DNA from: Phapecoctavirus DIJ07P2
Sequence record: OZ035771.1
DNA length: 64,000 nt
Reading direction: 5' to 3' (one strand)
Under the pieces are notes generated by a model. The model saw nothing but the letters and a program-made list of their open reading frames with translations, searched no databases and was not told the origin of the DNA. Both the position numbers and the translations under genes were made by a program. Below, piece after piece: positions 1 through 64,000 of this stretch; positions within the stretch are counted from its first letter, which is position 1; the number at the start of each line of letters is the position of its first letter.

Positions 1-2625
1 TACATCTTTGATAGTGCTATTGTTACGATCAATGGTGTTATTCAGGTTCTGGGGGAAGCTTTCCGTATAGAAGATAGTAAGATCATCTTATCTGAACCTT
101 TGGGACACGATCCTGCAACAGGGCTGCCAAACAAGCTTTTTGCTTATATTGGTAAAATCGTAGCTTCAGCAGATACAGATCCTAATCTAGAGAACCGTCT
201 TGTTAGTTTAGAAACAAAAACGGAAGAACTAACAGAAAGCATGGATAAAGTCCCTCTGCAAACTATTGCTCGTAAATATGGTTTGTTAGATGATGAGGTG
301 GCTTACGCAACAGCAGGTCAATCGTTAACAGGGATTAAAGCTCTGTATGATCCAGTAGCACAGTCTTCCTACACATTACCTCCTAACATCGCAGGAACTT
401 TAACATCCTTGTCTGTTTCTGGAGTAATGACTTATTCTGGGGGGTCTGTAGATCTTTCTGCACTAGCTGTTGAACGTGGACAGTTTGTTCATTTGCCTAC
501 AAGCTTTGGTAATAACGTAACTCTGACAGCTAAAAATCAGACGATTGGACGTGGTGCTGGTCGTTATCGTTGGGCTGGAAGTTTACCAAAAAGTATTTTG
601 GCCTCTGATACATTGGAGACAAGCGGTGGATTAGGTCCAAATGCATGGGTTCTGACCAATACAGAAGGACTGTTAACCCCTCGTGGTGGAACATACAACG
701 ATTTATTCGATGTTGTCTACTTGTCAGAATTTGCTAACAACACAACAACATATACCACACCAGAAGCGGCTTTCCAAGCGGCACTGTTAGCAGCAAAAGC
801 TTCGAAAAGCAAGATTCTCGATGCTTACGGTTGCGATATGACTTTCACGACAAGCTCTTTTGATATTCAAGGTATCACTTTGCGTGGGGGTGTGTTCCGT
901 GGTCAACGCGACTATCGTGTGCAAAATGCTACAGTAGAAGGCACAACTTTCCGTAACTCTCGTGTTATGTATTGGGGTGGTGCTGTGCGCATGTTCGATT
1001 GTTTGTGGGACGGTGCTCCTCGCGCAGGTCAAGTTGGTAGCTTGGTATTCCAAGGCAACCCAATATCAGGTACTTTTGAAATTGATAATTGTACTTTTAA
1101 AAATGGGTTATATGGCATCCTTCAACAAGGAACAGGGAAACCAGTAACACGCGGTGTCTTCCGTAACCTTACCTTCATGGATATGCAAGGTGATGCAATA
1201 GAACTGAACGTCATCAATAAACATTACGATGATGGTTGTGTGATTGAGAATATTTACCTGTCTAATATCGATGGGACTAACGCTCCTATTCCTCTGTCCA
1301 ACTGGGGTATCGGTATCGGTGTAGCTGGTAAAGGACCATATGGTTACGGAATCCCTGATGATCAATATTGCAAGAATATTACAATTCGTAACGTTTTTGC
1401 AAAACGTTGCCGTCAGATTGTCCACGTAGAAGTTGGTCGTAATATTTCTATCGAAAACATTCATGGCGATCCAGATCAAACCGTATCTGTTGGGACAGGT
1501 TTGGCAACTGGCGCAGTTGTAATGTATGGAAGTAAAGATTTTACGATTGACGGTGTTTATGGAGAGCCTAAAACAGACGGTAGCACACTTGCAAGTAATA
1601 TCCGTATGATTTATTTGGAGTGGGGAACTAACGCAGTTCTGGACGAAGAGGGTAATCCGGTAGTTCCGGCACAGGGCAGACCTTCAAACCCATGCTTTAA
1701 CTATTCTGTTCGTAACATTCACACCAAAACTGGGCGTGTTTTTGCAGGAGTTTCCGCTGGGCCAGGCTATGAAAACAGAGTCAGCTTTGAGAATATCCGT
1801 TGTGCTGCGTTGCAGTTGTTCGGTGTAGCTTCTTGGCTTTCAATGTCTAACATCACCTGTAATATCTTTGATTGTGTTGGTCAACCTGAATCTGGTCCAG
1901 GAACATTTTATGACGGATTCTTCCGTAGAGAAAAATCTGTTCTTGAGATGGTTAACGTAAACTGTTACCCAGATGGCAAGACGATGGTTACTGGTCGTCC
2001 ACAGTGGAGCCGTTGCCGTTACTCGGATATTCATCGTGTCAACTGTAATGTTGAAGCTAATATGTATACCAATATCGCAGGTGGTATTGGAGCTATTGTA
2101 GGGACAACGGGCAAAGTTTATTACTTAGAGCCTAATCCTAGTCGAAACATTGATGGAATGCATTTCCCAACAGGGAAAGAGTTTGACAAAGGTGATATGA
2201 TAGTCAAAGCGGATAATACGTTCTTCCTTGTAACAACAAGTGGGGCATATATTCCAGATATCCCAGCTTTCGGTATTCGAGCTACACAGGCAGGAGATAC
2301 CTTCCTGACACAGAACTTGACTCCTAACGGGACAGCAACAAATGCTTCTTGGTTGTATCATTACCCTCTGTCAGCAGGGACACGTATCCGTATTCCTGGT
2401 GCTGGCGTAGGTGGAGCAGATTTGGACACAGTTATTACTCGTGCACCTTATCAAGATAATGATACGTGGACTAACCCAGTTAAAATAGACATTGCAGATC
2501 CAATTGTAACGCCTACAAGTGCTGGAGTTAGAATTAAAACCATACCTAATGATTCCAGTAATGTTTCTGTAGGTAATACTGCGGTTATTCGCCCAACGCC
2601 AGTAGTAGATGTGCCAACAACCTAA
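1..2625 (+). CDS. tailspike/tail fibre-like protein with parallel beta-helix-type repeats; 5' end lies upstream of window
   Basis: frame open from nt 1 into track ORF 100..2625; Gly/Asn/Thr-rich; repeated rung-like motifs (NITIRNV, ISIENIHG, VRNIHTK, VSFENIRC); hairpin terminator follows. Confidence 0.5.
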   Translation, partial: YIFDSAIVTINGVIQVLGEAFRIEDSKIILSEPLGHDPATGLPNKLFAYIGKIVASADTDPNLENRLVSLETKTEELTESMDKVPLQTIARKYGLLDDEVAYATAGQSLTGIKALYDPVAQSSYTLPPNIAGTLTSLSVSGVMTYSGGSVDLSALAVERGQFVHLPTSFGNNVTLTAKNQTIGRGAGRYRWAGSLPKSILASDTLETSGGLGPNAWVLTNTEGLLTPRGGTYNDLFDVVYLSEFANNTTTYTTPEAAFQAALLAAKASKSKILDAYGCDMTFTTSSFDIQGITLRGGVFRGQRDYRVQNATVEGTTFRNSRVMYWGGAVRMFDCLWDGAPRAGQVGSLVFQGNPISGTFEIDNCTFKNGLYGILQQGTGKPVTRGVFRNLTFMDMQGDAIELNVINKHYDDGCVIENIYLSNIDGTNAPIPLSNWGIGIGVAGKGPYGYGIPDDQYCKNITIRNVFAKRCRQIVHVEVGRNISIENIHGDPDQTVSVGTGLATGAVVMYGSKDFTIDGVYGEPKTDGSTLASNIRMIYLEWGTNAVLDEEGNPVVPAQGRPSNPCFNYSVRNIHTKTGRVFAGVSAGPGYENRVSFENIRCAALQLFGVASWLSMSNITCNIFDCVGQPESGPGTFYDGFFRREKSVLEMVNVNCYPDGKTMVTGRPQWSRCRYSDIHRVNCNVEANMYTNIAGGIGAIVGTTGKVYYLEPNPSRNIDGMHFPTGKEFDKGDMIVKADNTFFLVTTSGAYIPDIPAFGIRATQAGDTFLTQNLTPNGTATNASWLYHYPLSAGTRIRIPGAGVGGADLDTVITRAPYQDNDTWTNPVKIDIADPIVTPTSAGVRIKTIPNDSSNVSVGNTAVIRPTPVVDVPTT

Positions 2626-2631
2626 TGGAGT

Positions 2632-2656
2632 AGAGGGGGATTCCCCCTCTTCTTCC
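2632..2656 (+). terminator. rho-independent terminator
   Basis: agagggggattccccctct hairpin plus T-rich tract directly after stop 2623-2625. Confidence 0.6.
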
Positions 2657-2686
2657 AATAGAATGGTCTAATGATAGGAGAGATAA

Positions 2687-4711
2687 ATGAATTTAACAAG
2701 ACCTAATAGTGCGATAGCCGATCTGGTAGAAGCTACTTATCGAAAACGTCGCAGCTTTGAGGCAGGTTTTACATTACGTAATTCCCGTGAAGTTTTGCTG
2801 TTAGCAGCAGAAGGGAATTATTACCAATGGAAAGGAACTTTTCCTAAAGTAGTTCCAGCAAACTCTACGCCAGCCACCACAGGTGGTATTTCTTCCCTTG
2901 CATGGCAAAGTGTTGGGACCGCTGATGATATAGCAATTATCAATGCCAAGTTTACGGCAATGCAGCAACAGATTGATGATCTGTCGGAAACAATACCTGA
3001 AGCTGGTAAATCGGCTTATCAGATCGCACTTGATAATGGTTTTGTTGGAACAGAAGCACAATGGCTTGCTTCTTTGAAAGGGGATACTGGTGCTCAACTT
3101 AATATTAAAGGATCATTAGCAAGCACTAGTGAACTACCATCTACAGGTAACGTAGCAGGTGATGGTTATATTGTAGGAGATGTAATCTACGCGTGGGATG
3201 GGGCTGTTTGGAAACTTATTTCTTCTCTTGGACCAGAAGGGAAATCAGCTTACGAGGTATGGTTGGCAGAGGGTAATACAGGATCTGTTTATGACTTTCT
3301 TGCCTCTATAAAAGGTGATAAAGGAGACGTTGGTCCTACAGGTCCACAGGGTGCACCTGGTGTCAACGCTAATGGTTTTGATTACCGTGGAGATTTGCCT
3401 TCTACAAGTAACTTACCACAACCTAACTCTGAAAACGTAAGCCAAGCTTATTCTATTAATGGTAATCTTTATGTCTCTAATGGGACAGCTTGGGTCAACA
3501 TGGGTAATATTGTTGGTCCTCAAGGTCCACAAGGTGAGGCAGGTAAAGACGGTCTAGATGGAACAGATGGAGACGAAGGGAAATCTGCATATCGAAGTTG
3601 GCTGGACGCTGGTAATGAAGGGACAGAAGTAGATTTTATTGCCTCGCTTAAAGGTCCAAAAGGAGACAAGGGAGAGCAAGGAGAACGAGGACCACAAGGC
3701 GAATTAGGTCCACAAGGACCAGTGGGTGCAACAGGATCAGGTTTAGAGATTATCGGGGTTCTGAACAGCGAAGCTGAACTTCCTCCGACTGGAGAAGTAG
3801 GTGATGCATATAAAATTAATAATGATTTGTATGTTTGGGTTCAAGATGCTACAGAATGGATGAATGTTGGCAGTCTTGGAGGAACATCAATTACAGCCAA
3901 AGGTCATGTTCCGAACAGCGAGGCTCTCCCTGTTTATAATAACTATGGTGATGCCTACTTAACTGAAGACACTAGTAATCTTTACATCTATACCTACGAT
4001 CAAGACACCAATTCCGCATCTTTTGTTGACATGGGAAGTATTAAAGGTGACAAAGGTGAAAAAGGGGATAAAGGAGATAAGGGTGATCCTGGAACAAACG
4101 GAACCAACGGTACTGATGGGACCAACGGTAAGGACGGCGCACAGTGGTTTGTAGCAACAACTAATCCAGTCGCAGGAGATGGTGTTATCAATGATTACGC
4201 CTTCAATACTACCACTGGGGCAGTGTTTAAGAAAACGGACTCTTCTACGTGGACACTTATAGGAACTCTTCCTAGTATACCAGAAGCTCCTCAAGACGGG
4301 TTGACTTATGGTCGCTCTGATGGAGACTGGATAGAAATATCGGGGTCAGATCCTACGGAAGCTATAACACCAACTAGAGTTACAGCAGGTTTCATGGAAC
4401 TTGAAACAACTACTGCCAACTCTGGAGCATCTTGGACTCCTTCTGGAACTTCCAATATGTATGTTGTTACAGTAACTGACGCTTTGACAGTTGGAGCATG
4501 GCCTGGTGTTACGAGTTCTACAAAACCTAAAGCATTTTCAGCAATGATTTATTTGATTCAAGATACAACGGGACACACGGTTACACTAGATGCGTCTTAT
4601 GGAGCACTGAATGATACAGAAATAGCAACTACTGCTAACGCAGTAACAATTTTGCAATTAACGTATCCTGGTGTGGGTGATATCGTGGACATGGTTGTTG
4701 TAACACGATAG
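2687..4711 (+). CDS. tail fibre protein with collagen-like Gly-X-Y tracts and internal repeats
   Basis: ATG 2687 with SD taggagag; Gly-X-Y runs (KGDKGDVGPTGPQGAPG; KGPKGDKGEQGERGPQGELGPQGPVGATG; KGDKGEKGDKGDKGDPGTNGTNGTDGTNGKDG); 3-4 repeats of GKSAY..W...G..G...F.AS.KG. Confidence 0.6.
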   Translation: MNLTRPNSAIADLVEATYRKRRSFEAGFTLRNSREVLLLAAEGNYYQWKGTFPKVVPANSTPATTGGISSLAWQSVGTADDIAIINAKFTAMQQQIDDLSETIPEAGKSAYQIALDNGFVGTEAQWLASLKGDTGAQLNIKGSLASTSELPSTGNVAGDGYIVGDVIYAWDGAVWKLISSLGPEGKSAYEVWLAEGNTGSVYDFLASIKGDKGDVGPTGPQGAPGVNANGFDYRGDLPSTSNLPQPNSENVSQAYSINGNLYVSNGTAWVNMGNIVGPQGPQGEAGKDGLDGTDGDEGKSAYRSWLDAGNEGTEVDFIASLKGPKGDKGEQGERGPQGELGPQGPVGATGSGLEIIGVLNSEAELPPTGEVGDAYKINNDLYVWVQDATEWMNVGSLGGTSITAKGHVPNSEALPVYNNYGDAYLTEDTSNLYIYTYDQDTNSASFVDMGSIKGDKGEKGDKGDKGDPGTNGTNGTDGTNGKDGAQWFVATTNPVAGDGVINDYAFNTTTGAVFKKTDSSTWTLIGTLPSIPEAPQDGLTYGRSDGDWIEISGSDPTEAITPTRVTAGFMELETTTANSGASWTPSGTSNMYVVTVTDALTVGAWPGVTSSTKPKAFSAMIYLIQDTTGHTVTLDASYGALNDTEIATTANAVTILQLTYPGVGDIVDMVVVTR

Positions 4712-4715
4712 TAGA

Positions 4716-4740
4716 AGCCCCGAAAGGGGCTTTCTTTTTA
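4716..4740 (+). terminator. rho-independent terminator
   Basis: agccccgaaaggggct hairpin followed by ttcttttta. Confidence 0.6.
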
Positions 4741-4752
4741 TGGAGGGTTTAA

Positions 4753-7425
4753 ATGTTTCCAATTCCAATATTTACTATTATGACCAGCACTGGTGTCGTT
4801 CCTCTGCCAGCGGGTATTGTTAAAAAAGTAATCACTTTAGATTACCCAGACAATGCTGGTAATTCTAACAGCAGTTTAGCAATTTTGCTTAACGATGGTA
4901 GATTGTTTACTCAAGGTGCAAACCTTTTTGGTGAGATTGCAGATGGAACTCGTAGTGCACGATGCAACAATTTCTACTTAGCTTCTACTGTAGTAGCAGA
5001 TGTGTTTACCGCAGATCGTTGTTTTGTTATTAAAACTAACAGTGGGGGATGGCAATATTCAGGACTGACAGCAGGGTTAGTAGGATCTATAGCAGCAGGT
5101 GGTACGGATGCATGTGTAACTACTTGGACCAGCTTTCCATCTGTAATAACAGGGACTATCTCTTTAGCCAATCTTAAAGAGGTTAAGGGAGGATATAACA
5201 ACACTCTCTGGTTAATGAATAGTGGTGTTCTTTATGGATCGGGTCAAAACACAGTAGGCAGTTTAGGTGCAAGCACTACTAACGAAGTTTCTACTCCTCG
5301 TCAGATAACAAGCGCAGCAGTTGCTTTTGATGCAGGTTACAACCAATGCTCTTATGTCAACAATGTGGGAACCTTGCGTGTTTGTGGAGCTAGTAAAGGT
5401 TTAGCAGGTAATAATAACACAACAAAAGCTTTTGTAAATGCTACGATATCCACTACTGAAACAGTGTATGTCAAAGATTACATCAATACCGTTTCCCAGA
5501 CAATAGTTGTAGGAGATACCTCCGGTGGAACTGGTACAACAAACTACCTTTATGTTAGATCTAATACAGAAACAACCTACACTAAGCTGGATACCTTTGC
5601 AGCAGGTTTCTCAACATGGAAGTTTCCACCGAGCCGTCACTCTTTTTTCGTTGGGATTAATAATTCCTTGTGGGCTATCGGTAAGAACTATACGGCAAAC
5701 TTAGGTCTGGGGTATGATTCTGCGAGCGGAGATCCACTCCAAGTGGGAAAACCAGTTAAACCTGAAGGAGTGGGTTCCTGGGATATAAACAAGCTCACAA
5801 GCGTTCATACGCTGAATATGGATGTTACTAACCAATTAGGTTATCAAGGAACATTTTTCGTTTATAATGGAAGTATGTATTATTCCGGTATTTGGAAAGA
5901 TGGGAAAGCGTCATATCTGTTCAATAGCGGTCTAAACTATAATAAATTCACACCAATAGCAAGCTCCGTGATTACGGGTGATGTGCTGGCAACTAGCTTA
6001 ACTACAGATTCTTTAGGAATTTGTATTGTAGGTGGAACTAAACAGTTGACACATTCTGTTAGCCCAGAAGGAGGTAAACTTTTCAATATTAAATACACTT
6101 CTTCTGCCCCTGCAAACATGACAATATCATCTACTGGCTTAATGACTTTCCAAGCAGAAGGTGGTTTTGATGCAGGTATGACAGCCTTAAACGCTGAAGG
6201 AACAACTCTATCAGATATCTCTGGAGGATATGCTTCAACATTGAGCGTTTACACCCCTAGCTTATCTGCGATGGATGTAGGAACAACACAAACAATGGTA
6301 GCAGAAATAACGCCAACAGGAGCAGCAAGCTTACCTGGTATGGTTGTTGAGTATACAACTACAGATCCTAGTGTTGCTACAGTAGATCCTACAACTGGCG
6401 TAATAACTGGAGTTGGTGATGGTGGTTGTAGAATTGGTTGCACAGCTACGTATCAAGGTGTTGTTACCGCTTCTGATAGTTCTTATTTAACGGTGAACGC
6501 TGTTGCGGGAAAGGAGTTAGCTCCATCTCCGAGTAGTAGTTTAACGGTTCTAAACGGATATTTCAACCACTCGGCAGATGGGGCGATTACGTTCCCAACT
6601 TTATCGGGTACTGTTACACCAGCTAACTTTGTAGTTAAGGTGGATGACGTTGTAGTTCCTTCAAGTAAAGTAATATTTAGAAATAAAGCTTTCTCTACAG
6701 TGGATAGTTATCCAGCAGGAGAATATAGACTGGCTATTGAATTTGCAAGTGCTTCTGTAGTTAATAATGTTGAGGTATCTATGGAAGCAAATCCAGATCT
6801 TTTAGAATTGTGGGGCGGCAACAGGATTGGTTATTCTACAAGCCCAGCCTCACAGTTCTTAAAAGGTTGTGCTAACTTAAGACGAATAACCTCTGATTGT
6901 TTTAGTAACACATCTTACACCGGAACGTCTATAAGTGGTATTTTCTCTGGCTGCACAAGTTTGACAGCTATCCCTGAAGGATTATTCAGCGATACTTTAT
7001 TTCCTTCGATGACAACAATGTCAAGCACGTTTGAAGGTTGTACGTCTTTAACATCTATTCCTTCTGATTTATTTAAAAATTTATCAAAAGTTACAAGATA
7101 CTCTTACACCTTTAAAAATTGCACCTCTCTTGCAGAAGTTCCAGCCGGAATGTTTGACAATATTCCAACGAAAGTAACCTCTTTAACAGCTACGTTCCAA
7201 GGTTGTTTAGCACTTACAGATTTTAATAAAATCTTTAATGACAACCCAGGGTTAACGGTTTGTGGTCAACGTGGAGCATTGTCTTCTTTCTTTAGTGGAT
7301 GCACAAATCTTACAGGAACAGGAGTAACATTAACAAGCACATTAGGTGGAGCAGCTAATAGTTACCTATTCAGGTATTGCACAAAACTTTCTGATTATAA
7401 CAACATTCCTTCGGGTTATAAATAA
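4753..7425 (+). CDS. tail fibre/receptor-binding protein with Ig-like segment and C-terminal BspA-type leucine-rich repeats
   Basis: ATG 4753, SD ggaggg; C-terminal repeats FSGCTSLTAIPEGLF, FEGCTSLTSIPSDLF, FKNCTSLAEVPAGMF, FQGCLALTDF; Ig-like stretch VTVDPTTGVITGVGDGG. Confidence 0.55.
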   Translation: MFPIPIFTIMTSTGVVPLPAGIVKKVITLDYPDNAGNSNSSLAILLNDGRLFTQGANLFGEIADGTRSARCNNFYLASTVVADVFTADRCFVIKTNSGGWQYSGLTAGLVGSIAAGGTDACVTTWTSFPSVITGTISLANLKEVKGGYNNTLWLMNSGVLYGSGQNTVGSLGASTTNEVSTPRQITSAAVAFDAGYNQCSYVNNVGTLRVCGASKGLAGNNNTTKAFVNATISTTETVYVKDYINTVSQTIVVGDTSGGTGTTNYLYVRSNTETTYTKLDTFAAGFSTWKFPPSRHSFFVGINNSLWAIGKNYTANLGLGYDSASGDPLQVGKPVKPEGVGSWDINKLTSVHTLNMDVTNQLGYQGTFFVYNGSMYYSGIWKDGKASYLFNSGLNYNKFTPIASSVITGDVLATSLTTDSLGICIVGGTKQLTHSVSPEGGKLFNIKYTSSAPANMTISSTGLMTFQAEGGFDAGMTALNAEGTTLSDISGGYASTLSVYTPSLSAMDVGTTQTMVAEITPTGAASLPGMVVEYTTTDPSVATVDPTTGVITGVGDGGCRIGCTATYQGVVTASDSSYLTVNAVAGKELAPSPSSSLTVLNGYFNHSADGAITFPTLSGTVTPANFVVKVDDVVVPSSKVIFRNKAFSTVDSYPAGEYRLAIEFASASVVNNVEVSMEANPDLLELWGGNRIGYSTSPASQFLKGCANLRRITSDCFSNTSYTGTSISGIFSGCTSLTAIPEGLFSDTLFPSMTTMSSTFEGCTSLTSIPSDLFKNLSKVTRYSYTFKNCTSLAEVPAGMFDNIPTKVTSLTATFQGCLALTDFNKIFNDNPGLTVCGQRGALSSFFSGCTNLTGTGVTLTSTLGGAANSYLFRYCTKLSDYNNIPSGYK

Positions 7426-7430
7426 GAAAA

Positions 7431-7457
7431 GGAGCCATTTGGCTCCTTTCTTTTATT
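7431..7457. terminator. probable bidirectional terminator between convergent genes
   Basis: ggagccatttggctcc hairpin flanked by T-rich tract on plus strand and A-rich tract upstream. Confidence 0.55.
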
Positions 7458-7489
7458 CAGCGTTCAACCTCATACACTTGAAACAAACC

Positions 7490-8422
7490 TTAGAAGCAAT
7501 GCAGGAAGTTTCTACCATATTGCAGTCCAATAGGGGCAAATGGAATATCATCGTCGAAGTCCATTGGAGGTTCTTCTTGATTACTTGGAGTTGGTTCTGG
7601 TTGTGGTTCAGGTTTCTTAACTTCTTTCTTCTCTTCTTTCTTAGGCTGTTCTGCGGAACCACGAATGGCAGCAGCAACTTTATCAGACAGAGCCAGAACT
7701 TTACGAGCAGAATCAATCAGATCTTCTACAGAGACAGTCTTAATGGTATGGTCTTTACAAGCATTGAGAATAGCGTGACCAACAGATGCCCCAAGATCAT
7801 AATCATTAATATCAACACCACGAGATTCAGCAACTTCCGATTTCAGCGTGACGGTTGCAGATTGAACAACCCCAGCGATATCGAAAGCATCGCCTTTAAC
7901 ACCATTACGAATCAGTTCCAGTGCACCATTTACTGCGTGACCAGTTTCCAGACCTACAGTATCACGTTTTTTATAGGACTGCTTAGGAGCAGCATCGTTG
8001 GAACCTTTATTGCCAGAAGATTTGTTAGACTTCTGAACACCATCGGTAGACAATACTGTAATACGAGATTTTTTAGTATTGTAGTAAGTCTTACCGCCTT
8101 TATTATCAACGCGATCAATATCAATACTTACTTCTACACCTTTTTCAATAGTGATCCAATTATCACCTTCTTTGACTTGCAGGTTTTCATAACCTTCTTT
8201 CAGTTCAATGTCACCAAGAGAAATCCAAACACCTTTCTCATCTGGTTTAGCACCTTTCTCTTTCAGAACAAGAGAAGCTCGGTGAGTTGAAACAATCGTT
8301 TTTCCTTCCCAATGAAAAGTTTTAGGTTCAGCGAATTTATCCAGTTTAACGTAGTCTACGATACCAGTTGCATAAGTTACGGTTTTGCCTTTACGATCAG
8401 TTTCAGTATTAATTACGGACAT
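7490..8422 (-). CDS. SSB-like ssDNA-binding protein candidate carrying an E. coli SSB-type acidic tail motif
   Basis: ATG 8422 with SD gaggag; Lys/Glu/Pro-rich linker then EEPPMDFDDDIPF (last 9 residues as I recall the E. coli SSB C-terminus), followed by 15 further codons before the stop. Confidence 0.45.
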   Translation of the reverse strand: MSVINTETDRKGKTVTYATGIVDYVKLDKFAEPKTFHWEGKTIVSTHRASLVLKEKGAKPDEKGVWISLGDIELKEGYENLQVKEGDNWITIEKGVEVSIDIDRVDNKGGKTYYNTKKSRITVLSTDGVQKSNKSSGNKGSNDAAPKQSYKKRDTVGLETGHAVNGALELIRNGVKGDAFDIAGVVQSATVTLKSEVAESRGVDINDYDLGASVGHAILNACKDHTIKTVSVEDLIDSARKVLALSDKVAAAIRGSAEQPKKEEKKEVKKPEPQPEPTPSNQEEPPMDFDDDIPFAPIGLQYGRNFLHCF

Positions 8423-8438
8423 TATTATCTCCTCTATA

Positions 8439-8831
8439 TTACATTAATTTTGCACAGAAAGAGCGGAGTCTTTCCATATCATCTTGCTCTAACAGGTATT
8501 TACCTTTACCTATTCCAACTCCAATTTCACCATTAGGAAAATGAACTATTTGCACTGGGAAACCTCCGAGTTTAATTGTGGCAGCTTTGCCTTCTTCGTC
8601 TATAACGTTTCGGATTGTATCTTGCAGTGAAATGAATTCTTTGTTTGTAACAGTGGTTTCAATTATTTCAGATGTTCCAACACGAGCGGTTAGCTTCTTG
8701 TCGCCACCTTGAATAACCAAAATTTGAAAATAAAAAGAGTTGTCAAGACCTACAACATTTTTCTCAACTAGTGTCAAACTGGTGTAGTTTCCATAAACAG
8801 TTTCAACAGCTATCTTAGAACGTTCAGTCAT
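8439..8831 (-). CDS. hypothetical protein (130 aa)
   Basis: track ORF; co-directional tight packing; own promoter upstream. Confidence 0.45.
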   Translation of the reverse strand: MTERSKIAVETVYGNYTSLTLVEKNVVGLDNSFYFQILVIQGGDKKLTARVGTSEIIETTVTNKEFISLQDTIRNVIDEEGKAATIKLGGFPVQIVHFPNGEIGVGIGKGKYLLEQDDMERLRSFCAKLM

Positions 8832-8839
8832 TGAATGCT

Positions 8840-8869
8840 ATCCTATCATAAAATGTTTAATATTGTCAA
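8840..8869 (-). promoter_or_regulatory. sigma70-like promoter (TTGACA-N18-TAGGAT) on minus strand
   Basis: plus-strand tgtcaa at 8864-8869 and atccta at 8840-8845, just upstream of ATG 8831. Confidence 0.4.
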
Positions 8870-8876
8870 GCTTTAA

Positions 8877-9470
8877 TTACCAAGGAATATCATCTTCTTC
8901 CAATCGGGTATCTACTTGAGGTGGACGTGGAACCTTAACCTCTTTCACAAAACGAAGATACGGGAAACGTGTAGCAATTTTAATAACGTGTTTGGCATCT
9001 TCTCTAACATCTTTGTGCAAGAAGCAGATCCCTGTTTCCAAAGTTGTTTCAAAATCTTTAGAGTAATAACAATCCTTTCCATCAAATGCAGCCTGGCAGA
9101 TGGACAGATCAAACTCATTTAGAAAGGTTGTCATTACGCTTGGTTCCATAATCATAAGGTTGCAAAGCTGACCATCACGTTCAAACTCAAAAACGTGTTT
9201 AAGACCAGTAACACCTTCATAATTGTCAGAAGCCTCTTTGTTTCCTAGTTTACGAATATTGGTTCCCATTAAAGCAGATGCAATTAATCCTTGTATTTGT
9301 TCTTCAGTCCGATGTGCAGGAAGGGACGTATAGAAATCCAGATCACGTCCAGCAATATCAAGAATACGCCAATCACGAACAGCACCGCCAGCCAAGACAG
9401 AATTAGGATCAGCGATCTTTAATACGGTAAGAATTTCTTTGGCAATATTGATTTGTTTTGATTTAGTCAT
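8877..9470 (-). CDS. Pol-beta-superfamily nucleotidyltransferase (CCA-adding/poly(A) polymerase head-like)
   Basis: motif LAGGAVRD-x9-GRDLDF (GGxVRD...DxD); C-terminus ...RLEEDDIPW resembles an SSB-type tail. Confidence 0.45.
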   Translation of the reverse strand: MTKSKQINIAKEILTVLKIADPNSVLAGGAVRDWRILDIAGRDLDFYTSLPAHRTEEQIQGLIASALMGTNIRKLGNKEASDNYEGVTGLKHVFEFERDGQLCNLMIMEPSVMTTFLNEFDLSICQAAFDGKDCYYSKDFETTLETGICFLHKDVREDAKHVIKIATRFPYLRFVKEVKVPRPPQVDTRLEEDDIPW

Positions 9471-9681
9471 TGATACGCTCCACAGTTACTTTTACAACAT
9501 CGTCCATATTAATCTCATCCCCCAAGACCTCAATAACACCTTCCTCATAAAGTCTAGCACATTCTTCCCACACTTCAGCTTCCGTCATTCCACCTGCAAT
9601 CTTATTTGCAAGACCTTTAATAACATCTTCATTTTGTTCATCAACAAGAATTGAAACATTAAAGCTCACTAATTTACGCAT
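9463..9681 (-). CDS. hypothetical protein (72 aa)
   Basis: track ORF; ATG 9681 with SD aaggag. Confidence 0.4.
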   Translation of the reverse strand: MRKLVSFNVSILVDEQNEDVIKGLANKIAGGMTEAEVWEECARLYEEGVIEVLGDEINMDDVVKVTVERIND

Positions 9682-9691
9682 TGTTTTCTCC

Positions 9692-9859
9692 TTATACTTC
9701 TAAACGGAAAGTTTCTTTAGATACAAAATCGTATCCACCTTTTTCAAGCCAATCATTGTAAACCTCATCGGCTTGAGACTCTATCATAAAATACCGAGTG
9801 GTAACTTCGTCTCCGACAATACGCACAATTTTATAGCAAATCATGATACCATTTCCCAT
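9692..9859 (-). CDS. small hypothetical protein (55 aa)
   Basis: ATG 9859 overlapping upstream stop (TAATG), SD ggagga; stop at 9692-9694; below track length cut-off. Confidence 0.3.
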   Translation of the reverse strand: MGNGIMICYKIVRIVGDEVTTRYFMIESQADEVYNDWLEKGGYDFVSKETFRLEV

Positions 9860-10050
9860 TAATCTTCCTCCAGATCAATTTCATTATAACAATGTATACA
9901 GAAACCATCATTGTGCATATGTTGTTCATAAGACATATCTTTACCACAAGACCAACAACGGATATCCCCATCGTCCCATTCACGTTCTTCTTCGCCTTCA
10001 AATTCATCTGGTAGGTAAGGCATACCAAAATAATCTAAATCGTAACTCAT
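9859..10050 (-). CDS. small zinc-ribbon protein (63 aa)
   Basis: internal ATG 10050 with SD aggagaag preferred over track start 10155 (which would overlap the polymerase 3' end); CWSCG...CIHC. Confidence 0.4.
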   Translation of the reverse strand: MSYDLDYFGMPYLPDEFEGEEEREWDDGDIRCWSCGKDMSYEQHMHNDGFCIHCYNEIDLEED

Positions 10051-10059
10051 ATCTTCTCC

Positions 10060-10080
10060 TATAAAGGGGCAGAAGCCCCT
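10060..10080 (-). terminator. terminator/attenuator-like hairpin after DNA polymerase gene
   Basis: ggggcagaagcccc hairpin between polymerase stop (10100) and next start; followed on minus strand by TTTATAGG. Confidence 0.3.
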
Positions 10081-10099
10081 TATAAAACAATACGTTAGA

Positions 10100-12697
10100 T
10101 CAATGACAGGATGCCCAGGAATTACCCACATCATATCCGGCAGTAAGCTGAACATTAAGATTGTAAAATTCTCCAGCCTTAGTAACAGCTAAGGCAGCAA
10201 GTTCACCTGCCCGACTATAGGCTGTAAACCATCCACCTTTGGGAGATTCATGAATGTTAGCCCAAATTTGCCCTGTCTCTTTTTCCTTATTATGCTTCCA
10301 TTCTTCGACTTTAGCAAGGCATTCTTTATCAATCTTCTTTTGTTCTTCAGGATCGTCTACTTTCTTCCAACCTAATGATTCAGGTGAAAACCATTTAAAT
10401 TCTACAAGGTTACGAGAAACTTCAAGCTGGGCTTCATCGTGATATGCAATCATTTGTTGCACGAAATCTTTATTCTTCCAGTCATCTTTAAAGAAGTCAA
10501 CACTTAGTCCTTCTTCTTCGATCATGTCGTCATAAATAACCATTGCACGTTTAGCACAGATAACCCCACCACTTTGGAACAGAGAGTTAAGAATCGCGTG
10601 AGCAGAACGAGTAGGAACCTTACGACCGTCAATACCCAAAACATATTGTTTACCAGTCTTAACCCAAAAATCGTTTAAACGTTCTTTAAGACGCGCCAAT
10701 GGGAATGCAGCTTCCCAGAAAGCATCAAACACCAATTGACCTGTAAACTTATCGCTACCAATTGTTTTAGCAACCTTGTCGGCTTGTGCACCATAGGTAA
10801 TACCATACTTAACAGATTTAGCAGGACTACGTTCAAATTTACGTCCAATAGTTTCAGTGATACGTTTTGCCATCATTGTGTGAACATCGTTAGGTTTCTC
10901 TAACAACAGAGCGTTACAATATTCGTGTGGCTCCGGCTCGTACCGCCAACAGTAGTGTGATTCAATTTTTGCTTCCAAAGAGTCGAAGTCGTAGCCGATC
11001 TGGAAGTATTTAGGAACCTCTACACCAAACAAGTTACGCATCTCCCATCCAAACAAAGATGTGACACGAGGGATATTGGCTACAGACCTATGCTTCATAC
11101 GAGAGGTTGCAGCATCACATGTAGCGGCTGGGGTAGGAATACGCCCATCTGCCCTTACTGCGGCTAAGAAACCTTTATCGTATTCTTGATCTTCTTCATC
11201 TTCTTCCCAATCAGCACCGCCACCTAAAATAGAGTTCCTACGATGCTTATACGTTAAGTATTCTACAATCTGAGTAGCATAAGGAAATTTCTCACCCAAA
11301 GCTTGCAGGTTAGGACAAATTTCTTTTTCCTGACCTTTGGTAAAACATGGGTTAGTCAATACTTTAAGACCGCGACCTTTACCTTTTGCTATACGCTCTT
11401 GAATCTTCCTTTCCAAGGTTTCCGGTGTGCACTCCAGATGATCACAACGATCCTGACAAAAATTAGAAGATAGAGTTTGCTCAACGTAAGCTCGAATACC
11501 TTTCTGAAGTTCTTCCTCGCTCTTTTTAATCTTGGTGCCAGATTTAAGAGTCAAGTCTTTATCTTTATATTCAGACGGTACCCAACCTAATCCTACAAGC
11601 CAGTTTTTAATATGGGTTGTATCGTTCAATGTTGCAGGGATATTAGGATCACACAAAGGCTCATCTGCTGCAACTGGCAGTTTCCACTCTTTACCCAACA
11701 TAACTAACCACCAATCGCCATCCCTCTCTTCCAAATGACCATCATGTTTCTTAGCAAAATTGATCATATGGTTAGTTGGCTCTAAGTTCTTTTTAATTTG
11801 CAACTTAGGTGGAATAAAAGCCTTAAGATAACCTTTTGTTGCTGGTTTAGGTGGCAAAATAGGCTCAACGAGTAAACGAAGACGCTCCATTTCTGCATCC
11901 AAAAAAGCAAGGTTCTCTTCTGCTTGCTTCATGTTAAAAGCAAACCCACGGTGTTCCTGGCGTGTAATAATGTCTGCTACACGTTGTTCAAGTTCAAATG
12001 GACCTTCCCATTTATCATAATCACCCCATTCTTCCATGAGGTAATTATATACACTTGTGTTGGCTTTGTTATCATAGATACAGTAATAAAGCATATCCGC
12101 AGCAAAAGTCTTAAATCGATCTTCTTCTGGAATCTCTTTACGGAAATCTATTTTTACATCACCCCCTGCCTTTCGAGAAAGTGCTGCCAAGCTATGTCCT
12201 GATTTGCCCTCAATCTTTCGATCTGGGTTTAACACTTTACTCAAAATCAAGGAGTCAATAAGTTTTACCTTATTTTTGCCCCACGTATTATATTTAACAC
12301 TGTAATCTAAGCCATAAAACAGTTTTGTAGCCAACCAGTCATAGTTGATACCGTTGTGAGCCACAGCCATTTCAACCAGATATTCAGGCTTATCTTTAAA
12401 ATAACCTTCATGATTAATAAAGTCTGGGAAATCTTTTAGTTGAAAATGTGTGTAATCTTGCGCCACATACTCTTTAAGAACATATGTGTATTTACCATCT
12501 GACTCTTCATAAGGACGCCCATCAAAGATGTATTTAGGGCCATCGTGGAAAGCTACTATTTCTCCTGTTTCATGGTTCTCTAAGACAATACAGTGCATTT
12601 GAAATGTGTCTTTGAGACGATAAGGACTAGCTAAATAATCGATAGTATCATTATTCAACAATCCATTTGCTTCAATATCCCATGTAAACTTACTCAC
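10100..12697 (-). CDS. DNA polymerase, family A, with 3'-5' exonuclease domain
   Basis: 865 aa; Exo I-like FTWDIEANGL; motif B-like RSPAKSVKYGITYGAQ; motif C-like IAYHDEAQLEV; GTG start 12697 with SD aaaggagg. Confidence 0.85.
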   Translation of the reverse strand: MSKFTWDIEANGLLNNDTIDYLASPYRLKDTFQMHCIVLENHETGEIVAFHDGPKYIFDGRPYEESDGKYTYVLKEYVAQDYTHFQLKDFPDFINHEGYFKDKPEYLVEMAVAHNGINYDWLATKLFYGLDYSVKYNTWGKNKVKLIDSLILSKVLNPDRKIEGKSGHSLAALSRKAGGDVKIDFRKEIPEEDRFKTFAADMLYYCIYDNKANTSVYNYLMEEWGDYDKWEGPFELEQRVADIITRQEHRGFAFNMKQAEENLAFLDAEMERLRLLVEPILPPKPATKGYLKAFIPPKLQIKKNLEPTNHMINFAKKHDGHLEERDGDWWLVMLGKEWKLPVAADEPLCDPNIPATLNDTTHIKNWLVGLGWVPSEYKDKDLTLKSGTKIKKSEEELQKGIRAYVEQTLSSNFCQDRCDHLECTPETLERKIQERIAKGKGRGLKVLTNPCFTKGQEKEICPNLQALGEKFPYATQIVEYLTYKHRRNSILGGGADWEEDEEDQEYDKGFLAAVRADGRIPTPAATCDAATSRMKHRSVANIPRVTSLFGWEMRNLFGVEVPKYFQIGYDFDSLEAKIESHYCWRYEPEPHEYCNALLLEKPNDVHTMMAKRITETIGRKFERSPAKSVKYGITYGAQADKVAKTIGSDKFTGQLVFDAFWEAAFPLARLKERLNDFWVKTGKQYVLGIDGRKVPTRSAHAILNSLFQSGGVICAKRAMVIYDDMIEEEGLSVDFFKDDWKNKDFVQQMIAYHDEAQLEVSRNLVEFKWFSPESLGWKKVDDPEEQKKIDKECLAKVEEWKHNKEKETGQIWANIHESPKGGWFTAYSRAGELAALAVTKAGEFYNLNVQLTAGYDVGNSWASCH

Positions 12698-13491
12698 TAT
12701 TCCTCCTTTCTAATGTTCTCCAGAACCCACTGAAGTTCTTTTAAACTTAAACTTCTTACTCCCGCAGTTTTACTAGCTTCAGTTTTAAGTAACGGGTAAG
12801 CCTCAATGATACGTGTTTTAAGATCAGAAGTCAAGGCTTTTAAAAAATAGGTAGATGCTTCAGATAAAGAATCTTCTTCTGTTAGCACTTTACCTGCGCT
12901 TGCTCCGGCTCTCCTAACGGCTATGTCGTAGTCTTTGCTGTTACCTAATACGAACAGTCGATTCTCTCCTAAAACAACGGGAGAACGCTTCTGGCTGCGT
13001 TTAATCCATATTTGGAATACACAAGGAACATCCCAAGGTTCTCCATGAAGAATAAAAGATCCTTTGGGACACTCTTCTTCGTGAAGAAGATGCATATAAG
13101 GATTTAGTTTGTGTGCAAAAAAGATTTTTTGAAATGTGCGAGGTAAGATAAAACAAATACCACCTTCGTTATCCAGCATTTCAGCGCAATGGTTAAAGAA
13201 CTTAATGGCAAGACTAGCGTTTTTTCCGAATGGAGGATTACCAACAAAAGCCGTTACACTACCAACAGACTCAACAGATTGAGCTAAAAAATCTGCCTCA
13301 ATACAATCTTCAAACTTAGGGTCAATATCAAAAGAAGTTATGTTTTTAAAGCAAGAAGAGAAAGCTCCTTCTCCCGCAGATGGTTCTACGTAGTTAGCTT
13401 CCTCTCCAAAAATTTCTTTGATCTTATCACATAAGAACCCCGCATAAGCGGGGTTAGTGTAATATTGATCAAGTGTGTTCAACTTGCTCAA
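12697..13491 (-). CDS. DNA N6-adenine methyltransferase
   Basis: motif I-like EPSAGEGAF and motif IV NPPF; TTG start 13491 with SD aaggagg. Confidence 0.55.
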   Translation of the reverse strand: MSKLNTLDQYYTNPAYAGFLCDKIKEIFGEEANYVEPSAGEGAFSSCFKNITSFDIDPKFEDCIEADFLAQSVESVGSVTAFVGNPPFGKNASLAIKFFNHCAEMLDNEGGICFILPRTFQKIFFAHKLNPYMHLLHEEECPKGSFILHGEPWDVPCVFQIWIKRSQKRSPVVLGENRLFVLGNSKDYDIAVRRAGASAGKVLTEEDSLSEASTYFLKALTSDLKTRIIEAYPLLKTEASKTAGVRSLSLKELQWVLENIRKEE

Positions 13492-13500
13492 TAGTCCTCC

Positions 13501-13932
13501 TTAGTTGTTAGCGAACTCAATAGTGAGGTCAACTTTACCATCATCAGAAATAACCATGTTTTTGGTATTTTTAAAGATGATATCTACTTTACCTTCACTT
13601 ACACGACAGAATGCAACACCATCTGCAACTTTATCGATATAATATTTGTAAGAAAGAATACCCACTTTACTACGACCAGCACCTTTTGTGAAAGAAGGGC
13701 TTACATCGAAACGGAAACCTTTAGAAGAAACAACACGGTAAGAACGTCCAGTTGGGATATGTTCAATAACAGAGACATTGTTCTCAACAACTTTTACAGC
13801 AAACTCTTCAGGATGATCCTCAACAATCATGTGTGGGATGGCAAATGCCAACGCTTGTTTGTGTTTAATAACACCAGCACCCAGAGCACCAGCAGCTTTA
13901 ACTTTTGCATTCAGATCGATTGTCATACGCAT
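13501..13932 (-). CDS. hypothetical protein (143 aa)
   Basis: track ORF; ATG 13932 with SD aagaggag; own promoter upstream. Confidence 0.45.
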   Translation of the reverse strand: MRMTIDLNAKVKAAGALGAGVIKHKQALAFAIPHMIVEDHPEEFAVKVVENNVSVIEHIPTGRSYRVVSSKGFRFDVSPSFTKGAGRSKVGILSYKYYIDKVADGVAFCRVSEGKVDIIFKNTKNMVISDDGKVDLTIEFANN

Positions 13933-13965
13933 TTTTACTTCTCCTCTTGTTTGGTTGATGAGACA

Positions 13966-13994
13966 AGTATAAGTCCCTTCCGCAAAGTTGTCAA
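13966..13994 (-). promoter_or_regulatory. sigma70-like promoter (TTGACA-N17-TATACT) on minus strand
   Basis: plus-strand tgtcaa 13989-13994 and agtata 13966-13971; lies between terminator and ATG 13932. Confidence 0.45.
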
Positions 13995-14000
13995 CAGGTA

Positions 14001-14024
14001 TTTTTAATAAAAGGGCCGAAGCCC
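14001..14024 (-). terminator. rho-independent terminator after primase-helicase gene
   Basis: gggcttcggccc hairpin immediately after stop, followed on minus strand by TTTTATTAAAAA. Confidence 0.55.
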
Positions 14025-15803
14025 TTAGTAGTTGCTATCCGTAGGCAAATTAGCAGGATTGTTGAAATACTGCTCTTTGTCATGCAGAGTTGCAGTTCTA
14101 ATGTCATAGTAAAACTGCCCTGCTGGACCAGTCTCTGAGAACTCACGGTTTTTTAGGATAAAGCAATGAGTTGTATTACGTTCTACAGGGTCTTCAGCGG
14201 CTTTATCTCGTTCCAAAGCCAAAGTAATACCAGCGCCTTTAGCCAAGAAACTACTACCCATTGCATCGTCCTCTGTTAAGTGTTCATTGCCACCATTTGC
14301 CGATTTCTTAACGTGTGAGATGACGATAATAGTTATAGCATACTCTTTCATGATGCGCTTCAACCATGTTGCTAACTCTTCCTGGGCTTGAACATCCATA
14401 CCAGAAAGCAAATCAGAATAAGGGTCGATAACAAGAATTGTTACTCCAAAATAGATGATCATCTCCAAAACTTTTTCTTTGATAGACTCCACATCTGCTC
14501 CACGATCATCACACACATAAAAACGTGGTGATCCATCTTCTCTTTCGTAAAAATCTAGGATTTTTTCTTTATTCTCTTCCAAGATTTGAAATTTCTCTTC
14601 CGGTGTTTTCCTGTGTAGAGGAATATGCAGGAACGAGGACAACAGGTTACGAGAATATTTCTTATAAGTTGCTTCCAAGGACAGAATACCTAGGGTATGT
14701 TCTGGGTGCGCAACAATAATATGTTTGGTGATCTCGTTTACCATCAAAGTTTTACCGATACTGGTCTTTGCCAGGATGACTGTAATCTCTTCCTCTACTA
14801 AACCACCACCCAGCATATTTGCAGCAACACGCATAAAAGGAGGCAAGGTAATCATCTTGGATTCCAAGCATTCTAATGCAGCTTCATACAAGACATTAGA
14901 AGCATAAACACCTGCTGGGGTGTATAGACGAGCACTCCAAAAAGCTTTTACGAAATCTTTTGCACGACCTTCTTCCAGATACTGATTGGCATCCTTAAGA
15001 TCCATCTGCATACGGTAGACTTTGTTACGAGGCAGCACCTTAACAATATTTTCAAATGCCTCATTACCTGCTTTGTCATTATCCATGCAAACAATAATCT
15101 TCTTAAATTTTTCAAAGAAAGGGTATTGTGCCTGAACTTGTTTATACATACTGGTTTCACCAGTTGTGCCACTAACTACTGCTGGAAGTTCATATTTGTT
15201 GTCCAAGTTTTCAGACAGCATTTGATAAGCTGCCAGAGCATCGTGTTCACCACCTGTAATTACCACAGTATGAGAACGGTCTGCAAAACGAATTTGTCCA
15301 AAAAGATCTACATCTTTACCTACTTGACCAATAGGTTTACTGAAATCTTTAGGATGAATACGACGCTTAAAACCAACCAATTCTTTACCGATAGTAGTTG
15401 GATATAAACAACTTTCTACTACCATCTGATCCCCTTCCTGACGGTATTCATAACGAACACCATAGAAAGATGAAACTTTTTCTTTAATGCCTCGATAACC
15501 ACGTGGGTTGGTTGATGTTTCTTGAACAATTTTACGATGAATCTGTTTATTAAATTCCGAACCCACAATCTCCTCCTCTTCTTCTAAAACTTCACCATTT
15601 TCTCGTAACCATTCTACGCTAGGAATAGTGTATTCACACGCAAAGCACTTAGCACCTTTATGCTCTCCATTAGAATCTAATCCATAAACCATCAGGTTAT
15701 TACGAGAGCGATCCTTGCCATTTTTCATGCAGCGCGGACAACCTGTATGCCCTTCCTTGCTAAGATCAACATCAAATCCATATTTAGTTATAATGTGCGA
15801 CAC
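14025..15803 (-). CDS. bifunctional primase-helicase (T7 gp4-like)
   Basis: N-terminal Cys4 zinc ribbon (CPRC...CFAC); C-terminal Walker A ILAKTSIGKTL; GTG start 15803 with SD aggag. Confidence 0.75.
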   Translation of the reverse strand: MSHIITKYGFDVDLSKEGHTGCPRCMKNGKDRSRNNLMVYGLDSNGEHKGAKCFACEYTIPSVEWLRENGEVLEEEEEIVGSEFNKQIHRKIVQETSTNPRGYRGIKEKVSSFYGVRYEYRQEGDQMVVESCLYPTTIGKELVGFKRRIHPKDFSKPIGQVGKDVDLFGQIRFADRSHTVVITGGEHDALAAYQMLSENLDNKYELPAVVSGTTGETSMYKQVQAQYPFFEKFKKIIVCMDNDKAGNEAFENIVKVLPRNKVYRMQMDLKDANQYLEEGRAKDFVKAFWSARLYTPAGVYASNVLYEAALECLESKMITLPPFMRVAANMLGGGLVEEEITVILAKTSIGKTLMVNEITKHIIVAHPEHTLGILSLEATYKKYSRNLLSSFLHIPLHRKTPEEKFQILEENKEKILDFYEREDGSPRFYVCDDRGADVESIKEKVLEMIIYFGVTILVIDPYSDLLSGMDVQAQEELATWLKRIMKEYAITIIVISHVKKSANGGNEHLTEDDAMGSSFLAKGAGITLALERDKAAEDPVERNTTHCFILKNREFSETGPAGQFYYDIRTATLHDKEQYFNNPANLPTDSNY

Positions 15804-15815
15804 TTTGTTCTCCTG

Positions 15816-16094
15816 TTAAAATGGTTCGTTAGTCTCCATCATATATTCTGCTTCTAGTTCTTCCATGTGCTTTCTAAATTGGAAAGCAATTTCTGCTACA
15901 GTTACATTTAAATCTTTTTCAAAAACTTCTGTAGATCCTTCATAAAAACGAATACCGTCAATTAAAAGCCCTCCGTGGTAATCCCAATCACTTTCACGAG
16001 AAAGCGGATTAGGTTCTTCATAATAGTAATCCACCTCCACAACCAAGGCTTTCCCGTTATGAGTGGTGTATTCAAAATCAAAAGTGTTAATCAT
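15816..16094 (-). CDS. hypothetical protein (92 aa)
   Basis: track ORF; tight packing upstream of primase-helicase. Confidence 0.45.
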   Translation of the reverse strand: MINTFDFEYTTHNGKALVVEVDYYYEEPNPLSRESDWDYHGGLLIDGIRFYEGSTEVFEKDLNVTVAEIAFQFRKHMEELEAEYMMETNEPF

Positions 16095-17038
16095 TATAGC
16101 TCCTCAAATAAAAGTCTACGACGCTCATTCAACACATCAATGTGATAATGAGTCCTGACATACTTAGCTAATGCTAATCCTTTCTCCATGCAAACATCGG
16201 GAGCACTTAATAAGTATTCCGTAATATCTTTCCACTCGGAAGGTGTTTCAGCAAAGAATAACAAATCTTTAAACTCTTGTGTATGATAATTCTCACGAGG
16301 AGAGCAGATTAAAGGTAAACCCTTAGCACCTGCCTCAAGAATTTTAAGATTGCTTTTTGCATTATTAAACACGTTATCGACCAATGGTGCAAGACTGATT
16401 TGATGACCATCGTAAGATTCCATGTAGTTGGCATATGGTCTTACACCTTCATAAACACTAGTTGGTGCTACATTTTCTCTAATTACAGACCATTCACGAC
16501 TACTTAAAACTTCAGAATCCCTACGAAAACCACATATTGTAAGATCTTTACCAAAATCGGGCAAGATAGCCAAATCTTGTTTATGTGTTTCACTTCCAGC
16601 CCAGACTAATGGAGTTTTGGAGTAGCGATCACGGGTCAACACAAATTGACCTTCATCATAAGGAAGTCCATTAGGGATTATGTGCACATTATCATTGTAT
16701 TGTGAAAGTTCAACTTGCAAGGCAGGTGTCGTAGTTGTAACAAGATCACTGTGCTCTAAAAACCATTTTAAATGTTCACGAATACCTGATTCAAAAATAC
16801 CTTCTAACATGTGTCCTTTTGGAATAACTAAAGAGTCATCCAAATCCATAACCATTTTAAAGCCCAGGTTTTTAAGGGCTAAAAAGCCCTCTTTACCTTT
16901 TGTTGGCACTCCGTTAAAAACGAAAACGTTGTGTTTAGGTTGTGAAGAGAACTGCCTTGAGTAAGGCAGCACTACCCTATGGAAATCGCAGACACTATAA
17001 TTGATTCCGTTATGATTGTCAAGAATTATTTGTCCCAT
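16094..17038 (-). CDS. glycosyltransferase, GT-B fold (GT4-like), paralogue 1
   Basis: C-terminal motif NLKILEAGAKGLPLICS (E-x7-E-like); clear paralogy with next gene. Confidence 0.45.
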   Translation of the reverse strand: MGQIILDNHNGINYSVCDFHRVVLPYSRQFSSQPKHNVFVFNGVPTKGKEGFLALKNLGFKMVMDLDDSLVIPKGHMLEGIFESGIREHLKWFLEHSDLVTTTTPALQVELSQYNDNVHIIPNGLPYDEGQFVLTRDRYSKTPLVWAGSETHKQDLAILPDFGKDLTICGFRRDSEVLSSREWSVIRENVAPTSVYEGVRPYANYMESYDGHQISLAPLVDNVFNNAKSNLKILEAGAKGLPLICSPRENYHTQEFKDLLFFAETPSEWKDITEYLLSAPDVCMEKGLALAKYVRTHYHIDVLNERRRLLFEEL

Positions 17039-17045
17039 ACTTCAC

Positions 17046-18032
17046 CTACAAACTTTCAATAACCTGGCGTCGCAATTCGTTTGCATCTGCCAGATTATAA
17101 TGTGTTCGAACATGTTCCGCTAAGAACAAGCCGCGATCTTCCCGATAGTTCGGATTTCGAAGAAGCTTAACAATTTCGTAATGCCATTCTGCTTTATTCT
17201 CTGCATAAGCAACAGCGCGAGCATCTACAGGGTTAAAATAAGGTAATACCTTAGAACAAACAATCGGAATACCTTTTGCCCCAGCTTCAAGGATTTTGAG
17301 ATTACTTTTACAATTATTAAAATCATTATCTACCAAAGGAGCTATAGCAATAGCATGACTTTCGTAAACACTCATGTAATTATCTAAATCTTTTACAGCA
17401 GCTTTATATTTGGCATTTGGTAAATTTCTACGGATTTTAATCCACTCTTGCCCTGTGATACTCTGCGAAGCTTCATACCCCGCAATAGTAAGAAGTTCAT
17501 CATCAAAAGTGTTAGAGACTAGTCGTAAATCGGGTTCGTGACTAGCACCTCCAGCCCATACAATAGGGGTACCGGATGAACGATCATTTGACAAAGTGAA
17601 TTGTCCACTATCAAAAGGAAGTGCATTTCGGATCACAACAACATTCCTATTTAAGTGACGGATCTTATATGCCAAGTATTCCGTAGTCACAATAACCACA
17701 TCAGCAAGCTTAACCATAGCCACAATAGCATGAGTGTTTGACTCGTATAAACTTGCCAAATAATGCTCTGGATTAAGTTGGTAGAAATCATCTAAATCTA
17801 CAACAATCTTAACACCTTGACGTTTCAGGGACAGAACATATTCTGCCCCTTTAGAATGAATACGGTTAAACACGACAACATCTTTCTTAGGCTGAAAATT
17901 ATTGTTGTTAAATGGTACAACAATACGATGATAATCACAACCACTGTGAGGTTTTGCATCAATTTTCAGTTTAGTCCATTTTTTATTTGACATGTGCCAG
18001 TGCCTCCTCATAAGAAATTCGGATTTTCCCAT
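17046..18032 (-). CDS. glycosyltransferase, GT-B fold (GT4-like), paralogue 2
   Basis: C-terminal motif NLKILEAGAKGIPIVCS; similar length and shared blocks with 16094..17038. Confidence 0.45.
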   Translation of the reverse strand: MGKSEFLMRRHWHMSNKKWTKLKIDAKPHSGCDYHRIVVPFNNNNFQPKKDVVVFNRIHSKGAEYVLSLKRQGVKIVVDLDDFYQLNPEHYLASLYESNTHAIVAMVKLADVVIVTTEYLAYKIRHLNRNVVVIRNALPFDSGQFTLSNDRSSGTPIVWAGGASHEPDLRLVSNTFDDELLTIAGYEASQSITGQEWIKIRRNLPNAKYKAAVKDLDNYMSVYESHAIAIAPLVDNDFNNCKSNLKILEAGAKGIPIVCSKVLPYFNPVDARAVAYAENKAEWHYEIVKLLRNPNYREDRGLFLAEHVRTHYNLADANELRRQVIESL

Positions 18033-18666
18033 TTTTAATATCTTCTAAAGACGCTTTATATTCTTCCCAGTTAATGCCAATAGCAGCTTCTTTCTCTTCT
18101 TTTGTCAGATTAGCAAAAGGCATAGGATTGTTTCCAAAAACATCGTCTGGGTGGATATAAGCCATGATACGAAGTGGACAAGGTATTGCCTGAATACCCT
18201 GATTCAAACCAGCAGCTTTCAAACGGTGTACCCATTCAGCATCTTCAAAACCATAACCGTGAGTGTAAGGGCGGAAATAACCCATCTTCTCAACAACGGC
18301 ACGAGAATACATTGCAAATTGACACATTGCAAGTTCCCAGAGAATAACTTCTCCTTTACTCCCAACAACTTTATCTTTGAAATACTCCGGCATACCAAAG
18401 AAATCCCATCCTCCAGAGACAGCTTGATCTACAAAATATGTTTCCCATCCCTCCATGATTGGGTAGCAATCGTCGTCAAAAATAAACCAATAATCATAAC
18501 CTTCTTCATAAAACTGGTGCATAAGTTCATTCCTGGCGTAAGCTACACCTTTACGATCTGGATCGTTGAATACTCGAAAATCTGCATGTGGATCTGTTAC
18601 AAGATAGTCTTTAAGTGGACGGACACCTACAGTGATAACACCCACTCCGATTTTAATATTTTCCAT
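17983..18666 (-). CDS. putative glycosyltransferase (GT-A-like, acidic DDD motif)
   Basis: WFIFDDDCYP motif; 3' end overlaps next gene start by about 50 nt. Confidence 0.3.
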   Translation of the reverse strand: MENIKIGVGVITVGVRPLKDYLVTDPHADFRVFNDPDRKGVAYARNELMHQFYEEGYDYWFIFDDDCYPIMEGWETYFVDQAVSGGWDFFGMPEYFKDKVVGSKGEVILWELAMCQFAMYSRAVVEKMGYFRPYTHGYGFEDAEWVHRLKAAGLNQGIQAIPCPLRIMAYIHPDDVFGNNPMPFANLTKEEKEAAIGINWEEYKASLEDIKNGKIRISYEEALAHVK

Positions 18667-18674
18667 TTTCTCTC

Positions 18675-19238
18675 CTAGATAGTTTTACTGTGATCGTGAC
18701 AGTGTAATAAATGATGTATAGACCGTTGAGGATTTGTTTGACCTAATCTGTAAATGTGAAACAGATACATTCCCCGCATCAATCCTAACCTCTTTCCTTT
18801 TTCATGTAAAGTGCGAGAGAAAATTAGGTCGAATTGGATAGATTTTTCTTCGAAAGGAATTTCATTCCACAATGATTTTCTAAAAAGCAAAAAGAAACCT
18901 GCCAGAGGTGTTCCGAAAGGAACTTCTTCAACACTCACTTTATGATATTCTCTTGCAATCTTAGCATATTCTATATGGTTTAGAATATCTGGATCATCGT
19001 TAATTTGGTTAGAGAAAAGCTGATAACCACTACCTAACCTGTTACAAGTTGCACCTATTACATCAAAAGGCGGGTTTGACATAACAAGCTCTTCAAGCAT
19101 AGATGGTTGATCAGGTAGGAGGAACATTGTATCGGTATCTCTTAAGCACACCCAACTATCATCTGGAAGAACGGCAATAGCTTCATTGATAGCCTTGCCG
19201 ATATTTCCTGTCAGATAGGGAGTAATATAATAAATCAT
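18675..19238 (-). CDS. putative nucleotide-sugar transferase-like protein
   Basis: CLRDTDTMF acidic motif after N-terminal YYITPYLTGNIGKAINEAI; weak assignment. Confidence 0.3.
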   Translation of the reverse strand: MIYYITPYLTGNIGKAINEAIAVLPDDSWVCLRDTDTMFLLPDQPSMLEELVMSNPPFDVIGATCNRLGSGYQLFSNQINDDPDILNHIEYAKIAREYHKVSVEEVPFGTPLAGFFLLFRKSLWNEIPFEEKSIQFDLIFSRTLHEKGKRLGLMRGMYLFHIYRLGQTNPQRSIHHLLHCHDHSKTI

Positions 19239-19254
19239 TCTCCCCTCCGTTATA

Positions 19255-19446
19255 TTAACTGTCAGCTACAATCCCACGTTTAATCATCTCTTGTTGGATC
19301 TGGATCACACGATCTCGTGCTTCCATATATTCTTTAAAAGATTCTTGGAGATGATCACGAGCTACATCCCGTAGTTTAATCAGTTTGTCGTTTGTCACTT
19401 CTTGAAGAGAGATCTCGCCAGTTTCATTGGTCCCAAGCGTTTTCAT
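19255..19446 (-). CDS. hypothetical protein (63 aa)
   Basis: track ORF in tight gene string. Confidence 0.4.
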   Translation of the reverse strand: MKTLGTNETGEISLQEVTNDKLIKLRDVARDHLQESFKEYMEARDRVIQIQQEMIKRGIVADS

Positions 19447-19654
19447 TTACAACCTCCTTAATAGCTACTGCACAGTTCTTACAAATACATTGACCTTTGT
19501 TCTTAGAAATTTCAATGTAAGGTTCATTTTCGTTTTCTCCGCGTCGTGAGTCGTATATTACTGTATTGAAGCAGACAACGCAAATGTTTTTAATAACGAC
19601 ATATTTTTGCACTTTCTGTTTAGTGCGAAAATTGACTTCAATGACTTCTCCCAT
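19424..19654 (-). CDS. small zinc-ribbon protein (76 aa)
   Basis: ATG 19654 in ATGA overlap with upstream stop, SD ggggag; CVVC...CKNC. Confidence 0.4.
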   Translation of the reverse strand: MGEVIEVNFRTKQKVQKYVVIKNICVVCFNTVIYDSRRGENENEPYIEISKNKGQCICKNCAVAIKEVVNENAWDQ

Positions 19655-19938
19655 CAATGAATCTCCCCTAAAATGTTGTTTTGAGACATTACTGCGGAGC
19701 ATTCTACAGCATCATGAGTCCTTGCAAAACGCTCCCACAACACAGCATCTACTTTAAGAACCATACAAGGATAAATACTGTCGTTGATCATGTCAATGCT
19801 ATATTTATCTACATCCTTTTCATCTTCCATAAACAAAGTAGCGTATGCTTCTAAATGCTTACGGGTGTAGTATACATCCTCTTCAGTAAGACCGACAACC
19901 AGGTAACTTGCTACAACAACAGTATTATCTTCTTGCAT
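19654..19938 (-). CDS. hypothetical protein (94 aa)
   Basis: internal ATG 19938 with SD aggggag, directly after upstream stop; preferred over overlapping track start. Confidence 0.4.
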   Translation of the reverse strand: MQEDNTVVVASYLVVGLTEEDVYYTRKHLEAYATLFMEDEKDVDKYSIDMINDSIYPCMVLKVDAVLWERFARTHDAVECSAVMSQNNILGEIH

Positions 19939-19939
19939 T

Positions 19940-20461
19940 TTAACTCCCCTTTGGTAGATAGAAACCATGCACTTTATCTCGATAAACAAGACGCATATCA
20001 CGTTCCCAGTGTGTCCTTATATTCCGTTTCTTGAAGTATAGAGCACCTTTAGTAACATCTAAAACAGACCGCAATTCAGGAAAATGTTTCTCTAAATAAA
20101 GTAAACGCTCCGCTATTGCTTTTGCTTCCTGCCACTTATCTTTCTCTGTCACGTTAAAAGTTTTCGCATATGAGAATTGCCCTTTCTGGAACAAGACTCC
20201 TCTAACTGTGTTAGGGAAGTAGGTATCATTTCTTCTGTTGATTACCACATTCCCAACGGCATTCATTCCTTTTTTACCCAGACCGCGACCTTCTGCGTAA
20301 ATTGCACAAGCTAATAGAATTTTATCATTATATTGCTTTGTACATTTGTGAACTACTTTAGCGGTTTTTACGTTTGCAGCTTCGGCTTTCGCCACAACAG
20401 GTGTAAATGTAAAAGCAGTTAAGGATAGTAACGCAACTGTTACAAAGTTTTTTATCAGCAA
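19940..20461 (-). CDS. secreted cell-wall hydrolase (SleB/Hydrolase_2-like)
   Basis: signal peptide MLIKNFVTVALLSLTAFTFTPVVAKA; LACAIYAEGRG...NVVINR block; TTG start with SD aaaggagg. Confidence 0.5.
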   Translation of the reverse strand: MLIKNFVTVALLSLTAFTFTPVVAKAEAANVKTAKVVHKCTKQYNDKILLACAIYAEGRGLGKKGMNAVGNVVINRRNDTYFPNTVRGVLFQKGQFSYAKTFNVTEKDKWQEAKAIAERLLYLEKHFPELRSVLDVTKGALYFKKRNIRTHWERDMRLVYRDKVHGFYLPKGS

Positions 20462-20493
20462 ATTTTGCCTCCTTTTTAAGTTAACGAATTTCT

Positions 20494-20544
20494 AGTATAA
20501 CACGATAGAGGCTTTATTGCAAGAGGGGGATTTCTCCCCCCCTC
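20494..20544 (-). promoter_or_regulatory. GC-rich inverted repeat followed by sigma70-like promoter (TTGCAA-N17-TATACT)
   Basis: gagggggatttctccccccctc hairpin 20523-20544 downstream of TerD-like stop; promoter elements 20494-20522. Confidence 0.4.
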
Positions 20545-20562
20545 AAAATCATTTGTTAATTA

Positions 20563-21165
20563 TTATGGACATTCATACCATTCTTTTTTACCACCGAAGG
20601 CCATCACCACATCACAAATATCCAGACCAGCTTTACCTACACCATATGCTTTCAGCTTCCATTCCCCATCTTCACGAACCAAGGAAGCCACGTGGCAGAT
20701 TGTGTTACCAGCTACTTCAGGAGCCAGGAAGTCAAAATCCAGAATTTCCACATTACGCTCGGAGTCGAAGATTTTAAGCATACCTTCAGAAGCATGACCA
20801 AAACGTTTCAGACCTGTATCATCATCAATGGTCAGAACAAAGGCAATCTCTTGTGCATCAGGAGAGATTTTAGCCAGAGTAATATCAATCTGCTCCATGC
20901 TGCCAGTCCCATCACGAACATCGTCACCAGCGAAGGTAGAACGTTCAGGATCAAACTTGTTAGCATAGCAAACCAGATGACGTGCGGACAGCATTTCAGG
21001 ATTGCCAGCGGCATTATGACGACAAACCAGTGCACTTACATCCAGATCCAGTTTAGAATCAGATTTCCAAGAGAATTCCAGGCGCAGTTCTTTCAGAGCC
21101 GGAGCAACTTTCTTCAGGGAAATTTTTTCGCTAGAGCCTTTTTTCAGGGAAATTTTATCAGTCAT
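20563..21165 (-). CDS. TerD-family protein
   Basis: 200 aa; N-terminal ISLKKGSSEKISLKK and length typical of TerD/general stress 16U family. Confidence 0.65.
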   Translation of the reverse strand: MTDKISLKKGSSEKISLKKVAPALKELRLEFSWKSDSKLDLDVSALVCRHNAAGNPEMLSARHLVCYANKFDPERSTFAGDDVRDGTGSMEQIDITLAKISPDAQEIAFVLTIDDDTGLKRFGHASEGMLKIFDSERNVEILDFDFLAPEVAGNTICHVASLVREDGEWKLKAYGVGKAGLDICDVVMAFGGKKEWYECP

Positions 21166-21180
21166 CTTTTGTCTCCTCTA

Positions 21181-21450
21181 TTATTTAAGTGTAATACCAG
21201 TTACAGTCAATTCTACTTCCAAAAGCTTAGATGTGTTTTGGATTGATACTAATTGTGCATGATGGTTTAGTTCTACAGCAGAATAATCATTTTCCCCATC
21301 ATCTACTTTTAAATAAACAATGATTTCACTAAGGTCTAAACCATTTTCGTCAAATGCATTTTCATAGACGAAAGTATCTCCTACATCCAAATCTTTAATG
21401 GTAAGGCATCGTTTATTTACTTTTTGCTCATCAATTTCGAAGTTTAACAC
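21181..21450 (-). CDS. hypothetical protein (89 aa), paralogue of 22472..22750
   Basis: shared block DLDVGDTFVYENAFDENGLD versus DLGIGDTFMYYDAYEDAGLD; SD aggagg. Confidence 0.45.
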   Translation of the reverse strand: MLNFEIDEQKVNKRCLTIKDLDVGDTFVYENAFDENGLDLSEIIVYLKVDDGENDYSAVELNHHAQLVSIQNTSKLLEVELTVTGITLK

Positions 21451-21679
21451 TTCTTCCTCCTAATGTTATCTCCGGTTTGTATATACGAAGAATTATAGCA
21501 TTTTCATTTTCTTTGTCAACCCATTCTTCATAATCGGGCCATACATGAATCTCTACTCTACTTACAATATCTTCCATTCGCACAGTCCCAATGAAATACT
21601 CTTTGAGACTGCGCATAATGAAAGCTTCTCTCTCGCGCCAATAATTTTCTACGACTTGAGAGGCAAGCTCGTCGATCAT
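21431..21679 (-). CDS. hypothetical protein (82 aa)
   Basis: track ORF; overlaps neighbours at both ends. Confidence 0.4.
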   Translation of the reverse strand: MIDELASQVVENYWREREAFIMRSLKEYFIGTVRMEDIVSRVEIHVWPDYEEWVDKENENAIILRIYKPEITLGGRSVKLRN

Positions 21680-22470
21680 TTTTTAGCACCTACTTTAACA
21701 ACCCACTCTCCGAACTCTTCAGATAAGAGTTTGTCATAAAGCTCTGAATCTGTCAAGTCTAAATCTTTAATGCCAATAAAACCAACATTATCATAAGCAT
21801 TTGCCAGTTCTTTCAGGAAGCCAAACTTCTCATTACCAACGCCAACCATGAACCAATAAATAGGTTTATTCTTATTCTCTTCAATAAGACGACGAACAGC
21901 ACTAGGATCACCATTCTCACCATCCGTCTGGAAGAATACAACACCAGGGGTAACGTCAGCACCTGGTTCAGATACAGCTACAACTTTTTCACGCTCTACA
22001 GACACTGTTTCAGTTTTACCAAGCAGACGATTAAAGAAGCCTTTCTTTGGAGCCTCCTCTTGTACCACTTGTTTAGTGGTAATATATTTGGTAACAGTGC
22101 CAAAATACTCATCGTAGATATCTGCCATTACAGGGGCGTAATTTGTTCCACCTCCGATACGAACATTGCGCATACATTTACCAACATAGTCATCGTAAAC
22201 GTCTGCTGTTGCTGGAGTAAGCTCTTGGGAACTCGTATTGAAGGCCCACATATCAATTTGTTGATTATCGTCGAACAGCATACCAAAAGGAAGCAGTTTA
22301 CCTACAAAATCACTCACTACCCCACTAGAATATAGGCCATGCATACTACCAGAAATATCTAGAGCACATGCTACACGAAGAACAATCTTACCTTCATTCA
22401 GGTTCTTATTCTTTTTCAGAGAGAAAGCAAGGTTTTCTTGACGTTTTTTCAGGCTGATTTTCTCGGACAT
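21676..22470 (-). CDS. von Willebrand factor A (vWA) domain protein, TerY-like
   Basis: MIDAS-type DxSxS motif ALDISGSMHG; N-terminus MSEKISLKK resembles the adjacent TerD-like start. Confidence 0.55.
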   Translation of the reverse strand: MSEKISLKKRQENLAFSLKKNKNLNEGKIVLRVACALDISGSMHGLYSSGVVSDFVGKLLPFGMLFDDNQQIDMWAFNTSSQELTPATADVYDDYVGKCMRNVRIGGGTNYAPVMADIYDEYFGTVTKYITTKQVVQEEAPKKGFFNRLLGKTETVSVEREKVVAVSEPGADVTPGVVFFQTDGENGDPSAVRRLIEENKNKPIYWFMVGVGNEKFGFLKELANAYDNVGFIGIKDLDLTDSELYDKLLSEEFGEWVVKVGAKK

Positions 22471-22471
22471 A

Positions 22472-22750
22472 TTATTTCTCCTTCTTAAGTGTAATATTGG
22501 TAACTTCTAAATCTACTTCCACCATATTTGTATCTGGCGGGATGCAATGAGTATAGCCTCGTTGTGCTAGTGATCCATTAATACAGATCGCACTGTTTGT
22601 GGAATTTTTAATGAACACCAAGTTACGGTAGGTATCCAACCCTGCGTCTTCATAGGCATCATAATACATGAATGTGTCCCCTATGCCAAGGTCTTCGAAA
22701 GCAATAGGTAAATCCTGACACTTTTCTTCTTGAATATTGAATCTAAACAC
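22472..22750 (-). CDS. hypothetical protein (92 aa), paralogue of 21181..21450
   Basis: GTG 22750 with SD gaggagg matches the paralogue's N-terminus; track start 22816 would overlap upstream gene by 74 nt. Confidence 0.4.
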   Translation of the reverse strand: MFRFNIQEEKCQDLPIAFEDLGIGDTFMYYDAYEDAGLDTYRNLVFIKNSTNSAICINGSLAQRGYTHCIPPDTNMVEVDLEVTNITLKKEK

Positions 22751-23306
22751 GCATACCTCCTCTACCAATTTTGAAGCCCAAATCGTAAGCTTCCTTAGTG
22801 ATCTTTTGTAACTCACTTATAGAAAGTGTTACAAGAGGATCATCTTCTTCAATTTCCATCTTGTCATCTTCTGTTTCAATGAGAGTATTATGCACTTTGT
22901 GATAAGGGTTGTCAACACGTTTAAACTTATTCTTTTCTGTGCTGAAAAAACAATCTGGATCTTCTTCACCATCACCCCAACCTTGGTTAGGATCTCCGTC
23001 AGATTGTTCTGTAGGGATTTCACCTGTAAAGTACTTTTCCAGCACCATAGCGATACCGTCTCTTGGATTTGAGGAATGCATTAAATCACAAACCTTACCC
23101 CAATCCATAGCCCATTCGAACCGTTCACGAACGCCATTTTCATCCTCCTTTCCAGAGAAAACACAACCATAACTATCATAGTTGCCATACATCTCTTCAA
23201 TAACAACACCATCCTTCAAAAGAAAGAGATAGCAAGGTGATCCGTCGAAAGAAGTAGAAAGGGCAGCTTTGCCCGATTCCTTACACAAAAAGCTAAAACA
23301 ACCCAT
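22743..23306 (-). CDS. hypothetical protein (187 aa), acidic
   Basis: track ORF; no recognisable motif. Confidence 0.45.
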   Translation of the reverse strand: MGCFSFLCKESGKAALSTSFDGSPCYLFLLKDGVVIEEMYGNYDSYGCVFSGKEDENGVRERFEWAMDWGKVCDLMHSSNPRDGIAMVLEKYFTGEIPTEQSDGDPNQGWGDGEEDPDCFFSTEKNKFKRVDNPYHKVHNTLIETEDDKMEIEEDDPLVTLSISELQKITKEAYDLGFKIGRGGMRV

Positions 23307-23503
23307 TACAAACCCTCCTTCAGATTATCAAGAGCTATAGTGGTTTCACAAAAGTCTCCATACGCTTTATGATGTTCTAGAAAAGCTTCAGGTCCACCCC
23401 AATCATTATCTTGTGTATTCCAACCATCAATAAAAGCATCTTCAATGATTGTGATCAGTTCCTGTCGAGTCAACGTAATGGTATCAGGTTTTGGATTATG
23501 CAT
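23306..23503 (-). CDS. hypothetical protein (65 aa)
   Basis: track ORF; start overlaps upstream stop. Confidence 0.35.
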   Translation of the reverse strand: MHNPKPDTITLTRQELITIIEDAFIDGWNTQDNDWGGPEAFLEHHKAYGDFCETTIALDNLKEGL

Positions 23504-23669
23504 CTTCTTCCTCCTCTAAAATACGAAACCCATAGTTACAATAGTCCTGAAAGGTTTCGTGTGCAAGATCTTCTATATCCTCTTGAGACATATCATCTTC
23601 AATTTCGATATCCACAACCTCATTGCATCCACACCAAGCAGTTTCAATATTCACTCGTAAAGTTTTCAT
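23496..23669 (-). CDS. small acidic protein (57 aa)
   Basis: ATG 23669 in ATGA overlap with upstream stop, SD gaggaag; below track cut-off. Confidence 0.3.
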   Translation of the reverse strand: MKTLRVNIETAWCGCNEVVDIEIEDDMSQEDIEDLAHETFQDYCNYGFRILEEEEDA

Positions 23670-23872
23670 TCTTCTTCCTCATTAAATTCCACATCAGAAA
23701 TAACTTTAAATCTACCAAAGTTACGACAACCTTCATAGATATATCCATCACGACAAGCTGCAAAAATATCTGGAGTTTGTAGCTGGGTCATTGGGGCAAA
23801 GCGTTTCTCTTCGTCATAACGAACACCTATTTCTCCAGCTTGTTCGTCAAGCATGTATACACGGATTCTCAT
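23666..23872 (-). CDS. hypothetical protein (68 aa)
   Basis: track ORF; acidic C-terminus. Confidence 0.35.
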   Translation of the reverse strand: MRIRVYMLDEQAGEIGVRYDEEKRFAPMTQLQTPDIFAACRDGYIYEGCRNFGRFKVISDVEFNEEEE

Positions 23873-24981
23873 TTACCCAACCCCTTCTTAACAGCGTCAA
23901 CCATCCCATCTTCGAGAGATTGAACTTCATTGATATAATCAACACGGGCAGCACGGGCTTCCGTATTGATGCGGTTAGTTTCTTCCAACATCTTAACCAA
24001 GTTTTCCTGATCGTGACGCAGAGTTTCAATATCCAACACTTGACGGTTAGCCAGTGCTGCTGCTTCGATCTGATTCTGTGTGGCAAGATCGCTACCCAGT
24101 TTAATTGCCAGGTTAAATTCATCAAGAACGTTATTCTGTGTCTCTGCGGCTTTCATTTGACGTAAGCTCTCAATATACATTGAGAAGTTAGCAGAGTAAG
24201 CAGGAATAACATTATTTACTATGTTACGCGCAGATCGCATTAAGCTTGCAGAAACTTTTTGCATACCTTGCACACGTGGTCCCATTTGGACACACAGTAG
24301 GCGCAATGCTTTTAAATCCGCAATACGAATCTCCAGAAGATCCAAAGTATCTCGGATCGCTTGTCGCTGTTCTACCGCATCTTCTGGAAGAGCAGCCAAA
24401 GCTTGTTCTTCTTTTTCATAGGTTGCTGTTAGAAGCTGCATATCTCGGTTCAAACTTGCAGCATATTGTCCAATAGCTTGATGTAGCTTTTCAAGATATA
24501 CCAAGGAATCTTCTTCTTTGCGAATATCCATTTGAAGGTTCTTTACCAACTCTTCAATACGGTTATTAACATTATCAAACTCCCCAAACAGGTCTTCTTT
24601 CATACCCATAACTTTTTTAATGAGTTTAGTAATACCTTTGCTTTGTTTAATAGAGTTTGGATCAAGTTGTTTTGCCTGTTTAATCAAAGCTGTGAGTCGT
24701 TCACTCATCTGATCGCCTTGATTACTACGTTGATGTTTTAATACCTCGGCATTCAAGGAACGCAAGGTTGTTCCTGCCTCTGCCCCGATCTCTTCGATCT
24801 CTTGTCGTGTCATAGAAGGTAAAACTGGAACTTCTTGCGGTGCCGCTGGTGCATAAACAGGACTGGCATCTAACACGCTTGGAGCGAATACAGATTTACT
24901 TGCATCTGTTGTTGCAGCAAATACGCTCATTTCAGGTTTCTTCTGACAGCCAGTAGCTGCTTTTAAAAATGGACTTGTCAT
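23869..24981 (-). CDS. TelA-like (toxic anion resistance family) coiled-coil protein
   Basis: 370 aa, predominantly helical/charged, size and genomic context (next to TerD, vWA, TerC) fit TelA/KlaA family; weak by sequence alone. Confidence 0.4.
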   Translation of the reverse strand: MTSPFLKAATGCQKKPEMSVFAATTDASKSVFAPSVLDASPVYAPAAPQEVPVLPSMTRQEIEEIGAEAGTTLRSLNAEVLKHQRSNQGDQMSERLTALIKQAKQLDPNSIKQSKGITKLIKKVMGMKEDLFGEFDNVNNRIEELVKNLQMDIRKEEDSLVYLEKLHQAIGQYAASLNRDMQLLTATYEKEEQALAALPEDAVEQRQAIRDTLDLLEIRIADLKALRLLCVQMGPRVQGMQKVSASLMRSARNIVNNVIPAYSANFSMYIESLRQMKAAETQNNVLDEFNLAIKLGSDLATQNQIEAAALANRQVLDIETLRHDQENLVKMLEETNRINTEARAARVDYINEVQSLEDGMVDAVKKGLGK

Positions 24982-25568
24982 TCTTCATTCTCCTCTTCTG
25001 CATCTCTTATATATGGTGAAACACCGTACTCTTTAGCTACTTTAACCCAATCGTCCCATTTATACAACCATAATTTTCCTTCGGTCCCTTCTTTATCTGA
25101 TTTCAACCACATATTAGGTTGCTTACCTGGGTACATGCGATTAGGTTTACGATTATAACCTCTAACACATCTTGTCGCAAACCTATCTACCAGAACAAGA
25201 ACATATTTATATTCGTGGTTCAACGGCTCTTTGGAAGTGGCTTTAGGATTAGCCCCTAACTCTGCTGCCAGTTTTTGCCAATGAGCACCGTGTCTACTAA
25301 ACTTACCCATACAACCATCAATAGCATGAGCAATTTCGTGCTTCATTGTATCCACGATCATATCTCTTGTAGAGTTCTTATGCAAGTGCCAATTTACAAC
25401 AACAATTTTATCTCGGTAATTGCACCAACCAAAAGAGTTATTCACTTTGTTTCTAACGCAAGCTTTATATCCTGCTTCACGTAACATGTTGTAGTAAACA
25501 GGAAAATCTTCTTTTATTTCCTGCATCACTTCCCACCACAAGAGTTGCAAGTCTCTCTCGGTATGCAT
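24978..25568 (-). CDS. SprT-like zinc metallopeptidase-domain protein
   Basis: HExxH motif in MKHEIAHAIDG followed by GAHWQKLAAELG. Confidence 0.4.
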   Translation of the reverse strand: MHTERDLQLLWWEVMQEIKEDFPVYYNMLREAGYKACVRNKVNNSFGWCNYRDKIVVVNWHLHKNSTRDMIVDTMKHEIAHAIDGCMGKFSRHGAHWQKLAAELGANPKATSKEPLNHEYKYVLVLVDRFATRCVRGYNRKPNRMYPGKQPNMWLKSDKEGTEGKLWLYKWDDWVKVAKEYGVSPYIRDAEEENEE

Positions 25569-25571
25569 AAC

Positions 25572-26165
25572 TTACACCTTAAAAGTGAAATGCGTGGTCG
25601 TGGCTTCAAAATCAGGACCAGATAAACGTGCACTGAAATCTGAAATATTTGTAATTAAAAAGCTTTTATGCATACCTAACACAGCCACGCTTTCAATATC
25701 TTCTACTAACATTTCAATCATGTTAGAAACATGGCTGAACGTAGGGTTTTGTTTTTTGATGGTGTAGAAAGAAAGATTCCCACCTGCTGTATAAGATACC
25801 TCTTCAAAATCTTTAATCGTATATTGTGTGCCATCAGTAAAGAAAATGGTAGCTTTATTAGTAGCACGTTTCTTGTTTTTTGGTCCTTTTTTACGTTTAC
25901 TGCGAGTAGGCAAACCGTTTGGGAACACCATAGCTACAAATTCTTCAGGAGAAACCTCCTTACCGAAATCATAACCATAAGAAACAGCGTCTATAAACTC
26001 GTCGTCTTCATTTTTAAAATAATGAAAATAGGGCCAATTTGAGAGATTATCGAGCATCTTATGCTCATCCACAGCAGAGAACGTATCCCTCAAAGCACGT
26101 GTGATTTGCAAAGCATTAGGCAAACTTTTAACACCTGTAATGGAAGTACGAATAGAAATTGTCAT
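25572..26165 (-). CDS. hypothetical protein (197 aa)
   Basis: track ORF; basic patch RSKRKKGPKNKKR. Confidence 0.45.
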   Translation of the reverse strand: MTISIRTSITGVKSLPNALQITRALRDTFSAVDEHKMLDNLSNWPYFHYFKNEDDEFIDAVSYGYDFGKEVSPEEFVAMVFPNGLPTRSKRKKGPKNKKRATNKATIFFTDGTQYTIKDFEEVSYTAGGNLSFYTIKKQNPTFSHVSNMIEMLVEDIESVAVLGMHKSFLITNISDFSARLSGPDFEATTTHFTFKV

Positions 26166-26179
26166 TGTTTTTCTCCTTA

Positions 26180-26617
26180 TTAACGTCGCTTGCTACGAGA
26201 TGAACTCTTTTTACTTAAAGGGCTATTGTAAGATTTACGAGTTGTATAGCTACTATTTGTTTTAAAAGTTTGTCTCGGCTTTTCATAAGTTTTTGTCTCT
26301 TGTTTAGGCTTACCATAAAAATTAGTTTTCGGTTTAGGTGTATTATAATGCTTATTAATAATCGTTCTGTTATCGTTATAATCCCCGCCACTACGATTAC
26401 TACCACCGCTCATCATATGCCCTAACAACATACCTGTAGCAAACTCACCAACACCGCTACTACTAGAACCGCCACCATTGTTGATAATAGTTGTATCTCC
26501 ATCAGATCCTTGTTGGGCGTATTGTTGAGGAGGTTGTTGGTATTGTGCAGGATTTGTTTCATCCTCGCAAGCTGTTAAAAAGATACAACCAATTAAAATC
26601 AGGGCTAGTTTTTTCAT
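26180..26617 (-). CDS. lipoprotein with glycine-zipper and Gly/Ser-rich region
   Basis: start moved to ATG 26617 (SD gaggaaag); signal peptide plus lipobox MKKLALILIGCIFLTAC; GVGEFATGMLLGHMMSGG. Confidence 0.5.
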   Translation of the reverse strand: MKKLALILIGCIFLTACEDETNPAQYQQPPQQYAQQGSDGDTTIINNGGGSSSSGVGEFATGMLLGHMMSGGSNRSGGDYNDNRTIINKHYNTPKPKTNFYGKPKQETKTYEKPRQTFKTNSSYTTRKSYNSPLSKKSSSRSKRR

Positions 26618-26804
26618 ATTTGCTTTCCTCATTTTGACTATTAATACATCTGTGTTTGAAATCTCCAGAGAAGCAATAAATTTGCTCTCCATCTCGGTAT
26701 AAACTCACTTTACTGCCGTTGATTACGCTTGTCAATACAAAAATTACAACAAACAACCCTATTGCAAAACAGATATTTTCAAACACAACCAACAAGTATT
26801 TCAT
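26559..26804 (-). CDS. small membrane protein candidate (81 aa)
   Basis: track ORF; hydrophobic N-terminus; ATGA overlap with upstream stop; 3' end overlaps lipoprotein start by about 59 nt, so uncertain. Confidence 0.3.
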   Translation of the reverse strand: MKYLLVVFENICFAIGLFVVIFVLTSVINGSKVSLYRDGEQIYCFSGDFKHRCINSQNEESKYEKTSPDFNWLYLFNSLRG

Positions 26805-27151
26805 TTTAAAAATACCTCATCATCAGTTTCATTATCCCAGAAGAACAAATCCCAACCATTTGGATCGTTCCATTTGGCTGCTGGAGAAGTCCATATTTGC
26901 TCGATATCAATATTCAAAACTTCACCGTTTCGTTTTGAAACAGCTTTAGTTAATTCCCAACGGGATACAGGCTCCACTTCCCCTGAACCACTCCCACAAC
27001 AAGCTACCACATTAGGAGGCAAATTAATTGGATCTTTGGTCACGATCATAACGCTTACCCCAGGGTAAACTTTTGAAAGATAATCTAAAACGTAATCCAC
27101 ATCACCAGATAAATCCCAAACAAGTTCTTGAATTTCATCAAAATTATTCAT
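26801..27151 (-). CDS. hypothetical protein (116 aa)
   Basis: track ORF; acidic, Trp-rich. Confidence 0.45.
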   Translation of the reverse strand: MNNFDEIQELVWDLSGDVDYVLDYLSKVYPGVSVMIVTKDPINLPPNVVACCGSGSGEVEPVSRWELTKAVSKRNGEVLNIDIEQIWTSPAAKWNDPNGWDLFFWDNETDDEVFLK

Positions 27152-27193
27152 AAGTCTCTCCTATAAAATAGCCTCCCGAAGGAGGCTCATCTA

Positions 27194-28168
27194 TTAAACA
27201 GCAGCTTCTTCTTTTTCAGGGAAGATAAAGCTTGCAATAACACCAAGAGCTAATGTGCCTAGAACAATCATCAGACTTACGTTAGGGGAAATATCATGCG
27301 GGAGGAATGACCACTTGGCATGAAGTGTTTCACCGAACGGGTGATACATAAGTTTAGCACCGACAAACACCAGAACCACAGCAACAGCTTTCTCTAAGTG
27401 AACCAGATATTTCACAGCTACACTTAACACAAAGAAAAGTGCACGTAAACCAAGAACAGCCATCAACATTGCAGAATAAACTAGCAGAGGTTCTTGTGTC
27501 ACACCGATCACAGCCGGAACTGAATCAAAAGAGAAGACAATATCTGTAAGCTCAATTACAAACACACAAAGAAGAGCAGGAGTTGCATATTTAATACCAT
27601 TCTTAATGGTAATGAACTTTTCACCATCCAGTGCATTGTGCACAGGCAGAACTTTACCTACTAAACGAACAGCCCAATGCTTAGAGTAATCAATATCCTC
27701 TTCTTCGTCACCACCTTTGATGATAGCCACGGCAGACCAAGCTACAATCAAACCGAACAACACTTGGACCGACCAATGAAGGTTAAACAAAGCGGTCCCT
27801 GCTGCAACAAAAATACCTCGGAAGACAATGGCTCCTGCAATCCCCCAAAGTAGAATCTTATGTTGGAGATGTGTGCTCTTAATTCCAAAGCTTGCAAAAA
27901 TTGCCATGAACACCATTAGGTTATCTACAGAAAGACTCTTTTCCAACACATAGCCACTTAGGAAAAGCGCGGCAAACTCTTTACCATGTTCTACCCAAAT
28001 GAATGCGTAATACCCTAAAGCTAAAGCAATCCAAAAAACAGACCAAAGCAAAGCAGATTTAATTCCAATTTCTTTATTCTCTTTATGACCAAAGAAATCG
28101 ATACCAATAGACAATGCTAAAATACCAACTAAAACAACTACATCAATAATTGGGAAACCGAGTTGCAT
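27194..28168 (-). CDS. TerC-family integral membrane protein
   Basis: multiple TM helices; characteristic SLSVDNLMVF and FSFDSVPAV motifs; ATG 28168 with SD gagaggag. Confidence 0.6.
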   Translation of the reverse strand: MQLGFPIIDVVVLVGILALSIGIDFFGHKENKEIGIKSALLWSVFWIALALGYYAFIWVEHGKEFAALFLSGYVLEKSLSVDNLMVFMAIFASFGIKSTHLQHKILLWGIAGAIVFRGIFVAAGTALFNLHWSVQVLFGLIVAWSAVAIIKGGDEEEDIDYSKHWAVRLVGKVLPVHNALDGEKFITIKNGIKYATPALLCVFVIELTDIVFSFDSVPAVIGVTQEPLLVYSAMLMAVLGLRALFFVLSVAVKYLVHLEKAVAVVLVFVGAKLMYHPFGETLHAKWSFLPHDISPNVSLMIVLGTLALGVIASFIFPEKEEAAV

Positions 28169-28185
28169 TCTTTTCTCCTCTCTTT

Positions 28186-28244
28186 GCGGGGAACTATTCC
28201 CCGCTTCATGTGATATATCTTACTCTTTTTAAGAACTATGTCAA
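28186..28244 (-). promoter_or_regulatory. sigma70-like promoter plus 5' GC stem-loop cassette (same design as early-gene array) upstream of TerC gene
   Basis: minus strand TTGACA-N16-TAAGAT then atatcacatgaa and stem-loop gcggggaatagttccccgc, SD, ATG 28168. Confidence 0.5.
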
Positions 28245-28247
28245 CAC

Positions 28248-28469
28248 TTATTTTGTTGAATGAGAGGAAAAGATTCCTCGTAATACCGCCAAAATAAACG
28301 AAACACAAACCACGGTCCAGAAGGTTACTGGGACAGTGATATCTGCATGACCCATAACTTCAGCAACATAGTTGTAAGCCAGCAACAGTAACCAAGCTGG
28401 AATCAAACTAAGCATAAAAGCAATAACAAAAAAGCTTACCACTGCAACAATACCTGCAAAAACACCCAT
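28248..28469 (-). CDS. small membrane protein (73 aa)
   Basis: track ORF; two hydrophobic helices. Confidence 0.45.
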   Translation of the reverse strand: MGVFAGIVAVVSFFVIAFMLSLIPAWLLLLAYNYVAEVMGHADITVPVTFWTVVCVSFILAVLRGIFSSHSTK

Positions 28470-28481
28470 ACTAATCTCCTC

Positions 28482-28955
28482 TTAAAGTTTATAAATAGTC
28501 ACATCGTGACCTGTTTTTACTAAAGTTTCTTCAATCATCACTTGGATGATAGCCCAATTACCTCCGGCATGTCCCGCTCCAATCATAGGTAAACCGATCT
28601 TACATTTTTGGTCACGGAGAAGCAAATCATTAGCCATAGCTATTAGTGCATCGTAAAGTGCATCATAGTCCAACTGACGACCTTTACTATTGTATCCATA
28701 ACGATACTGTCCATAAAGGTTGTATACCATAGGGTTAGGATAATCTTCTGGTTCCCCTAAACTAAAAGAACCAAGCTTTTTCTGGTTTCCTGCTCCTGTA
28801 GCTAAATCTGCTTCGTATGCATATGGAAACGCATATTTTATTTGTGGGGCAATACCTGCCCCCATATTACACATACAGTTGCAACAATGAGCAATAACAG
28901 TTACTTCACCTGCTTTAGCGGCATCAATAAGATTACCTGTTTTCATTTTAAGCAT
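28482..28955 (-). CDS. macro domain-like protein
   Basis: start moved to ATG 28955 (SD taaggag) to avoid 92-nt overlap; IAHCCNCMCNMGAGIA and IGLPMIGAGHAGG resemble macro-domain glycine-rich blocks. Confidence 0.4.
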   Translation of the reverse strand: MLKMKTGNLIDAAKAGEVTVIAHCCNCMCNMGAGIAPQIKYAFPYAYEADLATGAGNQKKLGSFSLGEPEDYPNPMVYNLYGQYRYGYNSKGRQLDYDALYDALIAMANDLLLRDQKCKIGLPMIGAGHAGGNWAIIQVMIEETLVKTGHDVTIYKL

Positions 28956-28968
28956 TTTTAGCTCCTTA

Positions 28969-29796
28969 TTACAGAATGTGTTGTTTTGTGTAACGATCCA
29001 AGAATTCAAAGTTTTCAGCATACTTTGAAATTCGGTTGTAACCTTCTCCCAAGCATCCAAAGAAAAGTTGCTCTACATAGTAGTGTGGCAATTGACTAAG
29101 AATGATTTTGAAGTCTTCATGATTTTGGCCCATAAGATATTTAATAGGACGAACAAGACACTGTGCATCACGTTCTTCATTAATCATTTTAACAAACGCT
29201 TCTGGTGTATTAATGTAGTTAAAATTCAGTTTAGCTTCGGTATCTGCTTGATTACCTTCATATTTTGCAAAATACAGGAAGTAAACATCATTTTTAACTT
29301 GATTTTCATCAAGGATCTCAATCAGTTTGTCTTCATGCGTTCCAGTGATATTTACATCATCAATGAATACAAGCTTCTTATCACCCCAGAATTCTTTGTT
29401 ACAGTAGAATGTATCCCCATCAATAAGTTTCTTACGACTAGCTTTATCCAAGAAGCCATAATCGTTAATATAGCTAACTTTACGATGAATAATATCCAGT
29501 TCTGCTGAACGACCTTGATTATATTGTGATTGCAACATGTTAAAGTAATTAATAAAATGATCTGTCATCATTGTTGCAGCATTATGCACATGGTTGTAAG
29601 GAGAAGGAATGATAACAAATTGTTCCCCAATATGTTTCATTGCCACTTGAGCAAAAAACTGAAGTGCCAATTCTTTACCCATACGACGCGCGGCTTGGTT
29701 ACTACCAAATTTCAATTTTGAATAATCTTGGATATCAAAAGTAGCAGTTTCCAGGTCATCAAATTTATTTGCAAAAATTTGAGTTTGATTACGCAT
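28969..29796 (-). CDS. phosphoribosyltransferase (PRTase)-like protein
   Basis: PRPP-binding-type motif KLVFIDDVNITGTHED. Confidence 0.4.
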   Translation of the reverse strand: MRNQTQIFANKFDDLETATFDIQDYSKLKFGSNQAARRMGKELALQFFAQVAMKHIGEQFVIIPSPYNHVHNAATMMTDHFINYFNMLQSQYNQGRSAELDIIHRKVSYINDYGFLDKASRKKLIDGDTFYCNKEFWGDKKLVFIDDVNITGTHEDKLIEILDENQVKNDVYFLYFAKYEGNQADTEAKLNFNYINTPEAFVKMINEERDAQCLVRPIKYLMGQNHEDFKIILSQLPHYYVEQLFFGCLGEGYNRISKYAENFEFLDRYTKQHIL

Positions 29797-30445
29797 TTAC
29801 AATTTCTCCTCTTTTAAGTTTCTCTAGTAAGTCGTTAGGGTTCTTAATATGACAGAAGTTAAATCCTAAGTCAACACATTTTCCATCATATTCTTCACTA
29901 TCGCCTACGTGCAATACTTCGTGCCCTAACAGAGGGATCGGAGAATATGTGAGCGTGCGAGCAAAGAATCGCGGATCTGGTTTACAAAGTAAAGCTTCAT
30001 CCGAGAAATGGGTGAACTCAAAACAATTCCAACTATCAAACTTACAAGCACGACGCAGGATATCCCCTGATATAAAGTTGGTATTGCTCTTAATACTCAA
30101 ATCATAACGTCCCGAAAGATACAGCAAGTACATCGGCAGATCCACGGCTACGTGTGGTGGAAACTTAAGGAACCACTGTTCACACTCGAAACGAAGCTTT
30201 GCAGACTTCCAAGGTGTTATCCCAAGTTCAGAACCAAGTCTTTCCCAGGCGTATGCTGCACACTCGGCTTTGCCTTGAAGTGCTGCATTATCCAGTTCCT
30301 TTTTGATCTTCTTATAAGCTGCTCTTGCTTCCACTTCCGTAATATCTCCATATTTTGCGATAGTCCAGGCTCGCATGTCTGCGTAATTGGAGTTTGCTGT
30401 GATCAGTGTGTTCCATACATCAAAAGAGATATGTTTAATAGTCAT
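29789..30445 (-). CDS. HAD-superfamily hydrolase (dehalogenase-like subfamily)
   Basis: motif I ISFDVWNTLI, motif III LCKPDP, motif IV HVGDSEEYD. Confidence 0.55.
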   Translation of the reverse strand: MTIKHISFDVWNTLITANSNYADMRAWTIAKYGDITEVEARAAYKKIKKELDNAALQGKAECAAYAWERLGSELGITPWKSAKLRFECEQWFLKFPPHVAVDLPMYLLYLSGRYDLSIKSNTNFISGDILRRACKFDSWNCFEFTHFSDEALLCKPDPRFFARTLTYSPIPLLGHEVLHVGDSEEYDGKCVDLGFNFCHIKNPNDLLEKLKRGEIVNA

Positions 30446-30446
30446 A

Positions 30447-31052
30447 TTAAGCCCACCATGCGTCTAAGTTAAGATTACTGTCCACTACCACTTGTTCTAT
30501 GTGGTAGCCTTTTATCTGTATCCCACTGTTCAAGAGCATATCATACGCTTCATTGAAACGCAACTTATCTTCTGCGGAATATAAGCGAGCATTATAAAAT
30601 CGGTAATCAATTTCTTCAGCATTAGAAGAAATACGGAAGAAGTTTGTTTCTACTTCGGGATCACTTGCTGAAGTCTTAATGTGAACTTCTCCATAATTTT
30701 CTTTACTTAGATCCATGAAAAGAACACAGGCAACATGTTTAAACATTCGTTCCAGTTTGTAACGAACAACATTGAAACCTGCATTCTCAAGTTTTTCTAC
30801 ACACTGCAACATTAAAGTAGTGTCGAGATCGCTTTGATACTTTGTTAACATACGATCACGTTGAGACTTTGTATCCCGATGTAAATCAATTGTTGTGCAT
30901 TTGGCACCAATAATCTTAGCTGCTTTCATCAACTCTTCAGAACTAACGTTAGATAAAGTAAGATGAAAATGGGCTTTCCACACTTTTTTAGCAGGGACAC
31001 CAAAAGATTTATCCCCATTATTCGGCATGTTGACTACTACACTATGTTGCAT
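30447..31052 (-). CDS. hypothetical protein (201 aa)
   Basis: track ORF; ATG 31052 with SD gaggag; possible HxT-type motif AHFHLTL, too weak to assign. Confidence 0.45.
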   Translation of the reverse strand: MQHSVVVNMPNNGDKSFGVPAKKVWKAHFHLTLSNVSSEELMKAAKIIGAKCTTIDLHRDTKSQRDRMLTKYQSDLDTTLMLQCVEKLENAGFNVVRYKLERMFKHVACVLFMDLSKENYGEVHIKTSASDPEVETNFFRISSNAEEIDYRFYNARLYSAEDKLRFNEAYDMLLNSGIQIKGYHIEQVVVDSNLNLDAWWA

Positions 31053-31067
31053 TACTTATCTCCTCAC

Positions 31068-31259
31068 TTAAAATGGAAGTCTTTGAAGTTCATCTCCTCC
31101 GATATCAAGTAATTTAGCAACATCTCGATCAGAAAGCAACTCTTTTCTTTGTAAAATATCCACAAGGGTTGCAAGAATCTCCTTAACGTCCCGATCACTG
31201 TTCTTCAACAGTTCTCCTGCCGTCCCTACTCTATCTCCTACAGCAAAATATGTAACCAT
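31068..31259 (-). CDS. hypothetical protein (63 aa)
   Basis: internal ATG 31259 with SD taggaggt preferred over track start that overlaps nrdG. Confidence 0.4.
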   Translation of the reverse strand: MVTYFAVGDRVGTAGELLKNSDRDVKEILATLVDILQRKELLSDRDVAKLLDIGGDELQRLPF

Positions 31260-31272
31260 GAAACCTCCTAAG

Positions 31273-31743
31273 TTAATCTGATTGCCAACCACTTGCCGTT
31301 TTGGTCCATAATCTTTGATTATCTGACCCTCTGAAAGGTTTTGTAGTTGGATTGTTTATTTCATACTTTCCGTCTACAATAATGTCAACAAGATTTTTAA
31401 TATATAAAGGCACTTCCTCAAAAGTATATCCTGTATACACCATTATATCTTTGCTTGACCCATAAACGTCTCTAACCTTTTCTATAAGGCTTTTAACATT
31501 GTAAATATTCTGCGGATCTAATGGTTCTCCTCCTAAAATTGTTAAACCTTTTACAAACGGTCTTGACAAATCTTTTAAAACTTGCTCTACATTTTCGTGA
31601 GTAAACGGTTTCCCGTAAGAATAAGACCAGGCTTTTTGGTTAAAACAGCCACGACAACCGTGGCTACAACCACTAACCCAGAGGGAGCACCTAACTCCCT
31701 CGCCATTAATAAGATCTACAGGTTCATATCCTGCAAAATTCAA
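31273..31743 (-). CDS. nrdG: anaerobic ribonucleotide reductase activating protein (radical SAM)
   Basis: CxxxCxxC cluster CSHGCRGC near N-terminus; about 156 aa; immediately downstream of nrdD; TTG start in TTGA overlap with nrdD stop. Confidence 0.8.
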   Translation of the reverse strand: MNFAGYEPVDLINGEGVRCSLWVSGCSHGCRGCFNQKAWSYSYGKPFTHENVEQVLKDLSRPFVKGLTILGGEPLDPQNIYNVKSLIEKVRDVYGSSKDIMVYTGYTFEEVPLYIKNLVDIIVDGKYEINNPTTKPFRGSDNQRLWTKTASGWQSD

Positions 31744-32711
31744 AGATGTTTCTCCCTTTGCAAAACTTCCTGCATTTTACCTTTGTTGTAAGGGCGTGAA
31801 TTAGGGGCAGAAAGATACCCTGACACACGTCTAACTACAGAAATAGTTTCTTCTTCATGGTTGCCACAATCAGGACACTCAAACCCTTTAGCCGTTGCCT
31901 TAAATTCTCCATGAAAACCACACTTAAAGCATTGATCCACGGGCTGATTAATACCAAAATAGTGAATATGTTCATAAGCGTAGTCTACTAAAGTCTCCAA
32001 AGCTTCTAAGTTATTCTTTAAGTTTGGTGTTTCGACATAACTTATGTTACCACCATTGCTAATCTGTGCAAAACCTGCTTCATAATCCCATTTTTCAAAA
32101 GGATTTGTTACCAACCATACAGGTTGGTGAAAAGAGTTGGTAAGATAATCTCTTTCTACCAAACCTGGGTATTTTTCATTTAAAGCTGTTGCAAACTTAT
32201 AGCACAAGGATTCTGCTGGAGTTCCATAAAGACTAAACGCCAAATTAGATCGTTCTTTAAACACAGCACACACATCTTTCATATGTTGCAGAATGCTTTT
32301 ACCAAGTTCCTTTTTATCTTTTTCTTCTGGATAAAGGATTTCCAAAGCTTCGGCAAGACCTACATAACCAATACTAATAGAAGCATAACCACCTTCAAAC
32401 AAAACACCAATTTCATCATTGGCATTTAAACGCGCTAAAGCCCCTTCCATGAAAAGAATAGGGTTTTCAGATGCTTTGGTATGCCTAATACGGTTTACAC
32501 GTAACATGTGAGCATCGTAGGCTATCTCCATATGTTTATTAAGGAGGTCGGTGAAAGATTCTCCTTTACTTCTCGCTTCCGCAGCAATCAGAGGTAAATT
32601 GATAGAAACTACTCCAAGGTTGAATCGTCCATCATATTTTTCTCCTTGCTCTGTTGCATAGTATGACAAGAAACTTCTACACATTATGTTCAAAGTGGCT
32701 CGCAAGGCCAC
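31740..32711 (-). CDS. nrdD: anaerobic ribonucleotide reductase, C-terminal part (glycyl-radical domain)
   Basis: C-terminal Cys4 (CFKCG...CPDCG) and glycyl-radical motif RVSGYL; separated from N-terminal part by HNH endonuclease insertion. Confidence 0.75.
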   Translation of the reverse strand: MALRATLNIMCRSFLSYYATEQGEKYDGRFNLGVVSINLPLIAAEARSKGESFTDLLNKHMEIAYDAHMLRVNRIRHTKASENPILFMEGALARLNANDEIGVLFEGGYASISIGYVGLAEALEILYPEEKDKKELGKSILQHMKDVCAVFKERSNLAFSLYGTPAESLCYKFATALNEKYPGLVERDYLTNSFHQPVWLVTNPFEKWDYEAGFAQISNGGNISYVETPNLKNNLEALETLVDYAYEHIHYFGINQPVDQCFKCGFHGEFKATAKGFECPDCGNHEEETISVVRRVSGYLSAPNSRPYNKGKMQEVLQREKHL

Positions 32712-33442
32712 TCCCGCACCATTACGTGCTGCTGCATGTCACCATGCAGATCAGACTATATCTTCATGCTTAAAGCATGTCTACCATTTGGGGTGTCATA
32801 GGCTTACACCCTACGCTGCTACATTCATCACAGCTAGTCGTTAGGCATTTCGTAACAGAACTCATAATCATAATTATTTGGTGCTCCTTGCTTTAAGATT
32901 GCAGATATTCTTTTTCTGTCCAACCCTAAAGCGTCAGCACAACATCTCAGACTTTTAAAGTAAAAAACTTCACCAGTAGCCTTATGAGTAGCTTTTACAC
33001 TGTGACACCTTGTGTAGAAAGCATAACAGTTATTATCGTAACCCTCTTGCGTGTTGTCTGGACAAGATCCCCACTCAAGATTGTATACACTGTTGTCTTT
33101 CCTATTGTCACCTTTATGCTTCACATAAGGTAAATTGTCTGGATTGGGTAAAAACGCTTCAGCTACAAGTCTGTGCACCCGAAAGCAAACAGTTTTCTTG
33201 TTTTTACGTATTCTGACAAGTTGGTATCCTGTGTTTATTTCTTCCCACGAGCGAAGGATTCTTTCATCCTTATACCTGGTACAATAAACATTTCCAAGCT
33301 CGTCAATTTCATACCCTTCAAAATCACGAATTTGTTTTCTCATATCAGTACCCCCTTCTTCTGTGTTGGGAGTTCTGTTACGTTTAGCACGGGATTGTCT
33401 CTGTTGAGAGTTCCCCCGTTTAGGCAGATTTTACATGAGCAG
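32712..33442 (-). mobile_element. intervening sequence in nrdD carrying an HNH homing endonuclease gene (group I intron or free-standing insertion)
   Basis: about 730 nt between the two NrdD reading frames; roughly 100-120 nt of non-coding flank on each side of the HNH ORF. Confidence 0.5.
32834..33343 (-). CDS. HNH homing endonuclease
   Basis: FRVHRLVAEAFLPNP...KHKGDNRKDNSVYNLEW pattern typical of phage HNH endonucleases. Confidence 0.65.
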   Translation of the reverse strand: MRKQIRDFEGYEIDELGNVYCTRYKDERILRSWEEINTGYQLVRIRKNKKTVCFRVHRLVAEAFLPNPDNLPYVKHKGDNRKDNSVYNLEWGSCPDNTQEGYDNNCYAFYTRCHSVKATHKATGEVFYFKSLRCCADALGLDRKRISAILKQGAPNNYDYEFCYEMPND

Positions 33443-34324
33443 TTATAGTTTACCCATACTCGTAACGGTACCATCTGCTGATCCCGTAACTTCTTTGTTC
33501 AAAGGGACAGAAATAAAATCTGGATAAATACGATCAGCACAACATGCCAAAGCTTGTTGCTTAAGGTCGTAGTTAGGATCACTAGGTTTCATGTTAACAC
33601 CTTCTTGTAAAAAGAAAATAACTTTAGGGAATACAGGCGTTACATGATCTTTGCCTAGACCGTTACTATGCACTTTAAGATAGTTAGCTGTGATCATTCT
33701 GCCAAAAACAGAGGTATCCAGACCCATACTGATTGTAATAAAAGGAGATTGTCCATTAACACTCATTAAAGTGTTAACCTGATACAAAAGAGTTTGCATA
33801 GCGTCATATACATCTTGTTCGGTCATTTCTAGGGCTTCTTTCCTTGCATAACAACCGTAGCGACGTTTGGTTATCTCCATGTTTTTAAGGAAACTGGCTT
33901 CAACATAAGGACTAAGACCTTTATCAATGTGCGCACACGTCTGACCTCCATACTGACTGGAGGCAACAGCTTGAATGATTTGAGTTAGCACTGTAGTAGC
34001 TACTCCAATAGATTTTGGTTTTTCTATCTGTGCAGCACCGATCTTAAAACCATTCTCTAACATATCTTGATAATTAACAAGACAACAGTTTGTAAGAGGA
34101 GAGAGTAGGTAATCCAAGTCGTGAATATGTCCAAAACCTTCTGTATGCCATTCTGACAAGTTTTTTGGCAGTATCTGTGTCATTGCCATATGTTTGCTTA
34201 AAATCCCCGCCAAGAGATCTCTATGCGTGTTAACGAGGTGGGAAGGTTTGTTTGCATTCTCTCTAGTGTATGTTTCTGAAGTGCGATCTAAAAAAGAAAA
34301 AACATCTTGGTACAAATCTTTCAT
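33443..34324 (-). CDS. nrdD: anaerobic ribonucleotide reductase, N-terminal part
   Basis: 293 aa frame immediately upstream of insertion; combined length with C-terminal part about 616 aa, as expected for NrdD; assignment rests on context and length. Confidence 0.55.
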   Translation of the reverse strand: MKDLYQDVFSFLDRTSETYTRENANKPSHLVNTHRDLLAGILSKHMAMTQILPKNLSEWHTEGFGHIHDLDYLLSPLTNCCLVNYQDMLENGFKIGAAQIEKPKSIGVATTVLTQIIQAVASSQYGGQTCAHIDKGLSPYVEASFLKNMEITKRRYGCYARKEALEMTEQDVYDAMQTLLYQVNTLMSVNGQSPFITISMGLDTSVFGRMITANYLKVHSNGLGKDHVTPVFPKVIFFLQEGVNMKPSDPNYDLKQQALACCADRIYPDFISVPLNKEVTGSADGTVTSMGKL

Positions 34325-34390
34325 TATTAATCCTTATTTTGTGAGTAGAACTATTATTCTACCTCTTCCAACCGAAAAAAGCTTTGAGGG

Positions 34391-34417
34391 AAATCAAAAA
34401 AGGCGCAAAGTGCGCCT
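34391..34417 (-). terminator. rho-independent terminator (possibly bidirectional)
   Basis: aggcgcaaagtgcgcct hairpin flanked by A-run upstream and T-rich tract downstream on plus strand. Confidence 0.5.
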
Positions 34418-34427
34418 TTAAGTTTTA

Positions 34428-35774
34428 TCATTTGGAGAGGAATTGTCTTCCCATGATCTTACCGTTCTTCACAGCAGTCCCATCGTGTCCATTGTAATCC
34501 CAGGTTCCATCGATATTACGCAAGAAGCTATCACGAACAGTATAGGCTTTACCGTTCTCTACTTTACTTTCTTCCACAATGATTGCCATAACAAGCTTAT
34601 TTTCAATTTCGGTAGTAACCGATTCTTTGATACCCTCTGTAACTTCACGATCATATTGGATATAAACTCGCTCCTCGGTTACTTGCACGTCTACCACATT
34701 TTTAAATGTGTAGGTCTGTTGCGTAGTGTAGAGGACACGAACGACACTCTTCTTACCTACTGGCGGCTTCTGACGACGCTTGCGGTAACGTGGAGACGGG
34801 TTAAGTTTAATATAACCTACAATATCTGATCCATCTCCAGAGTGGCTCCAATACAACGTCTCTGCCAACAAACCTTTTCCTTGGTCCCCATTTCGAAAAA
34901 GAACATTAACAGGACCATCACAAGGGCGTCTACCTCCGATGTGGGCTTGGTATTTTGCTGTTCTTGGGAGAACAAAATATTCTTCAATCTGCCATTCACT
35001 ATCGTATTTCTCCCATTCAAAGTGGTTGGCTTTACATACTTCTAAAACACCATTTTTGTAACGGACTTGAACAAAGTCTTCACAAGGTTGAATACCTGTA
35101 TTAGGAATATAGGTAGGCTCTGTGTCTTCTGGTTCAAAAGTCTCTTTTTGTTGTTCCACATCTTCCACTTTTCTTACATGCTTAGTATAAAACATATCTT
35201 TAAACTCCTGTGCTTCAACCTCAACTGCAAATTCATGTTCTCTGACAGCCGGAGGCACAAGGCTTCCACACTCAAGATGTAGAGCATCCAGACCTGCCAT
35301 TTTATCGTAAAAGATAACTTTTCGATACTTCTTACCGTCTTCTGGAATAGCAGGGTCTACTCGTTTAAGACGGGAAGCATCGCTTTTAGTCCAAAAACTC
35401 TTCCCTGTTGTATTATTGAAAGTAGTAATCATTTCTTCAATTTCTTCTTCAGAAAGGTTACTAGTGTCTGTGTAAACATCTTCAATTTTTAGCGTTTTAG
35501 TTTTCTTAAAAATTAAATCTAGCATTGCATCTCCTGTAAAACGTAGTTCATTATCTCCTACTGTCGGCTCTCCAGTAAATTCATCGGTCCCAACTGTGTG
35601 ACAGATGTATGGAAAATTTGTGCAACCGTGTAAAAGAGCATATTGTCCTGTAAGTTTAGGATCTGTCTCTTTAGTCCAACCATATGCAATCTCAATAGCT
35701 TTGCAAAGCCTATCAAACAAGCCACGATTGTTTGCCGCTGTTACCAAATCCTGTTTATGTGCATATACATTCAT
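34428..35774 (-). CDS. hypothetical protein (448 aa)
   Basis: track ORF; no motif recognised. Confidence 0.5.
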   Translation of the reverse strand: MNVYAHKQDLVTAANNRGLFDRLCKAIEIAYGWTKETDPKLTGQYALLHGCTNFPYICHTVGTDEFTGEPTVGDNELRFTGDAMLDLIFKKTKTLKIEDVYTDTSNLSEEEIEEMITTFNNTTGKSFWTKSDASRLKRVDPAIPEDGKKYRKVIFYDKMAGLDALHLECGSLVPPAVREHEFAVEVEAQEFKDMFYTKHVRKVEDVEQQKETFEPEDTEPTYIPNTGIQPCEDFVQVRYKNGVLEVCKANHFEWEKYDSEWQIEEYFVLPRTAKYQAHIGGRRPCDGPVNVLFRNGDQGKGLLAETLYWSHSGDGSDIVGYIKLNPSPRYRKRRQKPPVGKKSVVRVLYTTQQTYTFKNVVDVQVTEERVYIQYDREVTEGIKESVTTEIENKLVMAIIVEESKVENGKAYTVRDSFLRNIDGTWDYNGHDGTAVKNGKIMGRQFLSK

Positions 35775-36325
35775 AATAATCCTCCTCGTTTTATTGCAAT
35801 AGATGCCCTAGGCTCTGCGATACCAGTGGCGTATAAATATGGATGACCTTGTGGAGAAGTTCTCATCCCAAACGAACCTAATTCTAACCCATACATATCT
35901 TCCACGTCAAGACCAATATCTGTCTCTATGATTTGAGTTTGAACTTTGTAATACGTCCAAAAGAAATAGCGCATAGTTTCGGCATACTCTTTGATGGACG
36001 CTCCTGGATAAAACTCAATAATTTCCAACTTCAAGAAAATGTTAAAATGAACATCATCTAATTCTTCCTCTGTTCGGTAGCAAGGTGTTAGAGCCATATA
36101 AGGATGATCTGTTGAAAATTCAAAACCATCTTTCTCCATCTGGAGGAAAGACTGCTCTGCACTGGCTACGTAGAACTTACCATTAGGATGCCCCAAGGGG
36201 CGATCCTCTTTACCTTCTGGTAATGTATATGCAAGGATATCTGCATCTACAAGATAAGGGACTTCCAACATCTCCGCAAACCGTCCATAGTAATCAATAG
36301 CTTGAGCAATAACAGCTACGTTCAT
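35771..36325 (-). CDS. hypothetical protein (184 aa), weak class-II aminoacyl-tRNA synthetase-like motifs
   Basis: ALTPCYRTEE and GLELGSFGMR stretches; not sufficient for assignment. Confidence 0.4.
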   Translation of the reverse strand: MNVAVIAQAIDYYGRFAEMLEVPYLVDADILAYTLPEGKEDRPLGHPNGKFYVASAEQSFLQMEKDGFEFSTDHPYMALTPCYRTEEELDDVHFNIFLKLEIIEFYPGASIKEYAETMRYFFWTYYKVQTQIIETDIGLDVEDMYGLELGSFGMRTSPQGHPYLYATGIAEPRASIAIKRGGLL

Positions 36326-36573
36326 GATCTTCCTCCTGTGCGGAAAGCGCGTTTAGTAATGTTGGACATAATGATTAAATCTTGTAAAGTCATATCTGGG
36401 AACTGTTGTTCTAAAACTCCCTCGACAGCCCCTATAATATCTGACAATTCAACAAGTTGCATTATTTTGCAATCCTGCTCAACAGCATCAAAAAGTTCTT
36501 CTACTTCCTCTTTAATCTTTTCTATGCTGCCATAAGGTTGTTTCTTAATGTCTGTTATGTGATACCCTGCCAT
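36322..36573 (-). CDS. MazG-like all-alpha NTP pyrophosphohydrolase
   Basis: 83 aa; EEVEE-x15-ELSD pattern (E-x2-E ... E-x2-D). Confidence 0.45.
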   Translation of the reverse strand: MAGYHITDIKKQPYGSIEKIKEEVEELFDAVEQDCKIMQLVELSDIIGAVEGVLEQQFPDMTLQDLIIMSNITKRAFRTGGRS

Positions 36574-39204
36574 TTAACGATCCTCTCTGATTTGATTAAT
36601 CTTACGAGCAAGGGCAGCTATAAGCTTATCTTCTTCAGATACAGGAGCCGTGCTCTTACCTAAACGATGCATGTCTAAAATCTCTTGAACAGTTCGGTTC
36701 CATTGCAGACATTTAATACAACGTGTATGTGCAACATACAGAAGATTTCGTTCTGATTCTTCAAGACCTACCCACTCACCCTTCTTATCGTAATTAGAAG
36801 GGAAGTCATTTGCAACAATAACCTGATCCCATTCCAAACCTTTTGATTTGTGGGCTGTAGTTAAAGTAACTTTAGCCGTTGGAGAGTTACGGTGCATACG
36901 TAAAGTGTATGCAATATTATTAGCTTTACCAGAAACAACAATGTTTAAAAGTCGTTTTGCATCAGGATCTGATTCTGCACACTCTACAAATTCTTCCCAA
37001 GAAGTGTAAGGTAGAACTGTCTCATGCTTAACTTTGTCCAAATCACCTCTACGTAAAGCATTAACACTATCAACCATAGAAATGAAATCTTTGGTATCTA
37101 CGTTAATAATAATCTCTTCTCCGTTAGCGATTCGATCCATTGCCTCCATAAGCAAGGTTAAATTCTTGCGAAAGATGATAGTGTAAGGTTTTGTATAGTC
37201 TACAACATCTGATTTGTAGCTACCTACTACAGTATCAAAGCCTTTACCAACCAAAGGATGACGCAAAGGTTCTTTATCGCTTAAAATCATATTGGCAATG
37301 TTTGCCACTTTGGGGCCAAAACGGAAGCAAGCAGTTAATGGAAGCTCTGCCCCATACTTAGCTGTTTCAATCATCATATTAGAGCTACCTCTAAATTGAT
37401 AAATGCAGTTGTGGCTAAGAATTTCATTGCCAAAGAAGTTAGCAGTATCCTCTACTTCAATATCATAATAGATACCCTCACTATCTACAATGTCCACAAT
37501 CTCTTCTGCCGTTACAGTATCACCATCTTTTACCAACACAGACATGCCTTTAAACAAACCCGCTGCCGGAATTAAGTTATATTTGGCAGTGTCTACAGAG
37601 GACATGCATTCTTTTAAAGATGCAAACGGAACTATTTCAAGGATCTTTTGTGCAAAACTCAATGCTTCACAATAAGAATTGAAATATTTACGTACACGGT
37701 AACGACCTTCCAATTTAGCAACACTTACGCTTACACCTGCTTTAATGAGTGAAGCATAGATCGGCATTTCACTTTCTGTCCACTCAAAACTGACTTGTGT
37801 TCCTTTACAACCTTGTGCTCGCAAAGTCACTGTTAACATTTTTCTTTCATCTACTGCACAATTGATGCTGTGCCAATGTGGATAAGCAAAATGATAGTCT
37901 TTATCCTCTAAAAGTTTAAAACCATTCTGTCCGAATTGTTCAAAGATGTTATTGATCCTTTCTTGATTAATGCCGCGTGAACTTGCTTCAAATACACAAG
38001 TAGGAATGCCATATTGTAAACTGTATGCCATTTCTTTTTCCATAGCAGCTTCGCGATTTTCAACAATGTCCAACACCCATAATTTCTGTGCTTTTTCAGA
38101 ACGTGTACGTTGCCCCAGTTTAGAAAAACCTTCTTTATCATCGAATTTGTTAGTGATCCCTACTCGGAAACCTAAATCTTTCCTCCACATTAGGTATACC
38201 ACCATCTGGTCATCTTTCAGAACATAAGATGAAGCCCAAATACGATGGTTATGTGTCATATCTAAAGTTTTACCTGTAGCAGTAATAATATTCCTACCTT
38301 TTGTACGTGTAGATAAAGTCTTATTTGTTACTTTTCTAAATGTAACTTTACCATTAGAATAAGACTCTACCTTATCACCGATTTGCAGGTCTTTCATTGT
38401 AACCTGACCATTCTCGGTGTTAAGTACCGTGTTTTCCGACACACATTGAAATTCATCACCCACAACAACAATACGTTTAGCCGATTTAGCATTACGAAGG
38501 ATAGACAGGAATGCAGGGTTAACATCCTGGAATTCATCTCCAAAAATAATATCGTATCCTAAATCTTCTTTGCTCAATTCAAAGAGTTTCACATAGGTGT
38601 CATGAGTCATAATGGTTTCTGATTTAGGATCAATACGCTCACGCCAAAGTTGCTTCGCATATTTAACAACTTCGTTAATAAGTTTTTGTTCGTTGATGTT
38701 TTTACGTTTTAGGTCTGACATGTGCACTTTAGGAAAATGTTTATGTCCGATATGTTCATCGTCAGAAAACTCATATTTAGCTAAAGTTTGTTTTACCATT
38801 AACCCGATCATTGCACGAGTCAGTAGCACTTTACCATTCTTATCGATCAAGTTCTGAATCTTAAATTTCTTGGCAATCTCACTACCAGTTCCAGCTACGT
38901 TAACATATTGACCTTCTGGACGAGATAATTTGTGTCGAAGGTTTTGTGGAAGACGCTGGTAACAGATAGAATGTAGCGTTCGGCACATAACATTGGGCGG
39001 CATTTTACGTCGAGCTTCCTCTGCCATACTTTTGTTAAATGCCAAATATAGAATACTATCATTTGTGCCATTAGCCAACATATACAGTGTTGACGTTTTA
39101 CCTGATCCAGATTTAGCTTGAATTGTAACGAAACGATTTTCTTTATACCCGCTTTCAATAGCGTATTGTTCATCAGTAGGTGTAAAACTCAATTGTGTAG
39201 ACAC
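36574..39204 (-). CDS. SF1 (UvrD/PcrA-like) DNA helicase containing an in-frame intein
   Basis: Walker A AKSGSGKTS; motif II FGDEFQDV; motif III VVVGDEFQ / CIYQFRGS split by a 346-aa insertion. Confidence 0.7.
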   Translation of the reverse strand: MSTQLSFTPTDEQYAIESGYKENRFVTIQAKSGSGKTSTLYMLANGTNDSILYLAFNKSMAEEARRKMPPNVMCRTLHSICYQRLPQNLRHKLSRPEGQYVNVAGTGSEIAKKFKIQNLIDKNGKVLLTRAMIGLMVKQTLAKYEFSDDEHIGHKHFPKVHMSDLKRKNINEQKLINEVVKYAKQLWRERIDPKSETIMTHDTYVKLFELSKEDLGYDIIFGDEFQDVNPAFLSILRNAKSAKRIVVVGDEFQCVSENTVLNTENGQVTMKDLQIGDKVESYSNGKVTFRKVTNKTLSTRTKGRNIITATGKTLDMTHNHRIWASSYVLKDDQMVVYLMWRKDLGFRVGITNKFDDKEGFSKLGQRTRSEKAQKLWVLDIVENREAAMEKEMAYSLQYGIPTCVFEASSRGINQERINNIFEQFGQNGFKLLEDKDYHFAYPHWHSINCAVDERKMLTVTLRAQGCKGTQVSFEWTESEMPIYASLIKAGVSVSVAKLEGRYRVRKYFNSYCEALSFAQKILEIVPFASLKECMSSVDTAKYNLIPAAGLFKGMSVLVKDGDTVTAEEIVDIVDSEGIYYDIEVEDTANFFGNEILSHNCIYQFRGSSNMMIETAKYGAELPLTACFRFGPKVANIANMILSDKEPLRHPLVGKGFDTVVGSYKSDVVDYTKPYTIIFRKNLTLLMEAMDRIANGEEIIINVDTKDFISMVDSVNALRRGDLDKVKHETVLPYTSWEEFVECAESDPDAKRLLNIVVSGKANNIAYTLRMHRNSPTAKVTLTTAHKSKGLEWDQVIVANDFPSNYDKKGEWVGLEESERNLLYVAHTRCIKCLQWNRTVQEILDMHRLGKSTAPVSEEDKLIAALARKINQIREDR
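37408..38445 (-). mobile_element. intein (346 aa) within helicase motif III
   Basis: begins with Cys (CVSENTVL), block B-like DMTHNHR, ends ILSHN followed by +1 Cys; removal restores GDEFQ-CIYQFRG. Confidence 0.65.
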
Positions 39205-39218
39205 GTATTTCTCCTCTC

Positions 39219-39734
39219 TTAATAAAAACTCTTGACAATCCTCATCATTTCCTTAGCTCTGCTGGCGTAAGGTTCTTTTAGATTAGGTGGCAAATGTGCA
39301 TTAATGTACCCCATTTGTTTTTCCCATGTCCACTTATCTTTAAATCTTGGCATGGTGTCTCCTGCTAAACTGTTTTCTTTTCGTGTTTGAATAATCCAAT
39401 TACATGGAAAATGCACACCACCTTTACGGAAGGGAATATAATGTCCCAATGTGAATGCCTTATTGTTCTTTAAACGTCCAGCTAAATTAAGATTAACAAT
39501 AAGACTACGAAACACGTAGTATTGATAAAGATTGTCAACAGTATATACAGAGTAGTATGCTCTAAGTGCATTATCTCTACTAAGATTACCAACATCCAAA
39601 CTGCACCAGTTTAAATTACTTGGATCGTAGTTGTGATTATCAATCCATTCTTCTCTTTCCTCAAATTCTGCATTAACAGCAGACTGCCCTGCTGTAGATA
39701 CAAAAAGAGAATTTGCATCAAAGAACATACTCAC
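39219..39734 (-). CDS. hypothetical protein (171 aa)
   Basis: track ORF. Confidence 0.45.
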   Translation of the reverse strand: MSMFFDANSLFVSTAGQSAVNAEFEEREEWIDNHNYDPSNLNWCSLDVGNLSRDNALRAYYSVYTVDNLYQYYVFRSLIVNLNLAGRLKNNKAFTLGHYIPFRKGGVHFPCNWIIQTRKENSLAGDTMPRFKDKWTWEKQMGYINAHLPPNLKEPYASRAKEMMRIVKSFY

Positions 39735-39742
39735 TCCCCCCT

Positions 39743-40096
39743 TTAGTTTACATCGTTTAGAGCATTACCAATCTTTAAGATAATAACATCGTTAAGAGCT
39801 TCTTCTCCATTAAGGCCAGAGAAAGCAGGAGTAACGAAAGTTACCATGTAATAATGGTCTTCTTGTAGGATTGCGATAACGCCGTCTAGTTTAACATCTC
39901 CTGTGAAACGAAAAACTTTCAACTTTTGTTCTAAAGGAAGATCTCCTTCGACATTTAAAACCATATCTCCGACACCAAACTTTTCTGCCCCGATGTAGAT
40001 GTAAGCTTGGTCCTCTTTTTTATGGTAATACAATGTTGCTTGTTTGTCTTGTAGTGTTGTGATACCAAACACATCTACATCAATAATATTTTTCAA
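39743..40096 (-). CDS. hypothetical protein (117 aa)
   Basis: track ORF; TTG start with SD aagaggag. Confidence 0.45.
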   Translation of the reverse strand: MKNIIDVDVFGITTLQDKQATLYYHKKEDQAYIYIGAEKFGVGDMVLNVEGDLPLEQKLKVFRFTGDVKLDGVIAILQEDHYYMVTFVTPAFSGLNGEEALNDVIILKIGNALNDVN

Positions 40097-40209
40097 AAAA
40101 TTCTCCTCTTATTTTGTGTTGACCTTATTTCGCATTAACCTGTGGGATACAGAGTTGCGAGATCTGTTTAGAACCTTACCAATCCCTGCATGACTATACC
40201 CTTCACTAT

Positions 40210-40572
40210 TTAACCTAAACACATACGTGCGATCAGACCCTGGATGAGTTTATCTGCTTCTTCACGATCATAGTCGGTATCTTCTATACCACCATCTTCG
40301 TCACGATAAACTTTACCTTCCAGGTACCCAGCATCGATCAAACCAATAATCAAATCGAACTGCCAACAAGAATTACCGAAAGGACGTTTTCCACTGAAAC
40401 TGTCTTCTTCTTCCCAAAGTGTAGAGAGCAGTCGTCTGAAATATTCACGCACAGTAACAGTGCCAAGATCATCGTCTTCAAAAACAACATCTAAAGCATC
40501 TGGTTCAGCTTTATCTACAACAGGCACATAACGTTGACCATTAATAACAACATCTACAATCGTTTCTCTCAT
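40210..40572 (-). CDS. hypothetical protein (120 aa), acidic
   Basis: track ORF. Confidence 0.45.
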   Translation of the reverse strand: MRETIVDVVINGQRYVPVVDKAEPDALDVVFEDDDLGTVTVREYFRRLLSTLWEEEDSFSGKRPFGNSCWQFDLIIGLIDAGYLEGKVYRDEDGGIEDTDYDREEADKLIQGLIARMCLG

Positions 40573-40928
40573 TTTTCCTCCTTCTTGTATTCTAAGAACA
40601 TGTCAACTTCATAAGCTGTCCGTTCATCAAATTTGCTAGGATCTACTAAAATAAAAAGTTGTTTATTTATATCTTGAAACTCTTTTACTACAATGTAAAG
40701 GTGTTTCTTACAAGAGAAGCCTGTTGCTTGATAAGCATCACCCCAATCATCCACACCTTTTAATGTTTCTACATACTTACATTTTATTTTATCTTTACCA
40801 TCTTGGTAAAGTGCTTCACCTCCGAACCATGTGAAGAATTTAGTGCGATCTGCCCCAACCTTGAAGCCGTCACGAGCAGAAGCACTGACAGACACCGCCA
40901 ACATTAGGACAAACAGCAACTTTTTCAT
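40569..40928 (-). CDS. secreted protein (signal peptide)
   Basis: N-terminus MKKLLFVLMLAVSVSASA. Confidence 0.45.
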   Translation of the reverse strand: MKKLLFVLMLAVSVSASARDGFKVGADRTKFFTWFGGEALYQDGKDKIKCKYVETLKGVDDWGDAYQATGFSCKKHLYIVVKEFQDINKQLFILVDPSKFDERTAYEVDMFLEYKKEEK

Positions 40929-41236
40929 TACATCTCCTCGTCAGACTTTTTGTTTTTGTCGAAGACAACGTGCCACTGGCTACCACACCCATCGTTGATG
41001 TAGAACATGATGTAGTTATCATCTTCATCTACAGCATGTCGGTATTCCAATTCGTAGCTATACAGATGAACATTACCTTCGCAACTAGGAGGATTCCAAA
41101 AGTAGACTTCATCATGAGTTTCACACCACTTGTATTGGCTTAAGTCTTCAAATACCAGTGAAGAAGGGTTTGGATGATCCTTAACAGCTTCTTCGTATGC
41201 CTGGTGAACTTCCACTGCTTTCGTTAATGTGCTCAT
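40928..41236 (-). CDS. hypothetical protein (102 aa)
   Basis: track ORF; SD gaggagg. Confidence 0.45.
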   Translation of the reverse strand: MSTLTKAVEVHQAYEEAVKDHPNPSSLVFEDLSQYKWCETHDEVYFWNPPSCEGNVHLYSYELEYRHAVDEDDNYIMFYINDGCGSQWHVVFDKNKKSDEEM

Positions 41237-41409
41237 TATGCCTCCTCATAAGCCTTACAGATGACCAAACGCCAAGTCTGCTTGTAGTGTTCTCTTTTCG
41301 CAAGAGCCTCTTTGTAAGAGGGTATACGTTGCGACAGAAGCATCCATTCACAATCTGCACCCATTCTTCCATAAAGCGCGTAACGGATGTTACTTTGTTT
41401 ATCTCCCAT
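41236..41409 (-). CDS. small hypothetical protein (57 aa)
   Basis: ATG 41409 with SD aaggagg; stop overlaps next ATG (TAATG); preferred over out-of-frame track ORF 41181..41372. Confidence 0.35.
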   Translation of the reverse strand: MGDKQSNIRYALYGRMGADCEWMLLSQRIPSYKEALAKREHYKQTWRLVICKAYEEA

Positions 41410-41452
41410 AAATGCCTCCTTAATCTTGTTTACAAGTATACCCTCTAATTAG

Positions 41453-41650
41453 TTACACTTTTTCCCAAGTACCAAAAGCACAGGAAGGGTAGATTCCAAC
41501 TTGAGGGTTTCCGTTATCATCTTTGAAAGTAAAACTGTTGTTGTCTTTATCAAGAACTGTAGAATAAATCTTACCAACAGTAACGCAGTTGGAAGCTTGA
41601 CCCAGTTCAGTGAGAGTAAGACATTTCATTTTCTGTTTCTTTGTAGCCAT
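41453..41650 (-). CDS. hypothetical protein (65 aa)
   Basis: track ORF. Confidence 0.4.
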   Translation of the reverse strand: MATKKQKMKCLTLTELGQASNCVTVGKIYSTVLDKDNNSFTFKDDNGNPQVGIYPSCAFGTWEKV

Positions 41651-41680
41651 TTATAAAATCTCCTTAGTAAGTGAATCTTT

Positions 41681-41710
41681 ATTCTACACAAAGAGCTTTG
41701 CACATGTCAA
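41681..41710 (-). promoter_or_regulatory. sigma70-like promoter (TTGACA-N18-TAGAAT) on minus strand
   Basis: plus-strand tgtcaa 41705-41710 and attcta 41681-41686 upstream of ATG 41650. Confidence 0.4.
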
Positions 41711-41732
41711 GTAACTCTTTGTCAGATTAGTC

Positions 41733-42002
41733 TTAATGATTGGTGATGTTGATCACAATCTTGGTTTCAACTTTAGCCCAACAGGAGTCTGCTTCATTAA
41801 AACGACTATTCACAATGTATTCTCCTGCACGAGAACCTGTTAAACACACTGCACCTGTATCTGTAGCCAAATAGTATTCTCGTTCTTGTTCATCTACTTC
41901 TGCAATGTAATAGTAGAAAACAGACATAGGTTCAATTTCAGATAAACGGTATAACTTTGGAACAGGGGATTTCTCGATAAACTCAACAGAAGTTTTACTC
42001 AT
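41733..42002 (-). CDS. hypothetical protein (89 aa)
   Basis: track ORF. Confidence 0.4.
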   Translation of the reverse strand: MSKTSVEFIEKSPVPKLYRLSEIEPMSVFYYYIAEVDEQEREYYLATDTGAVCLTGSRAGEYIVNSRFNEADSCWAKVETKIVINITNH

Positions 42003-42235
42003 TTGTTTTCTCCTAGATCTAAACTAATTAAGAAGTCACGAAGGATGATCATTTGTTCTGTAGACAATGATAATACACCTTCTCCATAAATATCACCAGA
42101 CCATTCAGCAGTAAAATCTAACACACCAGTACCAGGGAACCAGTCTACTGTGATCTGATTACCATTAGAATCAGGTAGTACACCATTAACTAACATAACA
42201 CACTCTCCTATTATTGTTCTTGATCTTACGATCAT
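41999..42235 (-). CDS. hypothetical protein (78 aa)
   Basis: track ORF; 135-nt leader with TTGACT promoter-like site upstream. Confidence 0.4.
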   Translation of the reverse strand: MIVRSRTIIGECVMLVNGVLPDSNGNQITVDWFPGTGVLDFTAEWSGDIYGEGVLSLSTEQMIILRDFLISLDLGENK

Positions 42236-42372
42236 CTACCGATAAGAACAAGTACTTAAATCTCTGTTCTTCGAACATCTAACGATAGAGATTAATCTAT
42301 TACATAATCTACACTCGCTATCGCTCGACCCTTCGGGGTTAGGGTAGCATATTTTTTGAAAAAAGTCAACAC

Positions 42373-42723
42373 TTATTTTTTGGTAAGTAGATAAATCAAT
42401 TGTTCACCTGCTTCTGGTGCATATAGTGCTTTAGTATCGAAGTCAAAGAAGTGAGTGACCCCTGTTACTTTGGATACCCGGATAGATAATCGTGCAAGCT
42501 TAAGCAGATTATCCATTTCCGCAATCTTTGCACGAAACACTGCACGTGTAGCGTCAAAAGCTGCATGTGGCATGTATTTACGATTTAGACTACTACGTTT
42601 AAATTTACGATAATCTGCAATGATCTTGTTGCGTTCTTTGTTCAAGTGCTTTACCAGTGCAGTGTATACATGTGGTTCTTTGTTAGCCATTGTTAATCTC
42701 CTCTTCATATGTTGGTAGTGCAT
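42373..42723 (-). CDS. hypothetical protein (116 aa), basic
   Basis: track ORF. Confidence 0.45.
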   Translation of the reverse strand: MHYQHMKRRLTMANKEPHVYTALVKHLNKERNKIIADYRKFKRSSLNRKYMPHAAFDATRAVFRAKIAEMDNLLKLARLSIRVSKVTGVTHFFDFDTKALYAPEAGEQLIYLLTKK

Positions 42724-42895
42724 GGTATGCGATCACAGGTGCCAAGTCAAAATAAAAATGACCATTGATAACAGCTATCGTGCCATTGCGTGTTTTGTTA
42801 ACTTCACAGAATCCCTTCTTGCCGTTTGCCATGATTACAAGCCACTCTCCGATAGGAACATCCTCGGTACCAGATACTTTAATCCATCCACTCAC
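42683..42895 (-). CDS. hypothetical protein (70 aa)
   Basis: track ORF; 3' end overlaps next gene, start uncertain. Confidence 0.35.
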   Translation of the reverse strand: MSGWIKVSGTEDVPIGEWLVIMANGKKGFCEVNKTRNGTIAVINGHFYFDLAPVIAYHALPTYEEEINNG

Positions 42896-43149
42896 TTTAC
42901 TTCCCCTTTGTAATCGGACACTATACCAGGTCTTACTTTTGCCTTAAGATGTTTCAACTCTACCATAGGAGTTGCCACTTGTATAGGGCTAACTTCAACC
43001 TTGTAGATAGTATATTCATAAGTCGCATATTTACCGATGGAATGCAAATACTTAATTGCGTGTTCAGGGGAATCTGCTTCAACATACCCTAAATCTTTCG
43101 TAGTACGACCTTCGGTATCGCCTTCAGTGGTTACGTGATAAAGTGTCAT
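42892..43149 (-). CDS. hypothetical protein (85 aa)
   Basis: track ORF. Confidence 0.4.
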   Translation of the reverse strand: MTLYHVTTEGDTEGRTTKDLGYVEADSPEHAIKYLHSIGKYATYEYTIYKVEVSPIQVATPMVELKHLKAKVRPGIVSDYKGEVK

Positions 43150-43469
43150 AAAACCTCCTTCTGGTTGGCTGCTTCAATCATAACGTTAAGAGTCTCCATA
43201 CCGCTTTCAACTGCTTGAGCAATCTCTTGGAACACTGTTTTCTTAAAGATGTATAAAGATCCTGCCTGTAAGCGTTGCACACAGCATAAGAGGGTTTGGT
43301 GATCCATAACAAAGTCTCCATAAGCACAATCAATTTTCCCTGTGATTGGGTTGTCTCGTGAGCGAGGATCGTATTCTAATGTGATATGCGTTACACCAGG
43401 TAAAGTAACAAACTGACAACGGATGTTGACACGTGGTGCAATTGACACGCTAAACAAACTGTTTGACAT
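43146..43469 (-). CDS. hypothetical protein (107 aa)
   Basis: track ORF; SD gaggagg. Confidence 0.45.
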   Translation of the reverse strand: MSNSLFSVSIAPRVNIRCQFVTLPGVTHITLEYDPRSRDNPITGKIDCAYGDFVMDHQTLLCCVQRLQAGSLYIFKKTVFQEIAQAVESGMETLNVMIEAANQKEVL

Positions 43470-43616
43470 TTAAACCTCCTCGTAGTAAGGCAAAGCTTTG
43501 ATCAGCTGTTCTGAAGTGCCATTCTCTGTCCATGTAACCCCGTTGTCAAGAGAAACATACCCTTTCTTATCGATAAATTTACGGAGACAACCAGTGAACT
43601 TGTTTTTGTAGATCAT
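43470..43616 (-). CDS. small hypothetical protein (48 aa)
   Basis: ATG 43616 in ATGA overlap with upstream stop; own stop abuts next ATG; below track cut-off. Confidence 0.3.
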   Translation of the reverse strand: MIYKNKFTGCLRKFIDKKGYVSLDNGVTWTENGTSEQLIKALPYYEEV

Positions 43617-44047
43617 TTCTTCTTTCCTTTCTTTAATTTGTTGTGACCTTTACCCTTATAAAGCTTGTGATTACGAGCAGATGGGTTATTTTGGTTCTCC
43701 AGTCGGCTAACAGGTGTATTCCAAAGATTTCCTGCTACAAAAGATGCTGCCACAAGTTCTTCCAGGTATACGAAATCCAAAGCAGGTATCTTTGTTTCCC
43801 TCATCTTGCGTTCTACATTAGACAACACGCCTTCTTCCTTACTGTCTTCTTTTTCAATTACAGACCAACCCTCTTCCTGCCAAGCTTCCCCTCTGAACCA
43901 AGTTTCCATGTTATAACCGTGTTCGTCGAGAATAACACCATCTCGCATCTCAAACCATTCACCACCGCAAAAATAGCTGTGCTCAACACGTCTACCTTCC
44001 TTCATTGCTTCTTTAGCTTCGGTCCAAGTCAGTTTGATGTTTTGCAT
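43613..44047 (-). CDS. hypothetical protein (144 aa), first gene of leftward block
   Basis: track ORF; ATG 44047 with SD gagaggag; Lys-rich C-terminus. Confidence 0.45.
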   Translation of the reverse strand: MQNIKLTWTEAKEAMKEGRRVEHSYFCGGEWFEMRDGVILDEHGYNMETWFRGEAWQEEGWSVIEKEDSKEEGVLSNVERKMRETKIPALDFVYLEELVAASFVAGNLWNTPVSRLENQNNPSARNHKLYKGKGHNKLKKGKKK

Positions 44048-44077
44048 TTGTTTTCTCCTCTCGTTTTGTATGAGTTG

Positions 44078-44105
44078 ATCTTAACAGGACTAAAAAGCAT
44101 GTCAA
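44078..44105 (-). promoter_or_regulatory. sigma70-like promoter (TTGACA-N16-TAAGAT) for leftward gene block
   Basis: plus-strand tgtcaa 44100-44105 and atctta 44078-44083; same -10 flavour as early array. Confidence 0.45.
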
Positions 44106-44108
44106 TAC

Positions 44109-44137
44109 TTGATCTGAAATTATTTTCAGGTATCATA
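44109..44137 (+). promoter_or_regulatory. sigma70-like promoter (TTGATC-N16-TATCAT) for rightward gene block
   Basis: back-to-back with the leftward promoter in the 114-nt divergent intergenic region. Confidence 0.35.
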
Positions 44138-44161
44138 TATGAATATTAACAAGAGAGGTAG

Positions 44162-44455
44162 ATGATGAACATTACTTTAGCAACTAAGAATATTTCTGAA
44201 ACAATTAACGGTTTTGGTGTCATTGTAGCCTTACACGGTAACAACGAGAAATGGTTGGCTTCTTTTGAAGAGGATCGTCAGCACAACATTATTTTAGATG
44301 CTCCTATAAAAATTATGCATATTGTTGGTGAAAGCAAAGTGCTCACTTCCTCCCGTTCAAAAGAACAAATTACAAATGAATTAGTAAAACTGCTTGACAA
44401 TGTTCTTAACATGTTTGATAATGCACCCATCGATACAAAACGTGTCTTAATGTGA
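44162..44455 (+). CDS. hypothetical protein (97 aa)
   Basis: track ORF; SD agagagg. Confidence 0.45.
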   Translation: MMNITLATKNISETINGFGVIVALHGNNEKWLASFEEDRQHNIILDAPIKIMHIVGESKVLTSSRSKEQITNELVKLLDNVLNMFDNAPIDTKRVLM

Positions 44456-44467
44456 GAGGAGAACAAA

Positions 44468-44752
44468 ATGTACTATTCACAAGACGAAGCAGCAAACATT
44501 AAACTGGCAGTTGGCGATCTTATTGTGTCACCTAACTACCATTGGGATAACACAGATTTGGTTGAAGTAGTAACTCATGTTGGGTTTGAGGGCGTTGTGC
44601 TCTACACCCTGGGCGGAGGTGTTGTTGGGGAAATGGAACGTTATACAACAACGAAGAAACTGGTAAGCTCTTATCGCATGTTTTTACACCAAGGTTCGGA
44701 AGAGTATACAGCTTTCTTGTTGAAATTAGACGCAGATCGGGAGAAGGCATGA
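44468..44752 (+). CDS. hypothetical protein (94 aa)
   Basis: track ORF; SD gagaggag. Confidence 0.45.
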   Translation: MYYSQDEAANIKLAVGDLIVSPNYHWDNTDLVEVVTHVGFEGVVLYTLGGGVVGEMERYTTTKKLVSSYRMFLHQGSEEYTAFLLKLDADREKA

Positions 44753-45108
44753 TGAAAATTGTACACGATGAAATTCAAATAGAAGAAAGTGACCTGATGG
44801 ATTTGGATGCAGCTTTGGGGAAGGTAATCTATGCAGGAATTAAAGCCTTCCGTGAGAAGGCAAACAATAGCACGTTTGTCATGATCCCCACTAAACTGAT
44901 GCGTGTTTTGTATCCAAATAGAAGTGCGCCGTATACAGATGAAGAAGAGGAGACAGGTAGAAGGGAGTGGTTAAATATTTTAGAAAAGATGGAGAATGCT
45001 TTTATTGATAGCGGTAATCCAGAAATCGTGTATGCTGAAGATCAAAGGAAGGCACGATTAGAGGGCCGTCTTTTATTCGCTAGTTATTTTGATAATCTTT
45101 GGAGCTAA
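44749..45108 (+). CDS. hypothetical protein (119 aa)
   Basis: track ORF; ATGA overlap with upstream stop. Confidence 0.45.
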   Translation: MMKIVHDEIQIEESDLMDLDAALGKVIYAGIKAFREKANNSTFVMIPTKLMRVLYPNRSAPYTDEEEETGRREWLNILEKMENAFIDSGNPEIVYAEDQRKARLEGRLLFASYFDNLWS

Positions 45109-45110
45109 AT

Positions 45111-45287
45111 ATGTCTGAATTCTTCACAATGGCTTTCTTAGGGATCTATCTGATTATTAGTGCTGTTGGCTTAATCATGTCTCTAATAGAAGAAATGGGA
45201 ATTAATTGGAATTGTGCATTCGGTATAGCTCTTATGCTCACTCCGGTTTGGATCTACATCTGCAAAGCAGTTGAACTAATTGGTTAA
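45111..45287 (+). CDS. small membrane protein (58 aa)
   Basis: ATG 45111 with SD ggag; two hydrophobic helices. Confidence 0.4.
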   Translation: MSEFFTMAFLGIYLIISAVGLIMSLIEEMGINWNCAFGIALMLTPVWIYICKAVELIG

Positions 45288-45298
45288 TAGGGGGTAAT

Positions 45299-45550
45299 AT
45301 GATTCAGTTCCAAAAAGGTCAAAAGATGACGGTATACGACGCAAAAGATATGGAATTTGCACTTGAACTTCTCGAAGATGCAGGTTTTGTGTGGATCAAC
45401 GGCGGAGAGAAGCCTACGGCTTGGCTTCCACATGAAAAAGTAGTCAACCACACCTTTCCTGACAGTATCAACTGGCATTCTGATGGTAAGATTTGCCGTG
45501 GAAGTTACCCAACAGGTGTCGAGTGGACCATTAAATTAGGAGGGCTTTAA
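45299..45550 (+). CDS. hypothetical protein (83 aa)
   Basis: track ORF. Confidence 0.4.
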   Translation: MIQFQKGQKMTVYDAKDMEFALELLEDAGFVWINGGEKPTAWLPHEKVVNHTFPDSINWHSDGKICRGSYPTGVEWTIKLGGL

Positions 45551-45551
45551 T

Positions 45552-45890
45552 ATGTTTAGTAAAGAGATGAGAGACGTAATTGCCACTCTGGTAGTTGATC
45601 ATGGTGTTGAAGTTGAGCGTCACGTTTGGAAAGATGAGCCTCCTTTCTTTGATTTGGCATCACGGGCTAAAAGTCACATGTATCTCCTTGAAGACGATAA
45701 GGATTTTATTCTGCGTATGCGTTATGATCGAGAGTTTAGAATTCCTCTTGACACAGATCCTGATGATGTAGTATTGTGGTTGGCAGAGCATTTCGCATTT
45801 AACGCTCTACACGGAAGAAGTTTTGGTAATGAACGTTGGGATACCATTTGTCGTAAACATAATATTGAACCAGAATACGGGAGTCTTTAA
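45552..45890 (+). CDS. hypothetical protein (112 aa)
   Basis: track ORF. Confidence 0.45.
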   Translation: MFSKEMRDVIATLVVDHGVEVERHVWKDEPPFFDLASRAKSHMYLLEDDKDFILRMRYDREFRIPLDTDPDDVVLWLAEHFAFNALHGRSFGNERWDTICRKHNIEPEYGSL

Positions 45891-46141
45891 TGCTAAATAT
45901 CAAGCCTAAGATGATTACTGAAGATCAAAAAGATTACATTTATAAATGTGGTCGGGTGTGGAAAGAATACACTAAAGGTAATGAAGTTATTGTAGTTACG
46001 GAACATGCTATTTCTTTATCAGATCTTTTTGGTGATTATTTGCAAGTCATTAAAATTGGTATTGACAGAGGTTTGGTGCAGGTGTTAACATTATCCCAAG
46101 TTGAAGCAGAACACTTAGACAAAATCATTGTCGAGTTCTAA
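45890..46141 (+). CDS. hypothetical protein (83 aa)
   Basis: track ORF. Confidence 0.4.
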   Translation: MLNIKPKMITEDQKDYIYKCGRVWKEYTKGNEVIVVTEHAISLSDLFGDYLQVIKIGIDRGLVQVLTLSQVEAEHLDKIIVEF

Positions 46142-46154
46142 GAGGAGAAAGAAT

Positions 46155-46319
46155 ATGATCTCTTTAGAATCAATAGCTTTTAAGAAGGGGTATACCGCAG
46201 GGTTCAAGTTTGGTATGTTTAATAAAGTAAATCCATATTGTCCAAAGACACACAAAAAGGAATTCGAAGAATGGGAAGATGGATTTTCTAAAGGCTACCA
46301 GGCAAAGGGTTGGTTGTAA
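46155..46319 (+). CDS. small hypothetical protein (54 aa)
   Basis: ATG 46155 with SD aagaggag, preferred over track start 46128. Confidence 0.4.
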   Translation: MISLESIAFKKGYTAGFKFGMFNKVNPYCPKTHKKEFEEWEDGFSKGYQAKGWL

Positions 46320-46328
46320 GGAGAGAAT

Positions 46329-46493
46329 ATGATTTTAAACTTCATCATCAACTTGTGTTTGACATTGGGACTACTCTGTGCAATAGTATCCCCTCTGGTT
46401 GGTGAATATTTTTCTGAACTGGCGATGTTTATAGTTCTTGGTGCGGCTGTTGCTAACATGTTTGTCGCTGCGATTTGTATGTTGTGGGAATAG
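46329..46493 (+). CDS. small membrane protein (54 aa)
   Basis: ATG 46329 with SD aaggagag; hydrophobic throughout; stop TAG 46491-46493; below track cut-off. Confidence 0.4.
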   Translation: MILNFIINLCLTLGLLCAIVSPLVGEYFSELAMFIVLGAAVANMFVAAICMLWE

Positions 46494-46504
46494 GAGGGAA
46501 GTTT

Positions 46505-46861
46505 ATGAAAAAATTAATCTTAGCCACATTGCTGGCTACCGTAAGCTTCACCACTTACGCTCAAAAATTTGTAGCAGTTAAAACAGATATTGGTAAAGAT
46601 GTTGTGATCACAGGCAACAAGTTTTACTATACACCTGGGAATGGTGTTCTAGAAGAGTGCAAAGATGTTGAGGCATATACAGGAAAAGAAGATAACACGG
46701 AACGTCCTTTTTATTCGATTATAGCTACTTGCAAAAATGAAATAGTAGCTATTAAACAATACAAAGATGCACCTGGAGGAGAGTACTTATTAATCAAGAA
46801 TATTAAGAGTGAAAAAACTGCAAAGTTTACAGTAATTATTTTAAAAGGAGAAACGTTCTAA
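46505..46861 (+). CDS. secreted protein (118 aa)
   Basis: ATG 46505 with SD aggaggg; signal peptide MKKLILATLLATVSFTTYAQ. Confidence 0.45.
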   Translation: MKKLILATLLATVSFTTYAQKFVAVKTDIGKDVVITGNKFYYTPGNGVLEECKDVEAYTGKEDNTERPFYSIIATCKNEIVAIKQYKDAPGGEYLLIKNIKSEKTAKFTVIILKGETF

Positions 46862-48000
46862 TGAAATACACTATTTTTGGAGATGTGGCTGTTGTAAATA
46901 AGGAATATGGTGTTGAAGCTAATAAACTTCCTGCTGGAGTTTGGGTTGTCAACTGCGATCCGCACGGTAACTACTCTTTAGTGCGTGGCGAAAGTTTCTC
47001 TCTTCCGAACACTCTTTATGGGGAAACTAAAGACCGCGCCGCACATATTATTAAAACATTTGCTCGTCGTAGTAAAGAAGGTAAAAATACTGGGGTGTTA
47101 CTGACAGGGACAAAGGGCAGTGGTAAGACGATGTTAGCTAAACTGATTAGCATGTCCCTAATGTCCACAGAAGGTTTAGGTATTCCAACCATTTTGGTGA
47201 CACAGCCTTACACAGATGCTGGATTCTTAGAATTTATGAGTAAAATTACAGATCGTGCTGTTGTTTTATTTGACGAGTTTGATAAAGTGTACGCTAAGAA
47301 AGAAGATCAGGAAGCACTGTTGACCTTGTTGGATGGAACAGGAAGTGGAAATAAACTTTACATCCTCACTAAAAATAGTGGCTATATCTCGGAATATTTT
47401 GTAAACCGTCCTAGTCGTATCTACTACAGTTTCAATTACGATAAACTGTCTAGTGAAACTATGTTAGATTACTTGGATAAGAACTTGGTAAATAAAAAGC
47501 ACGTAGATAACTTCCAACGTTTATGGGATGTTAGCACAGAGTTGTCTTTCGATGTTATTCAAGGCATTGTAGAAGAATTGAATTTCTATCCAAAAATGAC
47601 TTTTAAAGAATGTCTGGAAATGATGGGTATTTCTTTAGGCAACGATGCTAAATGGAATGTGGCTTCTATCGTAGCTAATGGCAAAACACTGAAGGTGAAT
47701 TGGATCAATAACTGGCACGACTTCACCCCTACTAAGTTTTTGTCGGGTGCTTGTTCCCTGAACATCTATCTGCAAAGCTTGAAAGATGATGAAGTTGAAG
47801 CAATGGAAACCAACAGTTATGTTATCCTGGATGAAGATGGTGATCCACATATTGATCTATGTGCAACGGCGGATGGTCTAACTTGTGATCTGATTGAAGG
47901 TGGTAAGATTCTGGTTATGAGCACTACACCAGGAAACACTCTGCGAGTGGTGCTGGAGCCTGTAACACAACGTTCCACCACACTGGGTAGCGTGTTCTAA
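46861..48000 (+). CDS. AAA-type ATPase
   Basis: Walker A GVLLTGTKGSGKTMLAKLI and Walker B VVLFDEFDKV. Confidence 0.55.
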   Translation: MKYTIFGDVAVVNKEYGVEANKLPAGVWVVNCDPHGNYSLVRGESFSLPNTLYGETKDRAAHIIKTFARRSKEGKNTGVLLTGTKGSGKTMLAKLISMSLMSTEGLGIPTILVTQPYTDAGFLEFMSKITDRAVVLFDEFDKVYAKKEDQEALLTLLDGTGSGNKLYILTKNSGYISEYFVNRPSRIYYSFNYDKLSSETMLDYLDKNLVNKKHVDNFQRLWDVSTELSFDVIQGIVEELNFYPKMTFKECLEMMGISLGNDAKWNVASIVANGKTLKVNWINNWHDFTPTKFLSGACSLNIYLQSLKDDEVEAMETNSYVILDEDGDPHIDLCATADGLTCDLIEGGKILVMSTTPGNTLRVVLEPVTQRSTTLGSVF

Positions 48001-48015
48001 TAAGGCTACCTTATT

Positions 48016-48042
48016 AAACCCGCTTCGGCGGGTTTTGTTATA
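48016..48042 (+). terminator. rho-independent terminator
   Basis: aaacccgcttcggcgggttt hairpin plus tgttat. Confidence 0.55.
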
Positions 48043-48077
48043 TTGATTTCAGTTTAATAGGAAGAGAATTGTTAGAT

Positions 48078-49076
48078 ATGCCAGTAAAGAAGAGTATTGA
48101 AACATATATGGAAGAATGTAAGCCGATAGCTGAGGCTAAAGGGATTACCATTCTCGGCACGTATGGAGAAGATAAAGGTGTGCATACGAAGATGATCAAT
48201 AGTTGTGAGCATGGTCATGAATGGAATACTACAACGTTTCACAGTTTTAAAGATGGTCGAGGTTGTCCTAAGTGCGCCTACAGGGAACGTTCGAAAAAGA
48301 GAAGCAAAGCTATCACTATTCCAGACCAGCAACACATACAAGATTTTATGAAGGTAGGTAAATTTAAGGAAGGCACTATTTTCACCAATACAGGGGAACG
48401 TAAAGGGTGTGATATAGTATGGATGGTTGAATGTCCTGTTTGCTCTCATGATGAATATGTGGAAGCTGGGGTGTGTGATGGTAAATTCTATGCTACCGGA
48501 AGTCATCTTAAACGTGGGTGTCTCCCTTGCCGCTGTTCTACGAGTTACAAATACACAGAGGATCAGACCACCTATAGAACAAGAAAGGAAGTAGAAAGGA
48601 GAGGATATATATTGGTAGGATGGATCGGTAAACCTTCAACAATGGGTAAGTTTAAATATAGATGTAAGGAGCACGGGGAACAGATAGGGCGTGCAGATGG
48701 TTTGCTACATAAGGGGAGTGGGTGTCCGCAGTGCGGGGGCCAAAATCAACAACAATGTTACATTAATCATATTTATGATGAAGATGGTATTCTTTGTGCA
48801 CTGAAGTTTGGTATTGCCAATAGTAGTGATCGCCGTATCAAAGAACAGAATAGCCGCAATGTGTTTACTATGAGACAAGTTCAAGTGTGGCAGTTCCCCA
48901 CTGTGAAGCAGTGTAAAAATTCAGAAAAGTATTGCAAAAAGGTGTTAGACACAGAAGCAGTGAGCAAATATGCTATGCCAGACGGCTACACAGAAACAGT
49001 GGAGCTATCTTGTCTGGCATCAATACAAAACATTTATAAACTTTATGGTGGAATATTACAGGAGGAAACATGTTAG
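48078..49076 (+). CDS. zinc-ribbon-rich protein with C-terminal GIY-YIG/T5orf172-like region
   Basis: four CxxC pairs (CPKCAY, CPVCSH, CLPCRC, CPQCGG); C-terminal YINHIYDEDGILCALKFGIANSSDRRIKEQ; ATG 48078 with SD aggaagag. Confidence 0.4.
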   Translation: MPVKKSIETYMEECKPIAEAKGITILGTYGEDKGVHTKMINSCEHGHEWNTTTFHSFKDGRGCPKCAYRERSKKRSKAITIPDQQHIQDFMKVGKFKEGTIFTNTGERKGCDIVWMVECPVCSHDEYVEAGVCDGKFYATGSHLKRGCLPCRCSTSYKYTEDQTTYRTRKEVERRGYILVGWIGKPSTMGKFKYRCKEHGEQIGRADGLLHKGSGCPQCGGQNQQQCYINHIYDEDGILCALKFGIANSSDRRIKEQNSRNVFTMRQVQVWQFPTVKQCKNSEKYCKKVLDTEAVSKYAMPDGYTETVELSCLASIQNIYKLYGGILQEETC

Positions 49077-49435
49077 TTGACGTTCAAATTATGCGCAACG
49101 AAAGAATGGACTTCTTTGAAGCAGTAGAGAAACATCTGATCAGATGGGACTATGAATTTGTTCCTGCTGGATGTGGACCAGTAGAGCATTTAGCGGAAGA
49201 CGACGATGTATACATGATCATTCGTCAAGTGTACCAGACAGACCAGTGTGAAGAAACTCCCGAACTGATTTTGTTTGAGTGTAAAGATCTTGCAAAATAT
49301 TTTGACTATGGCGGAAAAGAGGGTCATAATCTCTCCAGATACAATAAACGTCTACTTATCTTAGACTACATGCGGAACAATAAACACAAACTCATCGACG
49401 CAGACGCAGTTTATGGCTACTGGTGGATGGATTAA
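49070..49435 (+). CDS. hypothetical protein (121 aa)
   Basis: track ORF; SD aggagg. Confidence 0.45.
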   Translation: MLVDVQIMRNERMDFFEAVEKHLIRWDYEFVPAGCGPVEHLAEDDDVYMIIRQVYQTDQCEETPELILFECKDLAKYFDYGGKEGHNLSRYNKRLLILDYMRNNKHKLIDADAVYGYWWMD

Positions 49436-49448
49436 CAAAGGAGAAACT

Positions 49449-49628
49449 ATGGCACGTTTAGCAGACCATGAAATCTTTAAACCTATTCTGAACCACTATG
49501 ATGAACTTAAAGCAGTGTTGGATTGTTATAGAGAGGATGAAGAACGTTTGGAAGTCAATCTTAAGATAGTTCTGATGAAAGCTTTTCAAGACGGGCAAGC
49601 TAAAGTTTTAGAAGGCATGAAAAAATGA
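49449..49628 (+). CDS. small hypothetical protein (59 aa)
   Basis: ATG 49449 with SD aaaggag, preferred over track start 49413. Confidence 0.4.
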   Translation: MARLADHEIFKPILNHYDELKAVLDCYREDEERLEVNLKIVLMKAFQDGQAKVLEGMKK

Positions 49629-50167
49629 GAATAACTGATGAATATGTATTCTTCTTTTCACATAAAGATGTGTTTAGTAATTGGTATATTGCACCCTTTA
49701 CAGAAACTGAACCAGGTTACAATGAGACTTTCTGTTGTGTTGAGCAATATATGATGTGGCGTAAGGCTTTGCTGTTCAAGGATCATGCGATTGCAGCAGC
49801 TATCCTTGATCACTCAACTATACGTGACAACGAGAGGAAACAAGCATACTACAAACGTATGGGTCGAGCGGTATCTGGTTTTAATAATGATATGTGGGAA
49901 GAGAACCGTGAGCGTATTGTTATGCGAGGTTTATGCTTGAAATATGTACAGAATCCAGATTTGTATGCAGACTTACACCTTTACCAATACAAAACGTTTG
50001 TTGAAGCAAGTCCTTACGATAAGGTTTACGGTATTGGAATGGGAATGTATGAACCAGGGGTGCTAAATCCGGTCAACTGGAAAGGGCAAAATCTTTTAGG
50101 TAAATATCATAACAAACTGATCGAAATACTTTTCCCAGACAAAATACCGCAAAGACGATATTTGTGA
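49625..50167 (+). CDS. NADAR (YbiA-like) domain protein
   Basis: FSNWYIAPF ... VEQYMMWRKALLF ... YKRMGRAV ... WEENRERIVMRGLCLKYVQNPDL ... EASPYDKVYGIGMG matches YbiA/NADAR pattern. Confidence 0.65.
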   Translation: MRITDEYVFFFSHKDVFSNWYIAPFTETEPGYNETFCCVEQYMMWRKALLFKDHAIAAAILDHSTIRDNERKQAYYKRMGRAVSGFNNDMWEENRERIVMRGLCLKYVQNPDLYADLHLYQYKTFVEASPYDKVYGIGMGMYEPGVLNPVNWKGQNLLGKYHNKLIEILFPDKIPQRRYL

Positions 50168-50222
50168 TATTTTAACTTTTTTCATTTTTAGAACAAAGGT
50201 GTCACTTTGTAGCACAGAAATA

Positions 50223-50260
50223 AGGCTCCTACAGCACCGTAGAGAGCCTATTATTTTGTC
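50223..50260 (+). terminator. rho-independent terminator after rightward early block
   Basis: aggctcctacagcaccgtagagagcct interrupted hairpin followed by attattttgtc. Confidence 0.5.
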
Positions 50261-50390
50261 CTATACAAACCCTTGTCTTTTTCAGTTTGCATCACTAGGA
50301 TTCGATCTGAGTGGGTTCCTGAAGGTCTGCCAATAAGATTAAAGGTTATCTCAAATTCCCACTACCTATTATCTCAAAAATCCCTCAAAT

Positions 50391-50596
50391 TATTTAAACT
50401 TTTTAAGAATTTACAAAAGTGAAAGTTGAAAACCAAAATTTAAAGTTTAGGAAAATTATCTTAAAATGTCAGATACAAAACAAAACTCAAAAGTCAAGGA
50501 AAATTTTAAAAATTTTGCGCGCCCACAGTATTTAAAGTTTTTTTGCTTTTACAAAAATGAAAGTACAAAAGCAAAATTTAAAGTTTACAAAAATTT
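50391..50596. repeat. AT-rich direct repeats (two ~65-bp copies plus a degenerate middle copy)
   Basis: tatttaaaCtttttaagaatttacaaaaGtgaaagt...caaaatttaaagttta versus tatttaaaGtttttttgcttttacaaaaAtgaaagt...caaaatttaaagttta. Confidence 0.6.
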
Positions 50597-50607
50597 ATGC
50601 AGATGGG

Positions 50608-50721
50608 AATGAGAAGAGTTCTCATATGGAAATGCAAATGATAATGATTCGCATTTAGGTTTATAAATGAGATTGATTCTTATTTGATAAGGTAAATGAT
50701 AATCATTCTCATTTAGAGAAT
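50608..50721. promoter_or_regulatory. cluster of palindromic TTCTCAT/ATGAGAA-type boxes resembling Fur boxes
   Basis: atgagaaGAGttctcat (perfect IR); aaatgataatgattcgcattt; aaatgataatcattctcatttagagaatg (cattctc-N5-gagaatg). Confidence 0.45.
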
Positions 50722-50972
50722 GACGCGCAGGGGCGGTGTTTGTCTCGCGCTCCCGTGTCCCCTCGCCATGTAATAAGAATAACAGATCCAGCCAGGAAAG
50801 CAAGCGATTATTTTATCTTTACATTTCTTTACAAATATATAGCGCCCAGCCTACCGGCGATCAACCTTCCAACCAGCGCCCTGGTATGTTAGCCCCGCCT
50901 TTACGCCGTGGGGGTGGCGCTTCCTCTTCTGTATGTAAAACAGTATAAGCCCGATCCCTGGGCTTGTCAAGA

Positions 50973-51239
50973 TTATTTTTTGTTTTCTTGCCAGGTTAGG
51001 ACACCTAGCCAAAAATGAATATCACCTTTTCCCCAATGTGGTATATTGCTTTCTTTCCCACCTTCACGCGCCCAGGTAAAACCGCCCGTGTAACTTTGTA
51101 ATTGATAACTATCCTCGACCTTATAATCTGATAGGTTGAGAACTGTTTCAACCTTTAAGCCCGTTGCGCTTGCTACCTGGTGCACCGTGCCGCCTTGCCA
51201 GCCCAATGAGTGCATAAGGTGTAATGTAGTATTTGTCAT
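50973..51239 (-). CDS. hypothetical protein (88 aa), isolated leftward gene
   Basis: track ORF; only weak SD; sits inside otherwise non-coding GC-rich island, so uncertain. Confidence 0.3.
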   Translation of the reverse strand: MTNTTLHLMHSLGWQGGTVHQVASATGLKVETVLNLSDYKVEDSYQLQSYTGGFTWAREGGKESNIPHWGKGDIHFWLGVLTWQENKK

Positions 51240-51348
51240 GGTGTCGCCCTTTCTTTGTTGTGCGCCCTGGTTGGCGCGGTAGAAAGATGATAGCCCTTTC
51301 CTTTATATATAGCAAGCAAAAAGAAAATAAAAAAGATTGAAAAAGTGA

Positions 51349-51406
51349 TTGACGTTCGCCAGGTGGCGGCATAATATTTACCACGTAGGGCGGCAATGGT
51401 GCCGCT
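51349..51406 (+). promoter_or_regulatory. early promoter + 5' stem-loop cassette, unit 1
   Basis: TTGACG, N16, ATAATA; ccacgtaggg then stem-loop ggcggcaATGGtgccgct; ATG 51427. Confidence 0.55.
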
Positions 51407-51426
51407 CATTATTTGGAATTAAGATC

Positions 51427-51624
51427 ATGGCAACATTGCACATTGTGGCGAAAGCTGGACAAATCAACGTAGTAGTAAACGGTTTTACTGAGTTCAGTCA
51501 TCCCCAGGATGATCATGAAACGGTTTTATCTTTCATTGATTCACTGTTAGAAATGGGAGTCATTACAGAAGACCAGCACGCTACAAAATGCAAACGCGTT
51601 AATCAGATTGCAGGAATAGAATAA
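51427..51624 (+). CDS. small early protein (65 aa)
   Basis: first ATG downstream of cassette 1; track start 51349 lies in promoter. Confidence 0.5.
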   Translation: MATLHIVAKAGQINVVVNGFTEFSHPQDDHETVLSFIDSLLEMGVITEDQHATKCKRVNQIAGIE

Positions 51625-51630
51625 AAAGTA

Positions 51631-51690
51631 TTGACAACAACCAACAACCTGATAAGATGTATCACATAAGGCGGGAAATGGTTTCCCGCT
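51631..51690 (+). promoter_or_regulatory. early promoter + 5' stem-loop cassette, unit 2
   Basis: TTGACA, N16, TAAGAT; stem-loop ggcgggaaaTGGtttcccgc; SD gagag; ATG 51714. Confidence 0.6.
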
Positions 51691-51713
51691 CACAACAGAA
51701 GAGAGAAATCATC

Positions 51714-51986
51714 ATGGCATCATATAGCGCAACAATGATCGTAGCTGGTACCACTGGTAAACCTATGAGCGGTGGCGGATCTTTCGCTAATATTAATATT
51801 GATGGGCGTTTATCCCTGGACGCAGCGATCACCGTGGCGCGGGAAACATTTAAGAAAGAATGTGATTTCAACAAGCAAGATTATTTAGGTTTTGCTATTG
51901 AAAAAACGGCGCGTTTTGTTGATTATAAAAGTCCGAAAATGGTTGATACTACACTAAAAGCGCAAGATGTAGCCTTTTTGCTTTAA
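51714..51986 (+). CDS. small early protein (90 aa)
   Basis: ATG 51714 with SD; track start 51657 lies in -10 region. Confidence 0.5.
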   Translation: MASYSATMIVAGTTGKPMSGGGSFANINIDGRLSLDAAITVARETFKKECDFNKQDYLGFAIEKTARFVDYKSPKMVDTTLKAQDVAFLL

Positions 51987-51988
51987 GG

Positions 51989-52046
51989 CTTGACATTAAC
52001 GAATAATTTGTTAATATGTTACATAAAGCGGGAACTATTCCCGCTA
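51989..52046 (+). promoter_or_regulatory. early promoter + 5' stem-loop cassette, unit 3
   Basis: TTGACA, N16, TAATAT; stem-loop agcgggaaCTAttcccgct; ATG 52063. Confidence 0.6.
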
Positions 52047-52062
52047 TTTGTAAGGTGGTAGA

Positions 52063-52320
52063 ATGTTTTACATCAAATTAAAAGGTCACGTGATCGCGTT
52101 CAAGGATAACGCTTTTTACAGATTAGCAAAATATGCGTTAATACATCCCCATTATGTTTATATAAGGGGGCGTGATGAAATAAATATCTTTGATCAAACA
52201 ACATGCGAGAACATCGAGATCCGCAAGGTTGGCGTACGTGACTATCGTACATCTTTCTACCCTTGCAAGGATTCAGCAAGTCTTTTTAAAGTATGCCAAT
52301 TGTTGAAAAAAGGTGGTTAA
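52063..52320 (+). CDS. small early protein (85 aa)
   Basis: track ORF; SD aaggtgg. Confidence 0.5.
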   Translation: MFYIKLKGHVIAFKDNAFYRLAKYALIHPHYVYIRGRDEINIFDQTTCENIEIRKVGVRDYRTSFYPCKDSASLFKVCQLLKKGG

Positions 52321-52321
52321 T

Positions 52322-52879
52322 ATGGGCCGCGAATATGTGATCCAGTCTTGGGTAAAACATGAAGCAGATGATCCGCGCATCATTCCTGATTATCTTGTCG
52401 ATGAATCCACGGGCTATAGCGGGGAGCAAATAGGTAACAGATTAGCACGTAGTAACGGCAACGTAAAAGCGCGTTATGTGCGCCCTGGCTGGCTGGCAAA
52501 TGGTAACGCTGATTTATCCAGTGCGGAAGATGCGAGCGACGGCGCGAAAGATAATCCTTTGTACAAAGTTGATCCGGCTTTTCGTGTCCTGGATGAATAC
52601 CCCAGCAAGATAGCGGCGCTCGATCAGGCCCTGGAAAGTAAGCGCATCACCTGGACCGCTTACAACATGGCAAAAAACGTACTTGATGGTAAATTGATTC
52701 AAGCTGAAAGAAAATTAGCCAAAATTGCAGCCATAGCCCAGGAGGAAGACGAGGAGACAACGGAAGAGGAAGAGTACGAAGAGATCCCGCCGTTGTTGTG
52801 TGTTGATGCTTTTCCTGATTATCAGCCGACAGAGGAAGAAAAAAGGATCGCACTAGAAAACTTTGAAAATAGTCTTTGA
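52322..52879 (+). CDS. early protein (185 aa) with acidic C-terminal region
   Basis: ATG 52322 with SD aaaggtgg; EEDEETTEEEEYEE tract; second cistron of unit 3. Confidence 0.5.
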   Translation: MGREYVIQSWVKHEADDPRIIPDYLVDESTGYSGEQIGNRLARSNGNVKARYVRPGWLANGNADLSSAEDASDGAKDNPLYKVDPAFRVLDEYPSKIAALDQALESKRITWTAYNMAKNVLDGKLIQAERKLAKIAAIAQEEDEETTEEEEYEEIPPLLCVDAFPDYQPTEEEKRIALENFENSL

Positions 52880-52934
52880 CATATCGCCGCCACTGGCATA
52901 ATATTTACCACGTAGGGCGGCAATGGTGCCGCTC
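52876..52934 (+). promoter_or_regulatory. early promoter + 5' stem-loop cassette, unit 4
   Basis: TTGACA, N16, ATAATA; stem-loop gggcggcaATGGtgccgct; ATG 52962. Confidence 0.55.
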
Positions 52935-52961
52935 ATAGTGAAATTATGCAAGAGGCTTACA

Positions 52962-53057
52962 ATGATTAATAAAGGAAATAGCTTGACGGTTGGAACGATT
53001 AACGCTATCATTCTCGCCGTTCCATTTTGGGTTGTAGTAGCGGCTATTATTTTCTAA
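52962..53057 (+). CDS. hydrophobic micro-protein (31 aa)
   Basis: only ORF between cassettes 4 and 5; SD agagg; MINKGNSLTVGTINAIILAVPFWVVVAAIIF. Confidence 0.35.
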   Translation: MINKGNSLTVGTINAIILAVPFWVVVAAIIF

Positions 53058-53066
53058 AAAATATTC

Positions 53067-53127
53067 TTGACAACGTTTTTTAATCTGATAAGATGTATCA
53101 CATAGGGCGGCGGAATACTTCCCCGCC
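53067..53127 (+). promoter_or_regulatory. early promoter + 5' stem-loop cassette, unit 5
   Basis: TTGACA, N16, TAAGAT; stem-loop ggcggcggaatacttccccgcc; ATG 53149. Confidence 0.6.
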
Positions 53128-53148
53128 AAAACAAAAAAGGGTAACACA

Positions 53149-53511
53149 ATGAGCAAGCAAATCAATACTATCATGTTTAATCTGGTATCTTTCCGCGATG
53201 ATATGAAAAATTTACCACGTGAAACGGTTGATATTCATGTTTCAGCTTATCGCGCCCTTATTGACATGTTACCGCTAAAACGTGATCAACATGCCGCTAA
53301 TATGATGCTTAATGCTATGCTTAAAAAGATGATTCAAACGGATCTCACCCTGGCATATGAGTATCAAGGGCGCTTATATGCAAATTACAACAGAGCGGTA
53401 CCTGGTCTGGGAAGTACTGAAGAGTTGCACGGCTTAAACCTGGATCAAAACACTTGGGATAGTATGCGCCGCGTTATGGTATGGGCCGAAAGCGGTAAAA
53501 TTTACGAATAA
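53149..53511 (+). CDS. small early protein (120 aa)
   Basis: track ORF; SD aaggg. Confidence 0.5.
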   Translation: MSKQINTIMFNLVSFRDDMKNLPRETVDIHVSAYRALIDMLPLKRDQHAANMMLNAMLKKMIQTDLTLAYEYQGRLYANYNRAVPGLGSTEELHGLNLDQNTWDSMRRVMVWAESGKIYE

Positions 53512-53517
53512 AAACGG

Positions 53518-53574
53518 TTGACACTGTTTTTTATTCTGGTATAGTTTATCACGTAGGGCGGCAATGGTGCCGCC
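53518..53574 (+). promoter_or_regulatory. early promoter + 5' stem-loop cassette, unit 6
   Basis: TTGACA, N16, TATAGT; stem-loop gggcggcaATGGtgccgcc; ATG 53595. Confidence 0.6.
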
Positions 53575-53594
53575 AACAATAAAAGGTTAACATC

Positions 53595-53774
53595 ATGACC
53601 ATCATTGCAAAAACTGAGATTATAGGTTTAGATTCGATCCTCCTGGCTTATGAGGAAACTTTAAAAATGTATGTAGTGACCTATGGTGATTATGTGCGTG
53701 AATACGAATACATTGATCTTGCTTTCGAATGTTACATTCGCCAGGTCAATAAAGCCTATAACGATTATCGTTAA
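53595..53774 (+). CDS. small early protein (59 aa)
   Basis: ATG 53595 with SD aaaagg; stop 53772-53774; below track cut-off. Confidence 0.45.
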   Translation: MTIIAKTEIIGLDSILLAYEETLKMYVVTYGDYVREYEYIDLAFECYIRQVNKAYNDYR

Positions 53775-53793
53775 AAGTTTTAGTCTTATACTA

Positions 53794-53846
53794 TTGACAA
53801 TGAGTGATAGTATAAGCATAATAACTTTTATCGGGAATACTTCCCA
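53794..53846 (+). promoter_or_regulatory. early promoter + short 5' stem-loop cassette, unit 7
   Basis: TTGACA, N17, CATAAT; short stem gggaaTACttccc; ATG 53871. Confidence 0.5.
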
Positions 53847-53870
53847 CTAACCAAAAAAGAGAGTAATATC

Positions 53871-54236
53871 ATGGCTATTAATATCAATGTTTCCTCTTAT
53901 GCTACCCTGGCTGACACGGCTAAAATTGAATTATCCAGCATTGAGGCGGTGCATATTAGCGCCCGTCGTTGGTTTCAACAGTCCTACGGTAACACATATT
54001 TTTCTTTAATGGTTGACGTTGAGATCGGCGGTAAACTGATCGAGGTGGTTAACGTTCCGTTTCAATATGGTTATGGTGATCATTTTGATACCGTCGCCCT
54101 GGAAGAATTTAGCAAGGTTATTAATATGGAAGGTAAAGAGTTTTCACGCGGCGCGTATCTTTCCCGTTTTTGCCGTGATAATGGGATCACTGTATACAGT
54201 CATGCGAGCGATGTTAAACGTAAAAAAGATTTATAA
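53871..54236 (+). CDS. small early protein (121 aa)
   Basis: track ORF; SD agagag. Confidence 0.5.
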   Translation: MAININVSSYATLADTAKIELSSIEAVHISARRWFQQSYGNTYFSLMVDVEIGGKLIEVVNVPFQYGYGDHFDTVALEEFSKVINMEGKEFSRGAYLSRFCRDNGITVYSHASDVKRKKDL

Positions 54237-54242
54237 AAAGCA

Positions 54243-54302
54243 TTGACAGCACGAATAAAAAGAGTAAACTGTATTACATAGAGAGCGGGAACACTTCCCG
54301 CC
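54243..54302 (+). promoter_or_regulatory. early promoter + 5' stem-loop cassette, unit 8
   Basis: TTGACA, N16, TAAACT; stem-loop gcgggaaCACttcccgc; ATG 54327. Confidence 0.6.
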
Positions 54303-54326
54303 TCACTGAAAAAAGAGATTAACATC

Positions 54327-54566
54327 ATGGCTAAATCAAAAATGTTCTTAGGTCACAAAAATAAAACTCATTGGAATGTAAGCCTTTGGATTAATAACGA
54401 TGAATCGTTATATCGGTTGGCGAAAGAATTTATCGCCGCTAATACTAATCGTAATGATGCTGCCCGTGATATGATGTTATTCCTGGAACAAACTGGACAA
54501 GATAAAACTCCAGACGGTTTCAAGTATAGCACTACAGCGATCCGCGCCGCGATGGTTGGAATGTAA
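54327..54566 (+). CDS. small early protein (79 aa)
   Basis: track ORF; SD agagat. Confidence 0.5.
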   Translation: MAKSKMFLGHKNKTHWNVSLWINNDESLYRLAKEFIAANTNRNDAARDMMLFLEQTGQDKTPDGFKYSTTAIRAAMVGM

Positions 54567-54579
54567 AGGAGATATAAAA

Positions 54580-54660
54580 ATGAAACATCGTTCTACCTAT
54601 CTAACAAAACGTTTTAGCTTAGATCATAAATTGGGCTATTACGGAAGAAATAGAAAATAA
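54580..54660 (+). CDS. basic micro-protein (26 aa)
   Basis: ATG 54580 with strong SD aaggag 7 nt upstream; MKHRSTYLTKRFSLDHKLGYYGRNRK; second cistron of unit 8. Confidence 0.3.
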   Translation: MKHRSTYLTKRFSLDHKLGYYGRNRK

Positions 54661-54661
54661 T

Positions 54662-54722
54662 TTGACAACGTTTAAAATTAGTGTAAGATGTATCACATAG
54701 GGCGGGAAGTGGTTTCCCGCCA
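54662..54722 (+). promoter_or_regulatory. early promoter + 5' stem-loop cassette, unit 9
   Basis: TTGACA, N16, TAAGAT; stem-loop ggcgggaagTGGtttcccgcc; ATG 54744. Confidence 0.6.
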
Positions 54723-54743
54723 ACAACAGAGAGATTAAAGATT

Positions 54744-54971
54744 ATGGCTATCAATATTGTTCGCGTATCCGGCACCGTTGGCACTTCCCAAGTTATTGCA
54801 GTTGTAACAAACAAAAAGATTAATGATGTATGTGAAAGCTTGAATAAGTGGGCTATTGTTAATTTTGGGGAATATGCAAGCGTCGAGTACATCGAATCCT
54901 ACCAGGTGCCAACCATCAGCCTAACCGATCTCAACGTTGATCGCTTGTTGTGCCTGGATGAATTAATCTGA
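54744..54971 (+). CDS. small early protein (75 aa)
   Basis: track ORF; SD agagat. Confidence 0.5.
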   Translation: MAINIVRVSGTVGTSQVIAVVTNKKINDVCESLNKWAIVNFGEYASVEYIESYQVPTISLTDLNVDRLLCLDELI

Positions 54972-54981
54972 AAAAAGATTG

Positions 54982-55039
54982 TTGACACCGGAAAGAAAAA
55001 GAGTAGAATATATTACATAGGGCGGCAATGGTGCCGCTC
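54982..55039 (+). promoter_or_regulatory. early promoter + 5' stem-loop cassette, unit 10
   Basis: TTGACA, N16, TAGAAT; stem-loop gggcggcaATGGtgccgct; ATG 55063. Confidence 0.6.
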
Positions 55040-55062
55040 ACAACAGAAGAGAGATTATCACG

Positions 55063-55278
55063 ATGGCTAATATCCGCACTTTACTGAAAAATGCAAGTCA
55101 AGTTTTATTTTCAGATGATGAGTATTTCAATAAAGACATTACAGGCGTGAAAAATTTAAAAGACGTGAAGGATGTTATCGGTATTCGTGGATCTTTACGT
55201 AAAGGTGACTACTATGGTAACAAGGTGCAATATAAACTGTCAAAGGATTACAATTTTACTTTGACAATTATTTCATAA
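55063..55278 (+). CDS. small early protein (71 aa)
   Basis: track ORF; SD agagag. Confidence 0.5.
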   Translation: MANIRTLLKNASQVLFSDDEYFNKDITGVKNLKDVKDVIGIRGSLRKGDYYGNKVQYKLSKDYNFTLTIIS

Positions 55279-55284
55279 AACCGC

Positions 55285-55346
55285 TTGCAATACTGCAAAA
55301 ATAAAGTAAACTGTATTCATCAAGGCGGTGGAATAGCCAACCGCCT
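55285..55346 (+). promoter_or_regulatory. early promoter + 5' stem-loop cassette, unit 11
   Basis: TTGCAA, N16, TAAACT; stem-loop aggcggtggaatagccaaccgcct; ATG 55370. Confidence 0.5.
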
Positions 55347-55369
55347 AACAAAGAGAAGAGGAAAACATC

Positions 55370-55537
55370 ATGATCACTTTCGCTACCCGTGAAGCCGCTC
55401 GCAACGTTGCACGTAAAGTTAACGCCGCCAACCTGGGCGCTACGCTTAAAGCTCCGGTAAAAGATGAATCAGGCAAATGGATCTTCCCTGGTCTGCGTCA
55501 TGCTGACAAGTTAGGTACTTTAAGCCTTAAAAAATAA
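55370..55537 (+). CDS. small early protein (55 aa), basic
   Basis: ATG 55370 with SD gaggaaaa; stop 55535-55537; shares MITFA N-terminus with next gene; below track cut-off. Confidence 0.45.
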   Translation: MITFATREAARNVARKVNAANLGATLKAPVKDESGKWIFPGLRHADKLGTLSLKK

Positions 55538-55540
55538 TCG

Positions 55541-55580
55541 TTGACTTTTCGTTATAGCGCCTTACAATGGGCGCTATAGA
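55541..55580 (+). promoter_or_regulatory. early promoter with -10 embedded in palindrome, unit 12
   Basis: TTGACT, N16, TACAAT lying in loop of agcgccTTACAATGggcgct; ATG 55613. Confidence 0.45.
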
Positions 55581-55612
55581 GAAGAGAAACCACTACTAAC
55601 AAGGAAACCATT

Positions 55613-55834
55613 ATGATCACTTTCGCTATTGTCGCCGTTGTTGCTGGTCAAGTTTACGTAAATGAGACATTTACTACAGAAGACAAGGCAGCAGGAGATA
55701 TAACCGCCGTTTACAATGAGTGCAAGGCAGTAGAAAGGATGTTAGCGCCTTGTATGCTAATGAGTGAACGCCAGGACGGAATAACAGTATTTACTAACAT
55801 TGGAACAGGGTACCAAATGGTAGTAACAAAATAA
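55613..55834 (+). CDS. small early protein (73 aa)
   Basis: track ORF; hydrophobic N-terminus MITFAIVAVVAG. Confidence 0.5.
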   Translation: MITFAIVAVVAGQVYVNETFTTEDKAAGDITAVYNECKAVERMLAPCMLMSERQDGITVFTNIGTGYQMVVTK

Positions 55835-55837
55835 AGC

Positions 55838-55896
55838 TTGACACCGATTTAATTTTTAGTAAACTGTTACACGTAGGGCGGGAATAGTTCCCGCTC
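55838..55896 (+). promoter_or_regulatory. early promoter + 5' stem-loop cassette, unit 13
   Basis: TTGACA, N16, TAAACT; stem-loop gggcgggaaTAGttcccgct; ATG 55914. Confidence 0.6.
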
Positions 55897-55913
55897 AAAA
55901 AGAGAGAAAGATC

Positions 55914-56267
55914 ATGAAAGCACAAAATGCAATTAAAGAGTACATCCTTGCCGCTATCGGTTTTAATGATTACGGTATTACAACAGAAAAAGAGAAGATC
56001 GCGGAATTGATGCGCCGTTTTAATTCCGAGTACTGGTACCCTGATAACCAATCACGTTTTAATTATAGTATTGTTAAAGCACTTGCATCATGGTTACAAG
56101 GTTTGCCATCAGATATTAATATCGCTTTCGAATATTGGGAAGTGGATCGCTTGTTAACATCCTGGGGATACATTAAAGAGAATAGCAGCGATGATAAAAT
56201 CCAACGAGAAAGGGAAAATTATTGGCTTTATATTGCAGGCGTGATCCTTGCTTGCTCTTATGAATGA
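55914..56267 (+). CDS. small early protein (117 aa)
   Basis: track ORF; SD agagag. Confidence 0.5.
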   Translation: MKAQNAIKEYILAAIGFNDYGITTEKEKIAELMRRFNSEYWYPDNQSRFNYSIVKALASWLQGLPSDINIAFEYWEVDRLLTSWGYIKENSSDDKIQRERENYWLYIAGVILACSYE

Positions 56268-56273
56268 TAAACC

Positions 56274-56327
56274 TTGACAATTTTACAAAACAGTTTAAAT
56301 TAACAATATAGCGGCAATGGTGCCGCT
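56274..56327 (+). promoter_or_regulatory. early promoter + 5' stem-loop cassette, unit 14
   Basis: TTGACA, N16, TAAATT; stem-loop agcggcaATGGtgccgct; ATG 56347. Confidence 0.5.
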
Positions 56328-56346
56328 CATATAAAGAGGAAACAAA

Positions 56347-56493
56347 ATGAATACATCTAATCGCGCAGAAAAAATTCAATCTTCCAAGATCCGCAAGGCC
56401 TGGAACGAGGAAGTGATCCGCAAAGGCGACAAGCGTAATAAAACAAAGCGCGGGAAGAGTGACAAATATAATTGGATGGATTTAGAGGATTAA
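56347..56493 (+). CDS. basic small protein (48 aa)
   Basis: ATG 56347 with SD aagagg; Lys/Arg-rich; stop 56491-56493; terminator follows. Confidence 0.45.
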   Translation: MNTSNRAEKIQSSKIRKAWNEEVIRKGDKRNKTKRGKSDKYNWMDLED

Positions 56494-56500
56494 CATAACA

Positions 56501-56528
56501 AGGGCGCACCAAGCGCCCTTTCTTTTTA
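56501..56528 (+). terminator. rho-independent terminator (conserved caagggcgcacNaagcgccc type)
   Basis: gggcgcaccaagcgccc hairpin followed by tttctttttat. Confidence 0.6.
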
Positions 56529-56548
56529 TATGCAGAGGATAAACAAAG

Positions 56549-56734
56549 ATGACTTTAAACGAGCTTAAAACAGCCTACAACGCAACATTAAAAATAGCCG
56601 TGCGTTACCGTGATGCGTATGGTTTTATCGCGCAGGGCGTGATCCTGGGCTTTTCTGACGATGGTTTGATCTATGTTGATGCACATCACAACAAGGTTAA
56701 ACCTGAAAACGTCATTAATATAAAATATCTTTAA
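56549..56734 (+). CDS. small early protein (61 aa)
   Basis: track ORF; no cassette of its own (follows terminator). Confidence 0.4.
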   Translation: MTLNELKTAYNATLKIAVRYRDAYGFIAQGVILGFSDDGLIYVDAHHNKVKPENVINIKYL

Positions 56735-56740
56735 AAATGG

Positions 56741-56800
56741 TTGACACCATAACCGGACCTGTTAAACTGTATTACATCAGGCGGGGAATAGTTCCCCACC
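56741..56800 (+). promoter_or_regulatory. early promoter + 5' stem-loop cassette, unit 15
   Basis: TTGACA, N16, TAAACT; stem-loop aggcggggaaTAGttccccacc; ATG 56820. Confidence 0.6.
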
Positions 56801-56819
56801 ATACAAAAAGGTAAATATT

Positions 56820-57026
56820 ATGATCACCGCAAAACAAGAAAAAATCATTATCGACGTTGCAGCCGTTGCCGCTATCGCTATTATTGGATCTTATTATGAT
56901 ACCCGTTTCCCGTCGGCTATGCATGAGGTCGCCGCCGTTGCATCAGTTGGCGTACTGTTTTACGTTGGTAAACGCTATTTATCACCAATGATTAACAAGC
57001 TGACACCGTGGAAAAATAAAGGTTGA
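56820..57026 (+). CDS. small membrane protein (68 aa)
   Basis: track ORF; hydrophobic VAAVAAIAIIG and VAAVASVGVLFYV segments. Confidence 0.5.
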   Translation: MITAKQEKIIIDVAAVAAIAIIGSYYDTRFPSAMHEVAAVASVGVLFYVGKRYLSPMINKLTPWKNKG

Positions 57027-57080
57027 TCCTGTTTTACATTATGTTATAGTTATCGTGTAGGGCGGCAATGGTGCCGCGCC
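57023..57080 (+). promoter_or_regulatory. early promoter + 5' stem-loop cassette, unit 16
   Basis: TTGATC, N16, TATAGT; stem-loop gggcggcaATGGtgccgcg; ATG 57098. Confidence 0.5.
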
Positions 57081-57097
57081 CCTTTGAGGATGCAATC

Positions 57098-57382
57098 ATG
57101 AGTAAAGCTAACACCGTGCTAATGTTTTCCCTGATTAATGATCTCGCTTACTTGTCCAACATGACGCAGGAGGGTAACACATTAACGGCAACATTCACCA
57201 ATAAGCTTGACCGAGTGATCATCGTCTCACTGAAAACAGTTAGTAAAGGCTTTTACTTGTTAGCTTATCATTGTATCACTGATACCGATGAGACAAGCCA
57301 GGACTATAGCGCCCCTTTCCCTGAATCAATGGCACGGGAGATCATCGCCGCCGTTGTAAATGATGGTTTGTTTACTGCATAA
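57098..57382 (+). CDS. small early protein (94 aa)
   Basis: ATG 57098 with SD gagga; track start 57068 lies within stem-loop. Confidence 0.5.
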   Translation: MSKANTVLMFSLINDLAYLSNMTQEGNTLTATFTNKLDRVIIVSLKTVSKGFYLLAYHCITDTDETSQDYSAPFPESMAREIIAAVVNDGLFTA

Positions 57383-57400
57383 AATAATTTAGAAAAAGGC

Positions 57401-57458
57401 TTGCAATCATTTTGAGATAGTGTATATTTAATTCATAGGGCGGCGGGAATAGTTCCCA
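57401..57458 (+). promoter_or_regulatory. early promoter + 5' stem-loop cassette, unit 17
   Basis: TTGCAA, N16, TATATT; stem-loop gggcggcgggaatagttccc; ATG 57481. Confidence 0.5.
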
Positions 57459-57480
57459 AAGCAAACGAGAGGATTACACG

Positions 57481-57600
57481 ATGAGCAAGTACACAGTAGA
57501 ATACACGGTAGAGAATCCGGCAGTATCCGAAGGTAAAAAGATGACATTTACCATCAGTATAATCGCTTTCGTTGTCACTATCTTATCAATCATCTTATAA
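57481..57600 (+). CDS. micro-protein (39 aa) with C-terminal transmembrane helix
   Basis: ATG 57481 with SD gagagg; MSKYTVEYTVENPAVSEGKKMTFTISIIAFVVTILSIIL; stop 57598-57600. Confidence 0.4.
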   Translation: MSKYTVEYTVENPAVSEGKKMTFTISIIAFVVTILSIIL

Positions 57601-57610
57601 GGTGCACACC

Positions 57611-57772
57611 ATGAAAACAACAGATATTATCAAAGAGATCGCCCTTGCCGCTGGCGTTGAGATCGAGGAAGTGATCGCGCTCAATCTTACAGAAAACGAT
57701 CTGCGCAACTATGAAGCGGAAAGCGTGAAAGCAAGTGGCGCGGTCCTGGCATATAATCCGGCTAACAAATAG
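57611..57772 (+). CDS. small early protein (53 aa)
   Basis: ATG 57611 with SD aaggtg, preferred over track start 57572 which overlaps previous micro-ORF. Confidence 0.4.
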   Translation: MKTTDIIKEIALAAGVEIEEVIALNLTENDLRNYEAESVKASGAVLAYNPANK

Positions 57773-57773
57773 T

Positions 57774-57830
57774 TTGACAAGCTGAATCAACCTGATAAGA
57801 TGTATCACATAGGGGCGACAAGCGCCCCGC
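57774..57830 (+). promoter_or_regulatory. early promoter + 5' stem-loop cassette, unit 18
   Basis: TTGACA, N16, TAAGAT; stem-loop ggggcgACAAgcgcccc; ATG 57850. Confidence 0.6.
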
Positions 57831-57849
57831 CTAACAGAGAGATAGAATC

Positions 57850-58128
57850 ATGACCATCGCCAAATTATCCGCCGAAGAAATCGAACAAGTGCTAACTACT
57901 AACCTGGAACAATGGAAACGTGAGGCAGATATACAATCAGCACAATGGCTTAACGAGAAGTTAACACCGGATGATCTGAGTAAGATTATAGATCCTCAAT
58001 TCTACGAAGATATTCACGACACCGTTTTAAGCGTCGAGGATGTACTTGATAAGCATTATATTGCTACTGATTTGCAGGTTTACGGGCGTAAAAACTTTAT
58101 TACTATTCACGACATTTACAATAACTAA
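57850..58128 (+). CDS. small early protein (92 aa)
   Basis: track ORF; SD agagag. Confidence 0.5.
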   Translation: MTIAKLSAEEIEQVLTTNLEQWKREADIQSAQWLNEKLTPDDLSKIIDPQFYEDIHDTVLSVEDVLDKHYIATDLQVYGRKNFITIHDIYNN

Positions 58129-58136
58129 GGGATAAC

Positions 58137-58265
58137 ATGAATCCGAAAGATATGCAAGCATGGAAAGGGTACGACGATCTAAGCGCCTTGCGCAATAAGT
58201 CAAGCCGTAACCTTAGACGGTTAGAAGCAAAGAAAAAGAAAAAACAGTTTGACAAGTCCGCTTAA
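58137..58265 (+). CDS. Lys-rich micro-protein (42 aa)
   Basis: ATG 58137 with SD aaggg; ...RNLRRLEAKKKKKQFDKSA; 3' end overlaps next -35. Confidence 0.35.
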   Translation: MNPKDMQAWKGYDDLSALRNKSSRNLRRLEAKKKKKQFDKSA

Positions 58266-58305
58266 TCTGGTAAAGTGTATCTCGTAGGGCGGCAATGATG
58301 CCGCT
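58249..58305 (+). promoter_or_regulatory. early promoter + 5' stem-loop cassette, unit 19
   Basis: TTGACA, N16, TAAAGT; stem-loop gggcggcaATGAtgccgct; ATG 58326. Confidence 0.6.
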
Positions 58306-58325
58306 CACAAGAAGAGAGAAAAATC

Positions 58326-58610
58326 ATGAAGATCACAAAAAGCCTAACTAATTATGCAGCACGTCGCGGATTATGCTTAACCGTTGAAAACTCAGGGAAA
58401 GAAGACTTTTTGTGTTTTTGGGAGCTTGAAAATGATTGCGAGTGGATGTTTTCTTATTCTATCTGCGAAGATCAAAACGGTTGTTTGTTAACCTGGCGCG
58501 GTAATATCTATTTACCGGAAGAAATTAAAGAAGAGTTACCAGGTACGATCATGACAGAGAGACAGCTTAAGGAAGTGATCAATTTTGTAGGGCAAAACAT
58601 TAAAAAATAA
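58326..58610 (+). CDS. small early protein (94 aa)
   Basis: track ORF; SD agagag. Confidence 0.5.
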   Translation: MKITKSLTNYAARRGLCLTVENSGKEDFLCFWELENDCEWMFSYSICEDQNGCLLTWRGNIYLPEEIKEELPGTIMTERQLKEVINFVGQNIKK

Positions 58611-58612
58611 TT

Positions 58613-58673
58613 TGACAGCACGCAAACAACGTAGTAAAGTTTACCACATAGGGCGGCGGAATGGTCCACCGCT
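58613..58673 (+). promoter_or_regulatory. early promoter + 5' stem-loop cassette, unit 20
   Basis: TTGACA, N17, TAAAGT; stem-loop ggcggcggaATGGtccaccgc; ATG 58696. Confidence 0.6.
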
Positions 58674-58695
58674 CACAACAGAAGAGAAACAAATC

Positions 58696-58866
58696 ATGAT
58701 CCCGACTATGTTTTATGTATCGCGCAAAGGTCACAATATTTTTTGGTCTGAAGATTTAAATGAAGCCATGACGTTTGCCCGTGATCGTGTTGCTATCGGT
58801 GGCGTTAACATCACCGTAACCGATGAAAATGGCATTGAATACTATAACGGCGACGATGAAGAGTAA
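58696..58866 (+). CDS. small early protein (56 aa)
   Basis: ATG 58696 with SD agaga; track start 58612 lies in promoter. Confidence 0.45.
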   Translation: MIPTMFYVSRKGHNIFWSEDLNEAMTFARDRVAIGGVNITVTDENGIEYYNGDDEE

Positions 58867-58871
58867 TTAAT

Positions 58872-58893
58872 AAGGCGGGGAATACTTCCCGCC
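58872..58893 (+). promoter_or_regulatory. cassette-type GC stem-loop located downstream of a gene (terminator or RNA processing/stability element)
   Basis: ggcggggaatacttcccgcc directly after stop 58864-58866, not followed by a clean T-tract. Confidence 0.35.
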
Positions 58894-58932
58894 ACGCAGT
58901 GAATTTTCCGTTTGGGAAGTAAAAAATAAATC

Positions 58933-58994
58933 TTGACGATAATTTGTTATCTGATAGAATGTATTTCGTAGGGCGGGGCAATAAGGCAAGCCCA
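58933..58994 (+). promoter_or_regulatory. early promoter cassette with weak stem-loop, unit 21
   Basis: TTGACG, N16, TAGAAT; gtatttcgtagggcgggg then weak gggc..gccc stem; ATG 59011. Confidence 0.5.
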
Positions 58995-59010
58995 CAAAGA
59001 GGAAAATAAA

Positions 59011-59379
59011 ATGAGCAAATCAGCAATTAAAGCACTTGAAAAAGCACAAGAAGTGATCGCAACGTCAACCACTGGCGCAAAGGTTAATCTCGTTTGTTAT
59101 CTGACAGATGAAACTATCCGTAAAAATTGGCGTAATGCTGATTTACTGGCTTGCTTATTGATTAATAGTGTCGCTAATGCTTTCCAGTGTGAAACAGCCG
59201 AGAGCCTGGAGGAAAACTTGTTTGATAATATGGATCAAGCCATTGAAACCTATATACAATCAAACCTGGATAGCTGGAACAGTAAAACATGGCCCGACAA
59301 TTTACGCGATACAACTGATCAACTGATCCGCCTTGCCCTGATGGTTGAACGCGATAACGTTTACAACAGCACAAAGTAA
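59011..59379 (+). CDS. small early protein (122 aa)
   Basis: track ORF; SD agagga. Confidence 0.5.
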   Translation: MSKSAIKALEKAQEVIATSTTGAKVNLVCYLTDETIRKNWRNADLLACLLINSVANAFQCETAESLEENLFDNMDQAIETYIQSNLDSWNSKTWPDNLRDTTDQLIRLALMVERDNVYNSTK

Positions 59380-59387
59380 GATTATAC

Positions 59388-59410
59388 AAGGGCGCACTAA
59401 GCGCCCTTTA
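59388..59410 (+). terminator. rho-independent terminator (conserved caagggcgcacNaagcgccc type)
   Basis: gggcgcactaagcgccc hairpin then tttaacg. Confidence 0.5.
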
Positions 59411-59443
59411 ACGTAAAGAAATGTAAATAATGCGCTATCCCTA

Positions 59444-59475
59444 TTGACAGGGGATCGGCGTTATATTATATTTAA
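59444..59475 (+). promoter_or_regulatory. early promoter without GC stem-loop, unit 22
   Basis: TTGACA, N16-18, TATATT; ATG 59518. Confidence 0.45.
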
Positions 59476-59517
59476 CTTACTGGCAGCAAACAACGAAACG
59501 AAACAAAGGACAACATC

Positions 59518-59937
59518 ATGAACATTAAATCAAATAATCCAGCTTACTCCTTCGATAACGCTTTTTGTCACGGTAGCGCCGCCAAAGGCTTCGAAATCGA
59601 TGGTAAATTGGTTATCGTGAACGTTGACGGGGAAGAGGTTGCAGTGTATCCGGTAAACGATGTTAAAAGCCGTTTACAATGCCGCATGGATGTTACCGCA
59701 TATCAGCTTGATCCGGTCCGTGTAGTTGCCCTGGTATTAGAGGAAGAGATCAAAGCAATGCATCACAGTAATAAGTTTATTGGTGACGCGCAGGATAATA
59801 TGAACGTTTGCCGCCATAAAGTTAATGAAGCATTGAAAGAATGCGGTTTTAAGGATCTGATGATTAAACGTGATGAAAAATTCCGCTTTCGTAATGACCT
59901 GGCAAACCGGATCTACTCAATCTATGAAGCTTTATAA
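59518..59937 (+). CDS. small early protein (139 aa)
   Basis: track ORF; SD aaagga. Confidence 0.5.
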   Translation: MNIKSNNPAYSFDNAFCHGSAAKGFEIDGKLVIVNVDGEEVAVYPVNDVKSRLQCRMDVTAYQLDPVRVVALVLEEEIKAMHHSNKFIGDAQDNMNVCRHKVNEALKECGFKDLMIKRDEKFRFRNDLANRIYSIYEAL

Positions 59938-59952
59938 TCGACAACAAAACAA

Positions 59953-59980
59953 GGGGCGCACAAAGCGCCCTTTCTTTTTG
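59953..59980 (+). terminator. rho-independent terminator (conserved caaggggcgcacaaagcgccc type)
   Basis: ggggcgcacaaagcgccc hairpin followed by tttctttttg. Confidence 0.6.
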
Positions 59981-60059
59981 CCCGAACAATGTTGATAGCT
60001 TTCGCCTATGAAAAACCGACACAGAACAAAACTGAATAAATCGCGGTATCGAGCTAATC

Positions 60060-60480
60060 AACCAGCAAACGAATAACCATACCTCCCAGGGTTACAGGCT
60101 GTTAGAGAGCCATTTAGAGCGGTTAAAATCGATCAACAACCAACAACAAACCATCAAAAACACCCTTTTACCTCCTTTCTAGTGCAATGATAACCATTAT
60201 CATCTACCCATGATTATCTATGCAATATAAGCGCATAATTATAATGTTGATAATAGTTCGCAACAACTAACCAACAAACAACATAAAACAATAAGCAAAC
60301 TAATCATAATCAAAGGAATAATAGCAAGATGATTGATAACGACAAACAATCGAACCATGATGAATACTAAGCAAGATAACGATAACACGACAAAACAACC
60401 AACTAACGAACAATAACAAACGAAACCATTAAAATAATAACTATTAGCAAAATAGTGCCTGAATGAAATCATTACAAAAC
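60060..60480. repeat. strand-biased A+C-rich (plus strand) non-coding tract with short caacaa/gataacga-type repeats
   Basis: plus strand nearly devoid of G and T runs, e.g. caaccaacaacaaaccatcaaaaacaccc and gataacgacaaacaatcgaacc / gataacgataacacgacaaaacaacc. Confidence 0.5.
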
Positions 60481-60507
60481 GAATCATTCACAGAGTCATC
60501 ATTAGCA

Positions 60508-60660
60508 CGCTATGCCGGACACATAGCGAGCTAATAATAAGCCAACTACACCCCAACAATCATAACCATCGGTGACGGTTATTTCTTGTTACTGCGTAGC
60601 TTGCAATAATTGCAAGCGTAATGACGCTTACACTTATTGCGCTGGCTTATTATTAGCATT
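60508..60660. repeat. nested inverted repeats (potential cruciform / large stem-loop)
   Basis: cgctatg-N7-catagcg (60508-60528); 14-bp arms gctaataataagcc (60530-60543) and ggcttattattagc (60644-60657) flanking perfect 19-bp palindrome gcttgcaataattgcaagc (60599-60617). Confidence 0.55.
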
Positions 60661-60964
60661 ATATGTAATTACCAAGATCATAACATTAGCGCAATAACAA
60701 TAGTCATTGTAATAATTACATGAGTTATCACTATCGTTCAGTGTGATCATCATTAGCACAGTGAATAATTGCACGTAGCAACATGAGCGAATAGCGACAG
60801 GTTGCATAGTGTGCACATAGTGTATAAACATACAAGAAAATAAAGGCTAATCTTTTGGGGGCGAATACTATCGCGTAGCGATATGTTGAGCACCTTCTCT
60901 TAAACGTAAATAAAATCAGAAAATTCTTGATTTATTTTAGTTTTTATGTTAATAAACGTTTAAA

Positions 60965-60983
60965 TAATAATCATTCTCATATA
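60965..60983. promoter_or_regulatory. TTCTCAT-type Fur-box-like site
   Basis: ataataatcattctcatat. Confidence 0.4.
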
Positions 60984-61140
60984 AATAATAGTCTGCTTGT
61001 CATGAGCGGGATTAGTTGACAATGTTCCGTCATATGATGAAGTTGCCAAGCCATTGATAAATAAGTGTTTGTGTGATTTATAATCAGGTGGCCCACCTTG
61101 TCGCTATGTTGGCATGAGCCTTGCATAAGTCATTGAATAC

Positions 61141-61166
61141 GAATGATAATTATTCTCATTCGCATG
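61141..61166. promoter_or_regulatory. TTCTCAT-type Fur-box-like palindromic site
   Basis: gaatgataattattctcattcgcatg (gaatga-N9-tcattc). Confidence 0.4.
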
Positions 61167-61501
61167 ATATTTGGGAATTGTCGCTGCGTGGACCTGACGG
61201 CCCGAAAATTCGCGTTAAGCACTTCTTACGTATACGCCATGATTTTTGCCATATGATATTGATTCTATTAGATATTCTTGCCATTATTGCCATGAAACAT
61301 GGTGTCCCGAAATAATCTCTCCCCGTAGATATTTTGGGTTACTTTTTATACAAGAGTGGGGTGTCAAAAATAATCAGTATATATGGGATAATTGATAGGA
61401 ATCCCCTATGATAATTCGATTGTAATTCCCTAAGATTGATCGTATGATGTTGGTGATTGATGATTGCCATGAAAGATGGCTAACGATGAGAGGAGATTGT
61501 C

Positions 61502-61876
61502 ATGCAAGAGAGTAAAAATGTTCCGTTGAGTAGTGCAACATTGCTTCGCTTCTATAAAGCATGGATTGCCAACTATCCTGCAATGAATCGCACAACGAGT
61601 GGCTTATGTGGTTGTCTGGTAGATTATGTAAATGATTTTGTTGGTGAGACAACTAGAGAAGAAGATAGAAGATGGCGGGATAGTTTGTTGGACCGTTTGA
61701 AATATGAAATGAGGAAACAATTTACATGTGCAGGGCTGGACTATAATCTTCCGTTCAATGCAGATTGCATGGATTACCTTTCAGAGTGTATAAACTTGGC
61801 GTGTCATACCAACACGTTACGTCTTCAGTGGGTGAAAGACAGAATTGAAGATGCAAATAATGCTTGCATTGAATAA
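61502..61876 (+). CDS. hypothetical protein (124 aa), Cys-rich
   Basis: track ORF; SD gagaggag. Confidence 0.5.
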   Translation: MQESKNVPLSSATLLRFYKAWIANYPAMNRTTSGLCGCLVDYVNDFVGETTREEDRRWRDSLLDRLKYEMRKQFTCAGLDYNLPFNADCMDYLSECINLACHTNTLRLQWVKDRIEDANNACIE

Positions 61877-61925
61877 AGATGTTTGTATAATGGATGACAT
61901 AACAGATAGCCAATGAGGAGATGAA

Positions 61926-62135
61926 ATGAAGAATTTGAAAACTGTCACAATGTTCTTGACTAATCCTACACGTGTGCAAGCACTGGCTAAAGCCAGCCGT
62001 GTAGCTGTAGAATTCCAAAACTTTAAGCCGTCCGTTGTGACAGGCAGTGAAACGTGTGTTATCGATTTCATTAACGAATACTTCCGAGGGAATCCGGTTG
62101 GTCGTTACTTTATTAAGGGTCTGAAGGATGCATAA
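61926..62135 (+). CDS. hypothetical protein (69 aa)
   Basis: track ORF; SD gaggag; TTGTATAAT -10-like site upstream. Confidence 0.45.
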   Translation: MKNLKTVTMFLTNPTRVQALAKASRVAVEFQNFKPSVVTGSETCVIDFINEYFRGNPVGRYFIKGLKDA

Positions 62136-62358
62136 CATGAAACGCATGAAAATTCGTATTGAGAATGATGGTGGTTATAAAGGATTGGCACATGCAAAAT
62201 TTCCACTTGTGTTGGAAGCTACGGTGGAATACAGTGGGCTTGCTCATGTGCGATTCTCGAAGATGATGGAAGTGCAGGAATGGTTTTGGGACGAGATAGA
62301 TGCACGAGAAGGAGAAGATTATGTTTTCTTTCCTCACGAATATAACATTGTCTATTAA
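62128..62358 (+). CDS. hypothetical protein (76 aa)
   Basis: track ORF; overlaps upstream gene by 8 nt. Confidence 0.45.
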   Translation: MHNMKRMKIRIENDGGYKGLAHAKFPLVLEATVEYSGLAHVRFSKMMEVQEWFWDEIDAREGEDYVFFPHEYNIVY

Positions 62359-62361
62359 AGG

Positions 62362-62610
62362 TTGTGTGCAATGATCACACCACAACAGAATGAAGCAGCA
62401 ATGGATCTTCTTGATAGTTTGTATTTCGATAATTGGTACTCTGAATGTGAATGGATGAATATGCAAACTCTGAAAGAGAAGACAAAAGCGTTGATTACAG
62501 TAGATCAATTTCTTGCAGAGACGGAAAGAATGAATTATGATATGGCATCTCGCGCACGACGCGTTTCCATTTTCAATAAAATGTTAGCATTATGGGGAGG
62601 TAGAAAATGA
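62362..62610 (+). CDS. hypothetical protein (82 aa)
   Basis: track ORF. Confidence 0.45.
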   Translation: MCAMITPQQNEAAMDLLDSLYFDNWYSECEWMNMQTLKEKTKALITVDQFLAETERMNYDMASRARRVSIFNKMLALWGGRK

Positions 62611-62834
62611 GACAATTCACTATACTGGAAGCACATGTGCAATGTGTTGCAGATTATGTCAAAGAACATTCAAGTTTGTTGGATGTAACCTGTGCAGTGC
62701 AAAATGATGTAGGTATTGTCTGTGTGCAACATATCCTATCTGAAACTCGTTACGAAGTATTCCGTGCTACCTTGTTTGGATGTGATCGTGTGAACTGGGT
62801 AAAAGAACGTGTAGCAGAAGAAATAATTGGTTGA
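62607..62834 (+). CDS. hypothetical protein (75 aa)
   Basis: track ORF; ATGA overlap with upstream stop. Confidence 0.45.
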   Translation: MRQFTILEAHVQCVADYVKEHSSLLDVTCAVQNDVGIVCVQHILSETRYEVFRATLFGCDRVNWVKERVAEEIIG

Positions 62835-62859
62835 CAGAAGGATCTGTCTTTGTCATAAT
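62831..62859 (+). promoter_or_regulatory. sigma70-like promoter (TTGACAGAAG type, N17, CATAAT)
   Basis: ttgacagaaggatctgtctttgtcataat upstream of ATG 62889; no GC stem-loop. Confidence 0.45.
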
Positions 62860-62888
62860 CATCTCATCGAAACAGAGAGGAGAAAATC

Positions 62889-63302
62889 ATGAAAAAGTTT
62901 ATTTGCACCCGTTCCACTAACAGTGATATCCTTGTAGGTAAGGTTATCAAAGGAGAACTCTTCCATGCAAACGGTAAGAAATATATTCTGCTGAAAGATT
63001 CTTTCAACGGGGAATATCCGCGCTGCACTTTCTTCAATTACAACACTCCATTTGCTTTAGAAGGAGATGCTTGGGAATGGGCTGAACTCAATCCTTGTTG
63101 TGAGGAAGAAGAATCTATGTTCTTAGGTTTAAACGTTTACCGTGTAGATTACACCATGTGCGGAGCGGAACATTCTGTTCGCGTAGAAGCCGAATCCAAA
63201 CTACAAGCACCTTTCAAGGCAGGATTGACTTTGGGTCATTGTTTGGCAAACATTGAAGATGTTGTGATCCAAAGAGTTGTTTTAGAGAAAGAGGCTATTT
63301 GA
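62889..63302 (+). CDS. hypothetical protein (137 aa)
   Basis: track ORF; SD agagaggag. Confidence 0.5.
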   Translation: MKKFICTRSTNSDILVGKVIKGELFHANGKKYILLKDSFNGEYPRCTFFNYNTPFALEGDAWEWAELNPCCEEEESMFLGLNVYRVDYTMCGAEHSVRVEAESKLQAPFKAGLTLGHCLANIEDVVIQRVVLEKEAI

Positions 63303-63327
63303 CAGAAGACGGTACAATATTTAAAAT
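63299..63327 (+). promoter_or_regulatory. sigma70-like promoter (TTGACAGAAG type, N17, TAAAAT)
   Basis: ttgacagaagacggtacaatatttaaaat overlapping upstream stop; ATG 63357. Confidence 0.45.
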
Positions 63328-63356
63328 ATAAAGATTAACCACAAAAGGAGAGAAAC

Positions 63357-63656
63357 ATGCAAGTTGAAGACCTGATCAAGATTCTGAATAAAGCCAAAGA
63401 GAAGGGTGCTATCAAAGACTGGAAACGTGAAACAAGTGAAGATTTATCTCATTGTTGTCGAGAATTTTACATTGAAGGTATTGCTAACGATCATTATACT
63501 ATTGAATGGTATATTAACTTAATGACTCTTAAACACGGTTCATTTGAGGTTTGGTTTGATGACATTGATGTAAATGGTTTTCATCCTGGCTATAAAATCG
63601 CTATGCAGTTATCTTATCGTAGAGAAGTTGTAGCACATTTGGGTTTACATAACTAA
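63357..63656 (+). CDS. hypothetical protein (99 aa)
   Basis: track ORF; SD aaaggagag. Confidence 0.5.
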   Translation: MQVEDLIKILNKAKEKGAIKDWKRETSEDLSHCCREFYIEGIANDHYTIEWYINLMTLKHGSFEVWFDDIDVNGFHPGYKIAMQLSYRREVVAHLGLHN

Positions 63657-63666
63657 GGAGAAAAGA

Positions 63667-63990
63667 ATGCAAGCAGTTGTTAACGAAGCTATTATGAACT
63701 TATCCTTCTTGTTAGCTGGTTTAGGAGGTGTTCTCATAGGTTTGGCTCTTATCTGGTGTATTCGTCGATTAATCGGGTACCGACAAAAAGGTGTTTCATG
63801 TTTTGTATCTTACAATTTTACAACTGCTTACAGCAATGAGGTTGGATCTGGTAATGCTCAAGCATTTTTACCAACATATCCTCCTACGGTGGAGGATATT
63901 CGAAACTTGGAAGTAGAACTTATGGGACTAAGTGATAACTATACATCTCTCGTTATTCAAAATATTTTTCGACTAAAACAGGAGGCGTGA
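63667..63990 (+). CDS. membrane-anchored hypothetical protein (107 aa)
   Basis: track ORF; SD aaggagaaaag; N-terminal TM helix LSFLLAGLGGVLIGLALIWCI. Confidence 0.5.
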   Translation: MQAVVNEAIMNLSFLLAGLGGVLIGLALIWCIRRLIGYRQKGVSCFVSYNFTTAYSNEVGSGNAQAFLPTYPPTVEDIRNLEVELMGLSDNYTSLVIQNIFRLKQEA

Positions 63991-64000
63991 ATGAAGGCAC

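What the first reader, a model, noticed from the sequence alone, without database searches (positions are those of the whole stretch)
7490..8422. SSB-type C-terminal tail (MDFDDDIPF) present but internal: 15 extra codons follow it
The protein has a Lys/Glu/Pro-rich linker followed by EEPPMDFDDDIPF, whose last nine residues match, as far as I recall it, the C-terminal tail of E. coli SSB that docks many genome-maintenance proteins. Here the reading frame continues for 15 more codons (APIGLQYGRNFLHCF), so the terminal Phe would not be C-terminal, whereas a free C-terminal Phe is normally needed for partner binding. Possibilities: a point change or sequencing error removed the stop; the protein is proteolytically processed; or the phage makes a masked tail as a regulated decoy of the host SSB interactome. 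The N-terminal part is not obviously E. coli SSB-like, so this may be a different ssDNA-binding fold that has acquired the host tail.
Basis: partly seen in the sequence, partly recalled or inferred. Interest (0 to 1): 0.6.

Follow-up and report, generated by a model that had tools for sequence, protein, structure and literature searches.

The report
Conserved cap on phage SSB tails
The 15 "extra" residues after the host-like SSB tail are not an error: they are a conserved, apparently undescribed end-piece that many phages of enterobacteria and vibrios add to their single-strand DNA-binding proteins, burying the terminal phenylalanine that host partner proteins normally grip.

Summary
ORF 7490..8422(-) encodes 310 aa ending …MDFDDDIPF(295) + APIGLQYGRNFLHCF. 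The window is a Phapecoctavirus, a phAPEC8-like coliphage.

A lost stop codon or sequencing error is refuted. Most close relatives end at IPF*. A minority carry exactly this extension, always beside an HNH endonuclease gene or its relic. The window keeps a 21-codon relic at 7453-7518.

The extension is a conserved module with consensus F-A-P-[IV]-G-L-[QPM]-[YFH]-[PG]-x3-[IL]-[HY]-[ACSV]-[ILM]. It is 14-17 aa long and, with few exceptions, at the extreme C-terminus directly after IPF. I found 115 unique versions on unrelated bodies:
- the window's OB-plus-helical family
- classical E. coli-like OB SSBs of lambdoid prophages (HK75, mEp235)
- Vibrio phages
- large myoviruses such as PVP-SE1

One variant alone is present in at least 304 of 5,426 complete E. 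coli genomes. Synonymous codon turnover shows protein-level selection. Presence is patchy, with about 20 gains or losses in the family, so the module is exchanged horizontally.

Function is inferred. One extra Gly on E. coli SSB already abolishes χ binding, so the cap should block carboxylate-dependent docking. Its conservation implies a specific but unknown role. No paper, curated model or solved structure that I could search covers it.

The parts
7490..8422 (-). SSB-like gene, 310 aa (phrog_4477 family)
   Evidence: ORF. phrog_4477 match E = 4.5e-97. Annotated 'single-stranded DNA-binding protein' in several related phage records.
8048..8422 (-). N-terminal OB-fold-like beta domain (aa 1-125)
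7664..7957 (-). Four-helix domain (aa 156-253) of unknown role, possibly oligomerisation
   Evidence: AF2 pLDDT about 95, helices 156-172, 179-201, 208-223 and 232-253. Only generic helical matches were found.
7565..7663 (-). Disordered Lys/Glu/Pro-rich linker (aa 254-286)
   Evidence: AF2 pLDDT about 50 with no secondary structure. Composition read directly from the sequence.
7538..7564 (-). Host-type SSB tip MDFDDDIPF (aa 287-295)
   Evidence: Identical to the E. coli SSB C-terminus. D288, D290, D292, P294 and F295 are invariant or nearly invariant in the family.
7493..7537 (-). Conserved 15-aa cap APIGLQYGRNFLHCF (aa 296-310); stop at 7490-7492
   Evidence: Same motif in 115 unique tails on several scaffolds. 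Synonymous codon turnover with amino-acid conservation.
7453..7518 (-). Relic of an HNH endonuclease gene: 21-codon mini-ORF MVETSCIASKVCFKC|MRLNAE*. It starts inside the cap-coding region in another frame.
   Evidence: The intact gene at this position in nieznany and Mt1B1_P17 begins MVETSCIASKVCFKCGVLKPL... and ends ...GEGLNAE*. phrog_2340 'endonuclease' match E = 1.5e-48.
7427..7450 (.). Bidirectional terminator hairpin between the convergent SSB and tail-protein genes. It also marks the right boundary of the variable segment.
   Evidence: Terminator-like hairpin called on both strands. The sequence is shared by all allele types.

Best explanation
The 15 extra codons encode a conserved C-terminal 'cap'. 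Its consensus is IPF-A-P-[IV]-G-L-[QPM]-[YFH]-[PG]-x3-[IL]-[HY]-[ACSV]-[ILM]-COOH.

Shown: many phages and prophages of gamma-proteobacteria fuse this cap directly onto a host-type SSB tip. It is an alternative, protein-selected ending of phage SSB genes. It is swapped horizontally between unrelated SSB bodies. In the Phapecoctavirus comparison the left boundary of the swapped segment falls at the last codon of the tip-coding DNA, which is conserved and so could serve as the recombination arm (inferred). In Phapecoctavirus the capped allele is always linked to an HNH endonuclease gene placed immediately after the SSB stop codon. The window carries the capped allele together with an internally deleted relic of that endonuclease.

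Inferred: the cap makes Phe295 internal, so the free alpha-carboxylate that host partner pockets use is gone. The capped SSB should therefore coat phage ssDNA without recruiting the host SSB interactome (chi, ExoI, RecQ, PriA and others). Positions +1 to +5 of the cap are as conserved as the tip itself, which suggests that tip plus cap acts as one composite motif with its own ligand. That ligand is still unknown and is probably host-encoded.
For: - The allele is real and recurrent. It occurs in five other GenBank genomes and in a cluster of 110 member sequences.
- Plain and capped alleles differ by a replaced segment that starts at the Phe codon. No SNP clustering is seen upstream.
- In the window's own family 28 of 119 members are capped, with about 20 state changes on the body tree. 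Cap subtypes do not follow the body phylogeny.
- At least 74 IMG/VR loci encode classical OB-fold SSBs with the same cap directly after EPPMDFDDDIPF.
- A profile search of 1.84 billion representative proteins finds 56 clusters; in 42 the match runs to the last one or two residues of the protein, on many different bodies.
- Motif statistics from 115 unique tails: +1 Ala 93%, +2 Pro 94%, +5 Leu 99%.
- Protein-level selection: Ala uses 4 codons, Pro 4 and the invariant Leu 6. The P0010 lineage has an identical 15-aa cap with 6 synonymous differences and no HNH.
- Named carriers include HK75, mEp235, g341c, PVP-SE1, KB57, GAP31 and about 45 Vibrio phage records. The HK75-type variant is in at least 304 of 5,426 E. 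coli genomes.
- All eight capped Phapecoctavirus genomes examined (the window plus seven GenBank phages) carry the HNH gene or its relic.
- Functional precedent: E. coli SSB with one added Gly shows no detectable chi binding and complements only under slow growth (PMC3045619).
Against: - There is no direct evidence on binding, processing or stability.
- The acidic tip is as well conserved in capped as in plain proteins. This could mean the tip is still used in the ordinary way, for example after removal of the cap.
- Two AF2 models give no structure or docking for the cap, with pLDDT at or below about 55.
- No phage gene co-varies with the cap.
- Capped and plain phages are both viable, so the phenotypic effect may be small under laboratory conditions.
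- If masking were the only aim, any added sequence or loss of the tip would do. The proposed composite ligand is hypothetical.
Confidence: 0.55

Rival explanations
1. Pro-tail. The cap is a removable pro-peptide. A host or phage protease cuts at F295|A296 and releases a normal ...DDDIPF-COOH tip at the right time or place.
For: The tip stays as conserved in capped proteins as in plain ones, and the F-A-P junction is almost invariant. That pattern would fit a defined cleavage site.
Against: I know of no cytosolic E. coli endoprotease with this specificity (own knowledge). Carriers range from lambdoid prophages to 150-kb myoviruses with no shared protease nearby. No intermediates or alternative products are visible, and there are no IPF-stop-AP junctions.
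Confidence: 0.15
2. Degron. The uncharged, hydrophobic last five residues (FLHCF, AIHAI, LLNCM, YALYA) act as a C-terminal degradation tag for ClpXP, ClpAP or FtsH. This would keep the phage SSB short-lived, with the upstream APIGLQY possibly serving as an adaptor site.
For: All 115 caps have I/L at C-3 and almost all end in I, M, L, F, A or C, while plain tails carry acidic residues in the last five. Some caps end ...YALYA, which resembles the ssrA ...YALAA tag. The rule that non-polar C-termini destabilise proteins comes from my own knowledge (Parsell, Silber and Sauer 1990) and was not checked here.
Against: A degron would not need to abut IPF exactly. It also would not explain A-P-[IV]-G-L being as conserved as the tip. 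There are no stability data.
Confidence: 0.15
3. By-product of the homing endonuclease. The extension is only read-through into the 5' end of an HNH cassette inserted at the SSB stop codon, and it has no function of its own.
For: In Phapecoctavirus the cap is linked to the HNH gene or its relic in every case. The HNH start codon lies inside the cap-coding sequence in another frame.
Against: The same cap is present without any HNH in the P0010 lineage, differing only by synonymous changes. It is also present in at least 74 OB-fold SSB loci where tblastn finds no HNH. Third-codon-position turnover falls in the SSB reading frame. The endonuclease family profile begins only at the SSB stop codon.
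Confidence: 0.05
4. Sequencing error or recent point mutation that removed the stop codon.
For: Most close relatives (ESCO5 type) have a stop directly after IPF.
Against: The two endings differ over a whole segment. The capped form recurs in independent genomes and assemblies and is conserved across families.
Confidence: 0.01

Closest known systems
E. coli SSB C-terminal tip (SSB-Ct, ...MDFDDDIPF-COOH), the docking hub for genome-maintenance proteins
   Same: The nine-residue tip is identical, it is preceded by a disordered linker, and the N-terminal domain has an OB fold.
   Different: The tip is not terminal: 15 conserved residues follow it. The body has no sequence match to Pfam or NCBIfam SSB models outside the tail and carries an extra four-helix domain.
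Engineered SSB+Gly, E. coli SSB with one added C-terminal residue (Naue et al., PMC3045619)
   Same: Phe177 becomes internal and the alpha-carboxylate is displaced.
   Different: SSB+Gly is a laboratory mutant with a loss of function. Here the added piece is natural, 14-17 aa long, conserved and widespread.
Phage SSB tails that address phage partners: HK620 SSB (NDYPPF) with Sak4, and T7 gp2.5 (C-terminal Phe) with T7 polymerase and helicase
   Same: A phage SSB uses a short acidic/aromatic C-terminal tail for partner choice (PMC5928155; T7 from my own knowledge).
   Different: In those cases the aromatic residue is still the last one. None has a conserved peptide after the tip.
Free-standing HNH homing endonuclease genes inserted between conserved phage genes (intronless homing, as in T-even phages)
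   Same: There is a presence/absence polymorphism at a fixed site right after a conserved gene. Two endonuclease variants occupy the same site, and there is a degraded relic.
   Different: No cleavage site was determined. No co-conversion tract is visible upstream.

Membership tests
Bacterial-type SSB (OB fold + disordered linker + acidic tip) | OB-fold ssDNA-binding domain | tested here: met
Bacterial-type SSB (OB fold + disordered linker + acidic tip) | Sequence membership in Pfam SSB (PF00436) or an NCBIfam ssb model above the curated cut-off | tested here: not met
   No Pfam SSB hit at E <= 1. NF006533 matches only the tail at 22.7 bits against a cut-off of 260.
Bacterial-type SSB (OB fold + disordered linker + acidic tip) | Acidic tip ending in a free ...IPF-COOH | tested here: not met
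   The tip is present, but 15 residues follow it.
Bacterial-type SSB (OB fold + disordered linker + acidic tip) | Binds ssDNA and forms an oligomer | not testable with these tools
   Needs biochemistry.
phrog_4477 (phage protein family, function unannotated) | Full-length profile match | tested here: met
   E = 4.5e-97. The profile ends at residue 295, so the cap lies outside the family model.
Capped-tip SSBs (group defined in this analysis) | [IVL]PF immediately followed by [AS]P[IVL][GT]L | tested here: met
   IPF-APIGL in the window.
   15 aa ending ...FLHCF*. In the profile search 42 of the 56 clusters place the match within one residue of the C-terminus; most of the others stop 3-6 residues short, two lie far from the C-terminus (P0162, P0173), and none of these was examined.
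Capped-tip SSBs (group defined in this analysis) | Protein-level purifying selection on the cap | tested here: met
   Synonymous codon diversity at conserved positions. Six synonymous and no non-synonymous differences against the P0010 lineage.
HNH/endonuclease VII-like phage endonuclease (phrog_2340) | Intact ORF with a CxxC N-terminus and an HNH core | tested here: not met
   The window keeps only 15 N-terminal and about 5 C-terminal codons at 7453-7518. tblastn with the intact protein finds nothing else in the window.
Beta-clamp-binding motif (QL[SD]LF / QLxLxL) | Gln followed by hydrophobic residues at positions 2 and 4-6 | tested here: not met
   By inspection. Gln at +6 is replaced by Pro or Met in 48 of 115 tails, and position +9 is Arg or Asn, not Leu.
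ssrA-like / non-polar C-terminal degron | Non-polar last residues recognised by ClpXP, ClpAP or FtsH | tested here: inconclusive
   The composition fits, but recognition cannot be tested here.

The most novel reading that the evidence does not exclude
Tip plus cap is a dedicated phage motif that binds one particular host protein independently of the terminal carboxylate. The target could be an SSB-interacting nuclease or helicase, or an immune sensor that watches SSB or ssDNA. Capped phage SSBs would then protect phage ssDNA and also selectively hijack or blind one arm of the host SSB hub. The patchy on/off distribution would reflect an arms race.
Probability: 0.25. Interest if true: 0.8.

Novelty: new variant of a known kind. 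Interest (0 to 1): 0.66.

Why it matters
The SSB tip is the central docking handle of bacterial genome maintenance, and its free C-terminal Phe is regarded as essential. This analysis finds a natural, widespread and selected class of phage and prophage SSBs in which that handle is capped by a conserved peptide. They are present in hundreds of sequenced E. coli genomes and in named phages such as HK75 and PVP-SE1. Annotation models stop at IPF, so the cap has gone unnoticed.

The cap offers a ready-made natural experiment on how phages insulate or redirect their ssDNA from host nucleases, helicases, restart proteins and possibly defence sensors. It is also relevant to recombineering, where compatibility between SSB tails and recombinases limits portability.

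The Phapecoctavirus plain and capped allele pairs differ essentially only at this end. They could therefore be used directly for competition experiments.

Tried and rejected
- Sequencing error or point mutation: rejected.
- Recoding: no nearby stop in the +1 or -1 frames after TTT (read), and no IPF-stop-AP junctions in any fetched locus.
- Cap as a pure HNH-cassette by-product: rejected.
- Co-conversion tract upstream of the swap point: none. SNPs are evenly spread.
- Phage-encoded partner found by neighbourhood: capped OB SSBs sit next to Rad52-like (38 of 84), Sak4-like, RdgC-like and Erf-like recombinases, so no single partner emerges.
- Self-docking of the cap: two AF2 models leave it disordered. 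The second alignment had only 10 sequences, so this is a weak negative.
- Beta-clamp motif: does not fit.
- P1-like phage-plasmid lead, pursued to use the published P1 ssb complementation work: the 95-kb contig L038 is Vibrio-phage-like, and P1 itself was not examined.
- Literature: the strings DIPFAPIG, IPFAPVT and similar give 0 papers. Keyword searches found nothing on residues after IPF.
- Pfam, NCBIfam and the PDB contain nothing that covers the cap.
- BFVD structural relatives are all uncharacterised.

Full report
**Observation**

The minus-strand ORF 7490..8422 encodes a 310-aa protein.
- Residues 287-295 are MDFDDDIPF (nt 7538-7564).
- They are followed by APIGLQYGRNFLHCF (nt 7493-7537) and a TAA stop (7490-7492).
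- The nine-residue tip is identical to the extreme C-terminus of E. coli SSB. PDB chain 1eqq_A ends ...NEPPMDFDDDIPF at residue 178 of 178.
- A curated SSB model (NF006533) and the phage family profile phrog_4477 both align up to residue 295 and stop there.

The description is therefore correct at the stated coordinates.

**What the genome and the protein are**

The region is 97-99% identical to Phapecoctavirus genomes. These are phAPEC8-like, about 150-kb coliphages of the Stephanstirmvirinae.

The gene lies in a replication cluster on the minus strand: DNA polymerase I, small ORFs, a nucleotidyltransferase, a 130-aa ORF, then this gene. It converges on a tail-protein gene, with a bidirectional terminator hairpin at 7427-7450.

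AlphaFold2 with a 49-sequence alignment gave mean pLDDT 80.8:
- a beta domain at aa 1-125
- a disordered stretch at aa 133-149
- a four-helix domain at aa 156-253
- a disordered tail from aa 254 to the end

**Local allele history**

Phapecoctaviruses show four states at the 3' end of this gene:
- (a) IPF-stop with a short spacer to the terminator. This is the ESCO5 type and the large majority of about 70 records.
- (b) IPF-stop with an endonuclease gene whose start overlaps the stop. This is nepoznato and AV125; there the tip reads MDFDDNIPF.
- (c) IPF plus the 15-aa extension, followed by an endonuclease gene. This is Mt1B1_P17, nieznany and ZCKP1.
- (d) IPF plus the extension with the endonuclease deleted. 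This is the window, DE16, 536P1, Ec-G1 and ECO340P2.

The endonuclease belongs to phrog_2340 and is related to endonuclease VII and HNH families. Its conserved CxxCG..KPL..F N-terminus begins exactly at the SSB stop codon. The only available start codon, the ATG formed by TAT-GGT, lies inside the extension-coding sequence in another reading frame.

The window retains a 21-codon in-frame relic, MVETSCIASKVCFKC|MRLNAE*, at 7453-7518.

Plain and extended alleles differ by a replaced segment that begins at the third base of the Phe codon and ends at the terminator. Upstream SNPs are at background density with no co-conversion tract. A lost stop codon or sequencing error is therefore excluded. The 310-aa form is also a cluster of 110 member sequences from independent assemblies.

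**The extension is a conserved module**

This is the main result, and five lines of evidence support it.

1. Within the protein's own family (120 homologues), every C-terminus is one of two forms. It is either ...[DE]x[IVL]PF-stop or the same followed by [AS]P[IVL]GL[QP]Y....[HY][AC][ILMF].
2. An IMG/VR scan returned at least 74 loci. Most are 40-50-kb prophage-like contigs encoding classical E. coli-like OB-fold SSBs (MASRGVNKVILVGNLG... and a second MAINTITISGNVGKD type). They end EPPMDFDDDIPF plus APVTLPFPRHAIHAI, APIGLQYPALLNCM, APIGLPYPRHAIYVI and similar.
3. A profile of tip plus extension searched against 1.84 billion representative proteins found 56 clusters. The bodies range from 150 to 480 aa and differ widely. 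In 42 of the 56 the match runs to the last one or two residues of the protein; most of the rest stop 3-6 residues short, and two lie far from the C-terminus (P0162, a likely read-through, and P0173, a weak internal match in a 1281-aa protein).
4. Statistics from 115 unique extended tails:
   - Phe(0) 100%, +1 Ala 93%, +2 Pro 94%, +3 Ile/Val, +4 Gly 83% or Thr, +5 Leu 99%
   - +6 Gln/Pro/Met, +7 Tyr/Phe/His, +8 Pro/Gly
   - C-3 Ile/Leu, C-2 His/Tyr/Asn, C-1 small, C0 Ile/Met/Leu
   - length 14-17 aa, with 15 the mode
   - positions +1 to +5 carry as much information as DDDIPF itself
5. Selection acts on the protein. Among 51 distinct nucleotide versions, the conserved Ala uses four codons, Pro four and the invariant Leu six. 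A lineage whose SSB is only 65% identical has an identical 15-aa cap with six synonymous differences, and it runs straight into the terminator with no endonuclease.

Named carriers include the lambdoid phages HK75, mEp235 and mEpX2, Salmonella g341c, about 45 Vibrio phage records, and the large myoviruses PVP-SE1, KB57, BIS47, GAP31, Mydo and Kashira. The HK75-type variant alone occurs in at least 304 of 5,426 complete E. coli genomes, where it is annotated simply as ssb. A species-level genome scan for one strict pattern hit Sodalis, Providencia, Vibrio, Pseudoalteromonas, Oceanisphaera and Glaciecola.

**Mobility**

On a tree of the bodies of 119 family members, 28 are capped, and parsimony needs about 20 state changes (the NJ tree makes this approximate). 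Cap subtypes cross body lineages: GRNF[LI]HC[FI] occurs on proteins that are 99%, 65% and below 40% identical to the window's. The cap is therefore exchanged horizontally. In the Phapecoctavirus comparison the left boundary of the swap falls at the last codon of the tip-coding DNA. Because that DNA is conserved among SSB genes, it could serve as the recombination arm; this is an inference, and the junction was mapped only in Phapecoctavirus.

In Phapecoctavirus the capped allele is linked to the HNH gene or its relic in all eight capped genomes examined, the window plus seven GenBank phages. This fits endonuclease-assisted import, but linkage is all that is shown. Elsewhere the cap is not HNH-linked.

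**How it probably works**

Shown:
- Phe295 is internal.
- The cap is selected.
- Neither of two AF2 models predicts the cap to fold or dock onto its own protein. Both leave it disordered, and the second alignment was shallow.
- No single phage neighbour tracks the cap. Capped OB SSBs sit beside Rad52-like (38 of 84), Sak4-like, RdgC-like or Erf-like recombinases. The Phapecoctavirus alleles differ only at this end.

From the literature: adding one Gly to E. coli SSB removes detectable binding to chi, and that mutant complements only under slow growth, because the terminal carboxylate and Phe are gripped by a basic/hydrophobic pocket (PMC3045619).

Inference: a capped tip cannot dock in the ordinary way. 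The capped SSB should therefore cover phage ssDNA without recruiting host partners. In recombination modules this could spare 3' ends from SSB-stimulated ExoI; that last point rests on my own knowledge. Because A-P-[IV]-G-L abuts IPF invariantly, tip plus cap most likely forms one composite motif with a specific ligand. That ligand is probably host-encoded, given the range of carriers.

Rivals:
- The cap is cleaved off to unmask the tip. This fits the undiminished conservation of the tip, but no suitable protease is known to me.
- The uncharged hydrophobic end is a C-terminal degron. The composition fits and some caps end ...YALYA like ssrA, but this does not explain the junction conservation.
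- A beta-clamp-binding motif does not fit.

**Comparison with what is known**

By fold and architecture the protein works like an SSB. However, it fails sequence membership in the SSB families, and it fails the defining free ...IPF-COOH end.

The nearest experimental analogue is the loss-of-function SSB+Gly mutant. The nearest natural analogues are phage SSB tails tuned to phage partners (HK620 NDYPPF with Sak4, PMC5928155), and in those the aromatic residue is still terminal.

I found no paper, curated protein model or solved structure covering residues beyond IPF. The literature tool covers open-access papers only, so earlier mention elsewhere cannot be excluded.

**Verdict**

The error explanation is refuted. 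The feature is a new, widespread variant of the SSB C-terminal tail, with a clear local history of an HNH-linked allele and a relic. Its molecular role remains inferred.

Noticed in passing
window 8877-9470 (-): The neighbouring 197-aa nucleotidyltransferase (phrog_10174) ends ...RLEEDDIPW*, an SSB-tip-like acidic/aromatic C-terminus. The ending is kept in close relatives (ESCO5 has ...KLEEEDIPW) but is absent from the orthologue in the P0010 lineage. That orthologue carries a precomputed Pfam Gad2 (PF26128) hit. It was the only other ORF in the window with such an ending.
   Followed up: partly
L088 954-1385 (phage nepoznato) compared with L090 1551-2045 (nieznany) and L002 1654-2061 (Mt1B1_P17): Two variants of the same endonuclease (phrog_2340) occupy the same site directly after the SSB stop codon. 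One follows the plain allele and one follows the capped allele. Their C-terminal two-thirds are nearly identical, but their N-termini differ. In nepoznato the SSB tip reads MDFDDNIPF.
   Followed up: partly
L002 1654-2061 (Mt1B1_P17 RefSeq annotation): The endonuclease is annotated from an internal ATG (135 aa). The reading frame and the family profile both support the upstream ATG inside the SSB gene, as annotated in nieznany (164 aa). The CxxC N-terminus is therefore missing from the Mt1B1_P17 annotation.
   Followed up: yes
window 7589-7594, compared with L004 (phage vB_Ec-G1): Ec-G1 has a 6-nt in-frame deletion in the Lys/Glu/Pro-rich linker, giving 308 aa instead of 310. The linker length is therefore polymorphic.
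   Followed up: no
window 10100-12697 (-) and 12697-13491 (-): The DNA polymerase I gene is 2,598 nt here and in DE16 and Mt1B1_P17, but is annotated as 3,333 nt in ESCO5 and Ec-G1. In the window a 264-aa ORF with an NPPF motif (methyltransferase-like) abuts the polymerase start. The cause of the length difference was not examined.
   Followed up: no
proteins P0064 and P0072: Source names look wrong for this family. P0064 is labelled as coming from a 'Cystoviridae sp.' MAG, which would be an RNA phage. P0072 is named 'Tail fiber protein' (Salmonella phage SalP219), although it is an SSB-like protein with a capped tip.
   Followed up: no
L085 4009-4740: In the P0010 lineage the slot downstream of the capped SSB gene holds an N6/N4 DNA methyltransferase and a 143-aa ORF instead of an endonuclease. 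The position after this gene is therefore a general insertion hotspot.
   Followed up: no

Follow-up and report, generated by a model that had tools for sequence, protein, structure and literature searches.

The window, a 64,000-nt stretch of DNA, comes from a phAPEC8-like Phapecoctavirus (Stephanstirmvirinae). Every gene between positions 20563 and 30445 is encoded on the minus strand, and the coordinates agree with those of an earlier sequence-only reading. Profile searches assign ORFs in this segment to the TerD, vWA-TerF-like, TelA, SprT-like, TerC (Alx subfamily), Macro, PRTase_3 and HAD families. Five Ter-linked families, all far above threshold, fall inside 10 kb, which excludes chance. 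A virulent E. coli phage thus carries, in these 10 kb, a Ter (tellurite-resistance-type) membrane-stress gene set together with a cassette of two small-molecule enzymes. Primase/helicase and glycosyltransferase genes flank it on one side and NrdD/NrdG and UvrD on the other, consistent with the proposed location in the replication region.

Table. Features of the Ter segment in window coordinates.
Feature	Position	Strand	Properties
Terminator-like hairpin behind terD	20523..20544	-	GAGGGGG...CCCCCTC, read from sequence
TerD-domain protein	20563..21165	-	Pfam TerD 98.9 bits, cut-off 25.3, 3.2e-28
Paralogue A, 89 aa, Phapecoctavirus-specific	21181..21450	-	PHROG 11278
82-aa ORF with internal sigma70 promoter	21431..21679	-	Promoter at 21492-21519
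vWA protein, TerF C-terminal type	21676..22470	-	Pfam vWA-TerF-like 130.1 bits, cut-off 29.4, 1.6e-37
Paralogue B, 92 aa, just upstream of vWA gene	22472..22750	-	PHROG 11278; phi92 63% identical
187-aa protein	22743..23306	-	N-terminal ~135 aa is a widespread phage family
Three small ORFs: 68, 57 (DUF7167-like), 65 aa	23306..23872	-	Only 65-aa ORF conserved in phi92
TelA-family coiled-coil protein	23869..24981	-	Pfam TelA 116.6 bits, cut-off 30, 1.7e-33
SprT-like zinc metallopeptidase	24978..25568	-	Pfam SprT-like 36.7 bits, cut-off 25.6; HEIAH at residue 77
197-aa protein	25572..26165	-	PHROG 27550; phi92 gp179 partly conserved
Predicted lipoprotein, Gly/Ser-rich middle, basic tail	26180..26617	-	Lipobox LTAC after MKKLALILIG
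Small membrane protein, 81 aa	26559..26804	-	Kyte-Doolittle maximum 2.64; phi92 49% identical
116-aa protein, Phapecoctavirus-specific	26801..27151	-	PHROG 27498
Intrinsic terminator behind terC	27170..27187	-	AGCCTCC-TTCG-GGAGGCT then AUUUUAU
TerC, Alx subfamily inner-membrane protein, putative Mn2+/divalent-cation exporter	27194..28168	-	Pfam TerC 138.3 bits, cut-off 27.8, 3e-40
terC 5' leader hairpin	28185..28204	-	GCGGGGAA-TAGT-TTCCCCGC; ~6 nt past predicted start site
terC sigma70-type promoter	28217..28244	-	TTGACA, 16 nt spacer, TAAGAT; 10/12 consensus matches
Small membrane protein, 73 aa, upstream of terC	28248..28469	-	Kyte-Doolittle 19-residue maximum 2.72; phi92 60% identical
Macro domain, ALC1-like (TARG1/DarG/SCO6735) class, stand-alone, 157 aa	28482..28955	-	Pfam Macro 24.2 bits, cut-off 22
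PRTase_3, ComF-like type I phosphoribosyltransferase	28969..29796	-	Pfam PF15610 143.7 bits, cut-off 28.7, 9e-42; PRPP loop intact
HAD-superfamily hydrolase, obligate PRTase_3 partner	29789..30445	-	Pfam Hydrolase 21.2 bits, below 26.4 cut-off
201-aa protein, directly upstream of HAD, 1-nt gap	30447..31052	-	PHROG 22504; Phapecoctavirus-specific

The family calls of the sequence-only reading, made from motifs alone, all proved correct: TerD, vWA, TelA, TerC, Macro and PRTase_3 exceed their Pfam cut-offs, and the HAD hydrolase, which scores below its cut-off, is identified by invariant motifs and bacterial orthologues. The paralogous gene pair (BLASTP 1e-14 between A and B), SprT-like protease, lipoprotein and small membrane proteins (two strongly hydrophobic ORFs) that it named are also present, interspersed as listed, but comparison with phi92 places the SprT-like gene, one of the paralogues and several of the small ORFs outside the conserved module.

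Against the NCBIfam Alx model (TIGR03718), TerC reaches 319 bits, where the cut-off is 246. All five acidic residues required for Mn2+ export by Alx (E86/D92 and E213/D216/D222) have counterparts of identical spacing in phage TerC (E76/D82 and E206/D209/D215). The sigma70-type promoter ahead of terC, taken for early-type in the earlier reading, is kept in five phages, with equivalents in tuntematon, phiWec188, KP2025 and phi92, and its equivalent in the ASO2A record is annotated as a promoter. No U-tract follows the terC leader hairpin. Its stem covaries, with compensatory changes in phi92 (GCGGAGG/CCTCCGC) and KP2025 (GAGGGAG/CTCCCTC). A UUCG-loop terminator is found behind terC at the equivalent site in four other phages.

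TerD resembles Klebsiella TerD (2kxt; 1.5e-15), a Ca2+-binding protein whose signature is partly kept (GDNrTGEGDGDDE aligned to GDD-VRDGTGSME); the motif is degenerate, with three acidic residues replaced, which counts against the role proposed below. The predicted DxSxS MIDAS motif of the vWA protein is intact (D38-I-S-G-S), and vWA homologues of 30-32% identity adjoin TerD, HAD and PRTase_3 in uncultivated phages. TelA is 78% identical to its phi92 counterpart and has matches in 224 phage records. The promoter at 21492-21519, directed at paralogue A and terD, is perfect, matching all 12 consensus positions and adding TG (TTGACA, 16 nt, TGcTATAAT); phi92 carries TTGACT-17-TAAAAT ahead of its own terD. 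Downstream, the module ends at the hairpin behind terD, ahead of a SleB-type endolysin gene, and a terminator is annotated at the equivalent site in ASO2A. By consensus and conservation, terC and terD each appear to have their own sigma70-type promoter, so that host RNA polymerase could transcribe both without phage factors. The promoter evidence is at the level of consensus, and the region-wide count of promoter-like sequences (45) is not above that of shuffled controls (39 +/- 8).

The PRTase_3 and HAD genes share 8 nt at the HAD stop. Among 24 PRTase_3 sequences, down to 36% identity, D146, D147, I150, T151, G152, H154 and E155 are invariant and T153 is kept in at least 90%. HAD lies directly upstream of PRTase_3 in 11 of 11 genome loci, and the two are adjacent in every phage locus examined. 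PRTase_3 matches occur in 156 phage records, with a neighbouring hydrolase/HAD feature annotated in most among the matches listed. The HAD gene matches REG-2-like and YjjG-like HAD-IA models of NCBIfam. In the orthologue alignment, motifs I, III and IV are invariant and motif II has S/N; specifically, the invariant residues are D9, W11, T13, S120/N121, K155 and G181-D182...D187. Bacterial orthologues exceed the Pfam cut-off. An unusual feature of motif I (D9-V-W11-N-T) is the Trp at the general-acid Asp site of phosphatases; this D-x-W recurs both in the bacterial orthologues and in proteins where HAD and PRTase_3 are fused. Because that Asp is missing, conversion of nucleotide to nucleoside is not assured. 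Constant adjacency, fusion proteins and invariant catalytic motifs argue for coupling of the two enzymes, and the pair forms, to judge from these sequences, an autonomous cassette: its members adjoin each other in every locus, are fused in some proteins and have the invariant, atypical D-x-W as their hallmark.

The cassette also links the phage module to bacterial Ter systems with PRTase/HAD metabolite enzymes, as the earlier reading suggested. On a Tannerella MAG contig (L026), three TerD, two vWA, TerY, PP2C and kinase genes form a single string with HAD, PRTase_3 and a P-type cation ATPase; this is a bacterial-type TerD/vWA/TerY-P locus that shares the pair with the phage module. No Ter genes lie within ~9-10 kb of HAD-PRTase_3 in Rhizobium TM30, XaC1, CcrColossus and Ensifer/Sinorhizobium chromosomes, so Ter proteins are not necessarily the target of its product.

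The 10-kb segment is ~97% identical to dozens of deposited phages. With a clade-level match defined as at least 60% identity and the clade primase/helicase (133 phage records) as reference, PRTase_3, TerC and TelA match 131, 132 and 131 records, respectively. The Ter system is a core, near-universal feature of Stephanstirmvirinae phages. Phi92 has the same gene order (HAD, PRTase_3, macro, TerC, TelA, vWA, TerD; 49-81% identity). In uncultivated, unrelated phage contigs, TerC, TerD, vWA-TerF, HAD and PRTase_3 are co-located in differing orders, with TelA too in one, and all seven Brevundimonas phage records contain PRTase_3, TerC and TelA at dispersed positions. The conserved core consists of TerC, TerD, vWA and HAD-PRTase_3, with TelA optional; the SprT-like gene, one of the two paralogues and the 201-aa gene upstream of HAD are restricted to the genus Phapecoctavirus. 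Compared with bacterial ter loci, the phage module lacks TerB (no Pfam match in any ORF of the module) and the TerY-P kinase/phosphatase and has a single TerD and a single PRTase, so that "near-complete" overstates it. PADLOC defence models matched no module protein as a Ter component.

Nor is the module unexpected, given its retention in 131-132 records; it is real and already reported, hence not new. GenBank records such as SKA64 annotate it, an "alx-like ter cluster" in vKMB37 and phi92 was reported in 2024, citing the 2012 phi92 paper (PMC11162368), and the phiKp34 Ter cluster has been described (PMC8386662). Ter systems of jumbo phages, PRTase and HAD included, were the subject of Iyer et al. 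(2021), who suggested a role in superinfection exclusion (PMC7824862); the earlier suggestions of host manipulation, exclusion or counter-defence repeat published speculation. We found no experiments on any phage Ter gene in the literature. New here are the core definition, the cassette autonomy and D-x-W, the terC/terD promoters, the terC hairpin and terminator, and the macro class.

We infer, with about an even chance of being right, that the phage Ter system combines a cation-dependent inner-membrane complex with a ribosylated metabolite for envelope homeostasis or exclusion. Specifically, TerC, TerD, TelA and vWA would form a divalent-cation-dependent complex on the cytoplasmic face of the infected cell's inner membrane, and HAD-PRTase_3 would use PRPP and a base-like acceptor to make a small molecule, ribosylated and nucleoside-like, that acts with it. 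The net effect would be more stable envelope and cation (Mn2+/Ca2+) homeostasis in the infected cell, which would also become refractory to secondary invaders such as superinfecting phages and colicins. Plasmid ter operons confer such a phenotype, and the same effect has been proposed for phages (PMC7824862). Cation dependence is suggested by the Alx-spaced acidic residues, the MIDAS motif and the likeness to Klebsiella TerD; functional linkage of Ter genes and HAD-PRTase_3, by co-location in unrelated phage contigs and the Tannerella contig and by joint presence in all seven Brevundimonas records. Conserved promoters, the covarying leader hairpin, the terminator and the high transcription of phage terD operons in gut metatranscriptomes (PMC12880540) support expression. 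Against this proposal, Iyer et al. list TerB and TerD as ligand-binding components (PMC7824862), and TerB has no counterpart in the phage module.

The macro domain, SprT-like peptidase, 201-aa and 187-aa proteins probably do not belong to the system but serve accessory functions of their own. The macro protein best matches SCO6735 (5e3b, 7e-13) among PDB structures, followed by the DarG macro domain (5m31, 1.6e-6) and TARG1 (8e-6), and matches PADLOC DarG at 1.2e-10. SCO6735 Gln85 and Gly128 have their counterparts in its G-Q and IGxGxAGG motifs, and the C-terminal part of phi92 gp185 shares 50% identity with it. Following homologue annotation, its start is most likely the ATG at 28955; a TTG at 29060 was set aside, since homologues are annotated from the equivalent ATG. 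The SprT-like gene, absent from phi92 and every distant Ter locus examined, is a Phapecoctavirus-specific insertion outside the conserved module. The 201-aa protein, whose gene is absent from phi92, has two ferredoxin-like repeats (AF2 pLDDT 82.9); a fold search gave no confident match, and PADLOC models labelled "AbiEi" match at 4.7e-13. No fold relative is known for the N-terminal family of the 187-aa protein, which has invariant MGCFSF..C and DPNQGWG. The 116-aa protein has no phi92 homologue. The lipoprotein starts at an internal Met (MKKLALILIGCIFLTAC), and a signal peptide is annotated in its phi92 orthologue, gp180.

The 9.9-kb stretch carrying the Ter-like module (20563–30445, minus strand) is conserved over its full length, at 94–97% identity, in dozens of deposited Phapecoctavirus genomes, which are E. 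coli myoviruses and include phAPEC8, nepoznato, anhysbys, ESCO13 and SKA64. It is matched by 101 phage records, 62 of which cover at least 80% of it. Every gene between 7.5 and 44 kb of the window lies on the minus strand. In the annotated SKA64 genome, the stretch is flanked on one side by a primase/helicase, four glycosyltransferases and a SleB-type cell-wall hydrolase, and on the other side by NrdG, an intron-split NrdD and a UvrD helicase. Thus, the genomic position stated in the sequence-only reading is accurate. Profile searches confirm all of its motif-based family calls; the HAD protein, which scores below the Pfam cut-off, is secured through an orthologue alignment. The proposed pair of paralogous small genes is borne out by a mutual match of 1e-14 and a common PHROG, the lipoprotein contains a lipobox, and the ORFs read as small membrane proteins are strongly hydrophobic.

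Features of the module and its surroundings, with features of loci fetched for comparison
Feature	Record	Position	Match or note
Glycosyltransferase-like genes	window	16097–17041, 17046–19238	four consecutive genes
SleB-type hydrolase	window	19940–20461	
TerD	window		PF02342 98.9 bits (cut-off 25.3); PDB 2kxt 1.5e-15
Paralogue A	window	21181–21450	
vWA-TerF-like	window		PF10138 130.1 bits; MIDAS DxSxS intact
Paralogue B	window	22472–22750	
187-aa protein	window	22743–23306	
TelA	window		PF05816 116.6 bits
SprT-like	window		Pfam 36.7 bits
TerC	window	27194–28168	PF03741 138.3 bits; TIGR03718 319 bits (cut-off 246)
Macro	window		Pfam 24.2 bits, barely over cut-off; PDB 5e3b 7e-13
PRTase_3	window		PF15610 143.7 bits
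HAD	window		Pfam score under cut-off; orthologue alignment with conserved motifs
201-aa protein	window	30447–31052	
nrdD, C-terminal part	window	31740–32711	
Group I intron-like element	window	32732–32971, minus	RF00028 39.7 bits (gathering 50), E 2.6e-7
Homing endonuclease ORF	window	32834–33343	HNH/NUMOD type
nrdD, N-terminal part	window	33446–34333	
Neighbourhood of HAD-PRTase_3	L002, Rhizobium phage RHph_TM30	10623–11873	
TerD/TerY-P string	L026, Tannerella MAG contig	1996–13489	
TerC/TerD group	L015, Cronobacter phage A24	239–5777	

The identity of the module as a Ter system is near-certain. TerC, TerD-domain proteins and the vWA domain found at the C-terminus of TerF are common to the window and the terZABCDEF operon of IncHI2 plasmid R478, E. 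coli O157 and Klebsiella. The window differs from that operon in having one TerD against five paralogues (TerZ/A/D/E/F), a vWA protein unfused to TerD, an added TelA, predicted σ70-type promoters, a virulent phage setting and no TerB: TerB gave no Pfam match among the 23 ORFs scanned and is not found in the 64-kb window, which also holds no second copy of TerD, TelA, vWA or TerC. The phage TerD aligns with the Ca2+-binding TerD of Klebsiella, with the GDNxTGEGDGDDE signature reduced to GDD-VRDGTGSME. The combination of TerD, TerC and TelA without TerB recurs in the Bacillus subtilis yceCDEFGH genes, a chromosomal, co-directional unit of three TerD proteins, TerC/YceF, YceG and TelA-like YceH, which belongs to an envelope-stress sigma-factor regulon and contains no vWA, PRTase_3 or HAD gene.

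The same families occur in the phage Ter clusters described before, namely those of phi92, Klebsiella phage phiKp34, Acinetobacter phage vB_AbaM_ME3 and Caulobacter jumbo phages; the phiKp34 cluster comprises terC, terF vWA, terD and telA, "also reported in virulent phages" (PMC8386662). PRTase_3 with the same HAD partner is also found in the Ter-associated module for a nucleoside-like metabolite, which was described together with the TerY-P triad by Anantharaman, Iyer and Aravind in 2012, as summarised in PMC7824862. Compared with that module, the window has a single PRTase, its HAD protein has D-x-W in place of the D-x-D of phosphatases, and the region gave no match to ATP-grasp or any other biosynthetic enzyme family. 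Compared with the TerY-P triad, the window lacks TerY_C, PP2C and kinase, none of which gave a profile match in the region. No TerY-P or other Ter model in PADLOC matched, the vWA protein included.

The module is therefore not new, either as a class or in this very lineage, and our analysis adds little to the published annotation. Each family is already annotated in GenBank records, that of SKA64 among them. Phage Ter systems that include PRTases and HAD enzymes, with the functional classes seen here, were described and proposed to act against superinfecting phages (Iyer et al. 2021, PMC7824862), and gut metatranscriptomes show high transcription of phage terD operons (PMC12880540). A literature search found no functional, transcriptomic or other experimental test of the module in Stephanstirmvirinae. 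The feature is real, was correctly read and is biologically unexplained. We add that the conserved core can be defined, that HAD(D-x-W)-PRTase_3 is an enzyme unit in its own right and is fused in some cases, and that terC and terD belong to separate predicted transcription units.

We propose that TerC, TerD, TelA and the vWA protein would form a divalent-cation-dependent assembly at the inner membrane, and that HAD-PRTase_3 would use PRPP to make a ribosylated small molecule working with this assembly. The outcome would be stabilisation of the envelope and cation homeostasis of the infected cell and exclusion of secondary invaders; such exclusion would match the phenotypes, phage inhibition and colicin resistance, that a title cited in PMC8386662 gives for the ter cluster of plasmid R478. 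Taken as one statement, Ter identity together with assembly, metabolite and physiological role, the proposal is evenly balanced between right and wrong. The specific role, homeostasis or exclusion, is a tentative assignment and rather more apt to be wrong than right.

The main rival explanation, which we consider unlikely, is that independent accessory genes were grouped by chance in a permissive early region and make up no single system. TerC alone would tune Mn2+ in the infected cell, the macro protein would reverse ADP-ribosylation, HAD and PRTase_3 would be a nucleotide-metabolism pair, and TerD, TelA and vWA would be separate stress proteins. The distribution of the genes argues against this. 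By tblastn, PRTase_3, TelA and TerC match 156, 224 and 176 phage records, respectively, and at the level that defines the Stephanstirmvirinae-like clade (at least 60% identity) they match 131, 131 and 132 records, compared with 133 for the primase/helicase of the clade. Almost every member of the subfamily thus has the module as a core feature, with all parts retained.

In phi92, a Justusliebigvirus, gp171–gp187 keep HAD, PRTase_3, macro, a small membrane protein, TerC, the lipoprotein, TelA, the 187-aa protein, one paralogue, vWA and TerD in the same order as in the window, with 49–81% identity. The differences are at genus level only. Specifically, the window lacks phi92 gp171 and the N-terminal extension of phi92 gp185, and it adds SprT, the 116-aa and 201-aa proteins, paralogue A and several small ORFs. 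The absence of these from phi92 suggests that they are genus-specific additions outside the system, and the variation of SprT, the 201-aa gene and paralogue A between genera is in line with a grouping of independent genes. The 187-aa protein, which has a confident structure model and no PDB neighbour, is probably not a Ter component either; its family occurs outside Ter loci too.

PRTase homologues with about 47–50% identity are found on phage-like metagenomic contigs (L005–L008). In these contigs TerC, TerD, vWA-TerF, HAD and PRTase_3, with TelA in one, lie within 8 kb in differing orders. Linkage that persists despite rearrangement is a standard argument for a functional unit, and the joint recurrence of these genes on unrelated phage contigs speaks against chance grouping. 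The conserved linkage of the core genes extends over phi92, the metagenomic contigs and the Tannerella contig L026. Co-occurrence at the level of the genome is seen even where the genes are dispersed: PRTase_3, TerC and TelA are present in all seven Brevundimonas phage records, and Xanthomonas phage XaC1 has TelA and TerD elsewhere in its genome. None of the metagenomic Ter loci contains macro, SprT or the remaining uncharacterised proteins of the module. The 389–402-aa proteins beside TerC in L005 and L006, considered as candidates for divergent TelA, were not detected by a small TelA profile.

HAD-PRTase_3 is the most conserved piece of the module. HAD lies directly upstream of PRTase_3 in every phage locus fetched and in 11 of 11 loci from 100,044 reference genomes, and a hydrolase or HAD feature is annotated next to the PRTase_3 match in most of the phage records listed. 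An exhaustive HMMER search of 1.84 billion proteins returned only 495 PRTase_3 cluster representatives, several of which are fusion proteins, namely HAD-PRTase_3 (~500 aa), PRTase-HAD-PRTase_3 and PRTase_3 with a second PRTase. Adjacency and fusion establish that the two enzymes are coupled. PRTase_3 contains the PRPP loop of type I phosphoribosyltransferases (hydrophobic residues, DD, xx, TGxT), FIDDVNITGTHE, in which D146, D147, I150, T151, G152, H154 and E155 are invariant and T153 is nearly so. In the alignment of HAD orthologues, the nucleophile Asp, the Ser/Asn of motif II, the Lys of motif III and the GD...D of motif IV are invariant. Phosphatases have a general-acid Asp at D+2 of HAD motif I; phage, bacterial and fused orthologues instead have an invariant Trp at this position, and "nucleotide to nucleoside" chemistry by the HAD enzyme is therefore plausible, not assured.

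The Tannerella contig encodes three TerD and two vWA proteins, TerY (vWA plus TerY_C), PP2C and a Ser/Thr kinase, in a string that is ended by HAD-PRTase_3 and followed by a P-type cation ATPase. This gene order links the cassette directly with bacterial-type Ter/TerY-P loci and divalent-cation transport, which again argues against independent genes. The ATPase is of the Ca2+ type. Jug phages of Bacteroides carry terD genes together with a calcium P-type ATPase (PMC12880540), so the short contig could be phage-derived rather than chromosomal.

Elsewhere the cassette is found by itself, as the independent-genes explanation would have it. It stands alone in Ensifer/Sinorhizobium chromosomes, and Ter genes are absent within 9 kb of it in Rhizobium phage TM30, XaC1 and Caulobacter phage CcrColossus. 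Its neighbours in these Rhizobium phages include genes for a cytidylyltransferase, DHFR, a metallophosphoesterase and, by annotation, an adenylosuccinate synthetase of PurA type ('2-aminooxy'), a setting of nucleotide metabolism or nucleotide modification.

The same explanation draws on terC. The order of its elements is a predicted σ70-type promoter, a 7–8-bp GC-rich hairpin ~6 nt past the predicted start, a strong Shine-Dalgarno sequence, the gene, and a UUCG-loop terminator after the stop codon, so that terC is probably its own, self-contained transcription unit. This architecture is conserved in tuntematon, phiWec188, KP2025 and phi92, with the hairpin kept through compensatory base changes. 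Two terC alleles exist within Phapecoctavirus, ~73% identical as protein compared with ~95% overall for the 9.9-kb region; the divergent one is found in tuntematon, Mt1B1_P17 and ESCO37. Because promoter, leader hairpin and terminator are common to both alleles (window versus the comparison loci L012 and L013), the pattern suggests cassette exchange, with the terC unit behaving as an exchangeable cassette. TerC also occurs in Proteus, Vibrio and Pectobacterium phages that have no match to the PRTase_3 of the window.

The acidic residues E76/D82 and E206/D209/D215 of TerC have a spacing identical to that of the five transmembrane residues E86/D92 and E213/D216/D222 of E. coli Alx, where substitution of any one abolishes Mn2+ export. 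With this spacing and a TIGR03718 score above the cut-off, the phage protein belongs to the Alx subfamily. Alx is under a yybP-ykoY riboswitch, whereas terC has a short leader with the conserved hairpin instead; an Rfam E-value scan of 19000–33000 found no yybP-ykoY element before terC and returned only the group I intron match. Recent capture of the host alx gene was considered and rejected because terC has no blastn match in 5,426 E. coli genomes.

In the window, the predicted terD promoter matches the consensus perfectly and has an extended −10; its phi92 counterpart reads TTGACT-17-TAAAAT. A terminator-like hairpin lies 3' of terD. Thus, the autonomous promoters predicted for terC and terD lend support to the earlier remark on host-type promoters; over the whole region, promoter-like sites are no more frequent than in shuffled controls.

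A second rival explanation, to which we assign a low probability, is that HAD, PRTase_3 and macro form a counter-defence pathway against NAD+/ADP-ribose-based host immunity. The macro protein would strip DarT-type ADP-ribose off phage DNA, HAD-PRTase_3 would make or destroy a ribosylated metabolite that feeds or blocks such immunity, and the Ter proteins would be bystanders or would serve a membrane branch. The macro protein contains a G-x-G-x-A-G-G phosphate loop, and its best sequence matches are SCO6735, DarG and TARG1 (further PDB matches 5m31, 1.6e-6, and 4j5r, 8e-6), which places it, by similarity, in the ALC1-like class (TARG1/DarG/SCO6735), closest to SCO6735. Consistent with this, a Gln is aligned with the catalytic Gln85 of SCO6735, at the position where DarG and TARG1 have their catalytic Lys. 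SCO6735 counters DarT and clears DNA of thymidine-linked ADP-ribose (PMC9411070), and an anti-DarT role of the phage protein is therefore a reasonable, separate hypothesis. It is not a DarG equivalent: it consists of the macro domain only (157 aa), without the DarT-binding C-terminal domain, scores 38 bits against NF048014 with its cut-off of 250, and has no DarT-like neighbour.

The gene neighbourhoods bear on the counter-defence pathway in both directions. Macro adjoins PRTase_3 in both genera, XaC1 has a macro homologue 8 kb from the HAD-PRTase_3 pair, and in L006 NAD-salvage genes, PnuC-like and NadR-like (AAA_28), lie 2–4 kb downstream of PRTase_3. In Cronobacter phage A24, a Prs-like and NAMPT-like pair abuts TerC and two TerD genes. 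Against this, the PRTase_3 family is of type I and differs from NAMPT/NAPRTase, macro is missing from L026 as it is from the metagenomic Ter loci, and neither HAD nor PRTase_3 matched any PADLOC or anti-defence model. A24 is an unrelated 75-kb phage of the Grimontviridae, in which genes for PRPP-synthetase-like and NAPRTase/NAMPT-like proteins, a 65-aa ORF, TerC, a 68-aa ORF and two TerD proteins follow one another; it is a second case, independent of the first, in which TerC/TerD are paired with PRPP-type enzymes. An endolysin gene lies further along, so that TerC/TerD are again close to a lysis enzyme.

A host-benefit auxiliary set, conferring tellurite, metal or xenobiotic tolerance that keeps an infected or pseudolysogenic cell alive until phage yield, is very improbable: in several GenBank records and papers the genes bear the label 'tellurite resistance' or TerD is counted among auxiliary metabolic genes, xenobiotic resistance during pseudolysogeny is a secondary idea of Iyer et al. 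(PMC7824862), and the title of PMC12054061 credits K. pneumoniae terC with a contribution to tellurite and zinc resistance, but the phages are virulent with short infection cycles, the classical determinants TerB, TerA, TerZ and TerE are missing, and tellurite is an unrealistic selective agent in gut or sewage.

Returning to a Ter assembly that works with HAD-PRTase_3, a more specific form can be put forward as a long shot. The product of the D-x-W HAD and PRTase_3 may be a ribosylated small molecule that switches a phage-built TerC/TerD/TelA/vWA membrane complex, and this complex may block entry or DNA injection of competing phages or defuse envelope-triggered abortive infection. The bases of this suggestion are the adjacency of the cassette in every locus examined, its fusion in some organisms and its place inside the L026 locus. 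If true, a Ter system would for the first time have a function explained by a mechanism, and this in an E. coli phage amenable to genetics.

To our knowledge, few bacterial 'stress' genes that lack a mechanism are as widespread as the Ter genes. That virtually all members of this virulent coliphage subfamily keep them under host-type promoters indicates that the genes repay their cost in the course of one infection cycle. Because phages of Phapecoctavirus and Justusliebigvirus can be grown on E. coli K-12, they offer a practical system for learning the function of the Ter proteins and of the product of HAD-PRTase_3. That the module exists is old news; what Ter systems do is a long-standing question, and Stephanstirmvirinae phages are a convenient place to attack it.

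Several observations concern the surroundings of the module. The 201-aa protein, specific to Phapecoctavirus and encoded directly upstream of HAD, matches two PADLOC 'AbiEi' HMMs over nearly their full length (about 4.7e-13) and no Pfam family. Its AF2 model consists of two ferredoxin-like repeats with no confident PDB neighbour, and H28, H30, T32, H124, K126 and T127 are invariant or nearly so. The nrdD gene of the window is split, with a group I intron-like element, scoring below the gathering threshold, between its two parts; the element carries a homing endonuclease ORF, and a spliced NrdD is annotated at the equivalent place in phi92. A short way downstream of the module, on the far side of the SleB-type hydrolase, are the four glycosyltransferase-like genes. 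One of them weakly matches a TET-associated glycosyltransferase (TAGT; 1.3e-3), and they might serve DNA or surface glycosylation.

Near-identical phage copies bear unlikely labels, namely Campylobacter phages B15 and C3, Acinetobacter phage ABPW7 and Klebsiella phage ZCKP1, as do an 'Escherichia coli' protein on a 151-kb contig and a 99% identical 'Proteobacteria bacterium' MAG contig (L016). These oddly labelled copies look like host mislabelling or phage contigs binned into genomes.

Follow-up and report, generated by a model that had tools for sequence, protein, structure and literature searches.

The locus described here lies in a 64,000-nucleotide stretch of the genome of Phapecoctavirus DIJ07P2 (sequence record OZ035771.1; the whole stretch is hereafter called the window) and comprises a gene for a TerC/Alx-family integral membrane protein together with a promoter, a leader, a hairpin and a Shine-Dalgarno (SD) sequence directly upstream of it (Table 1). 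The encoded protein matched Pfam TerC (PF03741) at 3e-40 with 138 bits against a cutoff of 27.8, and TIGR03718 (R_switched_Alx) with 319 bits against a cutoff of 246. Bases 27000-29500 of the window are 97% identical to phAPEC8-like Escherichia myoviruses such as ESCO13 and phAPEC8_ev052, the lineage being the genus Phapecoctavirus of the subfamily Stephanstirmvirinae, and the window is collinear with ~89-150 kb of ESCO13 plus the start of the ESCO13 record. Replication and nucleotide-metabolism genes occupy a leftward block at ~8-44 kb, and a rightward block begins at ~44.2 kb. A Ter-type gene set with TerD, a vWA TerF-like protein and TelA is part of the leftward block, where an SprT-like protein, TerC, a macro-domain protein, a ComF-like PRTase and a HAD hydrolase are also encoded.

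The first-pass annotation had described a cassette of promoter, leader and stem-loop immediately upstream of the TerC-family gene, and all of its elements were recovered on the minus strand at the positions listed in Table 1, with the SD and the start codon of the gene following directly. The -35 hexamer was invariant among 15 aligned copies from the window and reads TTGACA or TTGACT in TerC orthologues; the exact string TTGACA-N16-TAAGAT has six occurrences in the window, where 0.00 are expected. The leader of this copy, in short form atatcacatgaa, runs into a hairpin with the arms GCGGGGAA-TAG-TTCCCCGC in DNA and GCGGGGAA-UAG-UUCCCCGC in RNA, for which a folding energy of -14.6 kcal/mol was calculated (z = -2.8 for the whole leader). 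The hairpin does not sequester the SD, which stays open in the predicted fold, and the entire leader measures only ~40 nt with this single hairpin. Upstream, the stop codon of a 73-aa ORF ends 3 nt before the -35 hexamer. A short upstream ORF beginning at an ATG in the TerC leader (CACATGAA) was rejected, as it is not conserved in phi92.

Table 1 Features of the TerC locus, its surroundings and the cassette array (positions in the window)
Feature	Position	Strand	Remarks
A-rich tract ttcaacaaaataagtg	28262-28245	-	5' of -35; contains the stop of the upstream ORF
Upstream 73-aa ORF	28248-28469	-	stop TAA 28250-28248, then gtg, then -35
-35 hexamer TTGACA	28244-28239	-	invariant among 15 aligned window copies
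Spacer between -35 and -10, 16 nt		-	3' end AAAAAGAG, shared with array copies a54243 and a54982
-10 hexamer TAAGAT	28222-28217	-	
Leader / initial transcribed region ATATCACATGAA	28216-28205	-	array consensus GTATCACATAGG
5' hairpin GCGGGGAAtagTTCCCCGC	28204-28186	-	perfect 8 bp, 3-nt loop
Purine-rich spacer AAAGAGAGGAGAAAAGA	28185-28169	-	between hairpin and ATG
Shine-Dalgarno AGGAG	28179-28175	-	6 nt 5' of ATG
TerC/Alx-family integral membrane protein gene	27194-28168	-	324 aa; ATG at 28168; Pfam TerC and TIGR03718
3' hairpin AGCCUCC-UUCG-GGAGGCU, then AUUUUAU	27187-27163 (stem-loop 27187-27170)	-	from terminator scan
TerD	20563-21165		leftward block
vWA TerF-like protein	21676-22470		leftward block
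TelA	23869-24981		leftward block
Array of ~18 homologous cassettes	51349-59010	+	each heads a small ORF, function not assigned
Promoter-hairpin-ORF module	~57772-58128		present in window only, compared with ESCO13
Orphan hairpin	58874-58893		a 2.6-kb ESCO13-only block starts right after it

The homologous cassettes of the array share one order of elements. Each unit begins with an A-rich tract that holds the stop codon of the previous gene, followed by TTGACA, a spacer of 16-17 nt and a TAAnnT-type -10 hexamer that often carries the extended -10 TG; the 3' part consists of a leader close to GTATCACATAGG, a hairpin of the GCGG...CCGC type, a spacer rich in CA and in purines, the SD and the ATG. 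The hairpins of all copies fold with -12 to -18 kcal/mol, and an SD and an ATG come after every one of them. Proteins of 60-190 aa are encoded by the array ORFs, and all those tested (10/10) were assigned to PHROG families without a known function. The genome of phi92 carries direct terminal repeats, and its homologous array lies directly at the right genome end. Judging from the sigma-70 promoters, the small genes of unknown function and the terminal position in phi92, the array genes would be early genes, for which the early regions of T4, the pre-early regions of T5 and the host-takeover region of SPO1 are analogues. The region is also plastic. The indels that separate the window from ESCO13 in the array are bounded by cassette elements, as exemplified by the window-only module and the ESCO13-only block of Table 1, and hairpin subtypes have been swapped between orthologous array genes of the window and phi92.

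It had been claimed that the TerC copy is the only cassette of this type outside the array, and this was borne out by a hairpin and promoter census, by covariance-model searches and by the complete genome of ESCO13. In the window census, in which compact G/C-rich hairpins were combined with promoter and leader tests, only the array and the TerC site qualified. The covariance model from which the TerC score was taken (R2) was seeded from array copies of three phages and contained no TerC sequence; it replaced a model R1 that had TerC in its seed and was thus circular for the TerC score. Seeds were restricted to an equal-geometry subset, and hairpins were trimmed by hand because automatic trimming with RNAfold gave spurious outer pairs, while MAFFT alignments of the cassettes were out of structural register, their gaps having fallen outside the loops, at the ends, and were excluded from modelling. 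With R2, the TerC copy reached 38.3 bits (E = 4e-8), a score within the span of genuine array members. In a covariance-model search with filters off, the best match in the window besides the array and TerC had an E value of ~2. Over the complete 149.8-kb ESCO13 genome, R2 recovered 19 array sites (139.08-148.48 kb) and the TerC site (117,192-117,222), with no match in the remaining ~140 kb, and a descriptor census of ESCO13 likewise returned the array and TerC only. Two look-alikes in the window, 16948-17022(-) and 13424-13455(+), are internal to long ORFs, had E > 1 and were rejected. On these sequence grounds, the TerC copy is a member of the paralogous family that makes up the array.

We then compared the TerC locus across relatives. 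TerC homologues are present in 174 phage records, and within Stephanstirmvirinae protein identity stands at ~99% for Phapecoctavirus, 88% for Klebsiella relatives, 73% for the tuntematon group and 71% for phi92/Justusliebigvirus. The cassette was found at TerC in tuntematon, phiWec190, phAPEC8, phi92, a Klebsiella phage and IMG/VR relatives (TerC 71-88% identical), the IMG/VR search with the TerC protein having yielded four loci, a number adequate for covariation and not a broad survey. At every tier of TerC identity, a sigma-70 promoter and a hairpin stand at the same place 5' of the gene, and the locus is syntenic in all relatives and stable across the subfamily, indicating that the cassette predates the split between Phapecoctavirus and Justusliebigvirus. 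BLAST located cassettes of this type 492 times across 142 phage records; practically all belong to Stephanstirmvirinae, and weak matches occur in rV5/PVP-SE1-like phages.

Six variants of the TerC stem were collected: GCGGGGAA/TTCCCCGC, GCGGGGAG/TTCCCCGC, GCGGAGGA/TCCTCCGC, AGAGGGGG/CTCCCTCT, AGAGGGAG/CTCCCTCT and AGGGAGAG/CTCTCCCT. All 42 of the 42 cells in this comparison are paired, and five of the seven pairs have changed on both sides; none of 500 shuffles paired as well, and registers slid along the alignment paired at 52-69%. This covariation indicates that the secondary structure is under selection, and together with the conserved promoter and hairpin the compensatory changes show that the TerC cassette is functional and not a chance copy. 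The stem of the Klebsiella lineage (AGAGGGGG/CUCCCUCU) is entirely different, so that the array model misses it, with structure and position nevertheless kept. We also tested the TerC hairpin for sequence co-evolution with the array hairpins of the same phage and found none: the array hairpins of phi92 and of the Klebsiella phage keep the GCGG...CCGC types, and the TerC stem of each has drifted.

Among ~53 distinct cassette sequences, 98% of positions in the stems were paired, the inner three pairs covary and the outer GCGG/CCGC pairs are invariant, a figure to be read with the bias towards structure of an alignment that was fitted to the covariance model. Arms range from 6 to 10 bp and loops from 3 to 6 nt, and the loop sequences include UAG, UGG, UUG, AUAGG, CAC, CUA, ACAAG and AAUGGU. 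Neither the outer stem nor the leader of the array copies varies between lineages (52/52 rows), the leader reading YACRTAGG in ~50 distinct copies from diverged phages; the TerC copies of Phapecoctavirus and phi92 retain these leader and outer-stem features of the array.

The position of the hairpin relative to the promoter is fixed, with 9-12 nt between the end of the -10 hexamer and the first paired base in 31/31 cassettes measured. Transcription of TerC is predicted to start at A28211 or A28209, on the basis of the usual distance of 6-8 nt after the -10 hexamer and the pyrimidine-purine rule. With initiation 7-8 nt past the -10 hexamer, at the conserved C-A steps of 'CACAT', the fixed spacing would let the hairpin begin at about +2 to +6 and make it 5'-terminal in the transcript. 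Most G.U wobbles are found on the sense strand, which folds better than its complement in 12 copies, worse in 4 and equally in 2, a count that lends moderate support since many copies are paralogous duplicates; one G.U pair occurs among the stems of TerC orthologues. The hairpin probably acts as RNA rather than as double-stranded DNA. No U-tract follows the 5' hairpin, either at TerC, where AAAGAGAGG comes next, or in the array, where TCACAACAG and similar sequences do, and the 5' hairpin is absent from a terminator scan that does report the 3' hairpin of TerC with its tail ATTTTAT. The missing U-tract argues against an intrinsic (Rho-independent) terminator.

Given this arrangement, we lean towards reading the TerC cassette as an autonomous sigma-70 unit, with a 5' hairpin that serves to stabilise the mRNA or to insulate it. 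Host sigma-70 RNA polymerase would initiate at the near-consensus promoter about 7-8 nt after the -10 hexamer, and the nascent transcript would fold almost immediately into a stable GC-rich hairpin, followed by an open spacer, the SD and the start codon. The most likely job of a hairpin at the RNA terminus would be to shield that end from RppH and from 5'-end-dependent RNase E; it may in addition insulate the ribosome-binding site from upstream sequence context, and it may set the 5' boundary of TerC mRNA that comes from read-through transcripts. In combination, the 5' hairpin and the UUCG hairpin at the 3' side would give a discrete, long-lived TerC message, made as soon as host polymerase meets the DNA. 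The 5'-terminal position, the lack of a U-tract, the open SD and the freedom of the TerC stem to change in sequence while remaining paired all fit such a protective role. RppH and RNase E require single-stranded 5' ends, which is the accepted reason for stabilisation by 5' structures (PMC3997798), and the 5' stem-loop stabilisers of the E. coli ompA and papA leaders (PMC3997798) resemble the element described here in having a stable hairpin a few nucleotides from the 5' end (predicted in our case) and an open ribosome-binding site after it, from which a block of RppH and of 5'-end-dependent RNase E would be expected by analogy. They differ in that the present hairpin belongs to a repeated promoter-linked module, not to a gene-specific leader, and in that its start is a predicted one.

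Three observations count against a stabilising function. A start at A28211 would leave 6-7 nt unpaired at the 5' end, and from work on ompA this is reportedly a length that may be too great for full protection. Other sigma-70 promoters of the genome work without this hairpin. Furthermore, the invariance of leader and outer stem in the array exceeds what a purely structural need would explain and could mean that there is a sequence-specific partner.

A partner of this kind is the core of the main rival to a stabilising hairpin, namely that leader and hairpin are the recognition site of a trans-acting phage early protein or of a host RNA-binding protein that coordinates an immediate-early regulon, with TerC as its only member outside the array. 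The modes open to such a factor would be translational or transcriptional shut-off, antitermination in the manner of lambda nut, or protection from nucleases. We regard this explanation as unlikely. It is favoured by the invariant YACRTAGG leader and GCGG/CCGC outer stem of the ~50 diverged array copies, by the retention of these features at TerC in Phapecoctavirus and phi92, and by the location of the element next to the promoter, as for a nut site. Against this, loop sequences vary freely. A lambda nut site (boxA/boxB) has a promoter-proximal hairpin with a conserved loop that an N-like antiterminator binds; the hairpin here is promoter-proximal too, with loops variable in sequence and size. 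The TerC stem of the Klebsiella lineage is wholly different while its structure and position are still kept, and the invariance within the array is explicable by cassette exchange or gene conversion, to which the swapped hairpin subtypes of the window and phi92 point. No candidate factor was identified either. The related proposal that the invariant leader and hairpin form an RNA tag through which a phage or host factor defines the immediate-early regulon, by timed shut-off, antitermination or protection, appears quite doubtful. If it were true, TerC/Alx would be the only member of the regulon with a recognisable function, kept there since before the split of Phapecoctavirus and Justusliebigvirus, and manipulation of membrane Mn2+ or pH homeostasis would belong to the first minutes of host takeover.

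Among elements already described, the closest in sequence architecture appear to be the promoter-early stem-loop (PeSL) cassettes of the T4-type phages RB49/phi1, T4/PST and KVP40/nt-1 (PMC2839356, PMC4122927). Common to both are an intergenic motif of ~100 bp, an AT-rich tract holding the stop codon of the upstream gene, an early promoter close to the sigma-70 consensus, a stem-loop rich in G/C, and an SD and ATG at the 3' end. As in the array here, PeSLs are present many times over, each heading a small gene without a known function, and the region is plastic, with indels and swaps bounded by the motif; a further trait of PeSLs is the formation of mini-circles through recombination between cassettes. 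The present cassettes resemble PeSLs in architecture and evolution without being strict members of the class. In PeSLs the stem-loop is placed 5' of the promoter, inside it or overlapping it, and a terminator function is ascribed to it (PMC2839356, PMC4122927), whereas the hairpin here is always transcribed, 9-12 nt past the -10 hexamer. Moreover, the host phages are Stephanstirmvirinae and not T4-like, a conserved leader sequence is present, and the clustered, indel-associated occurrence typical of PeSLs holds for the array and not for the TerC copy, which sits in a conserved syntenic module ahead of a gene of known family.

These parallels lead to a second alternative, in which the stem-loop attenuates or terminates upstream transcription and the ~100-bp motif is above all a stretch of homology by which modules are shuffled. 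The TerC copy would then be a relic of the insertion of a cassette together with its gene. Besides the matching architecture (PMC2839356, PMC4122927), the cassette boundaries of the array indels between the window and ESCO13 and the exchange of hairpin subtypes among orthologous array genes speak for it. We nevertheless consider it improbable: a hairpin that lies downstream of the promoter in 31/31 cassettes and has no U-tract is part of its own transcript and makes a poor terminator, the TerC locus is syntenic throughout the subfamily and bears no sign of ongoing shuffling, and a mere homology patch needs no compensatory evolution of the stem.

Still less can be said for a DNA element, that is, a phage-specific promoter or a palindromic operator for a dimeric repressor formed by the 20-mer of leader end and hairpin, which we judge very improbable: such 20-mers are labelled 'putative promoter determined with PHIRE' in JX561091 and the inverted repeat lies just past the sigma-70 start, a position from which a repressor could work as a roadblock, but PHIRE detects repeated 20-mers only and is no test of function, the ESCO13 annotation lists no phage RNA polymerase, arms (6-10 bp) and loops (3-6 nt) are variable in size, the half-site sequences at TerC are not conserved while their pairing is, and the G.U wobbles favour sense RNA. 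Hairpin promoters of the N4 type, in which a DNA hairpin upstream of the start serves a phage-encoded virion RNA polymerase, were likewise rejected, as the hairpin is downstream of a canonical sigma-70 promoter and the complete ESCO13 annotation contains no RNA polymerase gene.

Returning to the autonomous sigma-70 unit that we prefer, we examined how far TerC is separated from its surroundings. The UUCG hairpin begins 6 nt 3' of the TerC stop; phi92 (AAGCCCC/GGGGCUU) and phiWec190 have kept it, with compensatory changes. It probably closes the TerC unit as a weak intrinsic terminator, as a stabiliser of the 3' end, or as both. Lambdoid morons, as reportedly described by Juhala, Hendrix and colleagues in 2000, are said to be autonomous units of promoter, gene and terminator, and the TerC unit is similar in being one gene with its own promoter and 3' hairpin inside a longer co-directional transcription unit. 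It differs from them in being syntenic in all members of the subfamily instead of sporadic, in the weak T-tract of its 3' hairpin, and in belonging to a virulent phage, in which there is no lysogenic expression.

The first-pass annotation had suggested that TerC is expressed with the earliest genes and independently of upstream read-through. What is autonomous is the whole formed by promoter, 5' hairpin, gene and 3' hairpin. Independence from read-through is not supported: the upstream ORF ends 3 nt before the -35 hexamer, and neither inspection of the sequence nor the terminator scan revealed a terminator between that ORF and the TerC promoter, so that TerC should receive read-through transcripts besides its own. 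As to expression, the near-consensus array-type host promoter, and the conservation of promoter and hairpin in every Stephanstirmvirinae lineage examined, make it very likely that TerC is driven from a promoter of its own, and an early timing would be in keeping with this promoter type. The leftward module contains further consensus sigma-70 promoters, for instance at 44105(-) (of the exact TAAGAT type), 21519(-) and 13994(-), so that TerC would not be alone in being transcribed early.

Bacterial genes of the Alx subfamily are normally governed by a metal- and pH-sensing riboswitch leader, such as the Mn2+-responsive yybP-ykoY or the alkaline-pH-responsive alx leader. The phage cassette likewise makes up the 5' leader of a TerC gene from this subfamily, yet its ~40 nt with a single hairpin have no ligand-sensing architecture. 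No Rfam family was detected in the window at the gathering threshold, and neither yybP-ykoY nor another relevant Rfam family matched within 27100-28500 at E <= 10. The phage cassette hence appears to replace sensory control by promoter-driven control, and a constitutive, temporally controlled cassette would substitute for the bacterial Alx riboswitch. Within the Ter-type set of the leftward block, an array-type cassette is found at TerC only. TerC genes of other phage families (GAP52, P59, PhiImVa-1) have no such cassette; there the gene directly adjoins the preceding one and stands beside TerD/TerB genes, with no intergenic cassette in between.

Parts of the cassette have been annotated before. 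The phAPEC8 record JX561091 marks the TerC promoter as a 'putative host dependent promoter determined with MEME' and annotates array promoters too, and it tags 20-mers of the array such as GTAGGGCGGCAATGGTGCCG, which correspond to the leader end plus the 5' part of the hairpin, as PHIRE promoters. The two kinds of promoter are thus kept separate in that record, and the hairpin, its occurrence at TerC, the covariation and the uniqueness of TerC outside the array are absent from it. In the literature we found no description of the composite cassette, its hairpin, the covariation or the special status of TerC, and no transcriptome, start-site, time-course or half-life data for phages of this group. 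The practical consequence is modest, as the promoter had already been annotated and no new mechanism is demonstrated here. The findings carry the idea of PeSL-like composite cassettes from T4-type phages over to the phAPEC8/phi92 group and, in weaker traces, to rV5-like phages, in a version whose hairpin has a fixed position, predicted to be 5'-terminal in the RNA, and clear covariation. TerC/Alx is the one gene of known family under the control of such a cassette, in place of the bacterial riboswitch. This offers a lead to the unexplained role of Ter-type genes in phages (TerC, TerD, TelA, the TerF-like vWA protein, the PRTase and the HAD hydrolase). The cassette is also a defined element with which the maximising and timing of early expression in large virulent coliphages can be studied, and as a compact natural combination of promoter, putative 5' stabiliser and ribosome-binding site it could serve as a part in synthetic biology.

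If transcription started at A28209, the mRNA of the TerC-family membrane protein gene would open with an AUG, and this codon would begin an out-of-frame upstream ORF of 23 codons running across the leader hairpin (window 28140-28209, minus strand). In phi92, a relative that also carries TerC, the matching leader position reads CATAGA and holds no ATG; the upstream ORF is therefore probably fortuitous. At the other end of the gene, the TerC stop codon is directly followed by a conserved hairpin that has a UUCG tetraloop and a weak T-tract (27163-27187, minus strand). Its stem carries compensatory changes in phi92 and phiWec190, and the SD of the next gene follows directly after it. The leftward module around TerC (20563-30445, minus strand) holds a Ter-type gene set, listed in the table below, and TerC/TerD/TerB sets are likewise carried by the unrelated phage families of GAP52, P59 and PhiImVa-1.

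Genes of the Ter-type set, promoter-linked hairpins and PHIRE features
Feature	Record	Coordinates	Strand	Assignment
TerD	window	20563-21165	-	Ter-type gene set
vWA TerF-like protein	window	21676-22470	-	Ter-type gene set
TelA	window	23869-24981	-	Ter-type gene set
SprT-like	window	24978-25568	-	Ter-type gene set
TerC	window	between SprT-like and macro-domain genes	-	Ter-type gene set
Macro-domain protein	window	28482-29060	-	Ter-type gene set
ComF-like PRTase	window	28969-29796	-	Ter-type gene set
HAD hydrolase	window	29789-30445	-	Ter-type gene set
Promoter-hairpin sites	ESCO13	41560-41585, 48021-48039, 21339-21363	-	stable hairpin before SD
PHIRE features	JX561091	2713-2732, 3352-3371, 4241-4260, 5257-5276, 6111-6130, 6543-6562		leader end + hairpin 5' arm/loop

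The leftward module is headed at the divergent junction by an exact TTGACA-N16-TAAGAT promoter without a hairpin (44078-44105, minus strand). Further 12/12 or near-consensus sigma-70 promoters lacking the array leader were found at 21519, 13994, 41710 and 8869, all on the minus strand. In the leftward modules of the relative ESCO13, other sigma-70-like promoters are also followed, about 10-18 nt downstream, by stable hairpins, which are unrelated in sequence at the three sites tabulated; it may thus be common in this phage for transcripts to carry a hairpin at the 5' end.

Within the cassette array, one hairpin of the array type (58874-58893, plus strand) is an 'orphan' that has neither promoter nor leader; it lies just 3' of a stop codon, at the exact junction where ESCO13 has 2.6 kb of additional array genes (146150-148747), including two further cassettes. 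A full promoter-hairpin-ORF (92 aa)-stop module at 57772-58128 (plus strand) of the window is missing in ESCO13. The insertion point of this module lies between a stop codon and the RBS of the next gene, and the hairpin that it carries, GGGGCG-ACAAG-CGCCCC, differs from the typical array form. Just 5' of the array, a stretch of roughly 1 kb with few ORFs (about 50170-51350) contains several G/C-rich hairpins and a leftward-pointing consensus promoter (50970, TTGACA-N17-TATACT). Rfam gave no match in this stretch, for which the ESCO13 annotation has only one small CDS.

The features of phAPEC8 (JX561091) annotated as 'putative promoter determined with PHIRE' correspond to the cassette leader end with the hairpin 5' arm and loop, and are almost certainly not separate promoters. 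Four records of about 141-146 kb (MG065656, MG065639, MG065689 and MG065677) are labelled 'Campylobacter phage'. Their matches are to phi92-group (Justusliebigvirus) phages of E. coli, and these host labels look doubtful. TerC of MG065656 is 71.3% identical, equal to the figure for Justusliebigvirus records, and the other three gave cassette matches at 78-84% nucleotide identity.
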